From an uncultured Methylomirabilota bacterium (GTDB lineage: Bacteria > Methylomirabilota > Methylomirabilia > Methylomirabilales > 2-02-FULL-66-22), in the NCBI GenBank assembly GCA_963845565.1, contig CAWJSJ010000002.1:960001-1024000 (forward strand): DNA of 64,000 bases, given 5' to 3'. The notes beneath the pieces are model-generated. The model made no database searches. It saw only the letters and a list, made by a program, of their open reading frames with translations, and had not been told where the DNA came from. Position 1 is the stretch's first letter, and each line of letters opens with the position of its first letter. Shown here in pieces: positions 1 through 64,000 of the stretch. A program made the translations under genes and the position numbers.

Positions 1-283
1 CCGTCTTTCCCAGAACGAGCACCACCAACAGCAGGAACACGTTCAGCGCGAAGATGACGTAGGCGAAGCGTGCCACATTCCGATAGCTCACCGTGCACGC
101 CAGGACGAGGACGAATAGCCCAACCGCCAGCCAGGTGAGCTGCCGCAGGTGCAGGGTCTGGCGAAAGGGAGAGGTGGTAAAGGCGTTGGCGCTATAGATC
201 GACAGGACCCCGAGACACGCCATCCCCAGGATCGCGCCCGCGAAGCTCCAGTCAAAGTAGGTCAGCAACCGCCGATCGAACAT
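1..283 (-). CDS. rodA: Rod shape-determining protein RodA, 5' part (runs off window)
   Basis: Hand translation MFDRRLLTYFDWSFAGAILGMACLGVLSIYSA... is hydrophobic and SEDS-like; ATG overlaps the mrdA stop. Confidence 0.9.
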   Translation of the reverse strand, partial: MFDRRLLTYFDWSFAGAILGMACLGVLSIYSANAFTTSPFRQTLHLRQLTWLAVGLFVLVLACTVSYRNVARFAYVIFALNVFLLLVVLVLGKT

Positions 284-2130
284 CAGTCTTCCAGCTCCGC
301 TTCCTTGGGCTCGGCCACGCCGGGGCGTTCGGACGATTGGCGCGCCTCGAAGGCGGCCTGATAGACCGCCTTGGCGATCGGGGCGGCCACCAGTCCGCCG
401 AAGCCCCCGTTCTCCACCAGGACCACCACGGCGAGCCGGGGGTTGTCCACGGGGGCGAAGGAGGCGAACCAGCCGTGGTCCTTCACGTCCGCACTCCGTT
501 TCTCCTCCCCCTTCTTCACCACCTGCGCGGTCCCGGTCTTGCCCCCGATCTGCACGCCGGGCACCTTGGAGCGCGCGCCGGTGCCCTCCTCCACGACGCC
601 GAGCATGGCCTGCCGCATGAACGCGAGCGTCTCCGGTTTCACGTTCACCTGGCGGAGCGCCTCCGGCTCGTACGATTCCAGGACCTCGCCCGAGAGGGCC
701 ACGATCTTCTTGACCACCCATGGCCGGTAGATGGTCCCGCCGTTGGCGATGGCGGACACCATGGCCAGGAGCTGCATGGGCGAGGTCACCACGGCGCCCT
801 GGCCGATGCTGGCATTCACCGTGTTGCCCGCGGTCCAGGGGGGCTCGCCACGCCGTTTCGGTTGGGGGTTGGGGAGGTTCCCCTTGGCCTCGTCGCCCAA
901 TCCGAGGCCGGGGGCCTCGCCCAGGCCAAAGGCGCGGGAGACGCGGACGATCTCGTCGATGCCGACGCGCAGGCCCGCCTGATAGAAGTAGACGTTGCAG
1001 GAGTTGACGATGGCGCCGCGCAGATCGAGTCCGCCGTGTCCCCCCTTCTTCCAGTCGTCGAACTTCACGTTGCCGAGGTAGAACTGGCCTGCGCAGTTGA
1101 ACCGGGTCTCCGGGGTGAGGGCCCCGCTCTCCAGGCCGGCGATGGCCACGATCAGCTTGAAGATCGAGCCGGGCGGGTACTGCGCCTGGAAGGCGCGGTT
1201 CTGCAGCGGGTGGCTGGCATCCGTGGCGATGCGCTGCCACTCGTCGCCCGAGAGGCGCTGGGCAAAGAGGTTGGGGTCGAAGGAGGGCCGACTCACCATG
1301 GCCACGATCTCGCCGGTCTTTGGATTCATGGCGACGACCGTCCCCTTCTTCCCGGCGAAGGCCGCCTCGGCCGCTTCCTGGACCTTCCGGTCGATGGTCA
1401 GAAAGACGTTGGCGCCGGACCGCGGGTCGATGCGACTGGCCAGGCGGAGGGCACGGCCGCGGGCGTCCACCTCGATCTGCTCGCCGCCGTCCACACCGCG
1501 GATGAAGGCGTCGTAGCGCCGCTCGACCCCCGACTGCCCCAGGCTCTCGCCCGAGCGGAAGTCGCGGAACTCCTCGCGCTGGAGCTGCGCCTGGCTCACC
1601 TCGCTCACGTAGCCGAGCAGGTTGGCCGCCGTCCCGCCGCTGGGGTACGCGCGGATCGGGCGGATGCGGAGGTTGACCCCGGGCAGGTCGAGGCGGCGCT
1701 CCTCCACGGAGACCATCATGCCTTCATCCAGATCCTTGCGAATCAGGAGCGGTTGGTACGGCCGGGCCCGTCCCTCGGCCAGCTTGGCCTCGATGTCCCC
1801 GGTGGTCACCTTGAGAATCTCGGCCAAGGTGGCGGCTACCTCCCGGGGGTTCTTGACGTCCTCCGGCGTGGCGTAGAGGTCGAAGGTGGGCCGATTCTCG
1901 ACCAGGACCTCGCCATACCGATCCAGGATGAAGCCGCGCGGCGCCTCCACGACCCGCAGCCGGAGGCGGTTGTTGGTCGACAGGGTGAAGTAGTGATCGC
2001 CTTCCAGGATCTGGAGATACCAGAGACGGAGGAGCAGCACCAGACAGCCGATGCCGACGCAGAGCAGGGCTTTGCGCAGGCGCACGGGCAAGGCCTGGAC
2101 CGGGGACAGATGCCGGAACGTTCCTCTCAT
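283..2130 (-). CDS. mrdA: Penicillin-binding protein 2
   Basis: N-terminal TM; SxxK (GSIFK), SxN (SCN) and KTGT motifs; mre operon context. Confidence 0.95.
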   Translation of the reverse strand: MRGTFRHLSPVQALPVRLRKALLCVGIGCLVLLLRLWYLQILEGDHYFTLSTNNRLRLRVVEAPRGFILDRYGEVLVENRPTFDLYATPEDVKNPREVAATLAEILKVTTGDIEAKLAEGRARPYQPLLIRKDLDEGMMVSVEERRLDLPGVNLRIRPIRAYPSGGTAANLLGYVSEVSQAQLQREEFRDFRSGESLGQSGVERRYDAFIRGVDGGEQIEVDARGRALRLASRIDPRSGANVFLTIDRKVQEAAEAAFAGKKGTVVAMNPKTGEIVAMVSRPSFDPNLFAQRLSGDEWQRIATDASHPLQNRAFQAQYPPGSIFKLIVAIAGLESGALTPETRFNCAGQFYLGNVKFDDWKKGGHGGLDLRGAIVNSCNVYFYQAGLRVGIDEIVRVSRAFGLGEAPGLGLGDEAKGNLPNPQPKRRGEPPWTAGNTVNASIGQGAVVTSPMQLLAMVSAIANGGTIYRPWVVKKIVALSGEVLESYEPEALRQVNVKPETLAFMRQAMLGVVEEGTGARSKVPGVQIGGKTGTAQVVKKGEEKRSADVKDHGWFASFAPVDNPRLAVVVLVENGGFGGLVAAPIAKAVYQAAFEARQSSERPGVAEPKEAELED

Positions 2131-2606
2131 GTGGCTCGCATCAGCGCAGCGCGCACCTGGGGCACTCGCAGCAACAGGAACCCAACCACGGCAGTGTACA
2201 GCACCTCGGGCAACATGACCCCAAGGGCCGGCAGGAGCGGGGCAAAGCCCAGGAAGAAGACCAGGAGGGCCAACGTCACGACGCCCGCGCCGGCTCCGCC
2301 GGCCAGGAGCAGCCAGAACTGCGCCAGGGGTTTCTCGGTGTGCAGATCATGACTCAGCCAGGCTGTCGCACAGCCGATCAGGCTGTACGTGAAGGCCCGC
2401 AGCCCCAGGGGGCCGCCCGACAACGCGTCCTGGCAGAGGCCGACCAGGAACCCCTGGATCGTGGCCGCCTCCGGACTGACGCGGGGGCTGACCAGGAAAA
2501 TCAGCAGCAGGAAGAGGTCGGGCCGAATGCCGCCCACACTGATGGGTCCGAGCAGCACCGCCTGGACCGAGGCGGTGGCGAGCAAACCGAAGACGAACAG
2601 CTTCAT
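2127..2606 (-). CDS. mreD: Rod shape-determining protein MreD
   Basis: Hydrophobic 159 aa with GIRPDL and GLCQDALSG; lies between mreC and mrdA. Confidence 0.9.
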   Translation of the reverse strand: MKLFVFGLLATASVQAVLLGPISVGGIRPDLFLLLIFLVSPRVSPEAATIQGFLVGLCQDALSGGPLGLRAFTYSLIGCATAWLSHDLHTEKPLAQFWLLLAGGAGAGVVTLALLVFFLGFAPLLPALGVMLPEVLYTAVVGFLLLRVPQVRAALMRAT

Positions 2607-3472
2607 GGCTGCGGGCGGCTCCCGGCCTCGAAGCCGTCACGTTGCTCCGCCACCATCAGGATCAGCACCTCTTCCAGCCGGCCAAGATCCACTGTGGGCT
2701 GCAGGACGGCCTCCAGGAACAAGGCGCCGCTCTTGCGCTCCACGGCGGTGACGCGACCCACCGGGATGCCCTTGGGGAAGACGCCGCCCATGCCCGAGGT
2801 CACCACCTCGTCCCCGACGGCGACGTCCGCCAGGAGGGGGAGGTAGCGCATTCTCAAGCCGGCGCCCAGATTGCCGGACACGATCCCGGTGACCCGCGTC
2901 CGCTGCAGCAGGCCGCCGCTGGCGCTGACCGGGTCGGTGACGAGCTGGACCTTCGCCGTGTAGGGGGTCACCTCGACCACGCGGCCGACCAGGCCCTCCG
3001 GCGCCACCACCGGAAAGTTCCGCCGCAGCCCGGCTTGGCTCCCCCGGTCGATGAGGATGGTCTTGAACCAGTTGGTGGCGTCCTTGCCCACGATCCGGGC
3101 TGCCAGGTAGTTCGCCCGGGAGGTCTCCCGCATGGCCAGCAGACCCTGCAGGCGCTGGGTCTCCAGGGCGTGCTCTTCGAGTTGGCTGATACGGCGTTGC
3201 AGGATGGCCGACTCCCGCTGCAGGCGCTGGTTCTCCTCGCGCAGCGCGCGGAGGTCCACGTAGTCGTGCCACACGCGGCCCAAGCCTCCCGCGGCGACGG
3301 CGGTGACCTTGATGAACGGGGAGACGACGAACAGGATGGCCTGGCGTGCAAAGGAGAGCGCGGCGTGGTCGTGCCGGACCTGCACGGTCATGAGCACGAA
3401 CGCGACGAGCAGGGCGAGGGCCAGAATGAGAACCCGGCGATAGCGCGACACAAACCGCCAGACGATGGTCAC
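2603..3472 (-). CDS. mreC: Rod shape-determining protein MreC
   Basis: TM, coiled coil, IDRG and VTSGMGGVFPKGIPVG. Confidence 0.95.
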   Translation of the reverse strand: MTIVWRFVSRYRRVLILALALLVAFVLMTVQVRHDHAALSFARQAILFVVSPFIKVTAVAAGGLGRVWHDYVDLRALREENQRLQRESAILQRRISQLEEHALETQRLQGLLAMRETSRANYLAARIVGKDATNWFKTILIDRGSQAGLRRNFPVVAPEGLVGRVVEVTPYTAKVQLVTDPVSASGGLLQRTRVTGIVSGNLGAGLRMRYLPLLADVAVGDEVVTSGMGGVFPKGIPVGRVTAVERKSGALFLEAVLQPTVDLGRLEEVLILMVAEQRDGFEAGSRPQP

Positions 3473-3485
3473 AGCATCCGCCTCG

Positions 3486-3525
3486 GCCGCCGCCGCCCGG
3501 TCGCCCCGGCGGGGGCGGCGGCGGC
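3486..3525. other. GC-rich stem-loop between mreB and mreC
   Basis: GCCGCCGCCGCCC...GGGCGGCGGCGGC 13-bp inverted repeat, no U tract. Confidence 0.5.
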
Positions 3526-3562
3526 GATCGTTCTCCCGACCGCGCCCGCCCCGCGGGGTGGC

Positions 3563-5788
<2,226 letters not shown>

Positions 5789-5829
5789 GCCCGCGCTCCC
5801 CGCGAACAGCGATTCGCACACACTGCGGA

Positions 5830-6147
5830 CTAGGGATGCGACGTGGCGGCCGTCCCGGGCTGGCCGGCAGCCGCCAGAGCGGTGGGTCGTGCGGGGCGGG
5901 GATAGATCCGCTGCCATGCCTCGTGCTTCGTGATGATGATCTTGGAGAGCGACGACGGCTCTGCCCGCAGGTCCCGCACCCGCTGGAAGTCCTGAACCAT
6001 ACCCACGAGATAGGTGAGCAGCAGGCCGCCCAGGACGAGCTGGGTCATGCCCCACCAGGCGTGCGGCGAGACCGCCACATTGGCAGGGGCGTCCGGAAGC
6101 TTGGCGAGAGCCGTCTCGACCTGAGTCAACGTGTATTCAAAGGACAT
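5830..6147 (-). CDS. Hypothetical membrane protein
   Basis: MSFEYTL... with one hydrophobic segment; AGGAG-like RBS upstream. Confidence 0.45.
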   Translation of the reverse strand: MSFEYTLTQVETALAKLPDAPANVAVSPHAWWGMTQLVLGGLLLTYLVGMVQDFQRVRDLRAEPSSLSKIIITKHEAWQRIYPRPARPTALAAAGQPGTAATSHP

Positions 6148-6535
6148 GGCTGGGTTTCTCCCTGTCCGTCCGGGAAAGAGACACGTGCCCGCCGGGCTGG
6201 CGCGCTCCATCCGGGGATCACCGGATTTGTTCCGCGACGTGGAGGCCTCACACGGGTCGTGTGCCTTAATGGTTTGACCCGTGGGACGTCCGCCTCAGGA
6301 GGATGAAGGATAGAATAAGTCCGGATACTGAGAAGATTCGGCGAGGCGGCCGAAAGAGGCGATCTGAATGTCTGTGTATCGTGTAAGGTAGGGGAAGGGT
6401 ACCCGGATCAGTCTCCTGTGTCAATCGATTTCTTGGGGGTGTGACTCGCATGGCAACTAGCCCTGGGGGCGACGGTCCCGTGTACGGCCAAGCAGCCTGG
6501 CAGAAGGCGGAGCGAGAGGGATCAGGGGGTAGCCG

Positions 6536-7829
6536 ATGAGTAGTCCCACGGACGGCATCCCAGAGTACCCCCGCCTGCGCCCGGTGGAGGCCGTTCCGGC
6601 CACCATCCAGGGGCAGGATGTCCTCTGTCTCCGCGACCCCATGCACTACAGCGATATGGTGGTGTCCGTGCCACCCCAGACCGCCGCCATCCTGGAGCTG
6701 TTCGACGGAGCACATTCTCTCCAGGACATCCAGGAGGCGATCGGCCGGCGGTTCGGGATGCTTCTGGCCCGCGAGCAACTTATGGAGGTGGTGCGGTCGC
6801 TGGACGAGTGTCTGTTGCTGGAGAGCCCGCATTTCGCCGGCCACCGGGAGGCGGTGGAGCGGGACTTCCGCCAGGCGCCGCAGCGCCCGGCCCGTCTGGC
6901 CGGAAAAAGCTACCCCGCCGAGCCGGAGGCGCTGCGACGCGAGCTGGACGGCTATTTCGGCGCGACCGAGGGACCCGGGGACACGCTCCCCAGCCCGGCG
7001 GCGGCACGGCTCCGCGGCCTGGTCGTTCCCTCACATCGATTTCCCCCGCGGCGGGCCCTGCTACGCGTGGGGGTACCGGGAGCTGGCGGGGTCCCCTCCG
7101 GCGGACCGCTATATCATCCTGGGCACGGTGCACGTTCCGATCGCCCAGCCCTTCGCGCTCACCCGCAAAGATTTCGAGACGCCCCTGGGACCGGCGGAGG
7201 CGGACCAGGAATTCCTGGAGGCGCTGCTGGCGCGGGTCGGCCCTGGGTACCTCAAGGACGAATTCGCCCACCGCGGGGAGCATTCCATCGAGTTCCAGGC
7301 GGTGTTCCTCCGGCACGTGATCCCCGCCGGGCGACCGGTGCGGATCGTGCCGGTCCTCTGCGGGTCGTTCCATCAGCAGGTGGAGGCGCGATGCGCGCCG
7401 GCGCCGTGCGGGCAGATGGAAACGTTCCTCGGGGCGCTTCGGGACACCATGGCGGCCGTTGGTGGACGCACCGTGATCGTCGCGAGCGCCGACCTTGCCC
7501 ACGTCGGGCCCCAGTTCGGCGATCCGCGGCCGCTGACGCCGGGGCAGCTCCGCGAGCTCGACGCGGCGGATCGCCGGATGCTCTCGTCCGCGGAGGCCGG
7601 CGACGCCGAGGGCTTCTTCCGGGCCGTGGCAGCAGACGGCGACCGCCGGCACATCTGCGGTCTGCCCCCCATCTATGCGGCGCTACGGATCCTGGGCGGC
7701 CACCCGGGCCGGCTCATCCGGTACGGCCAGTGGCCGGATCCGAACGGCACGGTCACGTTTGCCGCGCTCGCCTGGTACGCGCCAGATGGCGGGCGTGGCG
7801 AGCCACGAGCCGTGAGCCACGAGCCTTGA
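6536..7829 (+). CDS. AmmeMemoRadiSam system protein B (MEMO1 family) with N-terminal extension; one frameshift near 7030
   Basis: ORF 6536 (to RGLVVP) continues in ORF 6618 (PHIDF, EHSIEFQ, SADLAHVG, ICGLPP); extra C in GTTCCCTCAC. Confidence 0.85.
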
Positions 7830-8251
7830 ACGCGGCGCTGCCGTCTGACCCGGGGGGCGGCCGGGTGCCTACCACGCCCGGCGATGTGTTGCGGCAGCTT
7901 GTCGAGGCGCTGGAGCGCTGGGGGGAACTGTTTCTCCGCGTGGCGGACGAGGAGCGGGTGCCGGCAGCGGAGCAGGTGCTGGGTGGGCTGGTGGACTGGA
8001 TGGGGAACGGCCTCCTGGACGGCTGGCTGCACCTGCCGATCCCGCGCTTCGAGGCCATCAGCGATCTGGCGGAGGAGTTGCGTGAGGTGTCCCAGGCCTA
8101 CCTGGTTCGGTTGCAGCAGGCGCCGCCTGCCTGCTCTGCCGAGGAGCGCATGGCGCACGAGGCGGCCATTCGCTCGATCATGACCCGCATGCAAGCCCTC
8201 GCCGTTCCCAACCCCCAATCCCCAACCCCGAACCCCAAGGGTGGCCCATGA
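7826..8251 (+). CDS. Hypothetical helical protein
   Basis: TTG overlaps the previous stop and its own stop overlaps the next ATG; GC3-rich codons; start uncertain. Confidence 0.6.
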   Translation: MNAALPSDPGGGRVPTTPGDVLRQLVEALERWGELFLRVADEERVPAAEQVLGGLVDWMGNGLLDGWLHLPIPRFEAISDLAEELREVSQAYLVRLQQAPPACSAEERMAHEAAIRSIMTRMQALAVPNPQSPTPNPKGGP

Positions 8252-8487
8252 CTATTCGCCGGTGGATCGAGAGGCGGCTCTGGGGCCGCGGCCGCGCGGT
8301 GCAGTACGTGTTCATCCATCCGACCTGCGGCCAGGCGGACGTCGAGGCGGGCTACCTACCCGAGTGGGGCCACCCGAAGTTTCTCTGCCGCCGCTGCGGG
8401 GTCGCCTTCGACGAGGCGAGCGCTCGGCTGGACTGGCAGGGCGATCGGCCGCCCCTCTCCGGCTCCCCTCCAGCCACCAGGAGCTGA
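8248..8487 (+). CDS. Small putative zinc-binding protein
   Basis: HPTC...CRRC ligand pairs; ATGA coupling to the upstream gene. Confidence 0.6.
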   Translation: MTIRRWIERRLWGRGRAVQYVFIHPTCGQADVEAGYLPEWGHPKFLCRRCGVAFDEASARLDWQGDRPPLSGSPPATRS

Positions 8488-8535
8488 TTGCTGACCGCTG
8501 ATCGCTGAATGCTGATGGCTGACCGCTGACCGCTG
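8483..8535 (+). repeat. Heptamer tandem repeat (GCTGANN)x7.5
   Basis: GCTGATT GCTGACC GCTGATC GCTGAAT GCTGATG GCTGACC GCTGACC GCTG. Confidence 0.9.
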
Positions 8536-8557
8536 TGTGCGGAGCGCAGGAGCCCAC

Positions 8558-9718
8558 ATGTATGACCTGGTGATCCGAAACGGCCTGGTGATCGACCCCG
8601 CGCAGGGGCTGTCCGAGAAGCGCGACCTGGGGATCCAAGCAGGTAGGATCGTATCGGTCGCGCCGGAGATCGCCCCCGATGCGGCCTGGGACTCGCTGGA
8701 CGCCTCGGGCTACCTGGTGACGCCGGGTCTGATCGACATCCATGTCCACGTGTATCCCGGCGTGAGTCATTACGGGGTCTCGCCGGACGCCACCTGCCTG
8801 GCCCGCGGGGTGACGACCGTCTGCGACGCGGGCTCCGCCGGGGCGGACACCTTCGACGGATTGCGGCGGTACGTCATCGACGTCTCCGAGACGCGGGTGC
8901 TGGCGTTCCTGAACATCGCCGCCATCGGGATGGTGAGCCCGCTGGACAACGAGCTGGAGGACCTCCGGCACGCCAGCCCGGAGCGGGCGATCGGTGTCGT
9001 CGAGCGGCACCGGGACGTGATCCAGGGGATCAAAGCCCGTCTGTCGCGTCCCAACGTGGGGCAGAACGGCCTGGAGCCGCTCCGGCTCGCCCGCCGCGCC
9101 GCGGAAGCCGTGGGGCTGCCGATCATGGTTCACGTGGGCGACACTCCATCGCCGCTCGGGGACATCCTGGCGGAGCTGCGCCCCGGCGACCTCGTGACGC
9201 ACTGCTTCCACGGCCGGGCGCACGGCATCCTGGACGACCACGGGGCCGTGCGGCCGGAGGTGACGGAGGCGGCCCGCAAGGGGATCATCTTCGACGTGGG
9301 GCACGGCGTCGGCAGCTTCAGCTTCGCGGTGGCGCGCAGCGCCCTGGCGCAGGGGCTGGTGCCGGCCACCATCAGCAGCGACCTGCACCACTACAACGTG
9401 AACGGCCCGGTGTTCGACCTGGCCACCACCATGTCGAAGTTCCTCCTGCTCGGGCTGCCGCTGCACGAGGTGCTGGCCAAGGCCACGTCGGTCCCGTCAC
9501 GCCTGTTGGGGCTCGACGATCGGCTGGGCGCCATCCGCGAAGGGTACCTGGCAGACATCACGGTCTTCAGGCTGGCAGAGGGAGAGTTCGAGTTCGAGGA
9601 CAGCATGAAGCAGCGCGTGATCGGGCGGCAAAGGCTCGAGCCGGTAGCGGTGATCCGCCGGGGAAGGATCTACCGTAGCGGACTCCGTGTCCAGCGCCGG
9701 ATCGGCCACCGATATTAA
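8558..9718 (+). CDS. Amidohydrolase/deacetylase family metallohydrolase (dihydroorotase-like)
   Basis: PGLIDIHVH, DAGSAG, IKARL, THCFHG, DVGHG and ISSDLH motifs. Confidence 0.9.
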   Translation: MYDLVIRNGLVIDPAQGLSEKRDLGIQAGRIVSVAPEIAPDAAWDSLDASGYLVTPGLIDIHVHVYPGVSHYGVSPDATCLARGVTTVCDAGSAGADTFDGLRRYVIDVSETRVLAFLNIAAIGMVSPLDNELEDLRHASPERAIGVVERHRDVIQGIKARLSRPNVGQNGLEPLRLARRAAEAVGLPIMVHVGDTPSPLGDILAELRPGDLVTHCFHGRAHGILDDHGAVRPEVTEAARKGIIFDVGHGVGSFSFAVARSALAQGLVPATISSDLHHYNVNGPVFDLATTMSKFLLLGLPLHEVLAKATSVPSRLLGLDDRLGAIREGYLADITVFRLAEGEFEFEDSMKQRVIGRQRLEPVAVIRRGRIYRSGLRVQRRIGHRY

Positions 9719-9726
9719 ACAGTGCG

Positions 9727-9843
<117 letters not shown>

Positions 9844-10173
9844 ATACGGCTTCCGTATCAGGGACGTAATAAAACCATGCGGGGCCAAAGCCGTCAAGCG
9901 AAAAATCCCCCCGCCTGTTCGCCTCCCCGCGTCCCGCCCGTCTTTTTCATTGCCTCTGTCTGTTCTGCCTTCTGCCCACTGCCAGCTGCCCGCTGCTCCC
10001 ACCTTCCCGCTCGCTGTATCTCTTCGTGTTGCGTGGCGTATCCTTTCGATGACAACAGCGGGGCTACCGGCGGGGAGCGCGTTGGGCCCCGCGGAAGATC
10101 CTCGCACGCCGCAAGCGGGCAACGATGCGAGGATGCGACGGCACGGCCCTCCGCGTTCCGGCCGAACCAAGGA

Positions 10174-10189
10174 CGGTACGGTAGTTGCT
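10174..10189 (+). promoter_or_regulatory. Putative sigma54 promoter
   Basis: CGGTACGGTAGTTGCT has GG-N10-GC spacing. Confidence 0.65.
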
Positions 10190-10325
10190 CTCTTGCGCGG
10201 GGTACGCGGAAAGAACGCGTGACGAAATCCTGGAAAGGAGGTGAGATCCCATGGGCCAATCGTGTGGGGACCGAGGAGGTTGATCTTCAGCATGCTGGAA
10301 GGACCGGCAAGAAGTGGAGAGGAAC

Positions 10326-10667
10326 ATGAAGACGTCGAGAATGATAGTAGTAGTGGCGGTGCTCCTGGCGGGGGCTCCCGTGTTCGCCCAGACGGCTGGG
10401 CAACCCGTCGAGCCCGGAACGGTCAACATGCCCGAGGGCGGGGTGCATCAAGCCGAGATGTCGGTCACGGGCAGGATCACGGAACTCGATCTGTCCGCTG
10501 GAACCGTGACCCTCGACAACGGGACGGAGTTTACGCTCGCGCCGTCCCTGCAGTTCACGAGCTTCCCGGCCCTGGGGCAAGACGTCGAAGTGCTGTACGA
10601 CGAGCAGGGGGGAAAGCGGGTGGCGCGCTCCATTGACCAGAGCGTACACGGGGGCAATGCTGACTAA
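10326..10667 (+). CDS. Small secreted protein, DUF1344-like
   Basis: Signal peptide; GRITELDLSAGTVTLDNGTEFTL...GQDVEVLY OB-fold-like pattern. Confidence 0.7.
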   Translation: MKTSRMIVVVAVLLAGAPVFAQTAGQPVEPGTVNMPEGGVHQAEMSVTGRITELDLSAGTVTLDNGTEFTLAPSLQFTSFPALGQDVEVLYDEQGGKRVARSIDQSVHGGNAD

Positions 10668-11062
10668 CCCGGGGACCATCCGCACGCCTCAACCGGGATC
10701 CTAAAGCCGGTCTCGCTCGCCCAACCGGACCGCTGAACAACCAGTGCCGGCCGGGCCGGCGACAGCGGAGATTGACGCACTCGGGGTCCTTGGGGGGCAG
10801 AAGGGGGGCGGCCGCCACTGGAGCGGCCGCCCAAGGCAACACCAAGGTCGAGTGCTGCAAGGTGTGATAGCAGCGCCCCTGGTTGTGCTGAAAATAGTGG
10901 GGCTCGAGTTCCCACTCGCCTCCTCTGGTCCAGTTACCTTTTCCCCTCTCGCCAGCTTTCTGTCACCTGCCTCTGCAAACTGCCAGCTCTTCATCATCCG
11001 TCTTCCCATTGCAATTGACCAATTGCCTAATCGCCAATCGACACGCTCCCGCTTCCCGCTCG

Positions 11063-11104
11063 CTGCCAACTGCCAGCTGCCAACTGCCAGCTGCCGCCTG
11101 CCAG
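11063..11104 (+). repeat. Heptamer tandem repeat (CTGCCAR)x6
   Basis: CTGCCAA CTGCCAG CTGCCAA CTGCCAG CTGCCGC CTGCCAG. Confidence 0.85.
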
Positions 11105-11279
11105 CTAGCCTCCACCCGGTGTCTCCATTCTCGTTCCACCGTGTCTCTCTTCCAAGACACCAGCGGCCCGACCGGTGCCGGGCGCGCCGGGCCCCTCGGA
11201 CGATCCTCGCGCTCCCGAAGCGTGTCACGGCGCGAGGATTCGAAGACGCGGCTCGGCGGAATCGTGGTCGGGCAGCAGA

Positions 11280-11295
11280 CGGTACGGCAATTGCC
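11280..11295 (+). promoter_or_regulatory. Putative sigma54 promoter (paralog of 10174)
   Basis: CGGTACGGCAATTGCC has GG-N10-GC spacing. Confidence 0.65.
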
Positions 11296-11339
11296 CTATC
11301 CTTCGGAAAGTGCCCCGCGACGAGGAGGTTCTAGGGGTG

Positions 11340-11546
11340 ATGGCGACGGCGGATCTCCTGATCTTGGTCCTGCGGGTGCTCCCAGAGAAGCTCCGCGAGA
11401 GCCTGAATGCGGAGCGCGACCTCCCTGGGAAGAGAAGGAGCGGCCGGACACGTCTGGCTCGGCGTGCGAGAATCCGGGATCTGAACAGACAAGATCGCCG
11501 GGGGGAACGCTCGCTTATTCGTGGCGTGCGAACAAAGGGCGCGTGA
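11340..11546 (+). CDS. Small basic hypothetical protein
   Basis: AGGAGG RBS; MATADLLILVLRVLPEKLRESL...; directly after the sigma54 site. Confidence 0.45.
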   Translation: MATADLLILVLRVLPEKLRESLNAERDLPGKRRSGRTRLARRARIRDLNRQDRRGERSLIRGVRTKGA

Positions 11547-11658
11547 CGAGATTCTGGAGAGGAGGTGAGGTGTCTGGGGGGACCGAAGAGGCGGATTCTT
11601 CGGAAAGGCGAAACGACATGCATTGAAACGGTCTCAGAGAGCAGGAAGGAGGGTTCAC

Positions 11659-12262
11659 ATGAAAAAGCTGGCTGTGTTCATGATGATACCCGCCTTGGCC
11701 ATGTTCATGGTGCCGGCGCTGGCATCGGCGAATTGGTACTACTGGTGGGGCATCCAGGGGACCTGGGAGATGAGCGCTTCGGGCAGCTGTCTCCATTCGT
11801 CGGAGCCGTACGAACAAATCCGAATGGCAACTGGTGGACCGCTCCCGCTGGTTCTCAAGTCTATGCCGGTGTTACCGTGTCCAACGGCACTTGGGTTTTC
11901 AAGGCTAATGGTGCGGGAACGTATTCGCAGAGGATCTACGCCACGATCTTGCCGGGCGGCGCCGCTTCCATGAATGGCAGTTGCCGTACCTCTGGAAGTG
12001 CGTGTGATCCTCCACAATCGGTCGCGGAACCAAGCCGGTGGACTTCACCTACGAAATCACGCCTTCTGGGGATATTACAGTAACTGAGACTGTTAGCGGT
12101 ATCAAGCTTATCGGAAATATTTCAAAGGACATGAACACCATGACACTCCTCAGTGCTAATAATGTTCAGAAATTTGGAGCAAATTTCCAGTATACAATCT
12201 GTAATACGGCGCGCACCCTGATCAAGGTGCCAGAGATGCATTACCCCACAGGTCTCAGATAA
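11659..12262 (+). pseudogene. Secreted beta-rich protein with about 3 frameshifts (pseudogene or sequencing error); lower GC
   Basis: Signal peptide MKKLAVF...; coding-like segments split across ORFs 11623, 11565 and 12038. Confidence 0.6.
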
Positions 12263-12757
12263 GAACGCATCGGTTTGCTTGCGGACCTTTGCTAGTGCGC
12301 GGTTGCCCCACCAAACGCCCTAGCCGAGGAGGGACGAAACGAGGCAGGCACAGCGCCTTTGGATCAAGGAAGAGCAACCGGGCTCACGTTCGCGGACAAG
12401 TCGGGCAAGGCTTGGGGAGACGGAGCACTCTTCGTCGCGTTCGCCCTGTGCGCGGAGACGCAGAATCCCACTACGGGTAGTCAGCGCACTGTGGTACCGG
12501 GCCGGGGTGCGTCCAGGGGACTTATCCTCCCAGCGTTCATCCTTGACAACGCGGTCAGGCGAGGATTAACGTCCCCGCAGTAAACTCTCTGAGAACACAC
12601 GTCCGGCCCGGCGCGAGGCGAGAGCGGCGATGAATGGGCCTCGGACAGTCTCTGGCGCCCCCGTCGGCCATCTCCATGGCCAGCGGGGGCGCTTTGTCTT
12701 TGAGGAGCGCACGAAGGGTCGTTTTGCGCAAGGTCCTCGAAACGGACGGATGGGGGC

Positions 12758-13786
12758 GTGAAGATCACCCAGGCGGTACTCGGCGTCATCCTCGTAGTCG
12801 TTCTCCTCGTGTTTGCGGGACTCTACTTCGGGCAACAGCCGGGGAAGGTCTATCGGATCGGACGGCTCGGGGCGGGTGTTCCTGAAATAGACCCGCGGAT
12901 TTGCCCGTCCAAGGGCAATGCGTTCTGGAATACATGGGTCGAGGCGTTGCGGGAGCGCGGATATGTCCAGGGCCGGAATCTCGTCCTCGACTGCCGGTAT
13001 ACGGAGGGGCGGGAGGAGCGTGCCATACTCTTCGCGTCTGAACTCGTGGATCTCAAACCTGACCTCATCGTCGCCGCTGGTACCAATCAGGTCCGGGCGG
13101 TCAAGCAAGTCACCAGCTCGATCCCTATCGTCATGCATGATGTCATTGAACCCGTCAGGAGGGGACTCGTCGCCAGCCTCGCCCGCCCAGGCGGCAACGT
13201 CACGGGGGTGACGGACACTGCCGGCGTGGGAATCTATGCCAAGTATTTGCAGCTCCTCAAGGAGGCCGTCCCCACTATTTCCCGCGTGGCCATCCTCCGC
13301 TATTCGGGCTCTTTACGCGATCCCGTCTGGACGAGCGAGATGAATAAGGAGATAGAGGCAGAGGCGCGGGAACTCGGGGTCGTCCTACAGTCGTACTACG
13401 TCACGGTTCCCGAGGAGCTGGGGGCTGCCTTTGCCGCAATGACCAAGGCGAGGTCGGACGCGCTCCTCCTGTCGCCGCACCCCTCCTGGGGGACCCATAT
13501 TCAACAGATCGTCGATCTTGCCGCGCGGAGCCGGCTGCCGGCCATGTACCCCGATAAGCCGAACGTCGAGCGTGGAGGGCTCATGGCCTATACGGTGGAT
13601 TGGCTTGACACCGCGCGGCGTGTTGCGGCATACGCGGACCGAATCCTCAAGGGGGCCAAGCCGGGCGATCTACCGGTGGAGCAGCCGACCAAGTTCGAGC
13701 TGATTATCAATCTGAAGACCGCCAAGGCCCTCGGACTGACGATACCTCCGACGCTGCTCCTCCAGGCCGATGAGGTGATCCGGTAG
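12758..13786 (+). CDS. ABC-type substrate-binding protein (ABC_sub_bind/COG2984-like), orphan
   Basis: SLARPGGNVTG and GAKPGDLPVEQPTKFELIINLKTAKALGLTIP. Confidence 0.9.
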   Translation: MKITQAVLGVILVVVLLVFAGLYFGQQPGKVYRIGRLGAGVPEIDPRICPSKGNAFWNTWVEALRERGYVQGRNLVLDCRYTEGREERAILFASELVDLKPDLIVAAGTNQVRAVKQVTSSIPIVMHDVIEPVRRGLVASLARPGGNVTGVTDTAGVGIYAKYLQLLKEAVPTISRVAILRYSGSLRDPVWTSEMNKEIEAEARELGVVLQSYYVTVPEELGAAFAAMTKARSDALLLSPHPSWGTHIQQIVDLAARSRLPAMYPDKPNVERGGLMAYTVDWLDTARRVAAYADRILKGAKPGDLPVEQPTKFELIINLKTAKALGLTIPPTLLLQADEVIR

Positions 13787-13932
13787 TAGGCTGCGGGAAA
13801 AGGCCATCGATTGAAATCGAAGTTCGAAATTCGAATTTGAGCGAGGGATGAAGATCAAGTACCCAGGACCCGCTTACGCAGCCAGGACAAGGGAAGCTCG
13901 ACAACAACCTGGTGCAATTGGGGGGGGTCGCC

Positions 13933-15375
<1,443 letters not shown>

Positions 15376-15402
15376 CAGGATGCTGAGAAACTCGTTCTTG
15401 CC

Positions 15403-15527
15403 CAGGCTGCTCAAAAAGGTCCAGATGCAAGGCGGCACGCCGAAGCCCGAGCGAGACGTATTGGAAGTACGTCGCAGCGAGTGTCGAGACGGGCCAACGC
15501 AGCAGATGGGCCTTTTTCAGCAGCCTG
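15403..15527. mobile_element. 125-bp MITE, family D copy 1
   Basis: TIR CAGGCTGCTCAAAAAGGTCCA / TGGGCCTTTTTCAGCAGCCTG; paralogs at 50111 and 61876. Confidence 0.8.
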
Positions 15528-15539
15528 CCAGGTGATTCC

Positions 15540-17459
15540 GTGAGCGTGCAGCATCGCCTGTTCCGAAAATATGTCGTCATCTTCTTCGGCCTCGTCGGCA
15601 GCGTGCTGATCGTCAACGGTGCGATGGAGATCTATTTCTCGTATCAGGCCAACAAGGCGACGCTGGTCCGCGTGCAGGGCGAAAAGGCGGAAACCGCGGC
15701 GACGCGCATCGAGGAATTCATTCACGAAATCGTCACCGCGATCGCGTGGACGGCGCAGTCCGCCTACCTGCCGGCCGGCGAGGCCCCGCGGCAACGTTAC
15801 CTGAACTACTTGTGGCTCCTCCGGCAGGTGCCCTCCATTACCGAGGCGATGCATCTCGATGCGTCCGGGCGGGAAACGCTGCGGGTCTCGCGCCTGGCGC
15901 GCAATGTGGTCGGCAGCGGGACGGATTATTCGCAGGATCCCCGCTTCCTGGCCGCCCAGGCCGGCGCGATCTACTTCGGACCGGTCTATTTTCGCAGGGA
16001 TTCCGAACCCTACATGACCATCGCGCTTCCGCTGAAAGGTCCCGAGGCGGGGATCGCGGTCGCCGAGGTGAACCTGAAACTCTTCTGGGGTGTCATCTTG
16101 CAGGTCCGGGTCGGCGAGGCCGGGTACGCCTACGTCGTGGATTCAGGCGGCATCCTGATCGCGCATCCGGACATCGGCCTCGTCCTGCAGAAGACCGCGC
16201 TGGGCGCTCTCCCCCAGGTGCGCGCGGCCCTCGCTGCCTCGCCGCGCCCCGCGGGCCGAGGAGGCTCGGGGGCGGCGATCGGTACAGACCGGGGCGGTCG
16301 CGAGGTGTTGACCGCCCACGCGGCCGTCTCCCCGGTGGGCTGGCATGTGTTCGTGGAGCAGCCGCTCCGCGAGGCGTTTTCTCCCCTGTACGCGGCCATC
16401 CTGCGGACCGGCGCGTTGCTCCTGGTGGGCCTCGCGCTCTCCACGGTGGCCAGCCTGTTTCTTGCCCGGAGAATGCTCCGTCCGATCCAGGCGCTGCAGC
16501 AGGGGGCGGCGCGCATCGGGGCCGGATCGCTGGACGAGCGCATCACCCTGCGGACCGGGGACGAGCTGGAAGCCCTGGCAGAGCAATTCAACCGGACGGC
16601 CGCCCAGCTGCAGGAGTCGTACGCGAACCTGGAGCGCAAGGTCCAGGAACGTACGACGGACCTCGCCGAGGCGCTCCGCGCGCTGCAGGAGAAGACCCAA
16701 CAGCTTGAAATCGCCAGTCGTCACAAGTCCATCTTCCTCGCCAACATGTCCCACGAACTCCGCACCCCGATGCACGCCATCATCGGCTGCTCGGAAATCC
16801 TCCTGGATCCCTCCCTGCCCGTCACGGAGGTGGAGCGGCCGCAGTTCCTCCGGGACATTCTTGCCAGCGGCCGGCATCTCCTCGCGCTGATCAACGAAGT
16901 CCTCGACCTGTCCCGGATCGAGGCGGGCCGACTGGATCTGCGGATCGAGCCGACCGCGGTCCGTGAGGTGCTGGATGCCGTGCACGGGACGATGCGGCCG
17001 CTGGCCGCGAAGAAGCATATCCGGCTGGACCTGGAGTGCGCGGAGGACCTGGGGCTGGTTCCCATGGATGGCGTGCGGATTCGGCAGGCCCTGCTCAATC
17101 TGGTCGGCAACGCCCTCAAGTTCACGCCCGAGGGGGGACGCGTGTGGGTGCGGGGGTTCCTGTCTCACCCCGACGGGGGACTCCGGATCGAGGTCGAAGA
17201 CACGGGCCCCGGCATCCCCGAGGAGGAACGCGAGCGCATCTTCCTCGAGTTCCAGCAAGCCCCCGTCGCGCAGGGGGCCGGGCGCCCCGAAGGCGCGGGC
17301 TTGGGGCTGACCCTGGCGCGCCGCTTCGTCGAGCTGCACGGCGGTCGCCTCTGGGTCGAGAGCGAGGTGGGGCGGGGCAGCACGTTCATCGTCACGCTGC
17401 CGGCGGGCACGGCGGCGAGCACAAGCGATCCGTCAGCGCCGTCGCGGGCGCTCGTGTGA
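15540..17459 (+). CDS. Sensor histidine kinase (TM-Cache-HAMP-HisKA-HATPase)
   Basis: FLANMSHELRTP, NLVGNALKFT, DTGPGI and GAGLGL. Confidence 0.95.
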   Translation: MSVQHRLFRKYVVIFFGLVGSVLIVNGAMEIYFSYQANKATLVRVQGEKAETAATRIEEFIHEIVTAIAWTAQSAYLPAGEAPRQRYLNYLWLLRQVPSITEAMHLDASGRETLRVSRLARNVVGSGTDYSQDPRFLAAQAGAIYFGPVYFRRDSEPYMTIALPLKGPEAGIAVAEVNLKLFWGVILQVRVGEAGYAYVVDSGGILIAHPDIGLVLQKTALGALPQVRAALAASPRPAGRGGSGAAIGTDRGGREVLTAHAAVSPVGWHVFVEQPLREAFSPLYAAILRTGALLLVGLALSTVASLFLARRMLRPIQALQQGAARIGAGSLDERITLRTGDELEALAEQFNRTAAQLQESYANLERKVQERTTDLAEALRALQEKTQQLEIASRHKSIFLANMSHELRTPMHAIIGCSEILLDPSLPVTEVERPQFLRDILASGRHLLALINEVLDLSRIEAGRLDLRIEPTAVREVLDAVHGTMRPLAAKKHIRLDLECAEDLGLVPMDGVRIRQALLNLVGNALKFTPEGGRVWVRGFLSHPDGGLRIEVEDTGPGIPEEERERIFLEFQQAPVAQGAGRPEGAGLGLTLARRFVELHGGRLWVESEVGRGSTFIVTLPAGTAASTSDPSAPSRALV

Positions 17460-17519
17460 TCGCCGGGGCCTGCCGGGACACTGCAGTGCGCGGCGGCAAG
17501 CCCATTCCGTCGCCCGGCG

Positions 17520-17858
17520 TCAGTCGCCTTCCACGACCCGGCCCTTAAGGACCGCCCGCGCTTCCGCCAGGGCAGCCCGCCAGTCCCCAGCCGGTGCCGT
17601 CAGGGCGGTGGTCGTCCGGCCCGCGTCGCCCTCCCGCGGCGCCGGAACCTCGCAGCGCCAGCCGGGATGCGCGGGGTCGCTGACCGCGTCCCACCACACG
17701 AGGGCGGCGCCCCCGTCCCGCAGCGGAATCGCATAGGTCGCCGCACTGGCCTGGACAACCGCGGGGGTCTGCCCGGCGGCGTCGGAAACGGGGAGCGCCG
17801 CCGCCGCGAGGAGCGTCCCGCCCAACACCATGCTGCGCCACATCGTGTGCCGGGTCAT
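17520..17858 (-). CDS. Small secreted hypothetical protein
   Basis: MTRHTMWRSMVLGGTLLAAAALP signal peptide; sigma54 site upstream. Confidence 0.6.
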   Translation of the reverse strand: MTRHTMWRSMVLGGTLLAAAALPVSDAAGQTPAVVQASAATYAIPLRDGGAALVWWDAVSDPAHPGWRCEVPAPREGDAGRTTTALTAPAGDWRAALAEARAVLKGRVVEGD

Positions 17859-17970
17859 CTGCGGGCCCTTCCGTTGTCGTCCGTGCTGTGGCGGGATGCG
17901 CCTGGGAATCGAACCTCTTGTGCCCCTTGTGCCTTTTGTGGTGAACCTTGTCGGCTCAAGCGGAAGAGAG

Positions 17971-17986
17971 AGCATCCGCCGTGCCG
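17971..17986 (-). promoter_or_regulatory. Putative sigma54 promoter
   Basis: Reverse complement CGGCACGGCGGATGCT, GG-N10-GC. Confidence 0.6.
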
Positions 17987-18240
17987 GAGGAGGCTCCGTC
18001 GGCGGCCGGTCCGGCATCGCCTGAGAAATCAAGGGTTTCCACCGCCGAGCCCGGGGCGGTCGGCGAGTGTGTCTCCACGCGGCACGGCACGAGAGGAGAC
18101 AGGGCGTCTCCCCGATGCCACCCCGGCCTCCTGCGCTTCCCACTCACTGCCCGCTGCCAGCTATCATCTTCCCTTGCCCAAGCGCCCATTCTGCCCAATC
18201 GACACGCTCCGCTGCCGTCTCCGCCTGCACTCCTTTCGCC

Positions 18241-18269
18241 TTGACAGTCGGAGAGGGCTGGCTTAAAAA
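18241..18269 (+). promoter_or_regulatory. Sigma70 promoter of tRNA-Leu
   Basis: TTGACA-N17-TAAAAA, 15 nt upstream of the tRNA. Confidence 0.55.
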
Positions 18270-18284
18270 GGGAACGCACGAAAC

Positions 18285-18371
18285 GCCGGGGTGGTGAAAC
18301 TGGTAGACGCACGGGACTCAAAATCCCGCGGGCTTCGGCTCATGAGGGTTCGATTCCCTCCCCCGGCACCA
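18285..18371 (+). tRNA. tRNA-Leu (CAA)
   Basis: 87 nt, anticodon arm CGGGA-CTCAAAA-TCCCG, long variable arm, GGTTCGATTCC, CCA end. Confidence 0.97.
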
Positions 18372-18421
18372 TTTATCTTTTCGGTAGTTACGCGATTCGC
18401 AGAAGGTGTGGTAACCGGCGT

Positions 18422-18467
18422 CTCAAAATCCCGCGGGCTTCGGCTCATGAGGGTTCGATTCCCTCCC
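18422..18467 (+). repeat. 46-bp exact duplication of tRNA-Leu from the anticodon loop to the start of the acceptor stem (att-like)
   Basis: CTCAAAATCCCGCGGGCTTCGGCTCATGAGGGTTCGATTCCCTCCC is identical to 18317-18362. Confidence 0.9.
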
Positions 18468-18889
18468 GCGATTCAAACTCTCATGATATAGCACCGAGCG
18501 TCTTCCATTGAGCCGCTTGCCTTTGTCTGATCCCTTCATTCCCATCATAAAGCTATCTCGCAGCACCCCGCGAAGGGGGCGTGCTTGGGAGAGCGCCGAT
18601 AACCGGGTGGGAAGGGCGGGATGCGATACACAAAAACGTACGAAACAGACACCCGGTGTTTTGAAGTTTGGGGCACCCAGCGCGTGGCAAGACTGATCGC
18701 AGAGGTAACGCGGCATCGTGGCCATTGCCGTTGATTGGATTGACTGACCGCTCCCCCCCGACCTTTCGGAGCTCCTCCTATATATCGTGGGCTTCCCGTC
18801 GGCCCATCCCCTCGAGTCTCGCCACAGCAATCTCGCGAATCCAGTGATTTCAAAGGGTGCAGATCTCTCTGTTCCCTCGACGCACGGTA

Positions 18890-18905
18890 TGGACCTGTTG
18901 TTGCA
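18890..18905 (+). promoter_or_regulatory. Putative sigma54 promoter
   Basis: TGGACCTGTTGTTGCA, GG-N10-GC. Confidence 0.5.
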
Positions 18906-18974
18906 CCTTCCATCCCATAGAGACGTGGGATTCCGTCCGATGGGCGCTCCGAGCGAAAGAGGTCGACGAGGGCC

Positions 18975-19394
18975 ATGGTCATTTCCACCCTGCGGATTGT
19001 CACGACGCCCAAATCTCGGGTGGAGGTCATCAGGGCCCTCGCGGCCCAGTTGGGTCCGACGCGTGTGCAACCCGGCTGCCTTCGGTGCGATCTCTACCGG
19101 GATGTCGAGGACCAGGGGGCGATCACGCTGGTGGAGGAGTGGAGATCGCAGGCCGAGCTGGACCTGCGCTTACGCTCCGAGGACTACCGTTCTGTTCTCG
19201 CGGCGATCGAGTTGGCGCACGAGCAACCCATCATTCACTTCGACACGGTCACCAGACGTGGGGGTTTGGAGATCGTCGCCTCGGCCAGAGAGTTCTCGCA
19301 TGGCACCTGCAGCCTGCCGGGGCTAGGGTTGGAGTCGGGTCGTGCGGCTCCGGCCGGTCCCGGCCCCGCCTGTTGCCAACTCCCTATCGGGTGA
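18975..19394 (+). CDS. Antibiotic biosynthesis monooxygenase (ABM) family protein
   Basis: QPGCLRCDLYRDVED...LVEEWRS. Confidence 0.8.
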   Translation: MVISTLRIVTTPKSRVEVIRALAAQLGPTRVQPGCLRCDLYRDVEDQGAITLVEEWRSQAELDLRLRSEDYRSVLAAIELAHEQPIIHFDTVTRRGGLEIVASAREFSHGTCSLPGLGLESGRAAPAGPGPACCQLPIG

Positions 19395-19470
19395 CGGTCC
19401 GCTCGGTGGACGCCGCCATGAGAGGCGGAAGGGTTCCAAAGCGGAAACCCAGATTCAGGAGGGCGCGACC

Positions 19471-19821
19471 ATGAAGCCAGAGACTGCAGCGAAGATGAAG
19501 TACGGAGTGTGGGGCCTTATTTGTGGGGCAGTCATCGCTATGATCATCGGCTTTGTGTGGGGGGGCTGGACAACCTCCGGCACGACCCAAACGATGACCA
19601 AAGAGGCGGTCGTGGCGAGCCAGGCGGCGATCTGCGTCGCCCAATTTATGAAGCAACCGAGCCCAGACGAGAAACTGAAAGCCCTCGCGGACGTAAGTAA
19701 CTGGCAGCGAGCCGAATTCATTGAAAAAGGGGGCTGGGATAAGATGCCCGGGCAAGAAAAGGCTAGCTATGCGGTCGCCCGAGCATGTGCCGATGGGCTT
19801 GAGCTTCTGATCAAGAAATGA
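19471..19821 (+). CDS. Conserved hypothetical membrane-anchored protein
   Basis: AGGAGG RBS; IGFVWGGW, ICVAQF and GGWDKMPG, with two Cys likely forming a disulfide. Confidence 0.75.
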   Translation: MKPETAAKMKYGVWGLICGAVIAMIIGFVWGGWTTSGTTQTMTKEAVVASQAAICVAQFMKQPSPDEKLKALADVSNWQRAEFIEKGGWDKMPGQEKASYAVARACADGLELLIKK

Positions 19822-20058
19822 GGACGGTGCGGGTGGGAGGCCCCTTGCCAGGGCCATCCTGGGTTCGCTTGCACGGGACCAGCGGTCCCGCGTTCGAGTG
19901 AGAAACGACGGCGCGTCGCTCGGGCCGTGGCCGGCGGCGCATGGAGAGTGTTATGCGACGCCGGAGCCGTGACAAACGCGGGCAAGGACGTCGCCACATT
20001 TGTCCGCGCCGTGCGAGGAGGATGCGCTCCCTGACTTCATCACTGCAGGACGGCACTC

Positions 20059-20195
20059 ATGCCGACGAATGATTTTCGCTGACGATGGGCATTGCAGAGC
20101 GGAGCCGAAATCGGATCAAGTGCCCGAAGTGCACCTCGCAGAACGTCGAGCCGGTGTTTTCGATGTGTTGTGTCAAGACCGTGCGCAAGGCTCGA
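20059..20195 (+). pseudogene. FmdB-type zinc-ribbon gene remnant with internal deletion
   Basis: MPTNDFR, then in another frame FSLTMGIAERSRNRIKCPKCTSQNVEPVFS; first CxxC missing. Confidence 0.6.
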
Positions 20196-20512
20196 CGGCA
20201 CGAGTGTCGCGAGCGTCGGGGCTTCCTCGGCGCTCGTGGTGTGTTACTACGCAGCGCGGAATAATGGCTACACCGCCCGCCGCGCTGCTCCGTTCGTGGG
20301 GAAGGCCCTCGCTCTTGCACTCGATGCGACGCAAGCGCTCGGCCCTCCCCACGGGCCCCTCCGAGAGGGGCGGGCCGCCGCCCCTCGTCGGACTCTCCCC
20401 GGACTGTGCGCTTCTGTTTGGCGTGTTGCCTATTTTACGCACCGCACAGTAAGAATCGGGATCCCCGCAGCATGCCAGCGCCCTTCATTGTTGGGACGGG
20501 CGATAAAACGGC

Positions 20513-20590
20513 TTACGCCACCCACTGGCCGCTAAACGGCACAACCAGAAGCTCATGTTTCCAAGTCATTATACCGATGGGTTCGGGCCC
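20513..20590 (+). repeat. 78-bp direct repeat A1
   Basis: Ungapped alignment to 26070, 26891, 28435 and 28560 (61/78 to A5 by hand count). Confidence 0.85.
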
Positions 20591-21379
20591 GGTTGTCAAC
20601 CCCGCAGGAAACCCTCGCTACATCGCAACCACCTCTTCGAGCGGAATCATCATCGCACGATGTCTCAAGGGATTCAGGGTGATATCTTTGGAGGACGCTC
20701 ACCCTGGAGAACCCCACCCGTATGTAGCTGCGCCTGAACAAAAATAACAACACCTGACGGGTTCGATTCCCCTCTGGGATGAACCCAGGAATAACGAGAA
20801 CTACCCCCCGCTTCCCCCTATCTAGGGCCGGCGTAAGAATCAACAATCGCCGACGCCCGAACCGAGCGGCCCTCTTCTTTGCGCTCGCGTGTTCAGCCCT
20901 TATCGGCCTCCGGCCTTGACAGTGAGCTGCCCGCGGCGTACGCTTTCCGTACCATCACCTCCGCATCACTCGGTGTCCCGGTTGGGACGCTGGCCCTTCG
21001 TACCCCACCCGGCCACCGCGGACGATTCGGTGTTCTGCTCCTCCGACGACAGACTCGGGTCGCGACAGGGGGAGGTTCCATGGGCTCCGCGGCGCCGAAG
21101 ACGGGACTGGCCCGCACGCTATCCCTTCCGCTTAGCAGGGCCGTGCTCGCCGCTGCGTTCGCGCGGGCGGGGAGGCCGCAGGGGGGGGGCGGCTCCCGCA
21201 ACTCGGCCTCCCGGCCGTATGCCGTTGGGAAAACCTGCCCACCTCCCCGCCGCCCACACCGGAACCTCCCGCTCGCACTTGCCTCATGGCCGAAACAGCC
21301 CTGGCATCCCCCGCCGAGCGCGGGGACGACTCCGCGACACGCGGGAGGGGCAACGCGGTCACCCGCAGGAGGACTGAAG

Positions 21380-22210
21380 ATGAAATGGATCACGTTCTCT
21401 CGGAAAATGGGCACCCAGGGAACCGAAGTGGCCAAGCGAGTGGCCAGCGGCCTCGGGTATCCGCTATACGACACCAAAGCCATCAACCACATGGCCGAGG
21501 AGCTGGGCGTCTTGGGGAGTGTCAGGAAGGTCGATGAAAAGGTACCGCCCCTCTTTCAGCGGCTCTTCTCCCAGCGCCCCATGGTCTACCTCGAACGGCT
21601 CTATTCGGTCATCTATGAACTCGCCAAACAGGGCGATGCGGTCTTCCTGGGCCGGGGCAGTCATGTCCTTTTGCGGGACTTCCCGTGTGCCCTGAACGTT
21701 CGGGTAACCGCCTCCCCGGAGACCTGCCTGCGCACGTTGCTGGACCAAGGGCTCAACCGCGAGGCGGCGGCGCGCGCGATCAAACGCACGGATGATGAAC
21801 GGAGTGCGTTCGTCCAGTTCGCCTTCGGCGTAGATTGGGCGGACCCCGTGCGGTACGACCTCGTCCTTAACATGGATAAACTGAGCGTGAGTCTGGCGGT
21901 CAGCACGGTGCTGCAGATGGTGCGCTCCCCGGAATTCTCCGAGGCCTCCACGGAGGCCCTCCGCGCCTTGGACACGATGGCCCTAACCAGCCGGGCCGAG
22001 GCCGCCCTGATAGAAGCGACCTTTGGCTACGAATTCGCCACCTCCCTGTCCGTGTCCGTGGTGGCGCCGCGAAAGATCCAGGTGCGTGGAACTGTGGGCA
22101 CGGAGGCGCGGAGAGCGGAAGCCGAACAGGTCTTGCGAGCAGTGAAGGGGGTTGATGCGGTCGAGAATCTGATCGAGGTGGCGCAGGTGATCCCGATCCA
22201 AACTGTGTGA
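21380..22210 (+). CDS. Cytidylate kinase-like family protein with C-terminal BON domain
   Basis: ITFSRKMGTQG, GRGS and YDLVLN; C-terminal VKGVDAVENLI. Confidence 0.85.
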   Translation: MKWITFSRKMGTQGTEVAKRVASGLGYPLYDTKAINHMAEELGVLGSVRKVDEKVPPLFQRLFSQRPMVYLERLYSVIYELAKQGDAVFLGRGSHVLLRDFPCALNVRVTASPETCLRTLLDQGLNREAAARAIKRTDDERSAFVQFAFGVDWADPVRYDLVLNMDKLSVSLAVSTVLQMVRSPEFSEASTEALRALDTMALTSRAEAALIEATFGYEFATSLSVSVVAPRKIQVRGTVGTEARRAEAEQVLRAVKGVDAVENLIEVAQVIPIQTV

Positions 22211-22403
22211 TGTCTCTACGGGGAGGTGGATTATGCCTGAGGCTCCCTGTCTCCTCACGCTCCATCCCCAACGCGAGCCTCGTGGGGCGCCCCGCGCGGT
22301 GTCCTCCCTCGCAGAAGGCAGAGTGACGGTGAGGCTGGTGGATGGCGGCCCGCGTGTCCTCCACAAGACCCGCGTCCACCCTCACTGAGCAGGAGGATGT
22401 AAG

Positions 22404-22898
22404 ATGGAACAGAGAACGAAGCGCAAGGCATTCTCGGGGTATCGCCGCATCCTGTGGCCGACAGACCTCTCGCGCCTCGCGAGGGCGGCGCTCCCCCACG
22501 CCCTGCAGTTGGCCGCGGGCAGCAAAGGGGAACTGGTCATCGTCCATGTCTTACCCTTGGTGGCCGCCTACGTGTCTCCCGAGATCGCGGGGCTCCCCTG
22601 GGAGCAGATCGACCGGGCGAATCGGGTGAGCGGAAAGCAGAAGCTCGACCGGATCACGAGTGCGATCAAGGCCGCGCATCCAGAGCTCCAGGTCCACAAC
22701 GTCTTGGCGAAAGGCGTGGTCTCCGAGGAGGTCCTGCGGGTGGCGAGACGCCTCCGCTGCGGCCTGATTGTGCTCGCCACCCACGGGCGCACCGGACTGA
22801 AACACGTGCTGATGGGCAGCGTGGCGGAGAATGTGGTGCGGCGCGCACCCTGTCCGGTGCTGATCGTGCGGCCGCGCGGATACACATCGCGCGGATAA
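22404..22898 (+). CDS. Universal stress protein (UspA family)
   Basis: ILWPTDLS and ATHGRTGLKHVLMGSVAENVVRRAPCPVL. Confidence 0.93.
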   Translation: MEQRTKRKAFSGYRRILWPTDLSRLARAALPHALQLAAGSKGELVIVHVLPLVAAYVSPEIAGLPWEQIDRANRVSGKQKLDRITSAIKAAHPELQVHNVLAKGVVSEEVLRVARRLRCGLIVLATHGRTGLKHVLMGSVAENVVRRAPCPVLIVRPRGYTSRG

Positions 22899-23407
22899 CA
22901 TCAGGCCCCGGCTGAGGGACACCAGCGGGAACTGCGAGCGGTTGGGGGAGATCACCGCACGCCATCGTCTGGGTGCCCTAAGCCAAGGAGCTGCCTGTGG
23001 TCCGTAAGAACTCCATCTGGGGTTGCGGATGTTGGGGCAGTCGGCATAGGTATTCAATCAGTGGACGTTGTCGGGGATTCTCGGGGAGCAGGCCCACGCA
23101 GCGATAATGTCGGGGTGGGACACTCGGTGGGGGCAGGCCAGCCGGCGCACCCAGAGTCGGTCGCGACCTGCAGGCCATGGCCCGCCCGCGCGGACCGACC
23201 AAAATGCCGCATTGACCCACCTCGACTCGTGGGGTACGTTCCTTGGAAATCCGGACCAGTTACAACGCGTTCGCCTCCCGGAAGTCAATCCCCACGGGGC
23301 GTGCCATGATCATGCAACCAGGATACAGCGGGAACCACGAAGCTACCGGGTCGGACTTCCCTGCCAGGGGCGGCATCAACCGCCAGCCAACGAATAAAGC
23401 GCACCAG

Positions 23408-25822
23408 ATGACGTCGCATCAACTTCTCGAGCGGGTTAAGGAACTTGGGTGCTTGTATGCGGTTTCCGAGCTCTTGCAAACCCCCAGTCTATCACTGCCC
23501 GCGATCTGCCAGGGCGTCGTGGATCTCATCCCGGCGGGATGGCAGTACCCGGAGAGTGCTTGCGCTCGCCTGATACTGGAGGAGCAGCATTTCGCGACCG
23601 GGAATTTTCGGGAGACCGTGTGGAAGCTGGATAGCCCCGTGGCAGTGTACGGCAGGCCCGTGGGCGCGTTGGAAGTGTATTACCTCAGCGAGAAGCCGAA
23701 CTGCGGGGAGGGGCCGTTTCTTGCGGAAGAGCGGCGCCTGCTGAACGCATTGACTGGACGATTAGGGAAGAGCCTCGAGCGCCAGCAAGCCGAGGCGGCG
23801 CTCCGCCAGAGCGAACTCCTCTTCCACACCTTAGCGCAGGTGTCTCCCGTCGGTATCTTCCGCACCGACGCCCACGGCGACTGTGTGTACGTCAACGAGC
23901 GATGGTGCGAGATCGCTGGAATCTCCGCCGATGCCGCAGTCGGGCAAGGCTGGACGCGAGCCATTCATCCCGAGGATCGGGACCAGGTCTTTACCGAATG
24001 GTATCGAAGCGCGGAGGAGAATCGGCCGTTCAAGATGGAGTACCGGCTGCAACGGCCCGACGGTTTCTCCACCTGGGTCGTGGGCCAAGCCTTGCGAGAG
24101 CCCAGCGGCGCCGATCGCATGGGCGGGTACGTCGGAACGATTACGGACATCACCGACCGCAAACACACGGAGGAAGCGTTGCGGAGGAGCCAGGACAATC
24201 TAACGCGAGCGCAGGAGGTGGCGCACATCGGGAGCTGGCACCTCGACATTCCCGGGAACACCCTCACCTGCTCCGAAGAAGCCTATCGCATCTTCGGCCT
24301 CCCGATCGGAACCCCCCTGACCTATGAACGCTTTCTGGAACTCGTCCATCCGAATGACCGGCGATCCGTCGATGACGCGTGGCGAGCGGCCCTGGCCGGC
24401 GGACGGTCGAGCCTGGAGTACCGCATCGTCGTTGCCGGGGAAGTCAGATGGATCCGCGGAATTGCCGAAATCGAACGCGACGCAGGCGGTGCCCCGTTGC
24501 GTGGCGTCGGCACCAGCCAGGACATCACCCAACACAAGGCCGTGGATGACGCGTTGCGGACTCACATCGCGCAACTCGATGCCCTCCGGGCCGTCAGCGC
24601 CGAAATCATCCGGGAGCTCCACCCTCCAACGTTGCTGGACCTCATCGTGCGCAAGTCCGTGGAATTGGTGGGGGGTGCGGGAGGGACAATCTATCTCTGG
24701 GATGAGTTCGACCAACTTCTCACTCCACACGTCTGGGTTGGGCACAGCGGAACCTGGGTGCGCGACGGAAAGGTCCGAATCGGCGAGGGGCTCGTGGGCC
24801 TCGTCGCGGAGCGGCGCGAGGGATTGATCGTTAACGACTACCGGACCTGGCCACGCGCGCGGGCCTTCATCCTGCAGCAGACCCACGTCACGGCTGCAGT
24901 CGCCGAGCCGCTCCTCTGTCGCAACCGCCTCCTAGGGGTGGTTGCCATTGACGATCAGGGCGGTGGGCGACGATTTACGGAACAAGACCGCATGCGGCTC
25001 CGCCTCTTCGCCGCCCAAGCGGCCATCACCCTAGACAATGCGCAACTCTACGCGCAGGTGCGAGGGCACGCGGAGGAGTTGGAGCGGAAAGTCGAGGAAA
25101 GGACCCGGGAGCTTCAAACCGCCAACGCGGATCTGGAAGCGTTCTCCTACTCCGTCTCGCACGACCTCCGTGCCCCGCTGATCAGTATTGACGGCTTCAG
25201 CACCCGCCTACTCAAGAAATATCAGACCGTGTTGGGTGCGAAAGGGCAGGAGTATCTCCAACATGTGCGAGTCGCGGCGCACCACATGACGGAGCGCATC
25301 GACGCCCTGTTGGCCCTGGCGCGGGTTGGCCACCAAACACTCACCCTGGAGCCCGTCGATCTCAGTGCCCTGGCCCGGATTGTCACCGCCGAACTGCGCC
25401 AGCGCGAACCCGACCGTGCCGCCGAGATTCACATTCAGGAGGACCTCGTCGTCCAGGGTGACGCGCCGCTGCTCCGGGCGCTCTTGGAGAACCTCCTCGG
25501 CAATGCGTGGAAGTTCACGGCACGCCGGCGTCCAGCCCGTATCGACGTCGGACGATTTTCCGGAGAGGGCAACGAAGCGGTCTATTTCGTGCGTGACAAC
25601 GGCGCGGGATTTGACATGGCGTGCACGGACAAACTCTTCGAGGCGTTCGAGCGTCTCCATGCCGCCGACGATTTTCCCGGGACCGGGATCGGTCTCGCCA
25701 CGGTGGAGCGGATTATCCGGCGACATAGGGGCCGCGTGTGGGCGGAAGGCGTGGTAGACGAGGGGGCCACGTTCTTCTTCACCCTAGGCTTCCCGACCCT
25801 CGAGCGCGACCCGAACGCATGA
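23408..25822 (+). CDS. Cytoplasmic PAS-PAS-GAF histidine kinase
   Basis: ERVKELGCLY, two PAS/PAC, GAF, FSYSVSHDLRAP, NAWKFT and GTGIGLA; start uncertain. Confidence 0.92.
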   Translation: MTSHQLLERVKELGCLYAVSELLQTPSLSLPAICQGVVDLIPAGWQYPESACARLILEEQHFATGNFRETVWKLDSPVAVYGRPVGALEVYYLSEKPNCGEGPFLAEERRLLNALTGRLGKSLERQQAEAALRQSELLFHTLAQVSPVGIFRTDAHGDCVYVNERWCEIAGISADAAVGQGWTRAIHPEDRDQVFTEWYRSAEENRPFKMEYRLQRPDGFSTWVVGQALREPSGADRMGGYVGTITDITDRKHTEEALRRSQDNLTRAQEVAHIGSWHLDIPGNTLTCSEEAYRIFGLPIGTPLTYERFLELVHPNDRRSVDDAWRAALAGGRSSLEYRIVVAGEVRWIRGIAEIERDAGGAPLRGVGTSQDITQHKAVDDALRTHIAQLDALRAVSAEIIRELHPPTLLDLIVRKSVELVGGAGGTIYLWDEFDQLLTPHVWVGHSGTWVRDGKVRIGEGLVGLVAERREGLIVNDYRTWPRARAFILQQTHVTAAVAEPLLCRNRLLGVVAIDDQGGGRRFTEQDRMRLRLFAAQAAITLDNAQLYAQVRGHAEELERKVEERTRELQTANADLEAFSYSVSHDLRAPLISIDGFSTRLLKKYQTVLGAKGQEYLQHVRVAAHHMTERIDALLALARVGHQTLTLEPVDLSALARIVTAELRQREPDRAAEIHIQEDLVVQGDAPLLRALLENLLGNAWKFTARRRPARIDVGRFSGEGNEAVYFVRDNGAGFDMACTDKLFEAFERLHAADDFPGTGIGLATVERIIRRHRGRVWAEGVVDEGATFFFTLGFPTLERDPNA

Positions 25823-26069
25823 CGGAGAGGTGACGTCAGGAATCCCCCATGGTCACTCTGGGTCTCAAACTGGCCCCCGGGCAACCGAACAACTTCTGCA
25901 CCAACTCTGAGCGCAGGGCAGGCGCTTATCGGGCGTTACTTGGATGGCTGCGTGCCCACAAAGCGGCTCGTGTACGTTTCGTTCCCCACGGAGTGGCTTT
26001 TGCTCACGTGGCGGCCCGCTCCTCAGGCGCCCCCCCCTTATCACCAGGAAACGGCGCAGTCCGCGAACC

Positions 26070-26147
26070 TCACGTCACCCACTCCCCGCTAAACGGCACC
26101 ACCAAAAGCGCGTGTATCCACGTAATTACACCGTATGTTCCCGGTCC
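26070..26147 (+). repeat. 78-bp direct repeat A2
   Basis: 65/78 identical to A5 by hand count. Confidence 0.88.
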
Positions 26148-26399
26148 GCCGGTCGAACTCTCCTGGACGTCCCGACAAGTCACTATACGGCGTCACCAGA
26201 ACATCGAGGTTTCCATCAGTTACACCTGTCTGGTCGGGTCCACCAGGGACGCTTGACAGCAGCGCCGGTCCGCCAATACTCTATGATAGTCCAGGGAGGC
26301 GCCGCGGTGCCGCAGGACGTGGGTCCACGGCTGGGCGATCTTCAAGTGCGAGGACCTCACAGCAGCGAGATGCTGCCAACAGACAGGAGAGCGAGAACC

Positions 26400-26708
26400 A
26401 TGGCGAATGTGCTTACAGTGGTGGCGAAGATCCGGGCGGCGAAGGGAAAGGGAGACGCGCTGGCGGCCCTCCTCAAGGAGCAGGTCGCGGCGGTGAGGAA
26501 GGCCGAGCCGGGCTGCTTGGTCTACCGCCCGCACCGGTCCACCAAGGATCCCGATCTCTTCATCTTCTACGAGCAGTATAAGGACGACGCCGCCTTCGAG
26601 GTTCATCGCTCGGCCCCACACCTCGCCGCCTACCGGGAGCGCCGGGAGAAGGAAGGCCTTACCGAAGGTGCAGCCGAGGTCGAGATCTATCGCTCGATCA
26701 CCGATTAA
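26400..26708 (+). CDS. ABM family / putative quinol monooxygenase
   Basis: EPGCLVYRPHRS...FIFYEQY...H; AGGAG RBS. Confidence 0.88.
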   Translation: MANVLTVVAKIRAAKGKGDALAALLKEQVAAVRKAEPGCLVYRPHRSTKDPDLFIFYEQYKDDAAFEVHRSAPHLAAYRERREKEGLTEGAAEVEIYRSITD

Positions 26709-26890
26709 GCCGTGACGGGAACTGCGTCGTTTGACGCGTATGGCGCCGAGGATTTCAAGTGGCCCATGCCACGATCGGCCGCGGAGGTGGCCGGCGCGTC
26801 GTCGCCTGCGGGCGGGGAGCTTTATACACGCCTCGGGTTGACGGTGCAACTCCCCTGAAGGACGATGCCACAATCGGCCCGCCGACGGGC

Positions 26891-26968
26891 TCACGCCGCC
26901 CATTCCCGGTTGAACTGCACGACGAGCAGTTCGTGTTCCCAGGGAATTATACCCAGGGGTGCGGGCCG
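26891..26968 (+). repeat. 78-bp direct repeat A3 (more diverged)
   Basis: TCACGCCGCCCATTCCC...GAACTGCAC...TCGTGTTCCCAGGGAATTATACC...CGGGCC aligns without gaps. Confidence 0.8.
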
Positions 26969-27285
26969 AGAAAGGGAGCCGTCCTCGGTTTTGATTCCCC
27001 CGGCCTCGCATTCCTGCGAGTCGGGGTAATTCGAGTTAGCGATGGCGCTTTCATTTCTGCACGGAGTCTCCTTTGACTTGTCTCCCGATTCGCAGTAGCC
27101 TTTCTGGCGGGATATCGCTCCTCAAGGATGGACAATGTTTATAGGTTACCCGATGAATGGTGCCCTCCTGGCCTAATGAGCCGGAGGGCATTCGTATTCG
27201 GGCGAGCAGGAAGACGAATCTCACAAGGCCAGTACCCATCAAGCGCCAGTTGAGCCCGTAATTCGTTGGCCGCAGGAGGACGCCC

Positions 27286-28386
27286 ATGTGGAAGAAAATT
27301 CTGTTCCCCGGAAAGTATATTCAGGGGGCCGGCGCCTTGGCCGAATTGCCGTCCCTGATCAAGCTGTTTGGCAGCCAGGGGCTGATCCTGGCGTCGCCCA
27401 CGGCGGCTAAGGTCATTGCCCCGCAGAGCGGGGTAGATCTCAACGCGCACGGCTTGCCCGTCGCACGCTTCGCCGGAGAGTGTTGTGAAAAAGAACTCGC
27501 CAGAGTGGCAGCGATGCTCCGAGAGAAACGCAGCGATGTACTGGTGGGCATGGGCGGGGGCAAAACCATCGACACCGCGAAAATCGCCGCGGACCGCGCG
27601 AAGATACCGGTCGTGGTCGTTCCCACCATCGCCTCGACAGATGCGCCCTGTAGTGGGTGTGCCGTGGTGTATTCCGAGCAGGGCGTGTTTGAATCGGTCC
27701 AATACCAGACAGCAAATCCGGCGGCCGTGCTGGTCGATATGGCCATTATCGCCCAGGCGCCCGTCCGGTTTCTCGTGGCGGGGATGGGCGATGCGCTGGC
27801 CACATGGTTCGAAGCCAAGTCCTGTAGTGACACGCAATCCGCCAACGAGTGCGGTGGGCTCAGCACGCTGACGGGACTCACGCTCGCGAAACTGTGTTAT
27901 GACACCTTGCTGCGATATGGCGTGACGGCCAAGATCGCTGCCCAGCAGCACATCATTACCCCGGCACTGGAACACATTGTGGAGGCGAATATCCTCCTGA
28001 GTGGGGTCGGGTTTGAAAGCGGGGGCTTAGCAAGCGCCCATTCCATTCACAACGGTCTGACGGCGCTGAACGAGACGCACGCGTATTACCACGGGGAAAA
28101 GGTGGCGTTTGGCGTGCTGGCCGGCCTGCAACTCACTGATGCCCTGCCGGAAGAATCGGCCCGCGTGTTCTCCTTCTGTGAGGCGGTTGGCCTGCCCACC
28201 ACCTTGGCCGACATTGGGCATGGCAATATCGACCACCCCCGACTGATGCTCGTCGCGGAAAAGGCCTGCGCGCCCGGCGAATACATTCATCACGAAGCGG
28301 GCGAGATCACGCCGGCCAAAGTGCTTCAGGCGATGCTGGCGGCAAACGCCATCGGAGAACACCGGAAAAGACAACGAGCTGCATAG
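27286..28386 (+). CDS. gldA: Glycerol dehydrogenase
   Basis: PGKYIQG, GGGKTIDTAK, PTIASTDAPCS, AHSIHNG and YHGEKVAFG. Confidence 0.92.
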   Translation: MWKKILFPGKYIQGAGALAELPSLIKLFGSQGLILASPTAAKVIAPQSGVDLNAHGLPVARFAGECCEKELARVAAMLREKRSDVLVGMGGGKTIDTAKIAADRAKIPVVVVPTIASTDAPCSGCAVVYSEQGVFESVQYQTANPAAVLVDMAIIAQAPVRFLVAGMGDALATWFEAKSCSDTQSANECGGLSTLTGLTLAKLCYDTLLRYGVTAKIAAQQHIITPALEHIVEANILLSGVGFESGGLASAHSIHNGLTALNETHAYYHGEKVAFGVLAGLQLTDALPEESARVFSFCEAVGLPTTLADIGHGNIDHPRLMLVAEKACAPGEYIHHEAGEITPAKVLQAMLAANAIGEHRKRQRAA

Positions 28387-28434
28387 CCTCGTTTCATACG
28401 TCACAGTTTGTAGACTGCCGCCAACGAGTTACGC

Positions 28435-28520
28435 CGCTAGCGCGCATTCTCCATTAAACGGCACGATCAAATGTGGTTGATTCTAAGTAATTATGCCTAT
28501 CGGTCCGGGCCCTCGGCACC
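28435..28520 (+). repeat. Direct repeat A4 followed by a degenerate tRNA-Leu 3' end (CCCTCGGCACC)
   Basis: TAAACGGCAC...AAGTAATTATGCC...CCGGGCCC, then 10/11 match to tRNA 18360-18370. Confidence 0.8.
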
Positions 28521-28559
28521 CCTTCCCTTACCATCATGAGATCCGTCACGCGGCGGACC

Positions 28560-28648
28560 TCACGCCGCCCACTCCCCGTGGAACGGCACCACCAGAAGCT
28601 CGTGTTTCCAGGTGATTACACCGTGTGTTCCGGGCCCCCGGCACCATT
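28560..28648 (+). repeat. Direct repeat A5 running into the exact tRNA-Leu 3' end
   Basis: 28635-28648 CCCCCGGCACCATT equals 18360-18373 (14/14). Confidence 0.88.
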
Positions 28649-29022
28649 CCTCATATCCTTATACCGCCTTAGTCACGCCGCAACGATCCCTTCCAACCGG
28701 ATCGTCATGTTCACATGGCTGATCGGATCGAGAGTGATATCTTTGGAGAAAATCCCCCCGAGGACACCTGCAATACGTACGTGTGCTTCCCGATAACGCG
28801 TGATCATCGGTCCGGTTGATCTTTTCGACGATCCGCATCAAGCTGCCCCCGCGGATATCCGCTTCCCCTCGTCGAAAGGGTCCTATATCATGATGCCCGT
28901 CAGTCACGGCCCCCGGGCAGAATCCGGCATGATTCGCCTCATGCAGGGCTCGCTGAACTCGTCCTCGGCTTATTCCACCTCAAACGCCGGCCGGGCACCG
29001 GCCCGGCCCGAGGGAGGGACGC

Positions 29023-30195
29023 ATGCTTGCGCTACGCCTGACGTCCGAGAACACGCTGCCGTCCGAGGGGCTCGCCGGAACCTTTCTGGCCCGGGTCTGG
29101 GTACCGGCGGACGGGCCGACGCCCGCCCTCGTGACGCCCGATGGGGTCTTCTCGCTGTTCCCCGCTGCGCCGACGCTCGCCCAGCTCTTGGCCGCCGAGA
29201 ATCCGGTCGGTATCGCACACGAGCAGGCGGGTCCGCGCATCGGCAGTGTCCCAGAGGTGCTGGAGAATACGGCGCACGATCGCCGGGATCCCGCGCGCCC
29301 CTGGTTCCTCGCGCCCGCCGATCTCCAGGCCCTCAAAGCGTGCGGGGTGACCTTTGTCAAGAGCATGCTCGAGCGGGTGATCGAGAACCTCGCGGCCGGC
29401 GATCCGGATGCGGCGGCCGCGACGCGGGCCACGATCGAAGCGGAAGCGGGCAGCCTCTCCCGGGTCACCCCCGGGTCTCCCGAAGCCGCCCGGGTCAAGC
29501 AGGCGTTGGTGGCCCGCGGCCTGTGGTCGCCCTTCATGGAAGTGGGGATCGGCCCAGACGCCGAGATCTTCACGAAAGCCCAGCCGATGTCCGCCGTGGG
29601 CACGGGCGACGAGGTGGGGGTGTTGCCCAGCTCCGCCTGGAACAACCCGGAGCCCGAAGTCGTCCTGGTGGTGTCGCCGGCCGGCCGCATCGTCGGGGCG
29701 ACCATCGGAAACGATGTGAACATCCGAGATATGGTGGGCCGGAGTATCCTGCTGGCGTGCCGTGCCAAGGACAACCGTGCCTCCTGCGCTGTCGGTCCGT
29801 TCATCCGCCTGTTTGATGCAACCTTCACCTTGGACGACGTCCGGCGCACGGTCCTCAACCTGCGGATCGAGGGGGAGGACGGATTCGCCCTGTCCGAGCG
29901 CCATTGTATGGGCGACATCAGCCGGGACGTGACCGACCTCGTTGCGCAGACCATCGGTCCGCACAACCAGTATCCGGATGGGCTGTTGCTCTTTACCGGA
30001 ACCAGTGTCGCGCCGGCCGCGGACCGAGAGGGCCCCGGCAGGGGGTTCACGCACCACGTGGGAGACCTGGTGACGATCAGCACCCCGAAGTTGGGCGCGC
30101 TCATCAACCGGGTCAACCACACCGATCGGATTTCCCCCTGGACATTCGGCATTGGACAACTGATTGAGAACCTCCGAGGGCGCCCCCGTCGGTGA
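29023..30195 (+). CDS. Fumarylacetoacetate hydrolase family protein (2-keto-3-deoxy sugar-acid dehydratase-like)
   Basis: KACGVTF, EIFTKAQP, WNNPEPE, GNDVN and KDN. Confidence 0.9.
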   Translation: MLALRLTSENTLPSEGLAGTFLARVWVPADGPTPALVTPDGVFSLFPAAPTLAQLLAAENPVGIAHEQAGPRIGSVPEVLENTAHDRRDPARPWFLAPADLQALKACGVTFVKSMLERVIENLAAGDPDAAAATRATIEAEAGSLSRVTPGSPEAARVKQALVARGLWSPFMEVGIGPDAEIFTKAQPMSAVGTGDEVGVLPSSAWNNPEPEVVLVVSPAGRIVGATIGNDVNIRDMVGRSILLACRAKDNRASCAVGPFIRLFDATFTLDDVRRTVLNLRIEGEDGFALSERHCMGDISRDVTDLVAQTIGPHNQYPDGLLLFTGTSVAPAADREGPGRGFTHHVGDLVTISTPKLGALINRVNHTDRISPWTFGIGQLIENLRGRPRR

Positions 30196-30203
30196 GAGCG
30201 GCA

Positions 30204-30464
30204 GTCATGGGGGACGTTCCAGTTCTTGTCGTCTTGCGATGCCTCTGGGGCCGCATGCTCGGCCACGCGTTGTGATGCGCGACGTCGTCTACCTCGTAGG
30301 GGGGCGCGGTCTGCCACGCCCTGCCAGGCCGTGTGGAGGAGGGGAGGGGCAGCCGCGGCCAATGCGTGGCGACGTGCCTCGCGCGAGGGAGGCGGGTCGG
30401 TGGGGAAACGGGGTTAGTGGAAAAGAGCCCGCAAGACGACGTAAACCGGAACGTCCCCCATTAC
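30204..30464. mobile_element. ~260-bp inverted-repeat element B1 (MITE/REPIN-like)
   Basis: Ends GGGGGACGTTCCAGTTCTTGTCGTCTTGCG / CGCAAGACGACGTAAACCGGAACGTCCCCC; near-identical copy at 34791. Confidence 0.8.
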
Positions 30465-30541
30465 AGGACTTGACCGAGGGTCCCGCTCGGCGATAGTCTC
30501 CCGCCCGATTGACCCCATATCTACGCTTTCGCGGTCATGGC

Positions 30542-30557
30542 TGGCCCGTGCCTTGCT
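30542..30557 (+). promoter_or_regulatory. Putative sigma54 promoter
   Basis: TGGCCCGTGCCTTGCT, GG-N10-GC. Confidence 0.6.
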
Positions 30558-30689
30558 CGCCACAGGAGCGCGCCCGTCGGCTCGGCGTGCCACCGTGGGG
30601 CGCAGACGTGGGACGGTTCGTTGGTTTCGGAATCCATGCAGGAGTGCGAAGCGAGTGCGACCGTCTGGCGTAATTGCGGCCGGTCCCCC

Positions 30690-33501
30690 ATGGAGGAGGA
30701 AAAACCTGTGCGCCTTCTCGTAACGTTCTGCCTGGTGGTCACACTCCTGCCTCTCGGTATCGCGCTGGCGGGAGCCCCCACGCCCATGGGCGCCCCGCAG
30801 GTGCCTCAGCCGGGGCCGGGCGCGCCGAACACCGGCGCATGGCCGCGGGCCTTCACCCTCGCCCCCGGGGGCCAGGCGGTCTTTGGGATCTCGGTCGGCG
30901 CGCCGGGGCCGGTCCAGGTCGGGATTAATTGGAGCGGTCCCCCGCTCGCGTTTGCGCTGCGGGACCCGAGTGGCCGCATCCAGAAACAGGCGACGGACCA
31001 ACGGCCACCGTCGGTCCGCCTGGACCATGCGGCCCACGCCGCCGGCGTCTGGTCGCTGGTCATTTCGAACCCCGCGCCGGTGCAGGCGCCGGCCGCCCCA
31101 GCCGGGCAGTCCTCAGTGCCCGCGACAGCCCAGGGGCAGGTGGGCGCAAACCTCCCGTACGCGAACCCGGTCTCGCCCCCAACGGCCGCCGCAACTGGGC
31201 TGCAGGCCGCCCAGCCGTCGCAGGTCGCGCCGGCAGGGCCAGCCCTGTCCCCCTGTGAGATGGCCGGCAACTGCCCGCCGCAGGGAAGCATCGCCATCAC
31301 CGCGCCCCAAGCCGGGACGGTCTGGTCCACGGGGTCTTACCACGTGATCCAGTGGGCCTTCAGCGGCACGCGCAGCACCACCGCGGACGTCACGCTGTGG
31401 CAGAACAACCAGCAGGTCGCTACCGTCTGGACCGGCTCCGCCACGGGCAAGGCCGCCTACATCGTCCCCTTCGGGGCACCGGCGGGCACGTATGAGCTCC
31501 GCGTGACCCTCCAGACCGATCGCCGGGTGGAGGCCCGGCAGCCCGTCGCCATCGTACCGACGGCCGTCACCGTCACCGCTCCGGCCGCGGCCCTTGTCAC
31601 GGGCGCGCCCCACACCATCACCTGGTCCTACACCGGGAGCATCACGACGATGAAGCTCTCCGTCGTGGACCCCTACGGAACGGTGGTGCAGTCCTTCCCG
31701 AACGTTCCGGCGGGAAGCAACGGCAAGGGGAGCTGGCCCTGGACGGCGCCCGTGCTGCCTGCGGGGAAAGCCTCGGCAGAGTACCGCTTCCAGGTCAGCG
31801 GGACCTTCCACAAGGACGTGACGAACAACAACGCCATGACCGAAGTCGTGCTGGGCACCTCCAATCCCTTCACGGTCCGGCTGCCCAAGATCGAGGTGGG
31901 AACGCGTTTCCTCGTCGATGCCGGCGTGGCGGAATGCTCTGCGGGGAAACAGTACCAGTTCTCCTGGACCAGCGAGCTCAACGGAAAACCGGTGAAGGTC
32001 GAGCTGTACAAAGGATCCACGCTGCTTCAGACGATCGCGGCGAGCCAGACCTCCGGCGCCAGCAACACGATCACATGGACAGTGCCGAGCATTCCCGAAA
32101 CGCTCGCCCGGAACTATCTGCGCATTCGCGTAACGAGCCTCGACTTCCCCGCCGCGAAGGACGAGACATCCTTCTACTGCCAGAAGCCCTGGATCGCCAT
32201 CAAGACGCCCGACCCCCAGCAAAACCTCAATATGAACCAGACGTATCAGATCGCGTGGGAGTATCGCGGCGATCCCGGCCGGCACGTCCGGGTCGAGGTG
32301 CTGTCCGCCAAGGCAGGCGGCTACGACATGAAGGCGTTCGAGACGCCGGCGCAAAGCGCGCCGATGCAGGCGAGCGGTGCCAAGTGGGGAGAGGGGCAAG
32401 TCTCCTGGACCTTGACCAACAGGGGCCCGCACCAAAACTTGTACATCCAGCTGCAGAGCGTGGAAGACAAGACCGTCGGGGATCGCAAGCAGTACTACAT
32501 CGCAGTACGCGGGCTCGGGCGGCACGAGTTTCGGTGGCGTGACCGTCGGATCCGGTTCCAGCGGCAGCGGGACGAGCACCACGAGCGGCACCTCGAGCAG
32601 CGGCGCGACGAGCGGCAGCGGGACGAGCTCGGGCGCCGGCAGCGCGTTTCCGAGCAACTGCAGCGGCGGGCTGCAAAGCGGGAGGCTCGAGCTCACGGGC
32701 GCGAGGACGCTGAAGTATAATCCGAGCGACTCCGCCACCTTCCGGTCGTCATCGTTCGTTACCCTGGATGCGAACTGCTACGCCCTCTTGGGGCTGCTCG
32801 CCAGTGACCAGCAGCTGAAGTATCGAGCGGCCAATTCCGCGTCGGCCTTGTTCCGTCTGGGCTCGCCCGCCTACTTCAGCAACGGCTACGTGCAGCAGGG
32901 CCAGCTCTACGGTGACCAGGTCGTGGAATATGGGCCGTCGCGCACCGTCAACCTCTACGGCAGCTCGGTGCCGAAGTTCGCCGGAGGATACCTGCAGACC
33001 GGCCGGGTCCTGGGAGATCAGGCGCTGGACTACCGGCCGGGTCGCTCCATCTACGTGCGCAGCGCCTCGGGGGCGGCCTTCGCCAACGGCTATGTCAAGA
33101 CCGGCCAGCTGGCGAGCGAGCACTCCCTGGAATACCGGGCGGGCCAGAGCACGTCGTTCAGAGCCTCTTCACTCGTCACCTTTCGCCCGGATGGCTACGT
33201 GCAGTCCGGGCAGCTAGACTCGGAGCCGACCCTCGAGTACAAACCCGGGGGATCGACCCGCTTCAAGTTCCGGGTGGAATTCCGATCCGGCGGGTACGTG
33301 AAGTCCGGATTCGTGGCGTATGAGACAACGCTGGAGACCGCGCAGGGGAGCCAGGCCGTCCCGGCGTACGCCTACGTCACCTTCGACGACGCCGGCCGCA
33401 TGGTGTCGTTCAACCCGCCGACTTTCTCCGCCTGCTACACATGCGATCCCGAGCAGGACCACGACTGCTCGCACAGCGGGGGGCTTCCGCCCTGCAAATA
33501 A
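30690..33501 (+). CDS. Large secreted protein: tandem Ig-like modules, Gly/Ser linker, ~34-aa repeats and Cys-rich tail; frameshift near 32500
   Basis: Signal peptide; repeated ITAP..G...I.W modules; ORF 30537 continues in ORF 32539 (SQYAGSGGTSFGGVTVG). Confidence 0.75.
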
Positions 33502-33697
33502 GGTGTGGGCGGTGAAGGCGCCTCGCCGAAGCGTACAGCCGGAGCGCGGCCGAGCGAGGTCCGCTCGGGAGCGTTCGCGGATCATTCCGGCGTGAAGATG
33601 GCCGATTTGACCTCTGGTGGCTGACTCCTCCGCTCTTCAAGAGCGAGATGCGAGAGACGCGCAGTCGCGGGCCATCAGTCGGGAAGGGAGAAGCTTC

Positions 33698-34753
33698 ATG
33701 CAACAAAACGACTCTCAGCTGGTGATCCGGGATGTCCCGATTTTCCAGTGGGTATTTGCATTTTTTTTCGCGGGCGTCGGCACTTTGGTCATCAATCAGG
33801 GAGGTCCGCCGGTTTTTGGGGGCATCTTTGCGGCTGTTGGTGTGGGTTTCCTGCTTTTCAGCGGCGTCCTGACCATCACCGCGGACCGGATTACACGAAC
33901 GTTGAAACTCGATTACCGCTCTGCATTGCGCCACACATTGAAGCAGGTGCATTTTGACGAGATCGCCGGCATCAATGTAGAACGCATCGTTAGCGGCGGC
34001 AAAAGAGGTTTTACGTACCGGCTGACTTTACTGCGGAAGGACGGACAGGTAGTCCCATTCCGGTCGTCCAGTTCAAGCGGCTGGAAGGGGAAGGAACGGT
34101 CTGCAGGCCAACTGCGCGAATTTCTCGGGATTCAGGATTCCAACCGCATCCCCGCCGGGATCCTGCCCGCGGAGCTGTCGCAGGCAGCCGAAATCCACGA
34201 GACGAACGGCGTACACTGGCGAATTCAGCCGATGTATACCGCCAGTTCTTCAGCCCCCACCGGAGTCCGCTGGCATTCGCCGGACTTCAAGACGCCGGGC
34301 ATTTTCCTGTTTGTGGCGCAGAAAGCCGAAGGGCAGCCGTCACGAGGTTTTCTGGCGTCTCTGGGTAGCATGTTTATCCGGCAGGCCCTCTCGCTCCACG
34401 GCTTTTCGCCGGAGGATACGCCCGCCCTGGAACAGGCCGTGACCTTGGCTCCGCTTGAACCGGCGCTCGAGCGCCACTTCATGGCGTACACCAATTCTCC
34501 ATCCTCGGCTCATCAGTTGCTGAATTCGAGGGTCACAACACATCTTACGGATTGGGCTGCGCGCTATCCGTTGAAACAGTTACAAGGAGGATCGGGTTCC
34601 GGTCAGCTAATGACCCTTTTCGGGCCGAATGGCGTCTACCTGGCCACGCTGAACCTGTTGCAGCGCAATCAGGCCCACGAACTAGTCTCACTGGGAGTGG
34701 AACTGGTCAAAAGTCAGAGCGCCGGTTTGGGGCAATTCTCTTCCGCCCATTAG
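33698..34753 (+). CDS. Hypothetical membrane protein (2 N-terminal TM), lower GC
   Basis: MQQNDSQLVIRD...; GGGAG RBS; codon usage unlike its neighbours. Confidence 0.75.
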   Translation: MQQNDSQLVIRDVPIFQWVFAFFFAGVGTLVINQGGPPVFGGIFAAVGVGFLLFSGVLTITADRITRTLKLDYRSALRHTLKQVHFDEIAGINVERIVSGGKRGFTYRLTLLRKDGQVVPFRSSSSSGWKGKERSAGQLREFLGIQDSNRIPAGILPAELSQAAEIHETNGVHWRIQPMYTASSSAPTGVRWHSPDFKTPGIFLFVAQKAEGQPSRGFLASLGSMFIRQALSLHGFSPEDTPALEQAVTLAPLEPALERHFMAYTNSPSSAHQLLNSRVTTHLTDWAARYPLKQLQGGSGSGQLMTLFGPNGVYLATLNLLQRNQAHELVSLGVELVKSQSAGLGQFSSAH

Positions 34754-34790
34754 CGCATTCTCTTTCGTGGTTGATCTGCGCAGAGCAAAA

Positions 34791-35038
34791 GTTCCAGTCT
34801 TTGTCGTCTTGCGATCGCCTCGGGGGCCGCATGCTCGGCCACGCGTTGTGATGCGCGACGTCGTCTGCCTCGTAGGGGGGGCGGTCTGCCACGCCCCGCC
34901 AGGCCGTGTGGAGGAGGGGAGGGGCAGCCGCGGCAAACGCGTGGCGACGTGCCTCGCGCGAGGGAGGCGGGTCGGTGCGGAAACGGGGTTAGTGGAAAAG
35001 AGTCGCAAGACGACGTAAACCGGAACGTCCCCAATTAC
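34791..35038. mobile_element. Element B2 (left end truncated), same orientation as B1
   Basis: GTTCCAGTCTTTGTCGTCTTGCG...CGCAAGACGACGTAAACCGGAACGTCCCC. Confidence 0.8.
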
Positions 35039-35445
35039 TTGAAGAGGTCGTCGAAGGCCTGCCGACCGGACCTGGGGGCGGCGGCCTGCGTTTCGCGCTC
35101 CACGGTCGTGCGAGGCTTCCAGAGCGTGCAGTCGTTGCGAGCATCCTTCACGGCAATCCTCGCCGCAATCGGCTGCAGGCACTGCAGACGGGCGCCCGGA
35201 TCGAAGAACGCGCACTGCGTGCACGCGTGGAGCTCCGCGCCGCACTTGCCGCACCGCGCGGTGCTCACGTCCGCGTTGGACAGCTCGCCTGCGCAGCGCG
35301 CGCAGCGGATGACCTCCCGCCACTTCATCAGGTTCAGGGCGCGCGGCCCCTCGGGTTGGTCGGCGGGAGGACGAGGACCGGGCGCCCGCGGCGTTTTTCG
35401 GTCGTCGTTCTGGTACCCGCGCTGTCGGTACTTGCGGTCGGACAT
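35035..35445 (-). CDS. Conserved Cys-rich zinc-finger protein
   Basis: MSDRKYRQRGYQ; CARC, CGKC, CTQC..C..C; ends AFDDLFK. Confidence 0.8.
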   Translation of the reverse strand: MSDRKYRQRGYQNDDRKTPRAPGPRPPADQPEGPRALNLMKWREVIRCARCAGELSNADVSTARCGKCGAELHACTQCAFFDPGARLQCLQPIAARIAVKDARNDCTLWKPRTTVERETQAAAPRSGRQAFDDLFK

Positions 35446-36209
35446 CGCCCAGTCTCGCCCTCGGTCACGCGCTCCGCTCCCGCCGGCGCCCGCCCCGCGG
35501 GCGGACGTCATCGGCGAAGCAGGGGATGGGATATTTACCGGATGTTATCCTGATGGCGCTGGCGACGCCAGTCCTGAATGGGTGCCGGTCCCCCAGCACC
35601 ATCCGTGAGATGCTCTCGACTGACCAGACATCGTCGCTGCGCGCGTTCGAGTCCGTGCCGCTTCCCCGGTAGGGGCGAAGGTGGGCACTGGCTCGCAACA
35701 TGTCCAGTGGGATGCGGCGTGCGAGGCTGGCGTCGGTGACGTGGGGGACAGATCTCAGCCCGCCGCCCGACTAGATGCAGAAAAGAGGTACCGGACACCT
35801 TTTGGCTCGTAAGTGATGGATCTTGCGAGAGGCTGATTTCACTTTTGGGCCGCTACACAGGGGCCGGAGCTCCACGCAGGAGCACCCGGAGTGCGAATCA
35901 CACGGGCTGCCCCGACGGCGGCGACGGCTTCAGGTTTCACCCGCCTGATGGGCCGACCGCCAAGAATGGGATTCGCCCATTCAGCAAATCAACGGGTTAG
36001 CTCTCGTTGTGTGGCGAATCGCCACCGTGTTAGAGGCGCGGACCAGTCGGGCCGCCGACGAGGGGTCCGGAAAGGAATCGCCAATTCTGCATGACGCAGA
36101 GTGTGGCGCTAGAAGGCGAGCGGGGCGGTCATCCGGGGCGGGCGTACCGTCGTCCACCGTCCCCCGCGTCTGGCGACCGTTTGACGCTCTCCGAGACGGG
36201 CGGACTGCA

Positions 36210-37234
<1,025 letters not shown>

Positions 37235-37238
<4 letters not shown>

Positions 37239-38278
37239 TCGGACACCTCGGCATCGTGGTACAGGAAGCAGCTCACCGCTGCCGGTCTCCCACCGCCTGG
37301 AGCGCGGGGGTTCGCGCGTCGCACCTGCCCGGCATGCGCTTGATCGCAGCGGGGATGGAAGGGACAGCCCCGGGGCCTGTTGAAGGGATGCGGGATCGAG
37401 CCGCTGATCGTCGGCAGGTCGACCCGCGGCTGCGAGCTGACGCTGGGGATGGAGCGCAGGAGCGCCTGGGTGTAGGGATGCTTGGGCGCGTGGAAGATGT
37501 CGTCCACCGGGCCCTGCTCCATGACCAGCCCCAGGTACATGACCATGACGTAGTCGGCCATCTGGGCGATGACGCCGAGGTCGTGGGTGATGAAGATGAT
37601 CGCCGACGTTGCGCTCCTGCTGCAGCTCGCGCAGCAGGCGCAGCACCTGCGCCTGGGTCGTCACGTCGACGGCGGTGGTCGGCTCGTCGGCGATGAGCAG
37701 GCGGGGGTTGCAGGAGAGGGCCATGGCGATGATGGCGCGCTGGCGCAGCCCGCCGCTGAGCTGCCAGGAGTATGCGTCCAGGCGCTGCTCGGGCATCGGG
37801 ATGCCCACGTCCCGCAGCAGGTCGATGGCGAGATCCGCGCGCCGCCTTCTTGCCGATCGGACTGGTGCAGCATGATCGTCTTCGACGATCTGGTTCCCGA
37901 TGGTGTGCACCGGGCTGAACGACGCCATCGGCTCCTGCGGGATGAGCGCGATCTGCGCCGCCGCGGATCGAGCGCATCTCCTCGCCGTTCGCGGATCCAG
38001 CTCGGCCAGGTCGACGACCTCCTCGCCGCCCGTCCCGTCCCGACGGGCCGGCGCAGCAGGATCTGGCCGCGGACGATCTTGCCCGGGGTCTCGACGATGC
38101 GGAGGACGGACTTCATGGTCACGCTCTTCCCGCAGCCGCTCTCGCCCACGATGCCGAAGACTCTGGCCGGCGTCGACGTCGAAGCTGACCCCGTCGACGG
38201 CCGGACGACCCCTTCGTCCAGCAGGAAGTGGGTCTTCAGGTCGCGCACCGACAGCAGCGGGCGGGCTCTGGTTGCCAT
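37235..38278 (-). pseudogene. Peptide ABC ATPase (OppD/DppD-like), frameshifted
   Basis: GESGCGKS, LSGGLRQR, DEPTTA and HPYTQALL in different frames. Confidence 0.8.
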
Positions 38279-38288
38279 CGTGCCTCCC

Positions 38289-39445
38289 CTAGTGCCCGTA
38301 CGGGTCGGCGGCGTCGCGCAGGCCGTCGCCGACCAGGTTGAACGCCAGCACCGCGAGGATCACGACCAGGCCCGGGGATCATCAGCCACGGCGCCAGCGC
38401 CACCGTCTGGATGTTCTGCGCCTCCTGCAGCAGCACGCCCCAGCTGATCGCCGGCGGCCGGATGCCCAGGCCCAGGAAGCTCAGCGAGGTCTCGCTGATG
38501 ATCATGACCGGGATGGCCAGGGTGCTCGGCGGCGATGATGTGGCTGATGAACGCGGGAACCATGTGCCGCAGGATGATGCGCAGGCTGGCTGCACCCGGC
38601 CAGCTCCGCGGCCAGGACGAAGTCCTCCTCGCGCAGCGACAGGAAGCGGCCGCGCACCTCGCGCGCCAGCGTCGTCCAGCCGATGAAGGCCAGGATGATG
38701 GTGATGGCGAGGAAGACCTGCTCCGGGCGCCAGTCCTGCGGCAGGGCCGCGGTCATCACGAGCCAGATCGGGATCGTCGGCAGCGACTGCAGCAGCTCGA
38801 TCGAGGCGCTGGATGATCATGTCGATCCAGCCGCCGAAATACCCGGAGATGCCGCCGAGGAGGACGCCGAGGATCGACGCTCAGCGCGACGGCGACCAGG
38901 CCGACGGTCATCGAGGTGCGCGTGCCGAACATCATGCGCGACCACTGGTCGCGCCCCAGCCGGTCGGTGCCGAGGAAGTGCGGCCGCCCGCTCGGACGCC
39001 GGGATCCCTGGCGCCGATCAGGTGGATGTCGGTCTCGAACAGGCCCAGCACCTTGTACGTGTACCCGCGCACGAAGAAGCGCGATGGGGATGCGCGTCCG
39101 TCGGATCCGCCGCCCACTCCATCTTCAGCGTGACGGGGTTGCGCTTGCCGACGACGGCCGGCACCGACGGGCGGAATCCCGTCTGGTCGAAGAGGGAGAT
39201 CCGCTGCACGGGAATGAAGGCGCAGCGCGGCCTCGGTCTCCTCGGGATCCTGGGTGCGCGAAGAAGTCCGGCACCAGGACGACGACGTAGAACACGAGCA
39301 GCACGACGCGCGCTCGCGACGGCCAGGCGGTTCTTGCGGAATCGCCACCAGACCAGCTTCCAGTTCGACGCGACGGAGACGCGCTCCTCGGCCTTGGAGG
39401 ACAGCTCGGTCGCCGAGCGGGCTCGGCCTGCAGCTCGTCCGCCAT
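38289..39445 (-). pseudogene. Peptide ABC permease (OppC-like), frameshifted
   Basis: LSLREEDFVLAA and ETSLSFLGLGIRPPAISWG fragments. Confidence 0.8.
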
Positions 39446-39448
39446 GAG

Positions 39449-40445
39449 CTACGTTCCCTCCATCCGGATGCGCGGATCGAACAGCGCGAGCAGGATGTCC
39501 GAGATCAGCGTGCCGACGATGGTGAGGAAGCAGTAGATCAGCAGGATGCTCCCGGCGAGGTACATGTCCTGCTGGATCAGCGCGCGCAGCAGCAGCGGCC
39601 CGATGTTCGGCAGGTTCATCACGGTGGCCACGATCAGGCTGCCCGAGAACAGCTGCGGCAGGTACCAGCCGATGGTGCTGATGAGCGGGTTGAACGCCAG
39701 GCGCACCGGGTACTTGAGCACCAGCCTCCACTCCGACATGCCCTTGGCGCGCGCCGTGACGACGTAGGGCTTGTTCAGCTCGTCGAGCAGGTTGGCGCGC
39801 ATGATGCGCGTCAGGCGCGCGGTGCCGGCCACGCCGAGCACGATGGCGGGCAGCCAGATGTGCTTGAGCAGGTCGACGAACCGCGCCGACGCTCCACGGC
39901 GCCTGCGCGTACTCGGGCGAGAACAGGCCCGGTGATCATCAGGCCGAAGTTGGAGAACGCAGATCCACATCAGGATGAGCGCCAGCATGAAGTTCGGCGT
40001 GGCCACGCCGACGTAGTTCAGGACCGCGAAGAGGTAGTCCAGCGATCGTGTTCTTGTGCATCGCCGAATAGATGCCGGCCGGGATGGCCACGACCCACGT
40101 GATGACGAAGGCGAACAGGGCCAGCAGCAGCGTGACCAGCAGCCGCTCGCCGATCAGCTCGGTGTTCGGCCGCTGGTACTCGAGCGACAGGCCGAGGTCG
40201 CCCCTGACGATGCTCTCCATCCAGCGCAGGTACTGGACGTAGACGGGCTGGTCCAGGCCGAACTGCTGCTTGAGCGCCTCGACCTGCGCGGCGTCCATCG
40301 AGGAGCCGGAGGAGGCGAGCATGGCCACGTAGCTGGTCAGGAAGTCGCCCGGGGGCGCCTGCACCAGGGCGAAGACGACGACCGTGAAGAGCGAGCATCA
40401 GCAGCGGGCAGCAGCAGCGAGGCGTTTGATGATGAAACGAAGCAT
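39449..40445 (-). pseudogene. Peptide ABC permease (OppB-like), frameshifted
   Basis: MLRFIIKR, PPGDF, GLDQPVYVQY and YVVTARAKG fragments. Confidence 0.8.
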
Positions 40446-40524
40446 CGCGAGGTCTTCCCATAAAGACAGGAGACGGGGAGGCAGCAGAGCCTCCCCGCCT
40501 GCCTGTCGGTCCTTCGTCGGAACG

Positions 40525-42509
40525 CTACTTGCTTGAAGAACCACACCTCCGGACGGCCGTTGCCCGGCGTGCGCAGCGGCCAGTCCTTGGTCAGGTTGGC
40601 CGGAACGTTGTGCAGCTTCGCGTTGACCACGGCCACGCCCTGGTCGGTCGCGGTCAGGCCGACGGTGCCGATCTCGAACATGTTGTCCACCCAGATCCTG
40701 AAGAGCTCCTGGGCGATCTCGACCTTCTCGCGCCGGGCCGGCGGCCTTGGCCTTGTCCTGCAGCTCGATGATCCTCTTGGCCTCGGGCGGCGGCTCCACG
40801 CCCTCCTTGCCGTTGGTGTCGAACCACTGCTTCCACAGCGGTCCGTAGGTGAGGTTCCCGTACAGGTCCTTGCGGAAGTCGTACTTGGTCGAGCCGGTGA
40901 ACGGGAAGCCCGCGGTGTCCTGGTTCCAGAGCTCGGCCTGCAGGTCGTTGGCCTGGCGCATCTGGAAGTGCAGCGCGCGCTCGCGGATCTGCATGTTCAC
41001 CTTGATGCCGACCTTCTCGAAGTCCCTGGTGACCAGCGTGCCGATGTCGCGGTAGGGACCGAAGACCTCGACCACCGACAGCTCGATCAGCGACGCGCTT
41101 GCCGCTCGGGAACAGGCGGAAGCCTTCGGCGTCCTTCTTGTTCAGGCCGATCGAGTCGAGCAGTCTGGTTGGCCTCGGCCAGGTTCGTACTCGGTGTACT
41201 TGAAGGCGTACTCGTCGCCGGGGTAGTAGGGGTGGCCCTTCTTCGGGAACGGCCTGGCGCGGCTCGCCGGTGCCGAGGAACGCGGACTCGTTGATCTGCT
41301 TGCGGTTGATCGCGTAGGACATGGCGATGCGGAAGTCCTTGTTCGCGAAGAGCTTGCCCAGCTCCGGGTCCTTGGCGTAGGTCTGGTTGAAGACCACGCC
41401 GGCGTCATGCCCGCCGGGGCTCGACCACAGGAAGATCTTGTACTTGCCCAGCTTCTGCTCGTTCTCCTTGAGCACCGGGTAGTTCAGCAGGTTGATGTGG
41501 CGCTCCTGCTCGTCCAGCTCGCCGGCGATGGCGGCCAGGTTGAGCGCCTGCGCGTCGGCGAAGAACTTGAACTGGACCTCGTCGATGTACGGCAGCTGGT
41601 TGCCGGCCTTGTCCACGCCGATGTAGTAGGGGTTGCGCTTCAGGATGAAGATCTGGTCGCTGATGCGGTTCGAGGCGATCCAGGCGGCCATGCCCGGCCG
41701 CTCGGGGTTGTCGAAGGGGCTCTGCTTGTTGGCGAACAGCTCGACCCAGGTCTTGAACTTGGCGTCCGCCACCATCTTGTCCAGGTCTTCCTTCTTGGCG
41801 TACTGGCGTGGAACTGCTTCAGGTACTTGGACGGCAGGAAGATCGGGATACTGCCTGTCGCCGTAGTCCTTGGTGGTGAGCTCGAGCAGGAAGTTGGTGT
41901 TGGGCTCCTTGAAGGTCCAGCGTGACGCGTCAGGTCGTCGATCTTCTGCACCTGCGACCGGGAGCCGTCCTTGTTCAGCATCCAGGCCGGCATGGCGGGC
42001 ACGAGGTCCTTGTTCAGGAGCACGTCCTTGTACCAGAACATGATGTCGTCGGCGGTGAAGGGCGAGCCGTCCGACCACTTGATCCCCTTGCGCAGCTTGA
42101 CGGTCCAGGTCTTGAAATCCGCGGACGGGGTGACGCTCTCCGCCAGCTTCATCTCGATCGTGGCGCCGTCCGGGCCGAAGCGGACGAGCACGTCGTAGAT
42201 GACGCGGTTGACGCCGTTGAAGTCCGACGGCCCCAGGAAGCCGCGGCGCCAGACGCCGCCGTACTGGCCGATCTCGTCGGCCGGGACGACCAGCGGGTTC
42301 TCGGGCAGGCGCTTCTCGACCGGCGGCAGCTTGCCGGCCTTGACCAGCTCGGCCAGCTCGGGCGCTTCCTTGTACTTCATGGCGGGCGCGGCGGCCTTTG
42401 TGGGCGCCGCCTTGGAGTCCGGGGCCTTCTTGGCCTCGCCGGCAAATGCCGGCGGCAGCGCGATTGCCGCGCACAGGCAGGCGATGATGATGAGCGTCAG
42501 TCGCTTCAT
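40525..42509 (-). pseudogene. ABC substrate-binding protein family 5, frameshifted
   Basis: Signal peptide, GKLPPVEKRLPENP, WSDGSPFTADD and GNQLPYIDE across several ORFs. Confidence 0.85.
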
Positions 42510-42617
42510 AACCGATCCTCCTTGAGAAGCCATCAACTGCATTCTGTCAGTGGGGCACTCTCTGCGCCGGGTCCAATAGCTAAACTCCACTCCTCCTTTG
42601 GCTGTGATCGCAACAGA

Positions 42618-42654
42618 GTAGCGAAAGGCTACACCCGCCAAAAGTGTCTGTCAA
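42618..42654 (-). promoter_or_regulatory. Sigma70 promoter with overlapping palindromic operator
   Basis: Reverse complement TTGACA-N17-TAGCCT; GTAGC-N5-GCTAC at 42618-42632 covers the -10. Confidence 0.6.
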
Positions 42655-42930
42655 TGCTGACGGGGGGCCCTGTTCTCCGGCTAGCGCGCGCAGGGAGAAC
42701 GGACGGCGTGTCGCGACCGCAGCCGGGGCGACCCGGCGCAAGGCCGGGCGGTTCCGGGTACCCACCCAACCGGGTGGGTGCAGGCGCCAGGCGGCCGGAG
42801 GGGCCGGTCCGGCCCCCGGCCGCGTCCACTCGCACGAAGGCCGCCCTGGCGTTAGCCGGAGATTTGGGGGGGTCGTCTACACCGAGAGATGTGCGGGGGT
42901 CGAGGTTCGCCATCGGCTCGACCGATTGCG

Positions 42931-44370
42931 CTACGCCGTGGGTGGTTCTCCGGCGAGTTCCCGGAGCAGGCCGAGGGCCGTCTCCGCGACCTTCTCGGCG
43001 GCCCCGGGCGCAACGGCCGCGGGGAGGCGGTATCCCTTGTAGGAGTGGTCCACCTCGTACCCGCCGTCGGGGTAGGCGTCGACGACCGGAAGGTAACCGA
43101 TGCAACCGTTGGAATACGCCGCCACCAGCGTCGAACCGAACGGCGACGCCTGCTTGATCGCCAGCTGAATCTCGACGAACAGTTCCCCCGCCACGCCGAC
43201 GATCGCCACGTCATTCAGGCGCATGGCCTGGACAGGAACGTCGACGCGCAACGGGCCAGGCGCCTGCTCGACGGTTCGGAGCAGCATCTCCGCCCACATC
43301 TTCTGATAACGGAACGGATTCAACTCGTCGGGATCCGTGGTCTGCCGTAACAGTGTGTCCAGCGCCGCGCCGCGCTCCTCCAGGATGCGCCGGGCCTCCC
43401 GGGCATCCGGCACGGGAGCCAGCGGGAGCGAGAGCACCGTCTCGCGTGCGGCGACACGGTCGGGCCCTGCGGGCTCCACGGGTTCCTGGCGCACCAGGTG
43501 AAATGTGGCCACGGAGGTGAGCCAGTACTCGCGCTCGACCGTGGTACGCGTGTCGATCTCCAGGAAGGCCTTGGCGGCCTCCAGCCCCAGGACGGTGCCG
43601 GCGCGCTCCGCCTCCCGGGTGTCCGGGTGCATCGGGTTGCGGGGGTTCATGTTCCCGGTGGCCCCCTGCAGGAACAGGCACGTGGCGCCCGTCTCGCGCT
43701 CCACCGTCCGCCGCATGGGGCCGGGATAGTCGGGGCTGATGAGACGACTGGCCGATCCGGCGAAGATCGGATGGCACGTGTAGTTGACCAGCGCCGCCAA
43801 CGGGCGGCCGTCCAGGCGGTCGACGCGCACGACACCGACGTCCTGATCCACCGGCCCACCACGATTGTCCCCAAGGACCACGCGGCCGTCCGGGAGCTTT
43901 TCGCGCCGGTTCACGGCAAGAGCGATCCGGCCCGTCCCGGCGCCGATCCGGGCCGGCTGCATGGTCGCCCCGGCCTGCTTGACGGCGGAGAGGAGCAGGT
44001 GGGGCAAAGACCGGATGTACGCCTCCTCCTCGGGGCGCACCCGGTCCTGTTCTCCCCCGATCTTCACCGGCGAGCTGGTCGGAGCCGAATGCGAGTGGGT
44101 GCAGTTGACGAGCACATGGGAGCGCCGGGTCCCCAGGAAGCCGGCGACGGCATCGCGGATCTCGTCCACCAGCGGCGGATGGAGGTAGATGAGATCGCAA
44201 TCGAGGATGGCGACGGTCGTATCATCGGCGGAGGCCACCAGCGCCGTCGCGTACATGTCCATGTGGATCCCGGTGGACGGCCGGCTCCGCCGGGAGTACC
44301 CCATGAGATCGACCCCAACGGGCGGAGTGATCGTCGCCCGCCCCACCCCGACCTGCAGTGTCGAATCCAT
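42931..44370 (-). CDS. Neutral/alkaline ceramidase-like N-terminal domain hydrolase
   Basis: ITPPVG, CTHSHSAP, NYTCHP, FLQGATGN and GGYE. Confidence 0.85.
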   Translation of the reverse strand: MDSTLQVGVGRATITPPVGVDLMGYSRRSRPSTGIHMDMYATALVASADDTTVAILDCDLIYLHPPLVDEIRDAVAGFLGTRRSHVLVNCTHSHSAPTSSPVKIGGEQDRVRPEEEAYIRSLPHLLLSAVKQAGATMQPARIGAGTGRIALAVNRREKLPDGRVVLGDNRGGPVDQDVGVVRVDRLDGRPLAALVNYTCHPIFAGSASRLISPDYPGPMRRTVERETGATCLFLQGATGNMNPRNPMHPDTREAERAGTVLGLEAAKAFLEIDTRTTVEREYWLTSVATFHLVRQEPVEPAGPDRVAARETVLSLPLAPVPDAREARRILEERGAALDTLLRQTTDPDELNPFRYQKMWAEMLLRTVEQAPGPLRVDVPVQAMRLNDVAIVGVAGELFVEIQLAIKQASPFGSTLVAAYSNGCIGYLPVVDAYPDGGYEVDHSYKGYRLPAAVAPGAAEKVAETALGLLRELAGEPPTA

Positions 44371-44452
44371 GGCGAGTGTTCCCTCCGCCGCCTCCGATGG
44401 CGCTGGCAGCCGGCGGAGCCGCCGGATGCGCCCTCCGGGGATTGATTGCTTA

Positions 44453-44551
44453 GGAGCCGTTACGAAATAGCCTATACATCTCTTTCTATTTCGTTACGGC
44501 TCCTTATGCCGTTTCGGAATGTCTCCGCTCAACTAATTCTTTGACAACGGC
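44453..44551. mobile_element. 99-bp AT-rich MITE, family C copy 1, flanked by TTA
   Basis: GGAGCCGTTACGAAATA...TTTGACAACGGC; 98/99 identical to 48323. Confidence 0.85.
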
Positions 44552-45538
44552 TTACTCCGCTGGTTGCTTCTTTGCGCGGGCCAGGCGGAACGCCAATGCC
44601 ATCGGCCCCTCTGCGGGCCGCGCCACCGCGCCGGCCGCGCCCCGCTTCTCGGGGGGCGTCCGGGGATCGGCCGCCCTCCGCATCGACAGCTCCACGCGAT
44701 GCGTGGTGTCGTTCATTCCGATCACCACCACCTGGACCGATTCGCCGTCGCGCAGCCCCGGCGATTCCCGCCCGGTCTGCCCGGCACGCATCTCGTGACT
44801 CCGCACCAGACCGTCGATGCCGCCCAGGTCGACGATGACGCCGAATGGTCGGCGGCTGCGGACCACCCCCGTCAGGACCGTGCGCTCTGCCATGGCCCGC
44901 CGCAGGCGCGCCCACGCCTCGGCCGCGGGGCTGATGGGCTTCGGCTCCGCCTCCGCTCCACGCCCCTCGCCGGCATCGGCCGGCCCGCGCGCAACGGATC
45001 CCCCGTCGGGCACGTTCGCAGACGGAGCCGGCGCGGCTTCCGCGGGGCGATCCATCCCACTCGGCGGCCGCCGCGTGGGTGGGGGCGAGGCGCCAACCGT
45101 GCGGCCGGACCACGCGCCGCCGGCCTGGGGCCCCTCGACGGCTTGCCGCCGCGCCCGCGCCTCCGCCTTTCGCTGGGCGGCCTCCGCCTCGCGCCGGGCG
45201 ATCTCCGCCGCGACGGCGGCCTGGCGCGCCGCTTCCTGTTCCCGGGCCTCGCGTTCGGCGTCGGTTTCTTGCTGGGGTTGGTCAGGGTGCGCCTCCGCGA
45301 GATGCACGGCCAGGTTTAACACCTCGAACCCGCAATGCGGACACCGGACCGGCTCAGGGGGGCCCGCGCTGGTTCCGACAGTCTCGCGCGGGACATAGGC
45401 GCGCCTCCGGGTCGTCACAGGGCCCGCCATGATCGGGCGAAATCCGGGGGTCTCGATCACGCCTGTCCCGCCGCACTGGAGGCACTGCGGATTGGCGCCG
45501 CCGCAGCGGCAAGCGCGTGGGGTGGGATGGTCGGGCAT
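44552..45538 (-). CDS. Zinc-finger plus C-terminal S1 RNA-binding domain protein
   Basis: CRC..CLQC, CPHC..H...H, and GVVRSRRPFGVIVDLGGIDGLV..ELSMR. Confidence 0.75.
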   Translation of the reverse strand: MPDHPTPRACRCGGANPQCLQCGGTGVIETPGFRPIMAGPVTTRRRAYVPRETVGTSAGPPEPVRCPHCGFEVLNLAVHLAEAHPDQPQQETDAEREAREQEAARQAAVAAEIARREAEAAQRKAEARARRQAVEGPQAGGAWSGRTVGASPPPTRRPPSGMDRPAEAAPAPSANVPDGGSVARGPADAGEGRGAEAEPKPISPAAEAWARLRRAMAERTVLTGVVRSRRPFGVIVDLGGIDGLVRSHEMRAGQTGRESPGLRDGESVQVVVIGMNDTTHRVELSMRRAADPRTPPEKRGAAGAVARPAEGPMALAFRLARAKKQPAE

Positions 45539-45811
45539 ATTGGTCTCAGCCTTTCCTGTAGGCGGCCCTGCCGGTCAGCCCGGGCCGGATCGATGCGCGC
45601 CGAGGCGGATGACGACCGGGCGACGATGACCTGCACACAATCACAACAGCGTCGGACGCCAGCGCGTATTGTACGCGAAGCTCCGCCTCCTTGTCACGCC
45701 CCGACGCCAGACGACGCCTCAGGCCTTGTCCTCCGGAACACCTCACCCCGCCGTCCATTCTGCGCCGGGGAACTCTCCCGCCTGGTGTGAGAATCGCGGG
45801 CCGCGGAGTGA

Positions 45812-45840
45812 TTGACTTCTCGTGCCTTCATCCATACACT
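45812..45840 (+). promoter_or_regulatory. Sigma70 promoter
   Basis: TTGACT-N17-TACACT upstream of the M20 gene. Confidence 0.55.
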
Positions 45841-45944
45841 TCTCGCCGCCTCAATCGATCAGGCAAGCGCGCTGAACAACAGAATGCCCGTTGCCTATCA
45901 GGGGGCTTTCTGCGATAACCCGCCAAGAGACTTTAGGAGGTTCC

Positions 45945-47261
45945 ATGCACATCGTGGCGCTGACTCCGAAGGTGAAAGAGGCGCTTGCTCGCAAGGGGAA
46001 CGCGTACGTGGAAATGATCCGCGAGCTTGTCCGGGCCTCGGCCAACGGTGACGAGGCGGCGGGGGAGCGCGTGGCGGCCGTCATGACGCAGGTCGGTGGG
46101 AGCGTGACCGTCATTCGGCGGAGCTTCGAAGAGGCGACGGCCGGGAAAGAGCCGCCGGAGCCGGTTGGTCCCGCGAGCCAGGAGCCTCCGCGCGGCAATG
46201 TGGTCGGCACATGGAAGGGGGCGGGGCGAGGACGATCCATGATCCTGTTTGCGCACCACGACAGTCCGGCCCCGAGCGGTCTCGATCGGTGGCGGTACCC
46301 CGCCTTCGACCCCCAGATCGTGGACGGGCGGCTGTACGGCTGGGGCGCGGCGGACGACAAGTCCGGCGTCGCGGCCATGATCGCCGCGGTGGATGTCCTG
46401 CGCGAAGCGGGTCTCTCCCTCGCCGGAGACGTCACGTTGGTGAGCTGCGTGAGTAAGAACCGGGCGCGCGGCATGGCGGTGGTCCTGGCACAGGGTCTCC
46501 AGGCCGATGGTTGCGTGTACCTCCACCCGGCGGAGAGCCGGCGCGGCCTGCGCGAGGTCAAGAACCTGACCCCCGGCCTCCTGGAGTTCCGCGTCACGGT
46601 AGGGGGCAGGGTTCCTGCCACGTCCGAGCCGCAGCACACCCCCTTCGCGCACCAAGGCGAGAACGCCATCGTCACGATGACCAGGATCGTGTCGGCCCTT
46701 CGGGAACTCGACGCGGTGCGAGCGGGGAGGATCAGTGAGCCTTCCTTGCAGGGAATGCTTGGACGCGCGACGAACCTGCTGATCGGCACCGTCACCGGCG
46801 GTGAGGGCGCGAGAAGGGTGCCCGTCCGCTGCAGCATCGATTGCAGCGCCACCTTCCCGACGCCGGAAACCGTCGAGAGCGTTCTGGCGGAGATCCAGGG
46901 CGCAGTAGATGCCGCCGCCACGAGCGACCCGTGGCTGTGCGAGCACCCGCCGGTCATCGACTGCTTGGAGGGAACACAGCCGGCGGGAATCGCGCCCGAA
47001 CACCCACTGTTCCAGATCGTGAGCCAATCCATCGCGGCCGTGACCGGTCACTCGCCTGCGCCCTACTGCGGCCACTCCGCGAGCGACATCCGGATCCCGA
47101 TGATCTACGCCGGCATCCCGGCCGTCGGCTACGGACCGCGCTGCACCGAGATTGCCGCGGCCGGAGCCGCCGACGAATCCATCGAGATCGCGGAGTTCCT
47201 CAGCACGGTGACGGTCACCGCCCTTGCTCTCGCCGCCTGGTGCGGGATCGAAGAGGGGTGA
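45945..47261 (+). CDS. M20/ArgE-DapE family protein with atypical active site
   Basis: AHHD, GRLYGWGAADDKSG and dimerisation domain; AGGAGG RBS. Confidence 0.85.
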   Translation: MHIVALTPKVKEALARKGNAYVEMIRELVRASANGDEAAGERVAAVMTQVGGSVTVIRRSFEEATAGKEPPEPVGPASQEPPRGNVVGTWKGAGRGRSMILFAHHDSPAPSGLDRWRYPAFDPQIVDGRLYGWGAADDKSGVAAMIAAVDVLREAGLSLAGDVTLVSCVSKNRARGMAVVLAQGLQADGCVYLHPAESRRGLREVKNLTPGLLEFRVTVGGRVPATSEPQHTPFAHQGENAIVTMTRIVSALRELDAVRAGRISEPSLQGMLGRATNLLIGTVTGGEGARRVPVRCSIDCSATFPTPETVESVLAEIQGAVDAAATSDPWLCEHPPVIDCLEGTQPAGIAPEHPLFQIVSQSIAAVTGHSPAPYCGHSASDIRIPMIYAGIPAVGYGPRCTEIAAAGAADESIEIAEFLSTVTVTALALAAWCGIEEG

Positions 47262-47388
47262 CACCGCGGATTTCACAGATTGCGCAGATTGGGAAGGCTG
47301 TGGACAAACGTTGCGGGGGTGCCCGGGCCGGAGGGCCGCTCTCCAGCCAACCGGAGAGCGGGATTCCTCGCTCAGCGTCGAGGGGCCC

Positions 47389-48309
47389 TTACCATGCCAG
47401 GACGCGCCGAGGGTTCTCAATCGTCATGACATCCAGCTCCGCCTGCGAGACGCCGCGCGCCCTGAGCAGGTCGAAAAACCGAGTGAACACCACGTCGTAG
47501 CCGACCCCGCCGAAGGCGTGCATGTCGGAGCGATGGCACCGGTCGCTGGAAAGGAGCAACCGCTCCGCCCACCCCGCCCGCACAAGGGCGACCAGTGCAT
47601 CGGCGCGCCGCTCATCCGGATTCATGTGAACGCGACCCACGGTATCGAACTGCGCGTAGGCTCCCGCCTGCAGGACGGCCAGGTGGTATTCGCGGTCCAG
47701 GAACGTGTCGCAGTGGCCAACGATCACGCGGGACGGGTCCACCCCCTCGTCCCGTAGGATGGCGAGCTGGGCCGTGCCGACGGGATACATCGAGGCATGC
47801 GTGGTGAGCGGGGCCCCCGTGGCGCGTTGGGCCCGCGCCGCAGCGCGAAGGACCCGCTCTTCTTGCGCCGTCAGGTAGCTCCCGTGGGCGCCGATCTCGC
47901 CGATGATGCCGGCGCGGATCCCGGTGCCGCCCACCCCCCGGGTTAGCTCGGCGATCATCTGGCCAGCCAACGCCTCGGTGGGCGTCCGGTCGATGGACTC
48001 CGGGTAGTACGGCTGACGGTACCAGCCGGTGCCCATGACGATGCGCAGGCCCGTCCGCTCCGCCACGCGCCGTAGCCGTTCGGGGTCTCGGCCAAAGTCC
48101 GGCGTCGTCACCTCGACCAGCGCCGTTCCGCCGGCGCGCACCAGCATCCCCAGCTCTTCGACGGCCAGTTCCTCGTCGTTGAGGAGTTGGTTCAGGTTCC
48201 CCGTGATCCGGTAGAAATCGCAGAAGACGTGCTCGTGAGGTAGGGTGCGTCCCAGAGCCGCCGGCTCCACGGGACCCTGCACGGTGTGGATCGTGCCTGC
48301 CTGCGCCAT
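47389..48309 (-). CDS. Phosphotriesterase-family protein
   Basis: TLPHEH, GIIGEIG, GHCD, LLSSD and ENPRR. Confidence 0.9.
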   Translation of the reverse strand: MAQAGTIHTVQGPVEPAALGRTLPHEHVFCDFYRITGNLNQLLNDEELAVEELGMLVRAGGTALVEVTTPDFGRDPERLRRVAERTGLRIVMGTGWYRQPYYPESIDRTPTEALAGQMIAELTRGVGGTGIRAGIIGEIGAHGSYLTAQEERVLRAAARAQRATGAPLTTHASMYPVGTAQLAILRDEGVDPSRVIVGHCDTFLDREYHLAVLQAGAYAQFDTVGRVHMNPDERRADALVALVRAGWAERLLLSSDRCHRSDMHAFGGVGYDVVFTRFFDLLRARGVSQAELDVMTIENPRRVLAW

Positions 48310-48322
48310 GCCCGTGTCCTTA

Positions 48323-48421
48323 GGAGCCGTTACGAAATAACCTATACATCTCTTTCTATTTCGTTACGGCTCCTTATGCCGTTTCGGAATGTCTCCGCTC
48401 AACTAATTCTTTGACAACGGC
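48323..48421. mobile_element. 99-bp MITE, family C copy 2, flanked by TTA
   Basis: Same sequence as 44453 except one base. Confidence 0.85.
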
Positions 48422-49213
48422 TTAATGGAGGATCTTGCCGAGGAACTGCCTGGTGCGCTCGTGCTGAGGCGCGGTGAAGAAGCGGTCTGCGGCGGCCTCC
48501 TCCATGATCCGCCCCTCGTCCATGAAGATGATGCGATCCGCCGCGGCCTTGGCGAAGCCCATCTCGTGCGTGACCACGATCATGGTCATACCCTGCTCCG
48601 AGAGCTTCAACATGACATCCAGGACCTCGGTGATCATCTCGGGGTCCAGGGCGGACGTCGGCTCGTCGAAGAGCATGAGCGCGGGCCGCATGGCCAGCGC
48701 CCGGGCAATGGCGATGCGCTGCTGCTGGCCACCGGACAGCTGCCCGGGGTAGGCGTCGGCCTTGTTGGGGAGTCCCACCATCTCCAGAAGCTGCCGCGCG
48801 TTGCGCTCCGCGTCCTCTTTCTTCTGCCGCAGGACGTGGAGGGGGCCGGCGGTGATATTCTCCAGGGCCGTGAGATGAGGGAACAGGTTGAACTGCTGGA
48901 ACACCATCCCCACGTCCTGCCGTTGCTTGGCCACCTCACGTTCCCGCAGCTCGACCGGCCGGCCGGCCGCCTCGCGGTAGCCCATGGGATGGCCATTCAA
49001 GCGGATCCGCCCCTCATCGATCTTCTCCAGGTGATTGATGCAGCGGAGCAGCGTGCTCTTCCCCGAGCCGCTGGGCCCGATCAGCACGATCACCTCGCCC
49101 CGCTGGACCGTCATCCCGACGCCCTTCAGGACGTGGAGCGACCCGAAGTACTTGTGGACGTTCTCGACCTCGACGATCGGCTGGCCGGATGTGGTTCCGG
49201 AAGGTCCTGACAC
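48422..49213 (-). CDS. Polar amino acid ABC ATPase
   Basis: [16 protein letters not shown] and [11 protein letters not shown]. Confidence 0.95.
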
Positions 49214-49224
49214 GGGACTCCTCG

Positions 49225-49986
49225 CTAGCGCAGGTCGTGTTCCATTTCGCGGCGGTCCAGACGGGCCGAGCCGCCATTGGCAGTGCCCGCCCCGTTGGTG
49301 CGCTTCCGCTCCGCCGTCGGCGTCACAGAGCGGCCGAAGTGGGCCTCAAGCCGCCGTTGCACTACCCCCCAGGCGGTAATCATCACCAGGTAGTAGAGCG
49401 CGGCCACGGTGAAGATCTCCAACACGCGGAAGTCGACCTGGATCAGCATCTGTCCGCGGCGCAGCAACTCCTCCATCGAAATCACCGAGGTGATCGAGGT
49501 GGTCTTGAGCAGGCCGTTGAAGTTGTTGCCCAGGGGCGGAATGATGACCCGCGCCGCCTGGGGCAGCACGATCACCCGCATCAACGTGGAATAGTCCATG
49601 CCCAAAGCGCGGGCGGCGTCGAACTGCCCCCTGGGCACCGAGAGGATGCCGGCGCGGATGATCTCGGATAAATATGCCCCCTCGTTCAGGCTGAGTCCCA
49701 GGAGCGCGGACTGGACGACATTCAGCTTAATCCCGACTTGCGGAAGGCCTGTGTAGATGATGATGAGCTGGACAAGGAGCGGGGTGCCCCGCATGATCCA
49801 CAGATAGAAGCCGGCAATGGATTGGAGCGCCCGGTTCTTGGACATGTTCATGACGGCCGCCAGCAGGCCCAATAGCAGCCCGAACGTCATCACGACCGCC
49901 GATAGCCAGATTGTGGTCCAAGCCCCTTCGAGCAGGTACGGGCTGACAAGGTACCGGAAGAACGCGCCCCAATCCCATCCAGGCAT
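49225..49986 (-). CDS. Polar amino acid ABC permease
   Basis: RGTPLLVQ and [17 protein letters not shown]. Confidence 0.93.
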
Positions 49987-50110
49987 CGAATTCGCCCCCG
50001 CGATGCTCCCCCAAGAAACCCCGCGGCGTCCCGGAAATTTCCGGTGCGCCGCGGGGGCCCATCCAGATTCCGGCCAGTCCAGCGAAATACCGAAAAGGCC
50101 TAGTTCCCAT

Positions 50111-50235
50111 CAGGCTGCGCAAAATGGTCCAGATGCAAGGCGACACACCGCAGGCGGAGCGAGGCGTACCGGAGGTACGTCGCAGCGAGTGCCAAGGTGG
50201 GTCAACGCCGCAGATGGGCCGTTTTCAGCAGCCGG
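50111..50235. mobile_element. 125-bp MITE, family D copy 2
   Basis: CAGGCTGCGCAAAATGGTCCAGATGCAAGGCG...GCAGATGGGCCGTTTTCAGCAGCCGG. Confidence 0.8.
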
Positions 50236-50236
50236 G

Positions 50237-51070
50237 CTATGGCATGTCGGGGCCCTTCAACTCCAGCGGCTTGTCCGCCGGCATCTTGGCGGCGCCCCAC
50301 TTGTCCATGAGCTTGTCGTAGGTGCCATCCTTGCGCATGTCGTTGAGCGCCTTCAATACCGCCATCCCGACCTCCTTGTTCCGGAAAGCCAGGGTGGCCG
50401 GCGATCCCCGCAGGCCGGAGACCGCCCGCTCGAAATCGCCGCGGTCTTGATAGTATTTCGCGTTCACGTCCACGCTGACGACCGCGTCCACCTGGCCCGC
50501 CCGCAGCGCCTGGAAAGCGTCCGCGAAGGTACTGAAGGTCCGGATATCGATCGGCTTCTCGCCGGCCTTGACCTGCTCCTCGTTGATGCTGGTGATCTGG
50601 CGGAATTCGTAGCCGCCGATCTCCACGGCGACCCGCTTCCCGGCGACGTCCTTGGTCGAGGCGATCTTCTGGGGGTTCCCCTTGGGGACCGCGATGCTGA
50701 CAGCCTGGTACTCGTAGGGGATCAGGTACAGGATCTTGGCCCGCTCCGGGGTGAAGAACATACCCGTGATACTGGCATCCCAGCGGCCGCTCTGCAGGCC
50801 CGGGATGTGGGTCTCAAAGCCCACGTTGATCCACGTCATCTTGAGACCCATCCGCTTGGCGATCTCCTCGCCCATCTCGATCCGCATCCCCTGGAGCTTC
50901 CCGCTGGCGTCCACAAACTGATAGGGGGGAATGGTCGCGTTCGTGGCCGCAGTGAGCGCGCCCGCCGTGACGACAGGCAGCGTCTGGGCCTGAACCACGC
51001 CCGGCAGGATGGCGACCGCCAGCACCATCAACCCGATGACCACGCAGAGATACCGTGTGCTCGTCTTCAT
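50237..51070 (-). CDS. Polar amino acid ABC substrate-binding protein
   Basis: Signal peptide; PPYQF, LQSGRWD and DGTYDKLMDKW. Confidence 0.92.
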   Translation of the reverse strand: MKTSTRYLCVVIGLMVLAVAILPGVVQAQTLPVVTAGALTAATNATIPPYQFVDASGKLQGMRIEMGEEIAKRMGLKMTWINVGFETHIPGLQSGRWDASITGMFFTPERAKILYLIPYEYQAVSIAVPKGNPQKIASTKDVAGKRVAVEIGGYEFRQITSINEEQVKAGEKPIDIRTFSTFADAFQALRAGQVDAVVSVDVNAKYYQDRGDFERAVSGLRGSPATLAFRNKEVGMAVLKALNDMRKDGTYDKLMDKWGAAKMPADKPLELKGPDMP

Positions 51071-51334
51071 AGCTCCTCCTCCGTCGATGCCAACTGTTTC
51101 GGACGTCTTTCCCTTCCTGCCGATGGCCTCGGCCAGTCTTCTGCAACGCCTATACCGAGAACACGGAATTGGCCCGCGCCGAGGAACCGCCCTATCCGCA
51201 AGCCCTTTACCCTCTCCGTCGCCGGAATCCGAGCCGGCATCACGCTTCCGGTGCCCACGCCGTGCGCATCGCCGGCCGTCGCTGATGGTTTTTGCGCCAG
51301 CCGGGTTCTCCAGCGACGCGTGGCTTCGCCGCCG

Positions 51335-52714
51335 CTACCGGACCGCGCCGCCCGGAGCCACGAATCGTCCGAAGCCCGGCTCTTGCCGGATTTCGTGGTC
51401 GGCGTAGACTGTCTGTCCACGCACCATCGTCTCTTTCACCCGGCCGCGGAAGGTCCGCCCCTCATAGGGGCCGCGCTGCGTCTTCGCCTTGATGTATGAC
51501 GACGTGAACGAATAGGTCCAGGTCTCATCCGGGTCCACCAGCACTAGGTCGGCATCGGCCCCCAGCCGGATGGCGCCCTTTTGCGGATAGAGGCCGTGGA
51601 TCTTTGCCGGATTGGTGCTGGCGAGCTGGGCCAGCCTTTCCCAGCTCAGGCCCTGGCGGTGGATCCCCTCGTCGACGAGGGAGGGGAGCAGGGTATCGAA
51701 GCCAGGCATGCCGGAGGGGATGGCGAAGATGTTCGTGCCGTGCTTGAGGCGATCGTCGTCGGTGAAGGGGAAATGATCCGAGGCCAGCGTATCGATGCGC
51801 CCATCCTTGACCATCTGCCACAGACCCCGGCGGCATGCCTCGCTCCGGATGGGCGGGGCGCACTTGGCGAAACCGTGCAGGCGGTCCAGGTCGTCGGTGT
51901 TCATGGTCAGATAGTGGGCGCATGTCTCGACCCAGACCTGCACGCCGTCCCGCCGCGCCTCTGCGATGACCGGCCAGGCGTTGGGCGTGGCCAGATGCAG
52001 GATGAGCACGCGGCAGCGGGTGTGGCGGGCGAAGAGCAGCACGCGGGAGATGGCCTCGATCTCGGCGATCTCGGGCCGTGCCTGCTCGTGGGCGCTGCCC
52101 TTGAAGTTGCCCTCGGCGGCGAGCCGCTTTTCGAAGCCGTCGGTGAGCGCGCTGTTCTCGCAGTGAATGCCCATCACGCCGCCCACGGCGGCGACCTTCT
52201 CCATGGCGGTGAGCAGCTCGTAGTCCGTCAGGCTGGCATAGTCCTTCCCGAACCAGGCCGTGAACACCTTGTAGGCGGTGCAGCCCGCCGCCTTCAGCCC
52301 CGCGATGTCGTCGGGTGTGTTGCTGACGCAGCCGCCCCAGAGTGCGAAGTCGATGACGCTCTTCCGCTCCGCGATGCGCCGCTTGTTGGTGAAGCCCGCG
52401 ACGTCGATGGCGGGCGGCACGCCCTGGGCCATCTCGATGATGGTGGTGATTCCGCCGCTGGCCGCCGTCATGGTGCCCGTGGTCCAGTCCTCGCGATGGG
52501 CGTTCGGTCCGGGCTCCCACACGTGGGCGTGCTCATCGACGAGGCCCGGCAGAACCACCCGGTGCCCGGCGTCCAGGACGGTCGTGGCGTCAAAGCGCTC
52601 CGGTCTGTCCGCGATACCGGTGATCCTTCCATCGGTGATGGCGATGGCGCAGGCGGTGAGGCCGTGTTCCAGGACGATGCGCGTGCCGTGGATGACTCGA
52701 TCCGCTCTCTGCAT
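51335..52714 (-). CDS. Cyclic amidohydrolase (allantoinase/dihydroorotase-like)
   Basis: DEHAH, GGITT, YKVF, HCEN, KCAPPIR and ASDH all intact. Confidence 0.9.
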   Translation of the reverse strand: MQRADRVIHGTRIVLEHGLTACAIAITDGRITGIADRPERFDATTVLDAGHRVVLPGLVDEHAHVWEPGPNAHREDWTTGTMTAASGGITTIIEMAQGVPPAIDVAGFTNKRRIAERKSVIDFALWGGCVSNTPDDIAGLKAAGCTAYKVFTAWFGKDYASLTDYELLTAMEKVAAVGGVMGIHCENSALTDGFEKRLAAEGNFKGSAHEQARPEIAEIEAISRVLLFARHTRCRVLILHLATPNAWPVIAEARRDGVQVWVETCAHYLTMNTDDLDRLHGFAKCAPPIRSEACRRGLWQMVKDGRIDTLASDHFPFTDDDRLKHGTNIFAIPSGMPGFDTLLPSLVDEGIHRQGLSWERLAQLASTNPAKIHGLYPQKGAIRLGADADLVLVDPDETWTYSFTSSYIKAKTQRGPYEGRTFRGRVKETMVRGQTVYADHEIRQEPGFGRFVAPGGAVR

Positions 52715-52771
52715 AGCCTTCTGCGCTCCCTGGGTTCGAGGCGGGGGCTGCCGGGAGATACCGGTTCGCCC

Positions 52772-55702
52772 TCAGAACCGCGCAAGGGTAAAGTCGCTGA
52801 TATCCCACCCCGTCTTGCCCCGGGTGATGAGATCGCTGGTGATGCGCCCCATGATGGGGCCGAGGGTGTACCCGTTGGAGGTCACGGTGTTGTAGAAGCC
52901 GGGGACGCCCGGCATCTCGCCCACGATGGGCGCCCCGTCGATGTTGATGTTCATCGCCGCCCAGGATCGCAGAATGTGCACGCCGTCCAGGGAGGGGACC
53001 ACCCGCCGCGCCACCCAGGCGTTGCCTTCCAGGCTGTCGCGCAGGCAGGTAGGGTATCCGGTGACGGCATCGTACCCTGCGGTCCACGCGCCGCCAAGGA
53101 TGAAATTGCCGTGCTGCATCTGCTTCATCGTCAGGTGGCGGTCGACGTGCGCCAGCAGGTGGTGCACCGCGGGGGCCACCGGTTCGGTCACGATCATCTG
53201 GAGCGGCGCGCCGTGCACCGGCACGGGTGTGCCCACCATGCCCGAGATCTGCGAGGCCCAGGCGCCGGCGGCGTTGACCACGATGCGCGCGCGGTACCAT
53301 CCCCGGGGCGTCTCGATCCGGAATCCCGTGGTCTCGCGGATGACGTTGAGCACCTCGACATTGACCGCAAAGCGCTGCTCGAGGGCGACGGCCCCGCGGT
53401 AGATGCCGTGCGTGCCCTTGAGCGGGTTGATCTTGCCCTCTTCGGGACAAAAGGACGCGCCCAGCATCGTGGGGGAGACCGCGGGGGCGATCCGCTGCAG
53501 CTCCTCCCGGTCGATGACCTCCACGTCGATGCCCATCTCGCGCTCGCGGGCGGCCTTCTCCCGCAGGATGCCCAGCTCGCGCTCGGTCTCGGCCATCATC
53601 AGGCCGCCGACGGTCTTGATCTCGAAGTCGCCCTTCAGCTCTCGCTCCAGCTCCGCCCACATGCGCGCGGATTCCCGCTGGAGCAGGAGCGTCTTCAGGG
53701 CGGGCGTGCCGCCCGATTCGGCCTTGCTGCCGAAGTCGAACGAGAGCAGCTGCACGTGCATGCTGCCGGCGTTGCCGCCGGACGCCTGCCCGTTGACCGG
53801 ACCGCGGTCGAGGATGAGGGCGCGCCTGCCCGCGCGACCCAGCCAGTACGCCGTGCTGCACCCGGCGATGCCGGCGCCGATGATGAGGATCTCCTCGTCC
53901 CCCAGGAAGTCCGATCCCGCCCGGGTGCGCGAGATGGGTTGCAGGGCGGAGCGCCTGTGCCCGCCCCATTCCGGTTTCTCCACGGCAAGGGCGCGCAGCG
54001 GGAGGGGCTTGAGCGGGGGTTGCGGCATGAAGAGCTGGTCGGCCCGGACGGGCACGTGCCGTTCCGTTTCCATCAGGCGGGACAGGCAATCCTGGCAATA
54101 GCGTCCCTGGCACCGACCCATGCCGGCTCGGGTGAGGCGCTTGAGGCTTCCCAGGTCGGTCGCACCCTCGGCGATGGCGGTTCGGAGCGCGCCGAGACTC
54201 ACCTCTTCGCACCGGCAAATATGGGTGTCGTCCGTGGCGACGTGGAGCGGGTCGGGGTCGGCGGCAAAGAGACCGCCCAGGGCGTCCTGGAAGGCCTGGT
54301 GTCGCGCTAACGCCCGGACATCGCGGCCCACCCGCTTCCGGTCGGCCGGAGTCCCCGTGAGCTTCTCGGCCACGCGGATGCCTGCCAGGCGGCCCTGGCA
54401 CGCGGCAACCCGGCCCCCGCCGATGCCACCCGCCTCGCCCACGATGTGCACCGTGGGGAGCGTGCTCTGCCCGTCCGCGCCGCGCTGCGCCCGGAGGGCC
54501 GATCCGCCGCCGGCGGGGGCGGCATGCGCGCAGCCGAGCTGCCGGGCCAACTCGCTGGAAGGGAGGAACCCGTAGCCGAGGCACACGGTGGCGGCCGGGA
54601 TCTCGCGCCCTCGCGTCCGGTCGGGCCGTCCGGCGGCGTCGCACGGGGCGATGCGCACCGCCTGAGGAGCGTCCGTCCCGATCACGCGGGTGATCACGTG
54701 GCCTGCGATGAGCGGCACGCGATGCCGGGCGAGCGTGGCGAGATAGCGCACGCCTTCGGCGGCCAGGTCGGGGCTGTGCCGGACCATGCGCAGGAGATCG
54801 GGCAGCCTCGTGAGGGACACGGCGGACGCCGAGACGACCGCCGAGACTTCGACCCCGGCCTGCACCAGCTGGCTGGCCAGCTGCAAGAGCAGCGGGCCGT
54901 TGCCGCACAAAGCCACGGGCCCATTCGGAACCACGCCATAGCCCCGCAGCAGGCTCGAGGCGCCGCCCACGGTGAGCACGCCGGGGAGGGTCCATCCCGG
55001 CACCGGGAAGGGGGCGTCGTAGGCGCCCGTGGCGATGACCAACTGCTCCGGCTGGAGGTAGAAGACACTCCCCTGGTGCAAGACGGCCAGCTCGAGGATT
55101 CCGTCGGCGCCGCTTCCGCGCCACACGAGGGCCCCGCTCAGGATCTCGCAGCCCAGCGCGCGGGCCCTGGCGATGAGGGTCGCCCCCGTGGCGGCGCGAC
55201 GATCCCGGCGCCCCCGGATCGATTCGGCAGGCTGCTCGTAGTATTGCCCGCCGGGCTCCGGGCGCTCGTCGAGAACGATCACGCGCACGCCGCCCTCGGC
55301 GGCGGCGATGGCCGCCTCCAGCCCGCCGGGGCCGGCGCCCACCACGGCCAGTTGGCAGCGGCGGCGGGGGAGCGGCCCGTCGGGGAGCGGCCCGAGTGGC
55401 GGCAGATCGGACATGGCGGGGAGCCCGTTCGCGGGCCAGCTTCTGACCACCATGCCGTCCGCCACGTGGGTCAGGCAGGCACGGACGGTTCCCATCCCCT
55501 CGACGATGGTCAGGCAATCGAAGCACGCGCCCATGGCGCAGAAGACATGGCGAGGGTGCCCGCCCTGCGTGTGGCGACCGATGCGCAGGCCGGCGGCGAC
55601 GAGGGCCGCGGCCAGCGTATCGCCGCGATGGGCGGTGACGGCCCGTCCGTCAACCTGTAGGGTGACGACCGGGCTGTCCGGGGTGGTGGGGCGGCTTCGC
55701 AT
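52772..55702 (-). CDS. Fused (2Fe-2S)+FAD/NAD oxidoreductase+BFD+DAO-family flavoprotein (opine/D-hydroxyproline oxidase, HcnABC-like)
   Basis: FCAMGACFDC, GAGPGG, ICRCEEV..GMGRCQGRYC, GAGIAG and ASGGNAG in one ORF. Confidence 0.88.
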   Translation of the reverse strand: MRSRPTTPDSPVVTLQVDGRAVTAHRGDTLAAALVAAGLRIGRHTQGGHPRHVFCAMGACFDCLTIVEGMGTVRACLTHVADGMVVRSWPANGLPAMSDLPPLGPLPDGPLPRRRCQLAVVGAGPGGLEAAIAAAEGGVRVIVLDERPEPGGQYYEQPAESIRGRRDRRAATGATLIARARALGCEILSGALVWRGSGADGILELAVLHQGSVFYLQPEQLVIATGAYDAPFPVPGWTLPGVLTVGGASSLLRGYGVVPNGPVALCGNGPLLLQLASQLVQAGVEVSAVVSASAVSLTRLPDLLRMVRHSPDLAAEGVRYLATLARHRVPLIAGHVITRVIGTDAPQAVRIAPCDAAGRPDRTRGREIPAATVCLGYGFLPSSELARQLGCAHAAPAGGGSALRAQRGADGQSTLPTVHIVGEAGGIGGGRVAACQGRLAGIRVAEKLTGTPADRKRVGRDVRALARHQAFQDALGGLFAADPDPLHVATDDTHICRCEEVSLGALRTAIAEGATDLGSLKRLTRAGMGRCQGRYCQDCLSRLMETERHVPVRADQLFMPQPPLKPLPLRALAVEKPEWGGHRRSALQPISRTRAGSDFLGDEEILIIGAGIAGCSTAYWLGRAGRRALILDRGPVNGQASGGNAGSMHVQLLSFDFGSKAESGGTPALKTLLLQRESARMWAELERELKGDFEIKTVGGLMMAETERELGILREKAAREREMGIDVEVIDREELQRIAPAVSPTMLGASFCPEEGKINPLKGTHGIYRGAVALEQRFAVNVEVLNVIRETTGFRIETPRGWYRARIVVNAAGAWASQISGMVGTPVPVHGAPLQMIVTEPVAPAVHHLLAHVDRHLTMKQMQHGNFILGGAWTAGYDAVTGYPTCLRDSLEGNAWVARRVVPSLDGVHILRSWAAMNINIDGAPIVGEMPGVPGFYNTVTSNGYTLGPIMGRITSDLITRGKTGWDISDFTLARF

Positions 55703-55721
55703 GTGAACGTCTCGGGCGTTA

Positions 55722-55766
55722 GGAGCCGTTACGAAATAACTTGTCCATTTATTCTTTGACAACGGC
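55722..55766. mobile_element. 45-bp short form of MITE family C, flanked by TTA
   Basis: GGAGCCGTTACGAAATAA-cttgtccattt-ATTCTTTGACAACGGC. Confidence 0.8.
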
Positions 55767-56933
55767 TTACGCCGGCCGGTTCAAGCCGAGCAGGTTCTCG
55801 ACCATGCGCAGTTGGATTCGTGCACTGACTGCGAGCTGATCGGCGGGCAGCGACTCGTTGCTCTTGTGGCCTTCGCTGCCTTCGCCGGGACCGAAGTTGA
55901 CGATCTCGATGCCGTCATCGGCAAAGAAGCGGCCGTCGAAGGCCCCCACGGAATCGGCGAAGGACGCGGCCTTGCCGGTCACGGTCTCGATGGCCGCGGA
56001 GAAGGCGGACACGAGCGGCCCGTCCTGGGGCGCCGAGAAGCCGTTGGTGCCGGTCAGTCGGCGGACGGCGAAACTGCCCTCCGGCTCCCCGGCCCCTACA
56101 AGGACGGCTCGAATCTCCTGGAGCGCGGTGTCGATGCTCTCGCGGAGGGGCAACAGGCGGCGGTCAATGGCGGCCACGCAGCTCGACGGCACCACGTTGA
56201 TGTTGGTGCCGCCACGGATGGTACCCACGCTGATGGTGGATTGGAGACCGTCGGCGGTGCGGGCGGATACGACCGGGAAGAGTGTCGTCTCCAGATGGCC
56301 CAGCAGCCGTGCCATGCGCATCACGGCGTTGTCTCCGTTGGCCGGTTGCCCCGCGTGGGCGGCTGTGCCGTGCGCCACCACTTCGATCCAGGTAACGCCG
56401 CGCTCCCGCGTGATCAGACCATTTTCGGTCTGCGCGCCCACCACCAGCATGTCGGGCGCCAGATGCCTCTCCTGGCGCAGGAAGGCGGTCCCGTCCGATC
56501 CCAGCGCTTCTTCGTCCCCCACGAAGGTGAAGGCCACGGAACCCCTGGCCGGTCCTCCCTGTCGAGCGACCTGCTCCGCCACCCACAGATGGGCGGCCGC
56601 CGGCCCCTTGCAGTTGTTGGCCCCGAGGCCGTACACGCGGCCGTCCCGCACGGCGACGGTGAAGGGGTCGCTCTGCCAGGCCGTGCCGCCGTCCACCCCC
56701 ACGGTGTCGATGTGGCAGTTGAAGGCCAGTTGCGGTCTGCCGCGACCCAGGACGGCCACCACGTTGACAATCTTCGGGTCGCGGCTCAGGCGCTCTGCGG
56801 TGTAGCCCCAACCCGAGAGCGTGTCCGCGATATAGGCGCACACCTCTCGGGTGTCGCCCGGGGGATAGACCGAGGGGATCGCCACCAGGCGGGACAAGAA
56901 GCCCATGACCTGTGCAAGCACGGGATCGTTCAT
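55767..56933 (-). CDS. M20/DapE family metallopeptidase
   Basis: HIDTV, GRVYGLGANNCKG, GDEE, GTAAHAG and GHKSNE; start uncertain. Confidence 0.88.
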   Translation of the reverse strand: MNDPVLAQVMGFLSRLVAIPSVYPPGDTREVCAYIADTLSGWGYTAERLSRDPKIVNVVAVLGRGRPQLAFNCHIDTVGVDGGTAWQSDPFTVAVRDGRVYGLGANNCKGPAAAHLWVAEQVARQGGPARGSVAFTFVGDEEALGSDGTAFLRQERHLAPDMLVVGAQTENGLITRERGVTWIEVVAHGTAAHAGQPANGDNAVMRMARLLGHLETTLFPVVSARTADGLQSTISVGTIRGGTNINVVPSSCVAAIDRRLLPLRESIDTALQEIRAVLVGAGEPEGSFAVRRLTGTNGFSAPQDGPLVSAFSAAIETVTGKAASFADSVGAFDGRFFADDGIEIVNFGPGEGSEGHKSNESLPADQLAVSARIQLRMVENLLGLNRPA

Positions 56934-57000
56934 GTGGCGCATCCTGGTCGGGAGCGCACGGCGGGGGTCGGGCGCTCCGTCGCGCATGGTCGGTGTTCGG

Positions 57001-57888
57001 CTAGAACGCACACGTGAGATTGAACTCCCGCACCAAGGCTTTGGCTTGTTCCTGCATGGGGGCCGGGGAAGCCAGGCGGGGCGGACGGGGGTTGCCCACG
57101 GGCAGGCCCATGGCGTTCAAGAGGGCCTTCGTGCCGCCCACATACCAGATGCCCGCGACAAAACGGATGATGGGCAGGATGCGCATGTAGAGGTCCCACG
57201 CGCCCCGGATGTCTCCGGCCTTGACGAGGGTGTAAATGTCGGCGGTCTCGCGAGGCATCACGTTGGACGCCACGGACACCCAGCCCTTCGCCCCCTCCAG
57301 GAACGATTCGAAGCCCATGATGCCGCCGAACACGGTGAGTTTTCCGCCGGAGAGCAGGGTGATGTCCCGGACGCGGGTCACATCCATGGTGGATTCCTTC
57401 ACGTACCGCACGTTCTCGATCTCGGCCAGGCGCGCGAGCAGGGGCGGAAGCAGGTCGACGTTGGCCGTGGCGGGGTTGTTGTACACCATGATGGGAATGG
57501 AGACGGCGTCGGAGATGGTCTTGTAGTGGTGGTAGAGTTCGTCGTCCGTGGGGGAGGAGTAGTAGGGCGGGATGATCATGAGGCCGTCCGCGCCCAGCGC
57601 TTCGGCCTGGCGGCTCAGCCGAACGGCTTCGCGGGTGTCCTCGGCCGCGGTGCCCATCAGAATGGGGATGCGCCCGGCCGCGGTCTTCACCGCCGTTTCG
57701 GTGATCCCGATCCGTTCCTCTTCGGAAACGGACAGAAACTCCCCGGTGCTGCCGAGAAAGATCAGCCCAGGACTGCCGCTGGCGATTTGCCAGTTGATGT
57801 AATGTTTGAGGCCGGCGTAGTTGATGTCACTGCCGTCCTCGGTGAACGGTGTGACGCAGACCGCATAGGAGCCTTCAAACCGTTTCAT
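57001..57888 (-). CDS. Dihydrodipicolinate synthase family lyase/deaminase
   Basis: TPF, GSTGEF, PPYY, YNNP and KES. Confidence 0.92.
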   Translation of the reverse strand: MKRFEGSYAVCVTPFTEDGSDINYAGLKHYINWQIASGSPGLIFLGSTGEFLSVSEEERIGITETAVKTAAGRIPILMGTAAEDTREAVRLSRQAEALGADGLMIIPPYYSSPTDDELYHHYKTISDAVSIPIMVYNNPATANVDLLPPLLARLAEIENVRYVKESTMDVTRVRDITLLSGGKLTVFGGIMGFESFLEGAKGWVSVASNVMPRETADIYTLVKAGDIRGAWDLYMRILPIIRFVAGIWYVGGTKALLNAMGLPVGNPRPPRLASPAPMQEQAKALVREFNLTCAF

Positions 57889-58249
57889 GGGATCGCCCTT
57901 TCCTCGAATCGAAGCCTGATCCGCTCCCGGTCCGGATCCGATGGGGAGAACGAGACGCACGGCGACGAGCACCCTACTACCTTTGCGTCGGCGGAGTCAA
58001 GATGGGAGAAAGAAAAGGGATGCGAAAAAAGGAAGAAAAAGGCCCCGGGCTAGCGATACGGAGTGATGCCGTCGCTGGGCTATCTAAAACCTCGCCATGC
58101 GTGCCCGGTCTCCCGCGGGCGCGGCGAATCGGCGTTGCAGGGTGGATCGGGGTTGGTTCTTTCTTGACAAGCATGGGCGGACCGCGACATCCTCTCGTGC
58201 GCTCTTGCGTGTTGAGGATCGCCGCCGGAAACCACCCCTGGAGGCCGCC

Positions 58250-59311
58250 ATGCGTGCAGCGACTCGCGAGTACCGTTTCGGCATCATCGGATTGGGCATG
58301 ATCTCCCACTTTCACGCCAAGGCCATCCAGGCGATGAAGGGGGCGCGGCTGGTGGCCGTGGCCAGCCGCAGCCAGGCGAAGGCGGACGAGTTCGCCGCGC
58401 AGTACGGGGTCGAGGGGCTCGGGTCGTACCGAGCGCTGATCGAGCGGGACGACATCGACATCGTCACGATCTGCACCCCGTCCGGCGCGCACGTGGAGCC
58501 GGCCGTCCTGGCGGCGCAGCACGGCAAGCACGTCTTGTGCGAGAAGCCGCTGGAGGTCACGCTGCCTCGGCTGGACCGGATGGTCGAGGTCTGCCGCCGG
58601 CACCGGGTGCTCCTGGGCGGGATCTTCCCGTCGCGGACGAGCGAGGTGTACCAGCAGATCAAGCGGGCAGTGGACGCCGGGCGCCTCGGCCGCATCACAC
58701 TGGGTTCGGCTTACGTCAAGTGGTGGCGGACCCAGGCGTATTACGACTCCGCGGCCTGGCGCGGGACGCGGAAGCTGGACGGCGGCGGTTGCCTGATGAA
58801 TCAGGGCATCCACACCATCGACCTGCTCCAGTGGTTCATGGGGCCGGCCGTCGAGGTCCGTGCGTTCACCGCCTGTCTGGCCCACACGCGGATCGAGGTC
58901 GAGGATGTGGCGGCGGCGGCGATCCGATTCAAGAACGGGGCTCTGGGGGTCATCGAGGGGGCGACGAGCGCCTGGCCGGGCCACGCCAAGAAGATCGAGC
59001 TGTGCGGAGACCAGGGCGGCGTGGCCACGCGGGAGGACGATCTGGCCACATGGACGTTCGCGAAGCCCGCCAAGGGGGATACGGCGCTGCTCGCCCGCCT
59101 GGGGGCGCGCGATACGGGCAAGGGGGGCGCGGCGGACCCCAAGGCGATTTCCTTCGTGGGGCACCAGCGCCAGTTCGAGGACTTCGTGGCCGCTCTGCGG
59201 ACCGGCCGCGCCCCGATGGTGGACGGGGCGGAGGGCCGCAAGGCGGTGGAGCTGATTCTGGCCATCTATCGCAGCGCGCGGACCGGAAGGACGGTCCGGC
59301 TGCCGCTGTAG
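58250..59311 (+). CDS. Gfo/Idh/MocA oxidoreductase
   Basis: GIIGLG, CEKP and GGGCLMNQGIH. Confidence 0.93.
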   Translation: MRAATREYRFGIIGLGMISHFHAKAIQAMKGARLVAVASRSQAKADEFAAQYGVEGLGSYRALIERDDIDIVTICTPSGAHVEPAVLAAQHGKHVLCEKPLEVTLPRLDRMVEVCRRHRVLLGGIFPSRTSEVYQQIKRAVDAGRLGRITLGSAYVKWWRTQAYYDSAAWRGTRKLDGGGCLMNQGIHTIDLLQWFMGPAVEVRAFTACLAHTRIEVEDVAAAAIRFKNGALGVIEGATSAWPGHAKKIELCGDQGGVATREDDLATWTFAKPAKGDTALLARLGARDTGKGGAADPKAISFVGHQRQFEDFVAALRTGRAPMVDGAEGRKAVELILAIYRSARTGRTVRLPL

Positions 59312-59364
59312 AGGCCACAGATGGTCGGGCCTCGTGACGTTGGACCCGACAGGAGAAGTGCTAC

Positions 59365-60213
59365 ATGCGATGTGCGGGATTTGCCGATGAAGTGTCCGTG
59401 GACATCGACCAGCAGATTTCGGCCCTTCAGGCCCTTGGCTGGTCCGGGATCGAGATTCGCCTGGTGGGGAAGGGGCGGCATTTCGACGACGTGACAGATT
59501 CGGAGTTCGAGGCCATCCGCGAGAAACTCGATCGGGCCGGCGTCCAGATCGTCGCCTATGGCAGCCAGATCGCGAACTGGTCCCGGAAGATCAGCGCGTC
59601 GTTCGACGCGGACGTGGCCGAGCTTGCGCGGATCATGCCGCGGATGCAGAAGACGGGGACGCAGATCGTCCGGATCATGAGCTACCCCAACGACGGCTGG
59701 ACCGAACGCGATTGGCGCGCGGAAGTCGTCCGCCGCCTGCGGGAGCTGAGCCGGATGGCGGAGGCGAACGGCATCATCCTGGGACACGAGAATTGCGACG
59801 GGTGGGCGGGGAAAGGGCCGGAAGCGACCCTGGCCTGCCTCGCCGACGTCGGAAGCCCGGCCCTGAAGCTGATCTTTGACACCGGCAATCCCGTGACCTA
59901 CGGCCAAGATGTCTGGGCATACTACCAGGCGGTCCGCGAGCACATCGTCCACGTGCACATCAAGGACTACGTCAAGGACACCTCGGCGCCCGGCGGGTAC
60001 CGGGCGGTCTTCCCGGGTCAGGGGAACGGCTGCGTGCGGGACATCGTGGCGGATCTAAAACGGACGGGCTACGACGCCTGGTACAGCATGGAGCCCCACA
60101 TCGTCTCCGTGGTCCACGAAGGCCGCGACGCCTCGGGGAACGAAGACCGAGCCCGCGAGGTGTTTCTGCAATACGGGAAGACGTTCGAAGACCTCTACCG
60201 AAACGCCGGGTAA
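59365..60213 (+). CDS. Sugar phosphate isomerase/epimerase (TIM barrel)
   Basis: GFADE, HEN, FDTGN, HVHIKD and SMEPH. Confidence 0.9.
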   Translation: MRCAGFADEVSVDIDQQISALQALGWSGIEIRLVGKGRHFDDVTDSEFEAIREKLDRAGVQIVAYGSQIANWSRKISASFDADVAELARIMPRMQKTGTQIVRIMSYPNDGWTERDWRAEVVRRLRELSRMAEANGIILGHENCDGWAGKGPEATLACLADVGSPALKLIFDTGNPVTYGQDVWAYYQAVREHIVHVHIKDYVKDTSAPGGYRAVFPGQGNGCVRDIVADLKRTGYDAWYSMEPHIVSVVHEGRDASGNEDRAREVFLQYGKTFEDLYRNAG

Positions 60214-60375
60214 CGTTTGCCACAACAGGCACAGGCAATTCAGGAATCCAGGGACCATTGAGCGTGTGGCCCTGAGCAATTCTTGTGCGTCTTGTGCTTC
60301 TTGTGGCCAATCCGGGCCCTGGGATGTCCTAGCAGCTATCGTTTTCGTGGTATCAGGCCAAGAGGAGTCGAGAGT

Positions 60376-61782
60376 ATGAGCAAGACCACGGATGTTCACG
60401 TTGTCGGGACCTGGCTGCATTTCCTGGAGGTGAAGAATCGGATCCCTCTCAAGTTTGGGCCGGAGACGACGACCGAGGTGACGTGCGCCCGGGTCCGGGT
60501 CCGCGTCGCGGACCGGAACGGGCGGACGGCGGAGGGCTGGGGAGAGACACCGCTCAATGTCCAGTGGGTCTGGCCCAGCAGTCTGCCCTACCCCGTGCGC
60601 CATGAGCGGCTGAAGGCCTTCTGTTGCCGCCTCGCGGAGGCCTGGGCTGGGTTTCCCGAGACGGGCCACCCGGTCGAGGTGGGATACGACTTCAAGGAGC
60701 ACCGTCTGGCCGCCCTGCGCGCCGAGGCGGATCGGGCCGCCGCGGGGGGGGAGGCCATGCCGACGCTGGCCGCCCTGGTGTGCTGCTCCCTCTTCGACAT
60801 CGCCCTGCACGACGCCTACGGCCAGCTCCTCGGCCGGCCGGTGTACGAGACGTACACGGCCGAGTACATGAACCGGGATCTGGCGGCCTTCCTCACGCCG
60901 GCGCCCGGAACCCGCGTCTCCTTTGCGGGGAAATACCCGCGCGACTTCCTCGTCGCCGCGCCCCCCGCGCAGGTTCGGGCCTGGCATCTGGTGGGGGGAC
61001 TGGACCTCCTGGATGCCTCGGAGCGGACCGGCGCGGAGCCGGACGACGGCTACCCGGTGGTACTGCCGGACTGGATTCGCCGCGACGGGCTGCGCTGCTT
61101 GAAGATCAAGCTGCGGGGCGTGGATGCCGCCTGGGACTACGAGCGTATCCTGAAGGTCGGCCGGATCGCCATCGCCCACGAGGTGGAGTGGCTCAGCGCC
61201 GACTTCAACTGCACGGTCCGGGAGCCGGAGTACGTCACCAGTCTCCTGGATCGGCTGCGGGACGAGGCGCCGCGGATCTCCGGGATGCTCCTCTATGTGG
61301 AGCAGCCATTCCCCTATGACCTGGAGGCGCACCAGATCGATGTCCACGCCATCTCGGCCCGGAAGCCCCTCTTCCTGGACGAGAGCGCGCACGACTGGCG
61401 GGTCATCCGGCTGGGGCGGGAGCTGGGCTGGTCCGGGGTGGCCCTGAAGACCTGCAAGACCCAGAGCGAGGCGCTGTTGAGCTGCGCCTGGGCCCGGGCG
61501 CACGGCATGACCCTGATGGTCCAGGACCTCAGCAACCCGATGCTGGCCCAGATTCCGCACGTGCTCCTGGCCGCCAATGCCGGCACCATCATGGGGGTGG
61601 AGACCAACGGGATGCAGTTCTACCCGGAGGCCTCCCGGATCGAAGCCGCCATCCACCCCGGCCTGTACGCCCGGCGGAACGGGGTGGTGGATCTCTCGAC
61701 CCTGCGGGGCCCGGGCTTCGGATACCGGCTGGAGGAGATCGCCCGTCCCCTGCCGCCCCCCGCGGCGACGTTCGGCGGCTGA
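60376..61782 (+). CDS. Mandelate racemase/enolase-superfamily protein
   Basis: KIKLRG, SADFN, VEQP and LDES. Confidence 0.85.
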   Translation: MSKTTDVHVVGTWLHFLEVKNRIPLKFGPETTTEVTCARVRVRVADRNGRTAEGWGETPLNVQWVWPSSLPYPVRHERLKAFCCRLAEAWAGFPETGHPVEVGYDFKEHRLAALRAEADRAAAGGEAMPTLAALVCCSLFDIALHDAYGQLLGRPVYETYTAEYMNRDLAAFLTPAPGTRVSFAGKYPRDFLVAAPPAQVRAWHLVGGLDLLDASERTGAEPDDGYPVVLPDWIRRDGLRCLKIKLRGVDAAWDYERILKVGRIAIAHEVEWLSADFNCTVREPEYVTSLLDRLRDEAPRISGMLLYVEQPFPYDLEAHQIDVHAISARKPLFLDESAHDWRVIRLGRELGWSGVALKTCKTQSEALLSCAWARAHGMTLMVQDLSNPMLAQIPHVLLAANAGTIMGVETNGMQFYPEASRIEAAIHPGLYARRNGVVDLSTLRGPGFGYRLEEIARPLPPPAATFGG

Positions 61783-61810
61783 GGCGAAAGCGGCGTTCTC
61801 GCGATGCCCG

Positions 61811-61847
61811 AAACACCACGGGGCCCCGATGGGGCCCCGTGGTGTTT
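61811..61847. terminator. Perfect 17-bp hairpin between convergent operons
   Basis: AAACACCACGGGGCCCC-GAT-GGGGCCCCGTGGTGTTT. Confidence 0.7.
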
Positions 61848-61875
61848 TCGTGAATAGCCTGCCGCCCGTTTCGCC

Positions 61876-62001
61876 CAGGCTGCTCAAAACGGTCCAGATG
61901 CAAGGCGGCGACTGATCCGGGGCGCGAGGCGTACTTGGTACGTACGCCGCAGCGCCACGGGAGGGAGCCAACGCTGCAGATGGGCCGTTTTGAGCAGCCG
62001 G
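61876..62001. mobile_element. 126-bp MITE, family D copy 3
   Basis: CAGGCTGCTCAAAACGGTCCAGATGCAAGGCG...GCAGATGGGCCGTTTTGAGCAGCCGG. Confidence 0.8.
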
Positions 62002-62799
62002 TCAGTGGTCGACGGTGCCCTGGGTGAAGAAGTGCCCGCGAATGGCCTGGGCGAGCGCGGAGAATTCCGGCGTTCCCATGTTCTGGAGCGATCGGGGCCG
62101 GGGCAGGGGGATGTCGTAGATCTTGTCCACGGTGCCCGGACGCTCGGTCATGACCAGGACGCGATCGGAAAGGAACACGGCCTCCGGGATGCTGTGCGTG
62201 ACAAACAGCACGGTCTTTTTCGTGGCCAGCCAGATGCGTTGAAGCTCGAGGTTCATGGTCTCCCGGGTCATGGCGTCCAGGGCGCCGAACGGCTCGTCCA
62301 TGAGCAGGAGGCTGGGGTCGTGGACCAGGGCGCGGCAGATGGCCACCCGCTGCTGCATGCCGCCGGACAGTTCCCAGGGGCGCTTCCGCTCGAAGCCGGC
62401 CAGGCCGACGACCTGGAGGAGCTCCAGGGCGCGTCGCCGGTGCGACTCCCAGTCGAGGCCGCGGATCTCGATCTGGAGCATGATGTTGCTGAGGACGTCC
62501 CGCCAGGCGAGCAGGACCGGGCTCTGGAAGACCATCCCCACCCCGTCCTGGGGGCCGTCCACCCGCCGGTCGTTGATCCGGGCCTCCCCTCCGGTCAAGG
62601 GCAGCAGCCCGGCCAGGATCTTGAGCAGGGTACTCTTCCCGCAGCCGCTGGGCCCCACGATGGAGAGGAACTCGCGCTCGCGCACGTCAAAGGAGACGGC
62701 CCGCAGAGAGGTCAGCGGGCCGTCCGCCGTCTGATAGGTCTTCTCGACGCCCGTCAGGTCGATCAGCACCGGGGTGTCGAGACGGGAAGGCAACGTCAC
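62002..62799 (-). CDS. Nitrate/sulfonate-type ABC ATPase
   Basis: GPSGCGKS, LSGGMQQR and DEPFGALD. Confidence 0.93.
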   Translation of the reverse strand: MTLPSRLDTPVLIDLTGVEKTYQTADGPLTSLRAVSFDVREREFLSIVGPSGCGKSTLLKILAGLLPLTGGEARINDRRVDGPQDGVGMVFQSPVLLAWRDVLSNIMLQIEIRGLDWESHRRRALELLQVVGLAGFERKRPWELSGGMQQRVAICRALVHDPSLLLMDEPFGALDAMTRETMNLELQRIWLATKKTVLFVTHSIPEAVFLSDRVLVMTERPGTVDKIYDIPLPRPRSLQNMGTPEFSALAQAIRGHFFTQGTVDH

Positions 62800-63791
62800 G
62801 GCAGAAACTCGTTGGTGTAGTAGTTCTCGGGCCTCCCCTTGGTGGCCGGATCCACGCCACCGTACTCCACCATCAGGTCCAGCGTCATCTTCATGTCCTC
62901 GGCCGACACCCGCCAGGGTCGCTGCCCCTGGGTGTACTTGCTGTGAAACAGCGGGAGGGTGCGGGCCAGCCCCTCCTTCAGGATCTCGGGCTTCCCGGCC
63001 TTGGGGTTCGCCTTGAGCAGGGCGTCCAGCGCCTGGGCCGGCTCCTTCTCTGCCGCCTCGATGGTCCGGGTCGCGGCCCGCATGAAACGCTTGATGAGGT
63101 CCGGCTTCGAGGTCAACAAATCCTTGCGCGCGATGATCCCGTTGTTGACGGGATTCACGCCGTAGTCGGCGAACTTGAGCGAGTGCACCTTCTTCCCCGT
63201 CGCGTCCTCGATGGTGATCGACTGGTCGTTCACGTGCCCCGTCAACAGATCGGCGCGGCCCATGATGACGGCATTCCGCTTGGTCGCGGCATCCCCCGTG
63301 ACGGACTTGATCTGATCCTCCTTGATCCCCGTGGCCTTGAGGAAGGCCAGGAAGATCTGACCGACCGCGTCGCCTGGGGTCAGGGCGACCGTTTTCCCGA
63401 TGATGTCCTTGGGCTCGCGGATGTTCTTCTCGGCCAGGCCCATGACGGCCATGGGGCTGGTCTGGATCAGCACGCCGACCGCCTTGATGGGGGTTTCCTT
63501 CGCCGCCGCCTTGATCATGGTGCCGAGGTCGGCGTAGCCGAAGGTCGCCGAGCCGGCCGCCACCGCCTGGATCGTGGTTCCCGAGCCGCGGCCCTCCTGG
63601 ATCTCCAGGTCAATGCCCTCCTCGGCGTAGATGCCGCGCGCCAGGCCGAGGTAGAGCGGCGCATGCTCGCCGTAGTTGTACCAGTTGAGCATCAGGATAA
63701 CCTTGTCGCGCTGCTGAGCCCAGGCGCCTGGCGTCAGGAGCAGCGTGACCGCCACCGCCAATCCCACCCACCACGTCAATCGCCTTCCCAT
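62796..63791 (-). CDS. NMT1/THI5-like ABC substrate-binding protein
   Basis: Signal peptide, LNWYNYGEHAP, EGRGS and YTNEF. Confidence 0.9.
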   Translation of the reverse strand: MGRRLTWWVGLAVAVTLLLTPGAWAQQRDKVILMLNWYNYGEHAPLYLGLARGIYAEEGIDLEIQEGRGSGTTIQAVAAGSATFGYADLGTMIKAAAKETPIKAVGVLIQTSPMAVMGLAEKNIREPKDIIGKTVALTPGDAVGQIFLAFLKATGIKEDQIKSVTGDAATKRNAVIMGRADLLTGHVNDQSITIEDATGKKVHSLKFADYGVNPVNNGIIARKDLLTSKPDLIKRFMRAATRTIEAAEKEPAQALDALLKANPKAGKPEILKEGLARTLPLFHSKYTQGQRPWRVSAEDMKMTLDLMVEYGGVDPATKGRPENYYTNEFLP

Positions 63792-63837
63792 GGTCTCCTC
63801 CTTCTCGTGCGACGATGTTGCGACTGCTTCGGACAAC

Positions 63838-64000
63838 TCAGGGGGTCGCCGCGTAGCCGCTGCGCTGCGACACGTGCCAGGGAATCACCCACTTCTCGAC
63901 CAGCTCCAGGGCCACGAAGAGAATCACGCCGACGATCGACAGCACAAACAGGCCGGCGAACATGAGGGGTAGATCGAAGTTTCCGTTCGCCAGCTGCAAC
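63838..64000 (-). CDS. ABC permease, 3' part
   Basis: Hand translation LQLANGNFDLPLMFAGLFVLSIVGVILF...IPWHVSQR...*. Confidence 0.85.
   Translation of the reverse strand, partial: LQLANGNFDLPLMFAGLFVLSIVGVILFVALELVEKWVIPWHVSQRSGYAATP

Follow-up and report, generated by a model that had tools for sequence, protein, structure and literature searches.

Cargo units behind tRNA-Leu(CAA) in a Methylomirabilota genome bounded by probable remnants of a large serine recombinase

We analysed a window of 64,000 nucleotides from an uncultured Methylomirabilota bacterium. The region behind its tRNA-Leu(CAA) gene is, with a probability of roughly 80%, a stack of leftover cargo units in which each repeat represents the P arm, on the attP side, of an element with a large serine recombinase (LSR). 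Judged from sequence, the repeats are severed C-terminal tails plus attP-side arms of an LSR. The att site appears to lie inside the LSR gene, and integration would sever the tail and strand it at attR. The array itself is a fossil, and its cargo is ordinary metabolic and signalling genes.

Repeats and cargo behind the tRNA gene

The features of the array were as follows (positions in the window).
18285..18371, plus strand: tRNA-Leu(CAA), the primary target, with a CC at 18360-18361 as predicted crossover
18372..18421, no strand: 50-bp spacer, probably a collapsed element with its crossover at the anticodon loop
18422..18486, plus strand: attB-like B-O-B' head site, composed of a tRNA 3'-half copy (B arm), CC 18465-18466 and an arm mirroring B (15/20)
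18975..19394, plus strand: ABM-family protein, cargo
19471..19821, plus strand: small ORF, cargo, no family match, possibly the membrane protein of the initial annotation
20245..20452, no strand: dispersed 208-bp MITE-like repeat within unit 1, having no connection with the att sites
20513..20609, minus strand: A1, putative severed LSR tail (P arm), then B'-type arm (12/20), centre 20588-20589
21380-22210, plus strand: cytidylate-kinase-like+BON protein, cargo
22404-22898, plus strand: Usp, cargo
23306-25822, plus strand: PAS/GAF histidine kinase, cargo
26013..26069, no strand: core (degenerate, about 26020) plus spacer from a 125-bp core-spacer-tail module
26070..26166, minus strand: A2, putative severed LSR tail, then B'-type arm (12/20), centre 26145-26146
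26164..26241, minus strand: A2b, putative sixth tail, degenerate, at the end of a 94-bp B'-to-P mini-unit (p 1.2e-3)
26400..26708, plus strand: ABM-family protein, cargo
26891..26987, minus strand: A3, putative severed LSR tail, then weak B'-type arm (10/20), centre 26966-26967
27286..28386, plus strand: glycerol dehydrogenase, cargo
28429..28512, minus strand: A4, putative severed LSR tail ending -ALAA and a stop, one internal stop, centre 28510-28511
28560..28656, minus strand: A5, putative severed LSR tail, outermost attR, centre 28635-28636
29023..30195, plus strand: FAH-family gene past A5, no further tail bounding its far side, possibly outside the array

An initial annotation had described five non-coding 78-bp copies in one orientation, starting at 20513, 26070, 26891, 28435 and 28560. 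The starts, the orientation and two identities (A2/A5 65/78 and A1/A5 61/78) were reproduced, and pairwise identity among A1–A5 was 47–65/78. Two parts of this description failed: each copy is the end of an ORF on the minus strand, and the gapless alignment does not extend to A4, which spans 84 bp with a 6-bp insertion and has its stop at 28429-28431. When the 5.36-Mb genome was searched with a profile of the five repeats, seven places matched at E ≤ 1.6e-15, and no other match fell below E 4. The repeat also occurs elsewhere than at the tRNA gene: two of the seven copies (C2:678648 and C5:370098) lie outside the array with no tRNA close by in the tRNA list. Furthermore, none of 13 regions around repeat copies in four relatives contained an intact tRNA. 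The position of these two copies, and of most copies in relatives, away from an intact tRNA counts against reading the repeats as LSR scars. Rfam gave no match to the repeats at E ≤ 1; across 18000-36000 it recognised the tRNA and, apart from one sub-threshold match, nothing else. The repeats were absent among the inverted repeats listed, with no terminal-inverted-repeat (MITE) match. Three features had been overlooked: a 49-nt copy of the tRNA 3' half at 18422-18470, a weak sixth repeat at about 26164-26241, and a degenerate core near 26020.

The tRNA-Leu(CAA) gene was confirmed at 18285-18371, as was the continuation of its 3' end past two repeats: the exact last 10 nt follow A5 (28637-28646) and a near copy follows A4. 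The site at 18422..18486 is the best B/B' dyad in the genome, and the head junction was also found in 3 of 20 genus genomes. In G009, the same head junction and terminal tail appear to enclose unrelated cargo, on two contigs (C29 and C39) that may not be adjacent; its terminal tail matched A5 at 89% over 90 bp. Fragments of the tRNA beginning at position 32-34 recur in G009, G014, G016 and L102. In a contig from X16, 28 foreign letters precede a match that sets in exactly at the predicted centre, 18465; A3 was bridged by contigs from X12 and X16. The 125-bp core-spacer-tail module occurs also at A4-A5 and beside an LSR in L098 and L099.

The cargo units are 0.1–5.5 kb long with LSR half-sites at their borders. 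All eight ORFs checked lie on the plus strand, as had been claimed. Pfam and NCBIfam confirmed the proposed ABM, cytidylate-kinase-like+BON, Usp, PAS/GAF histidine kinase, second ABM, glycerol dehydrogenase and FAH assignments; the claimed FmdB remnant gave no Pfam match in three frames.

A probable recombinase tail and its att arms

Read on the minus strand, each repeat corresponds to the last 25 codons and the stop of a gene; the stop of this frame is conserved in all five copies, and A4 has an internal stop. In eight intact tails, the frame showed a pN/pS of 0.50 and no internal stops, and the other same-strand frames showed 1.03 and 1.18 with 13 and 3 stops, respectively. One antisense tail frame was likewise low (0.57), which counts against this assignment. 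Pfam and NCBIfam gave no match to the 32-aa tail. The tail peptide was joined to LSR bodies in P0014 (PF13408), in P0006 and in the contigs L098 and L099, both decayed and linear. Resolvase, Recombinase and Zn-ribbon domains were identified in P0087 and likewise in P0082-P0093. Across 74 proteins sorted by regex classes, both tail subtypes occurred joined to each of two LSR body types and also to B'-type arms, and chromosomal LSR-tail junctions were common (23 of 74 matches). Phage records yielded distant LSRs only (22–28% among the matches listed), named species genomes three distant LSRs (37%), and viral contigs no confirmed relative of the tail or P0014.

The C-terminus of the LSR was tRNA-Leu(CAA) antisense, not the tail, in 6 of 12 full-length relatives, and the LSR end overlapped an intact tRNA-Leu(CAA) in 2 of 28 metagenome loci (L097 and L103); these endings place the att site within the LSR gene. 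The antisense of tRNA-Leu(CAA) translates to WCRGRESNPHEPKPAGF followed by a stop, which is the LSR end of the integrated form. As read from the sequences, the LSR gene runs ...xCRG plus the conserved ~25-aa tail on one side and, at the tRNA, ...xCRG plus tRNA antisense, with the tail alone staying at the far end. In L102, a tRNA half with an LSR remnant is followed by 4.7 kb of cargo and then a tail, in the expected orientation. A match of the repeats to a protein fragment had been named in advance as evidence against att sites. They do match one; since it comes from the integrase itself, the att reading is strengthened.

In each of the five repeats, the terminal 20 nt mirrored a profile made from 11 LSR-side arms, with p 1.5e-5 to 1.3e-4; the outer 12 nt alone gave p 7e-4 to 1e-2. 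The mirror symmetry of repeat and LSR-side arm is centred on the CC crossover, giving an att dyad of short arms symmetric about 2 bp. The right arms after 18465, A1 and A2 mirrored the tRNA arm (p ≤ 7e-4), suggesting that cargo units start with attB-type half-sites; B' scores were weak at A3 (p 0.012) and A5 (p 0.037), and the right arm of A4 fitted neither class well. The arm at 18467 was joined to another tail in P0061 (E 2e-9). The analysis thus far supports the earlier proposal that each repeat is a recombination junction tied to tRNA-Leu(CAA) and that their shared similarity ends at the crossover. A B-like site near 20772 was borderline (10/20 and 9/20) and was kept as a mere possibility.

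In the proposed mechanism, an LSR with Resolvase, Recombinase and Zn-ribbon domains would recognise tRNA-Leu(CAA) and cut the CC at the T-stem/acceptor-stem junction, within its own 3' coding end. Elements may have entered repeatedly at this site. Their LSR modules would have been lost or looped out (attL x internal attR), leaving attB-type B-O-B' sites such as 18422-18486, and cargo units would have been stranded with a B'-type arm at the start and a P tail at the end. An autonomous element could dock at the regenerated attB and excise via a more distal attR, carrying units in cis; until such an element arrived, the array would be inert. Strict P-with-B pairing, assumed for the loop-out, may not hold, given the frequent chromosomal LSR-tail junctions. 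No single contig yielded a complete element with full LSR, attL and attR, and no recombination was observed.

Recombinase type, mobility and decay

No LSR remains in the genome, and the earlier view that the cargo is non-autonomous and its cognate recombinase gone was upheld. That the repeats instead serve a tyrosine integrase as non-coding arm sites, as initially annotated, or are attC-like sites used by a distant IntI, is highly improbable. An IntI above the family cut-off, the only one in the genome, is encoded at C2:1646488, 658 kb from the array, and the 49-nt copy, beginning at the anticodon loop, resembles the attR of a tyrosine integrase. However, the LSR coding tails, which mirror LSR arms, point to a serine recombinase and already largely refute this version. 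The four Pfam matches to tyrosine integrases in the genome each lie far from the array. The attC-like folding was rejected: the repeats shared no hairpin in 10 folds (z +1.5 to -2.0), and the array contained no attC box pair in a scan without a positive control (none near IntI either). The junctions, the non-autonomous cargo and the lost enzyme of the first interpretation stand; its tyrosine integrase and non-coding att motif do not.

An integron-like array driven by an LSR, in which B'-cargo-P units excise singly as P-O-B' circles and insert in trans at the B-O-B' head, regenerating attB, seems unlikely. It would explain the B'-type unit starts, the head site, which looks like an intact attB in G000 and in three of the 20 relatives, the conserved 94- and 125-bp att-to-att mini-units recurring in other samples and the X16 match beginning exactly at 18465; frequent chromosomal P-O-P' junctions also suggest relaxed site pairing. 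However, attR x attB breaks the rule given for phiC31 integrase, under which every P half needs a B half as its partner (available part of PMC3132441). None of the 12 joints among those listed for 4 of 20 runs was a deletion linking two repeat centres, uncovered parts being left out of the comparison; a tail lay within ~1.5 kb in 0 of 17 cargo-homolog loci in relatives; and no unit was found at another array position. The movement of single units expected earlier, for example as an 821-bp A2-A3 circle, left no sign. Three joints were seen at 18485-20529 (X6; 21 letters on the shorter side), 18371-28675 (X6, depth 2) and 28634-20805 (X16); each rests on a single contig with 88% likeness and may come from another organism. 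Similarly improbable is a serine-recombinase gene-capture platform in which non-autonomous B'/P units move singly and each arrival at tRNA-Leu regenerates attB; with the att site in its own gene, the enzyme would exchange its C-terminal tail in every reaction, and a ClpXP degron in the -AA tail would tie integrase stability to the integrated state.

Plain decay is possible, if doubtful: tandem or nested LSR islands would have been eroded by ordinary deletion, the B' arms being right halves of secondary attB sites hit once, with nothing mobilisable. Degenerating tails (the internal stop of A4, A2 ending -VT, and A2b), copies at non-tRNA sites, MITE and pseudogene debris in unit 1 and a genome without an LSR are consistent with this, but the B' arms still mirror the tRNA arm over 20 bp and occur in other genomes with different left arms, and three of five tails, with the frame intact, still end in the conserved stop frame. 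We prefer the stack of LSR remnants.

Known systems and the terminal -AA

The closest known systems are the Dehalococcoides ssrA islands (DsiB), SCC composites and CIME accretion. In the available part of PMC3146451, where a link to CcrB also appears, the ssrA islands (DsiB/DsiA) form similar stacks behind the tmRNA gene. They target the tmRNA T-loop, whereas the target of the array is the T-stem/acceptor junction of tRNA-Leu(CAA); their small recombinase lies upstream of the LSR, and that of the array's family downstream of the tail. The missing 3' fragment, merely postulated there, is here the conserved 25-aa tail. A further difference is that the genome of the array has no LSR left. The array is not an ssrA-GI proper, as it targets tRNA-Leu(CAA) and contains no six-gene integration module.

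SCC elements (CcrAB/CcrC) are composite LSR-built cassette stacks at the 3' end of a gene. The array resembles them in stacking, but its target differs and its att site appears to lie inside the recombinase gene. The best NCBIfam match of P0087 was CcrB, at 77 bits against a cut-off of 900, and it is therefore not a Ccr protein. In integrons (IntI/attI/attC), as in the array, small cargo units follow a primary site one after another, all in the same orientation. In contrast, the array has no adjacent IntI or attC hairpin, and its junctions are double-stranded LSR half-sites. CIMEs are elements in decay whose att sites persist, so that newcomers stack with them at a shared site (available part of PMC5704250). 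Like them, the array showed no integration or transfer genes and has att sites at both ends, but its left ends are B'-type, not canonical attL. The re-assortment of arms and tails hints, indirectly, at mobilisation in cis with an adjacent element. CIMEs are described there for ICE/IME tandems, whereas the array units measure 0.1–5.5 kb and are bounded by LSR half-sites.

As far as the accessible text of PMC4383910 goes, a 2015 island database stated that no serine recombinase was known with a tRNA gene as its target. Searches of open-licence literature listed no paper on this tRNA-Leu LSR family, and neither did the available part of PMC12884075 mention one, which does not establish absence from print. 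New here are the tRNA-Leu target, the conserved exchangeable tail usually ending -AA (a possible ClpXP degron) and the attB-headed cargo units, together with exact attB/attP arms and a predicted crossover for a tRNA-Leu-targeting LSR family. The tail supplies the 3' gene fragment postulated, in the excerpt of PMC3146451, for att-overlapping serine integrases. Two ideas become directly testable: that an integrase changes its own half-life through the reaction it catalyses, and that cargo units regenerate attB.

A terminal AA was found in 45 of 53 tail-terminated database proteins and in 108 of 6332 long frames of the genome, the former count being biased by a search profile that was itself derived from tails ending in AA. 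These LSRs also carry tails of other types, which had no terminal AA. The host tmRNA tag ends in ALAA, clpX is present in the genome, and the tail was predicted to be unstructured (pLDDT 40–48, fold from 30 sequences). We speculate that the terminal -AA is a ClpXP degron, making the integrase unstable in the circular form and stable in the integrated form. The integrase of mycobacteriophage BPs belongs to the tyrosine integrases. In BPs, immunity is integration-dependent and integration removes a degradation tag; the split, tagged gene is the repressor there, whereas it would be the serine integrase itself in the array's family (available part of PMC3694055). The Mx8 and SSV integrases, of the tyrosine type, extend across attP and have their C-terminus exchanged or removed by integration, as here (accessible text of PMC4383910).

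Repeats as severed recombinase C-termini

The five repeats reported in the initial annotation are real; their positions agreed, with pairwise identities of 47–65 of 78, and the repeat finder located a degenerate sixth copy in the window.

20513, A1
26070, A2
near 26164, A2b, degenerate copy
26891, A3
28435, A4
28560, A5
C2:678648, C5:370098, additional copies elsewhere in the genome

A profile of A1–A5 matched these five copies and the two further loci, the next match being 15 orders of magnitude weaker. The additional copies are each followed by the tRNA 3′-end motif, but for both the nearest tRNA is tens to hundreds of kb away. The orphan at C2:678648 has an inverted tRNA-Leu-like arm some 200 bp away (C2:678353). 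A 70% alike non-coding stretch also follows shortly after A1 (20624–20693) and A5 (28679–28748).

The repeat had been described as non-coding; instead, each copy is the minus-strand end of a protein, its first three bases being the stop. The A5 frame reads WCRG-PGTHGVITWKHELLVVPFHGEWAA and then stops; the WCRG part comes from the tRNA 3′ end read in antisense. In eight intact tails (four from the window, four from other loci), this frame had no internal stops and a pN/pS of 0.50; the other frames of the strand gave 1.03 and 1.18. Since one antisense frame was also low (0.57), the frame was fixed by the stop and by fusions to large serine recombinases (LSRs), not by pN/pS.

A tail-profile search recovered P0014, a protein with a Zn-ribbon recombinase domain, and P0006, which end in tail residues, and P0014 led to 12 full-length LSRs. 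Six of the 12 terminate in CRG followed by tRNA-Leu antisense, and the rest carry other tails; an NC10 bacterium is the named source of one cluster member. Among 28 metagenome loci, two (L097, L103) have an LSR gene whose end overlaps an intact tRNA-Leu(CAA) lying on the opposite strand, and L098/L099 have the gene fused to the tail. In L102 a tRNA half is followed by a remnant of an LSR, then by cargo spanning 4.7 kb, and finally by a tail. Tails were found in 6/20 genus genomes and, weakly, in 1/230 other genomes of the phylum. No intact tRNA lay near the copies in 13 regions of four relatives.

Other arrangements were seen in relatives. A small serine recombinase (Resolvase and part of Recombinase) begins directly after the tail stop in L021 (740–1657), L029, L030, and L043, so integration would part it from the LSR. 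L098/L099 and L033 carry an LSR, core, one tail type, second core, and a tail of another type, which could be alternative C-termini. More distant LSRs (L106, L111) adjoin tRNA-Arg(CCT) by their 3′ ends on the opposite strand, the same design at a different tRNA. Seven dispersed 20-bp tRNA-Leu arms occur in two relatives (L198, L199, L203–L206, L033) and are absent from this genome; most follow a conserved non-tRNA leader of ~100 bp, which can be read as another LSR tail type with tRNA-like residues at its start.

Attachment sites and assembly of the array

The tRNA-Leu(CAA) proposed initially was confirmed, and its 3′ half is duplicated as a 49-nt copy at 18422–18470. Junctions were aligned on the predicted CC crossover, with 200,000 random positions as the background for scoring. 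In A1–A5 the final 20 nt mirror a profile built from 11 LSR-side arms (p 1.5e-5 to 1.3e-4); this accounts for the point at which the copies cease to resemble one another. At 18465, the head of the array, the right arm mirrors the tRNA arm at 15/20 positions; the figure is 12/20 at A1 and A2, and the mirror is weaker at A3 (10/20) and A5 (9/20) and absent at A4. The 18465 site is the genome's best B/B′ dyad (left and right attB-type arms), and it recurs in 3/20 relatives. Centre-to-centre spacings are 105, 2123, 5432, 125, 94, 727, 1544, and 125. L098/L099 match the 125-bp module (82% over 145 bp), and a 94-bp B′-tail module reappears among database proteins and in a single, weak contig joint.

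These comparisons place the att site inside the LSR gene, with the tail left stranded at attR. The cargo units are headed by B′ arms. The cognate LSR is absent: no Resolvase, Recombinase, or LSR-family match was found in this genome (98.7% complete, six contigs). LSR elements would have entered tRNA-Leu repeatedly, their LSR modules would have been lost or looped out, leaving attB behind, and cargo would have been carried in cis. This route needs only attP × attB and attL × attR, which fits the phiC31 pairing rule as reported in PMC3132441. As a less probable alternative, cargo units may move singly: LSR-tail fusions make up 23 of 74 tail matches, suggesting that pairing may be relaxed in this family, which would leave room for such movement. 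In a comparison with four sequencing runs, A3 was spanned by contigs, and the match of one contig started precisely at 18465, with 28 foreign letters ahead of it; no centre-to-centre deletion of a unit was found among the joints listed.

In how it works, the system resembles Dehalococcoides ssrA islands (PMC3146451) and CIME accretion (PMC5704250). The array is neither an ssrA-GI nor an integron, and its LSR system falls outside Ccr. Elsewhere, an integron integrase exceeds the family cut-off (C2:1646488–1647432); a strict pattern found no attC box pair in the surrounding 22 kb.

A relative (G009) has the same junction at the head (78% over 174 bp) and the same tail at the terminus (89% over 90 bp), together with one inner tail and unrelated cargo; its tRNA is on a different contig, followed by an LSR fragment. 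Among 74 tail-bearing proteins, classed by regex with 35 left unclassed, both tail subtypes are joined to both LSR body types and to B′-type arms, and P0061 joins the window's unit-1 arm to a different tail.

Tail ending and cargo

A terminal AA is recognized by ClpX. Speculatively, the tail's AA is predicted to be a ClpXP degron: 45/53 tails end so (background 1.7%; the search profile is biased), the host tag ends in ALAA, clpX is present, the tail is predicted to be unstructured, and mycobacteriophage BPs offers a precedent (PMC3694055). Other tail types of these LSRs lack the AA.

The cargo genes named initially were recovered, except that the supposed FmdB remnant had no Pfam match. Tails lay near none of 17 cargo-homolog loci in relatives. 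A MITE-like 208-bp element (20245–20452) with imperfect terminal inverted repeats has at least five more near-full copies in this genome (80–96%) and many in the genus. A ~260-bp element with 35-bp terminal inverted repeats occurs only twice in the genome (30204–30464 and 34791–35038; 95%), bracketing a 4.3-kb block.
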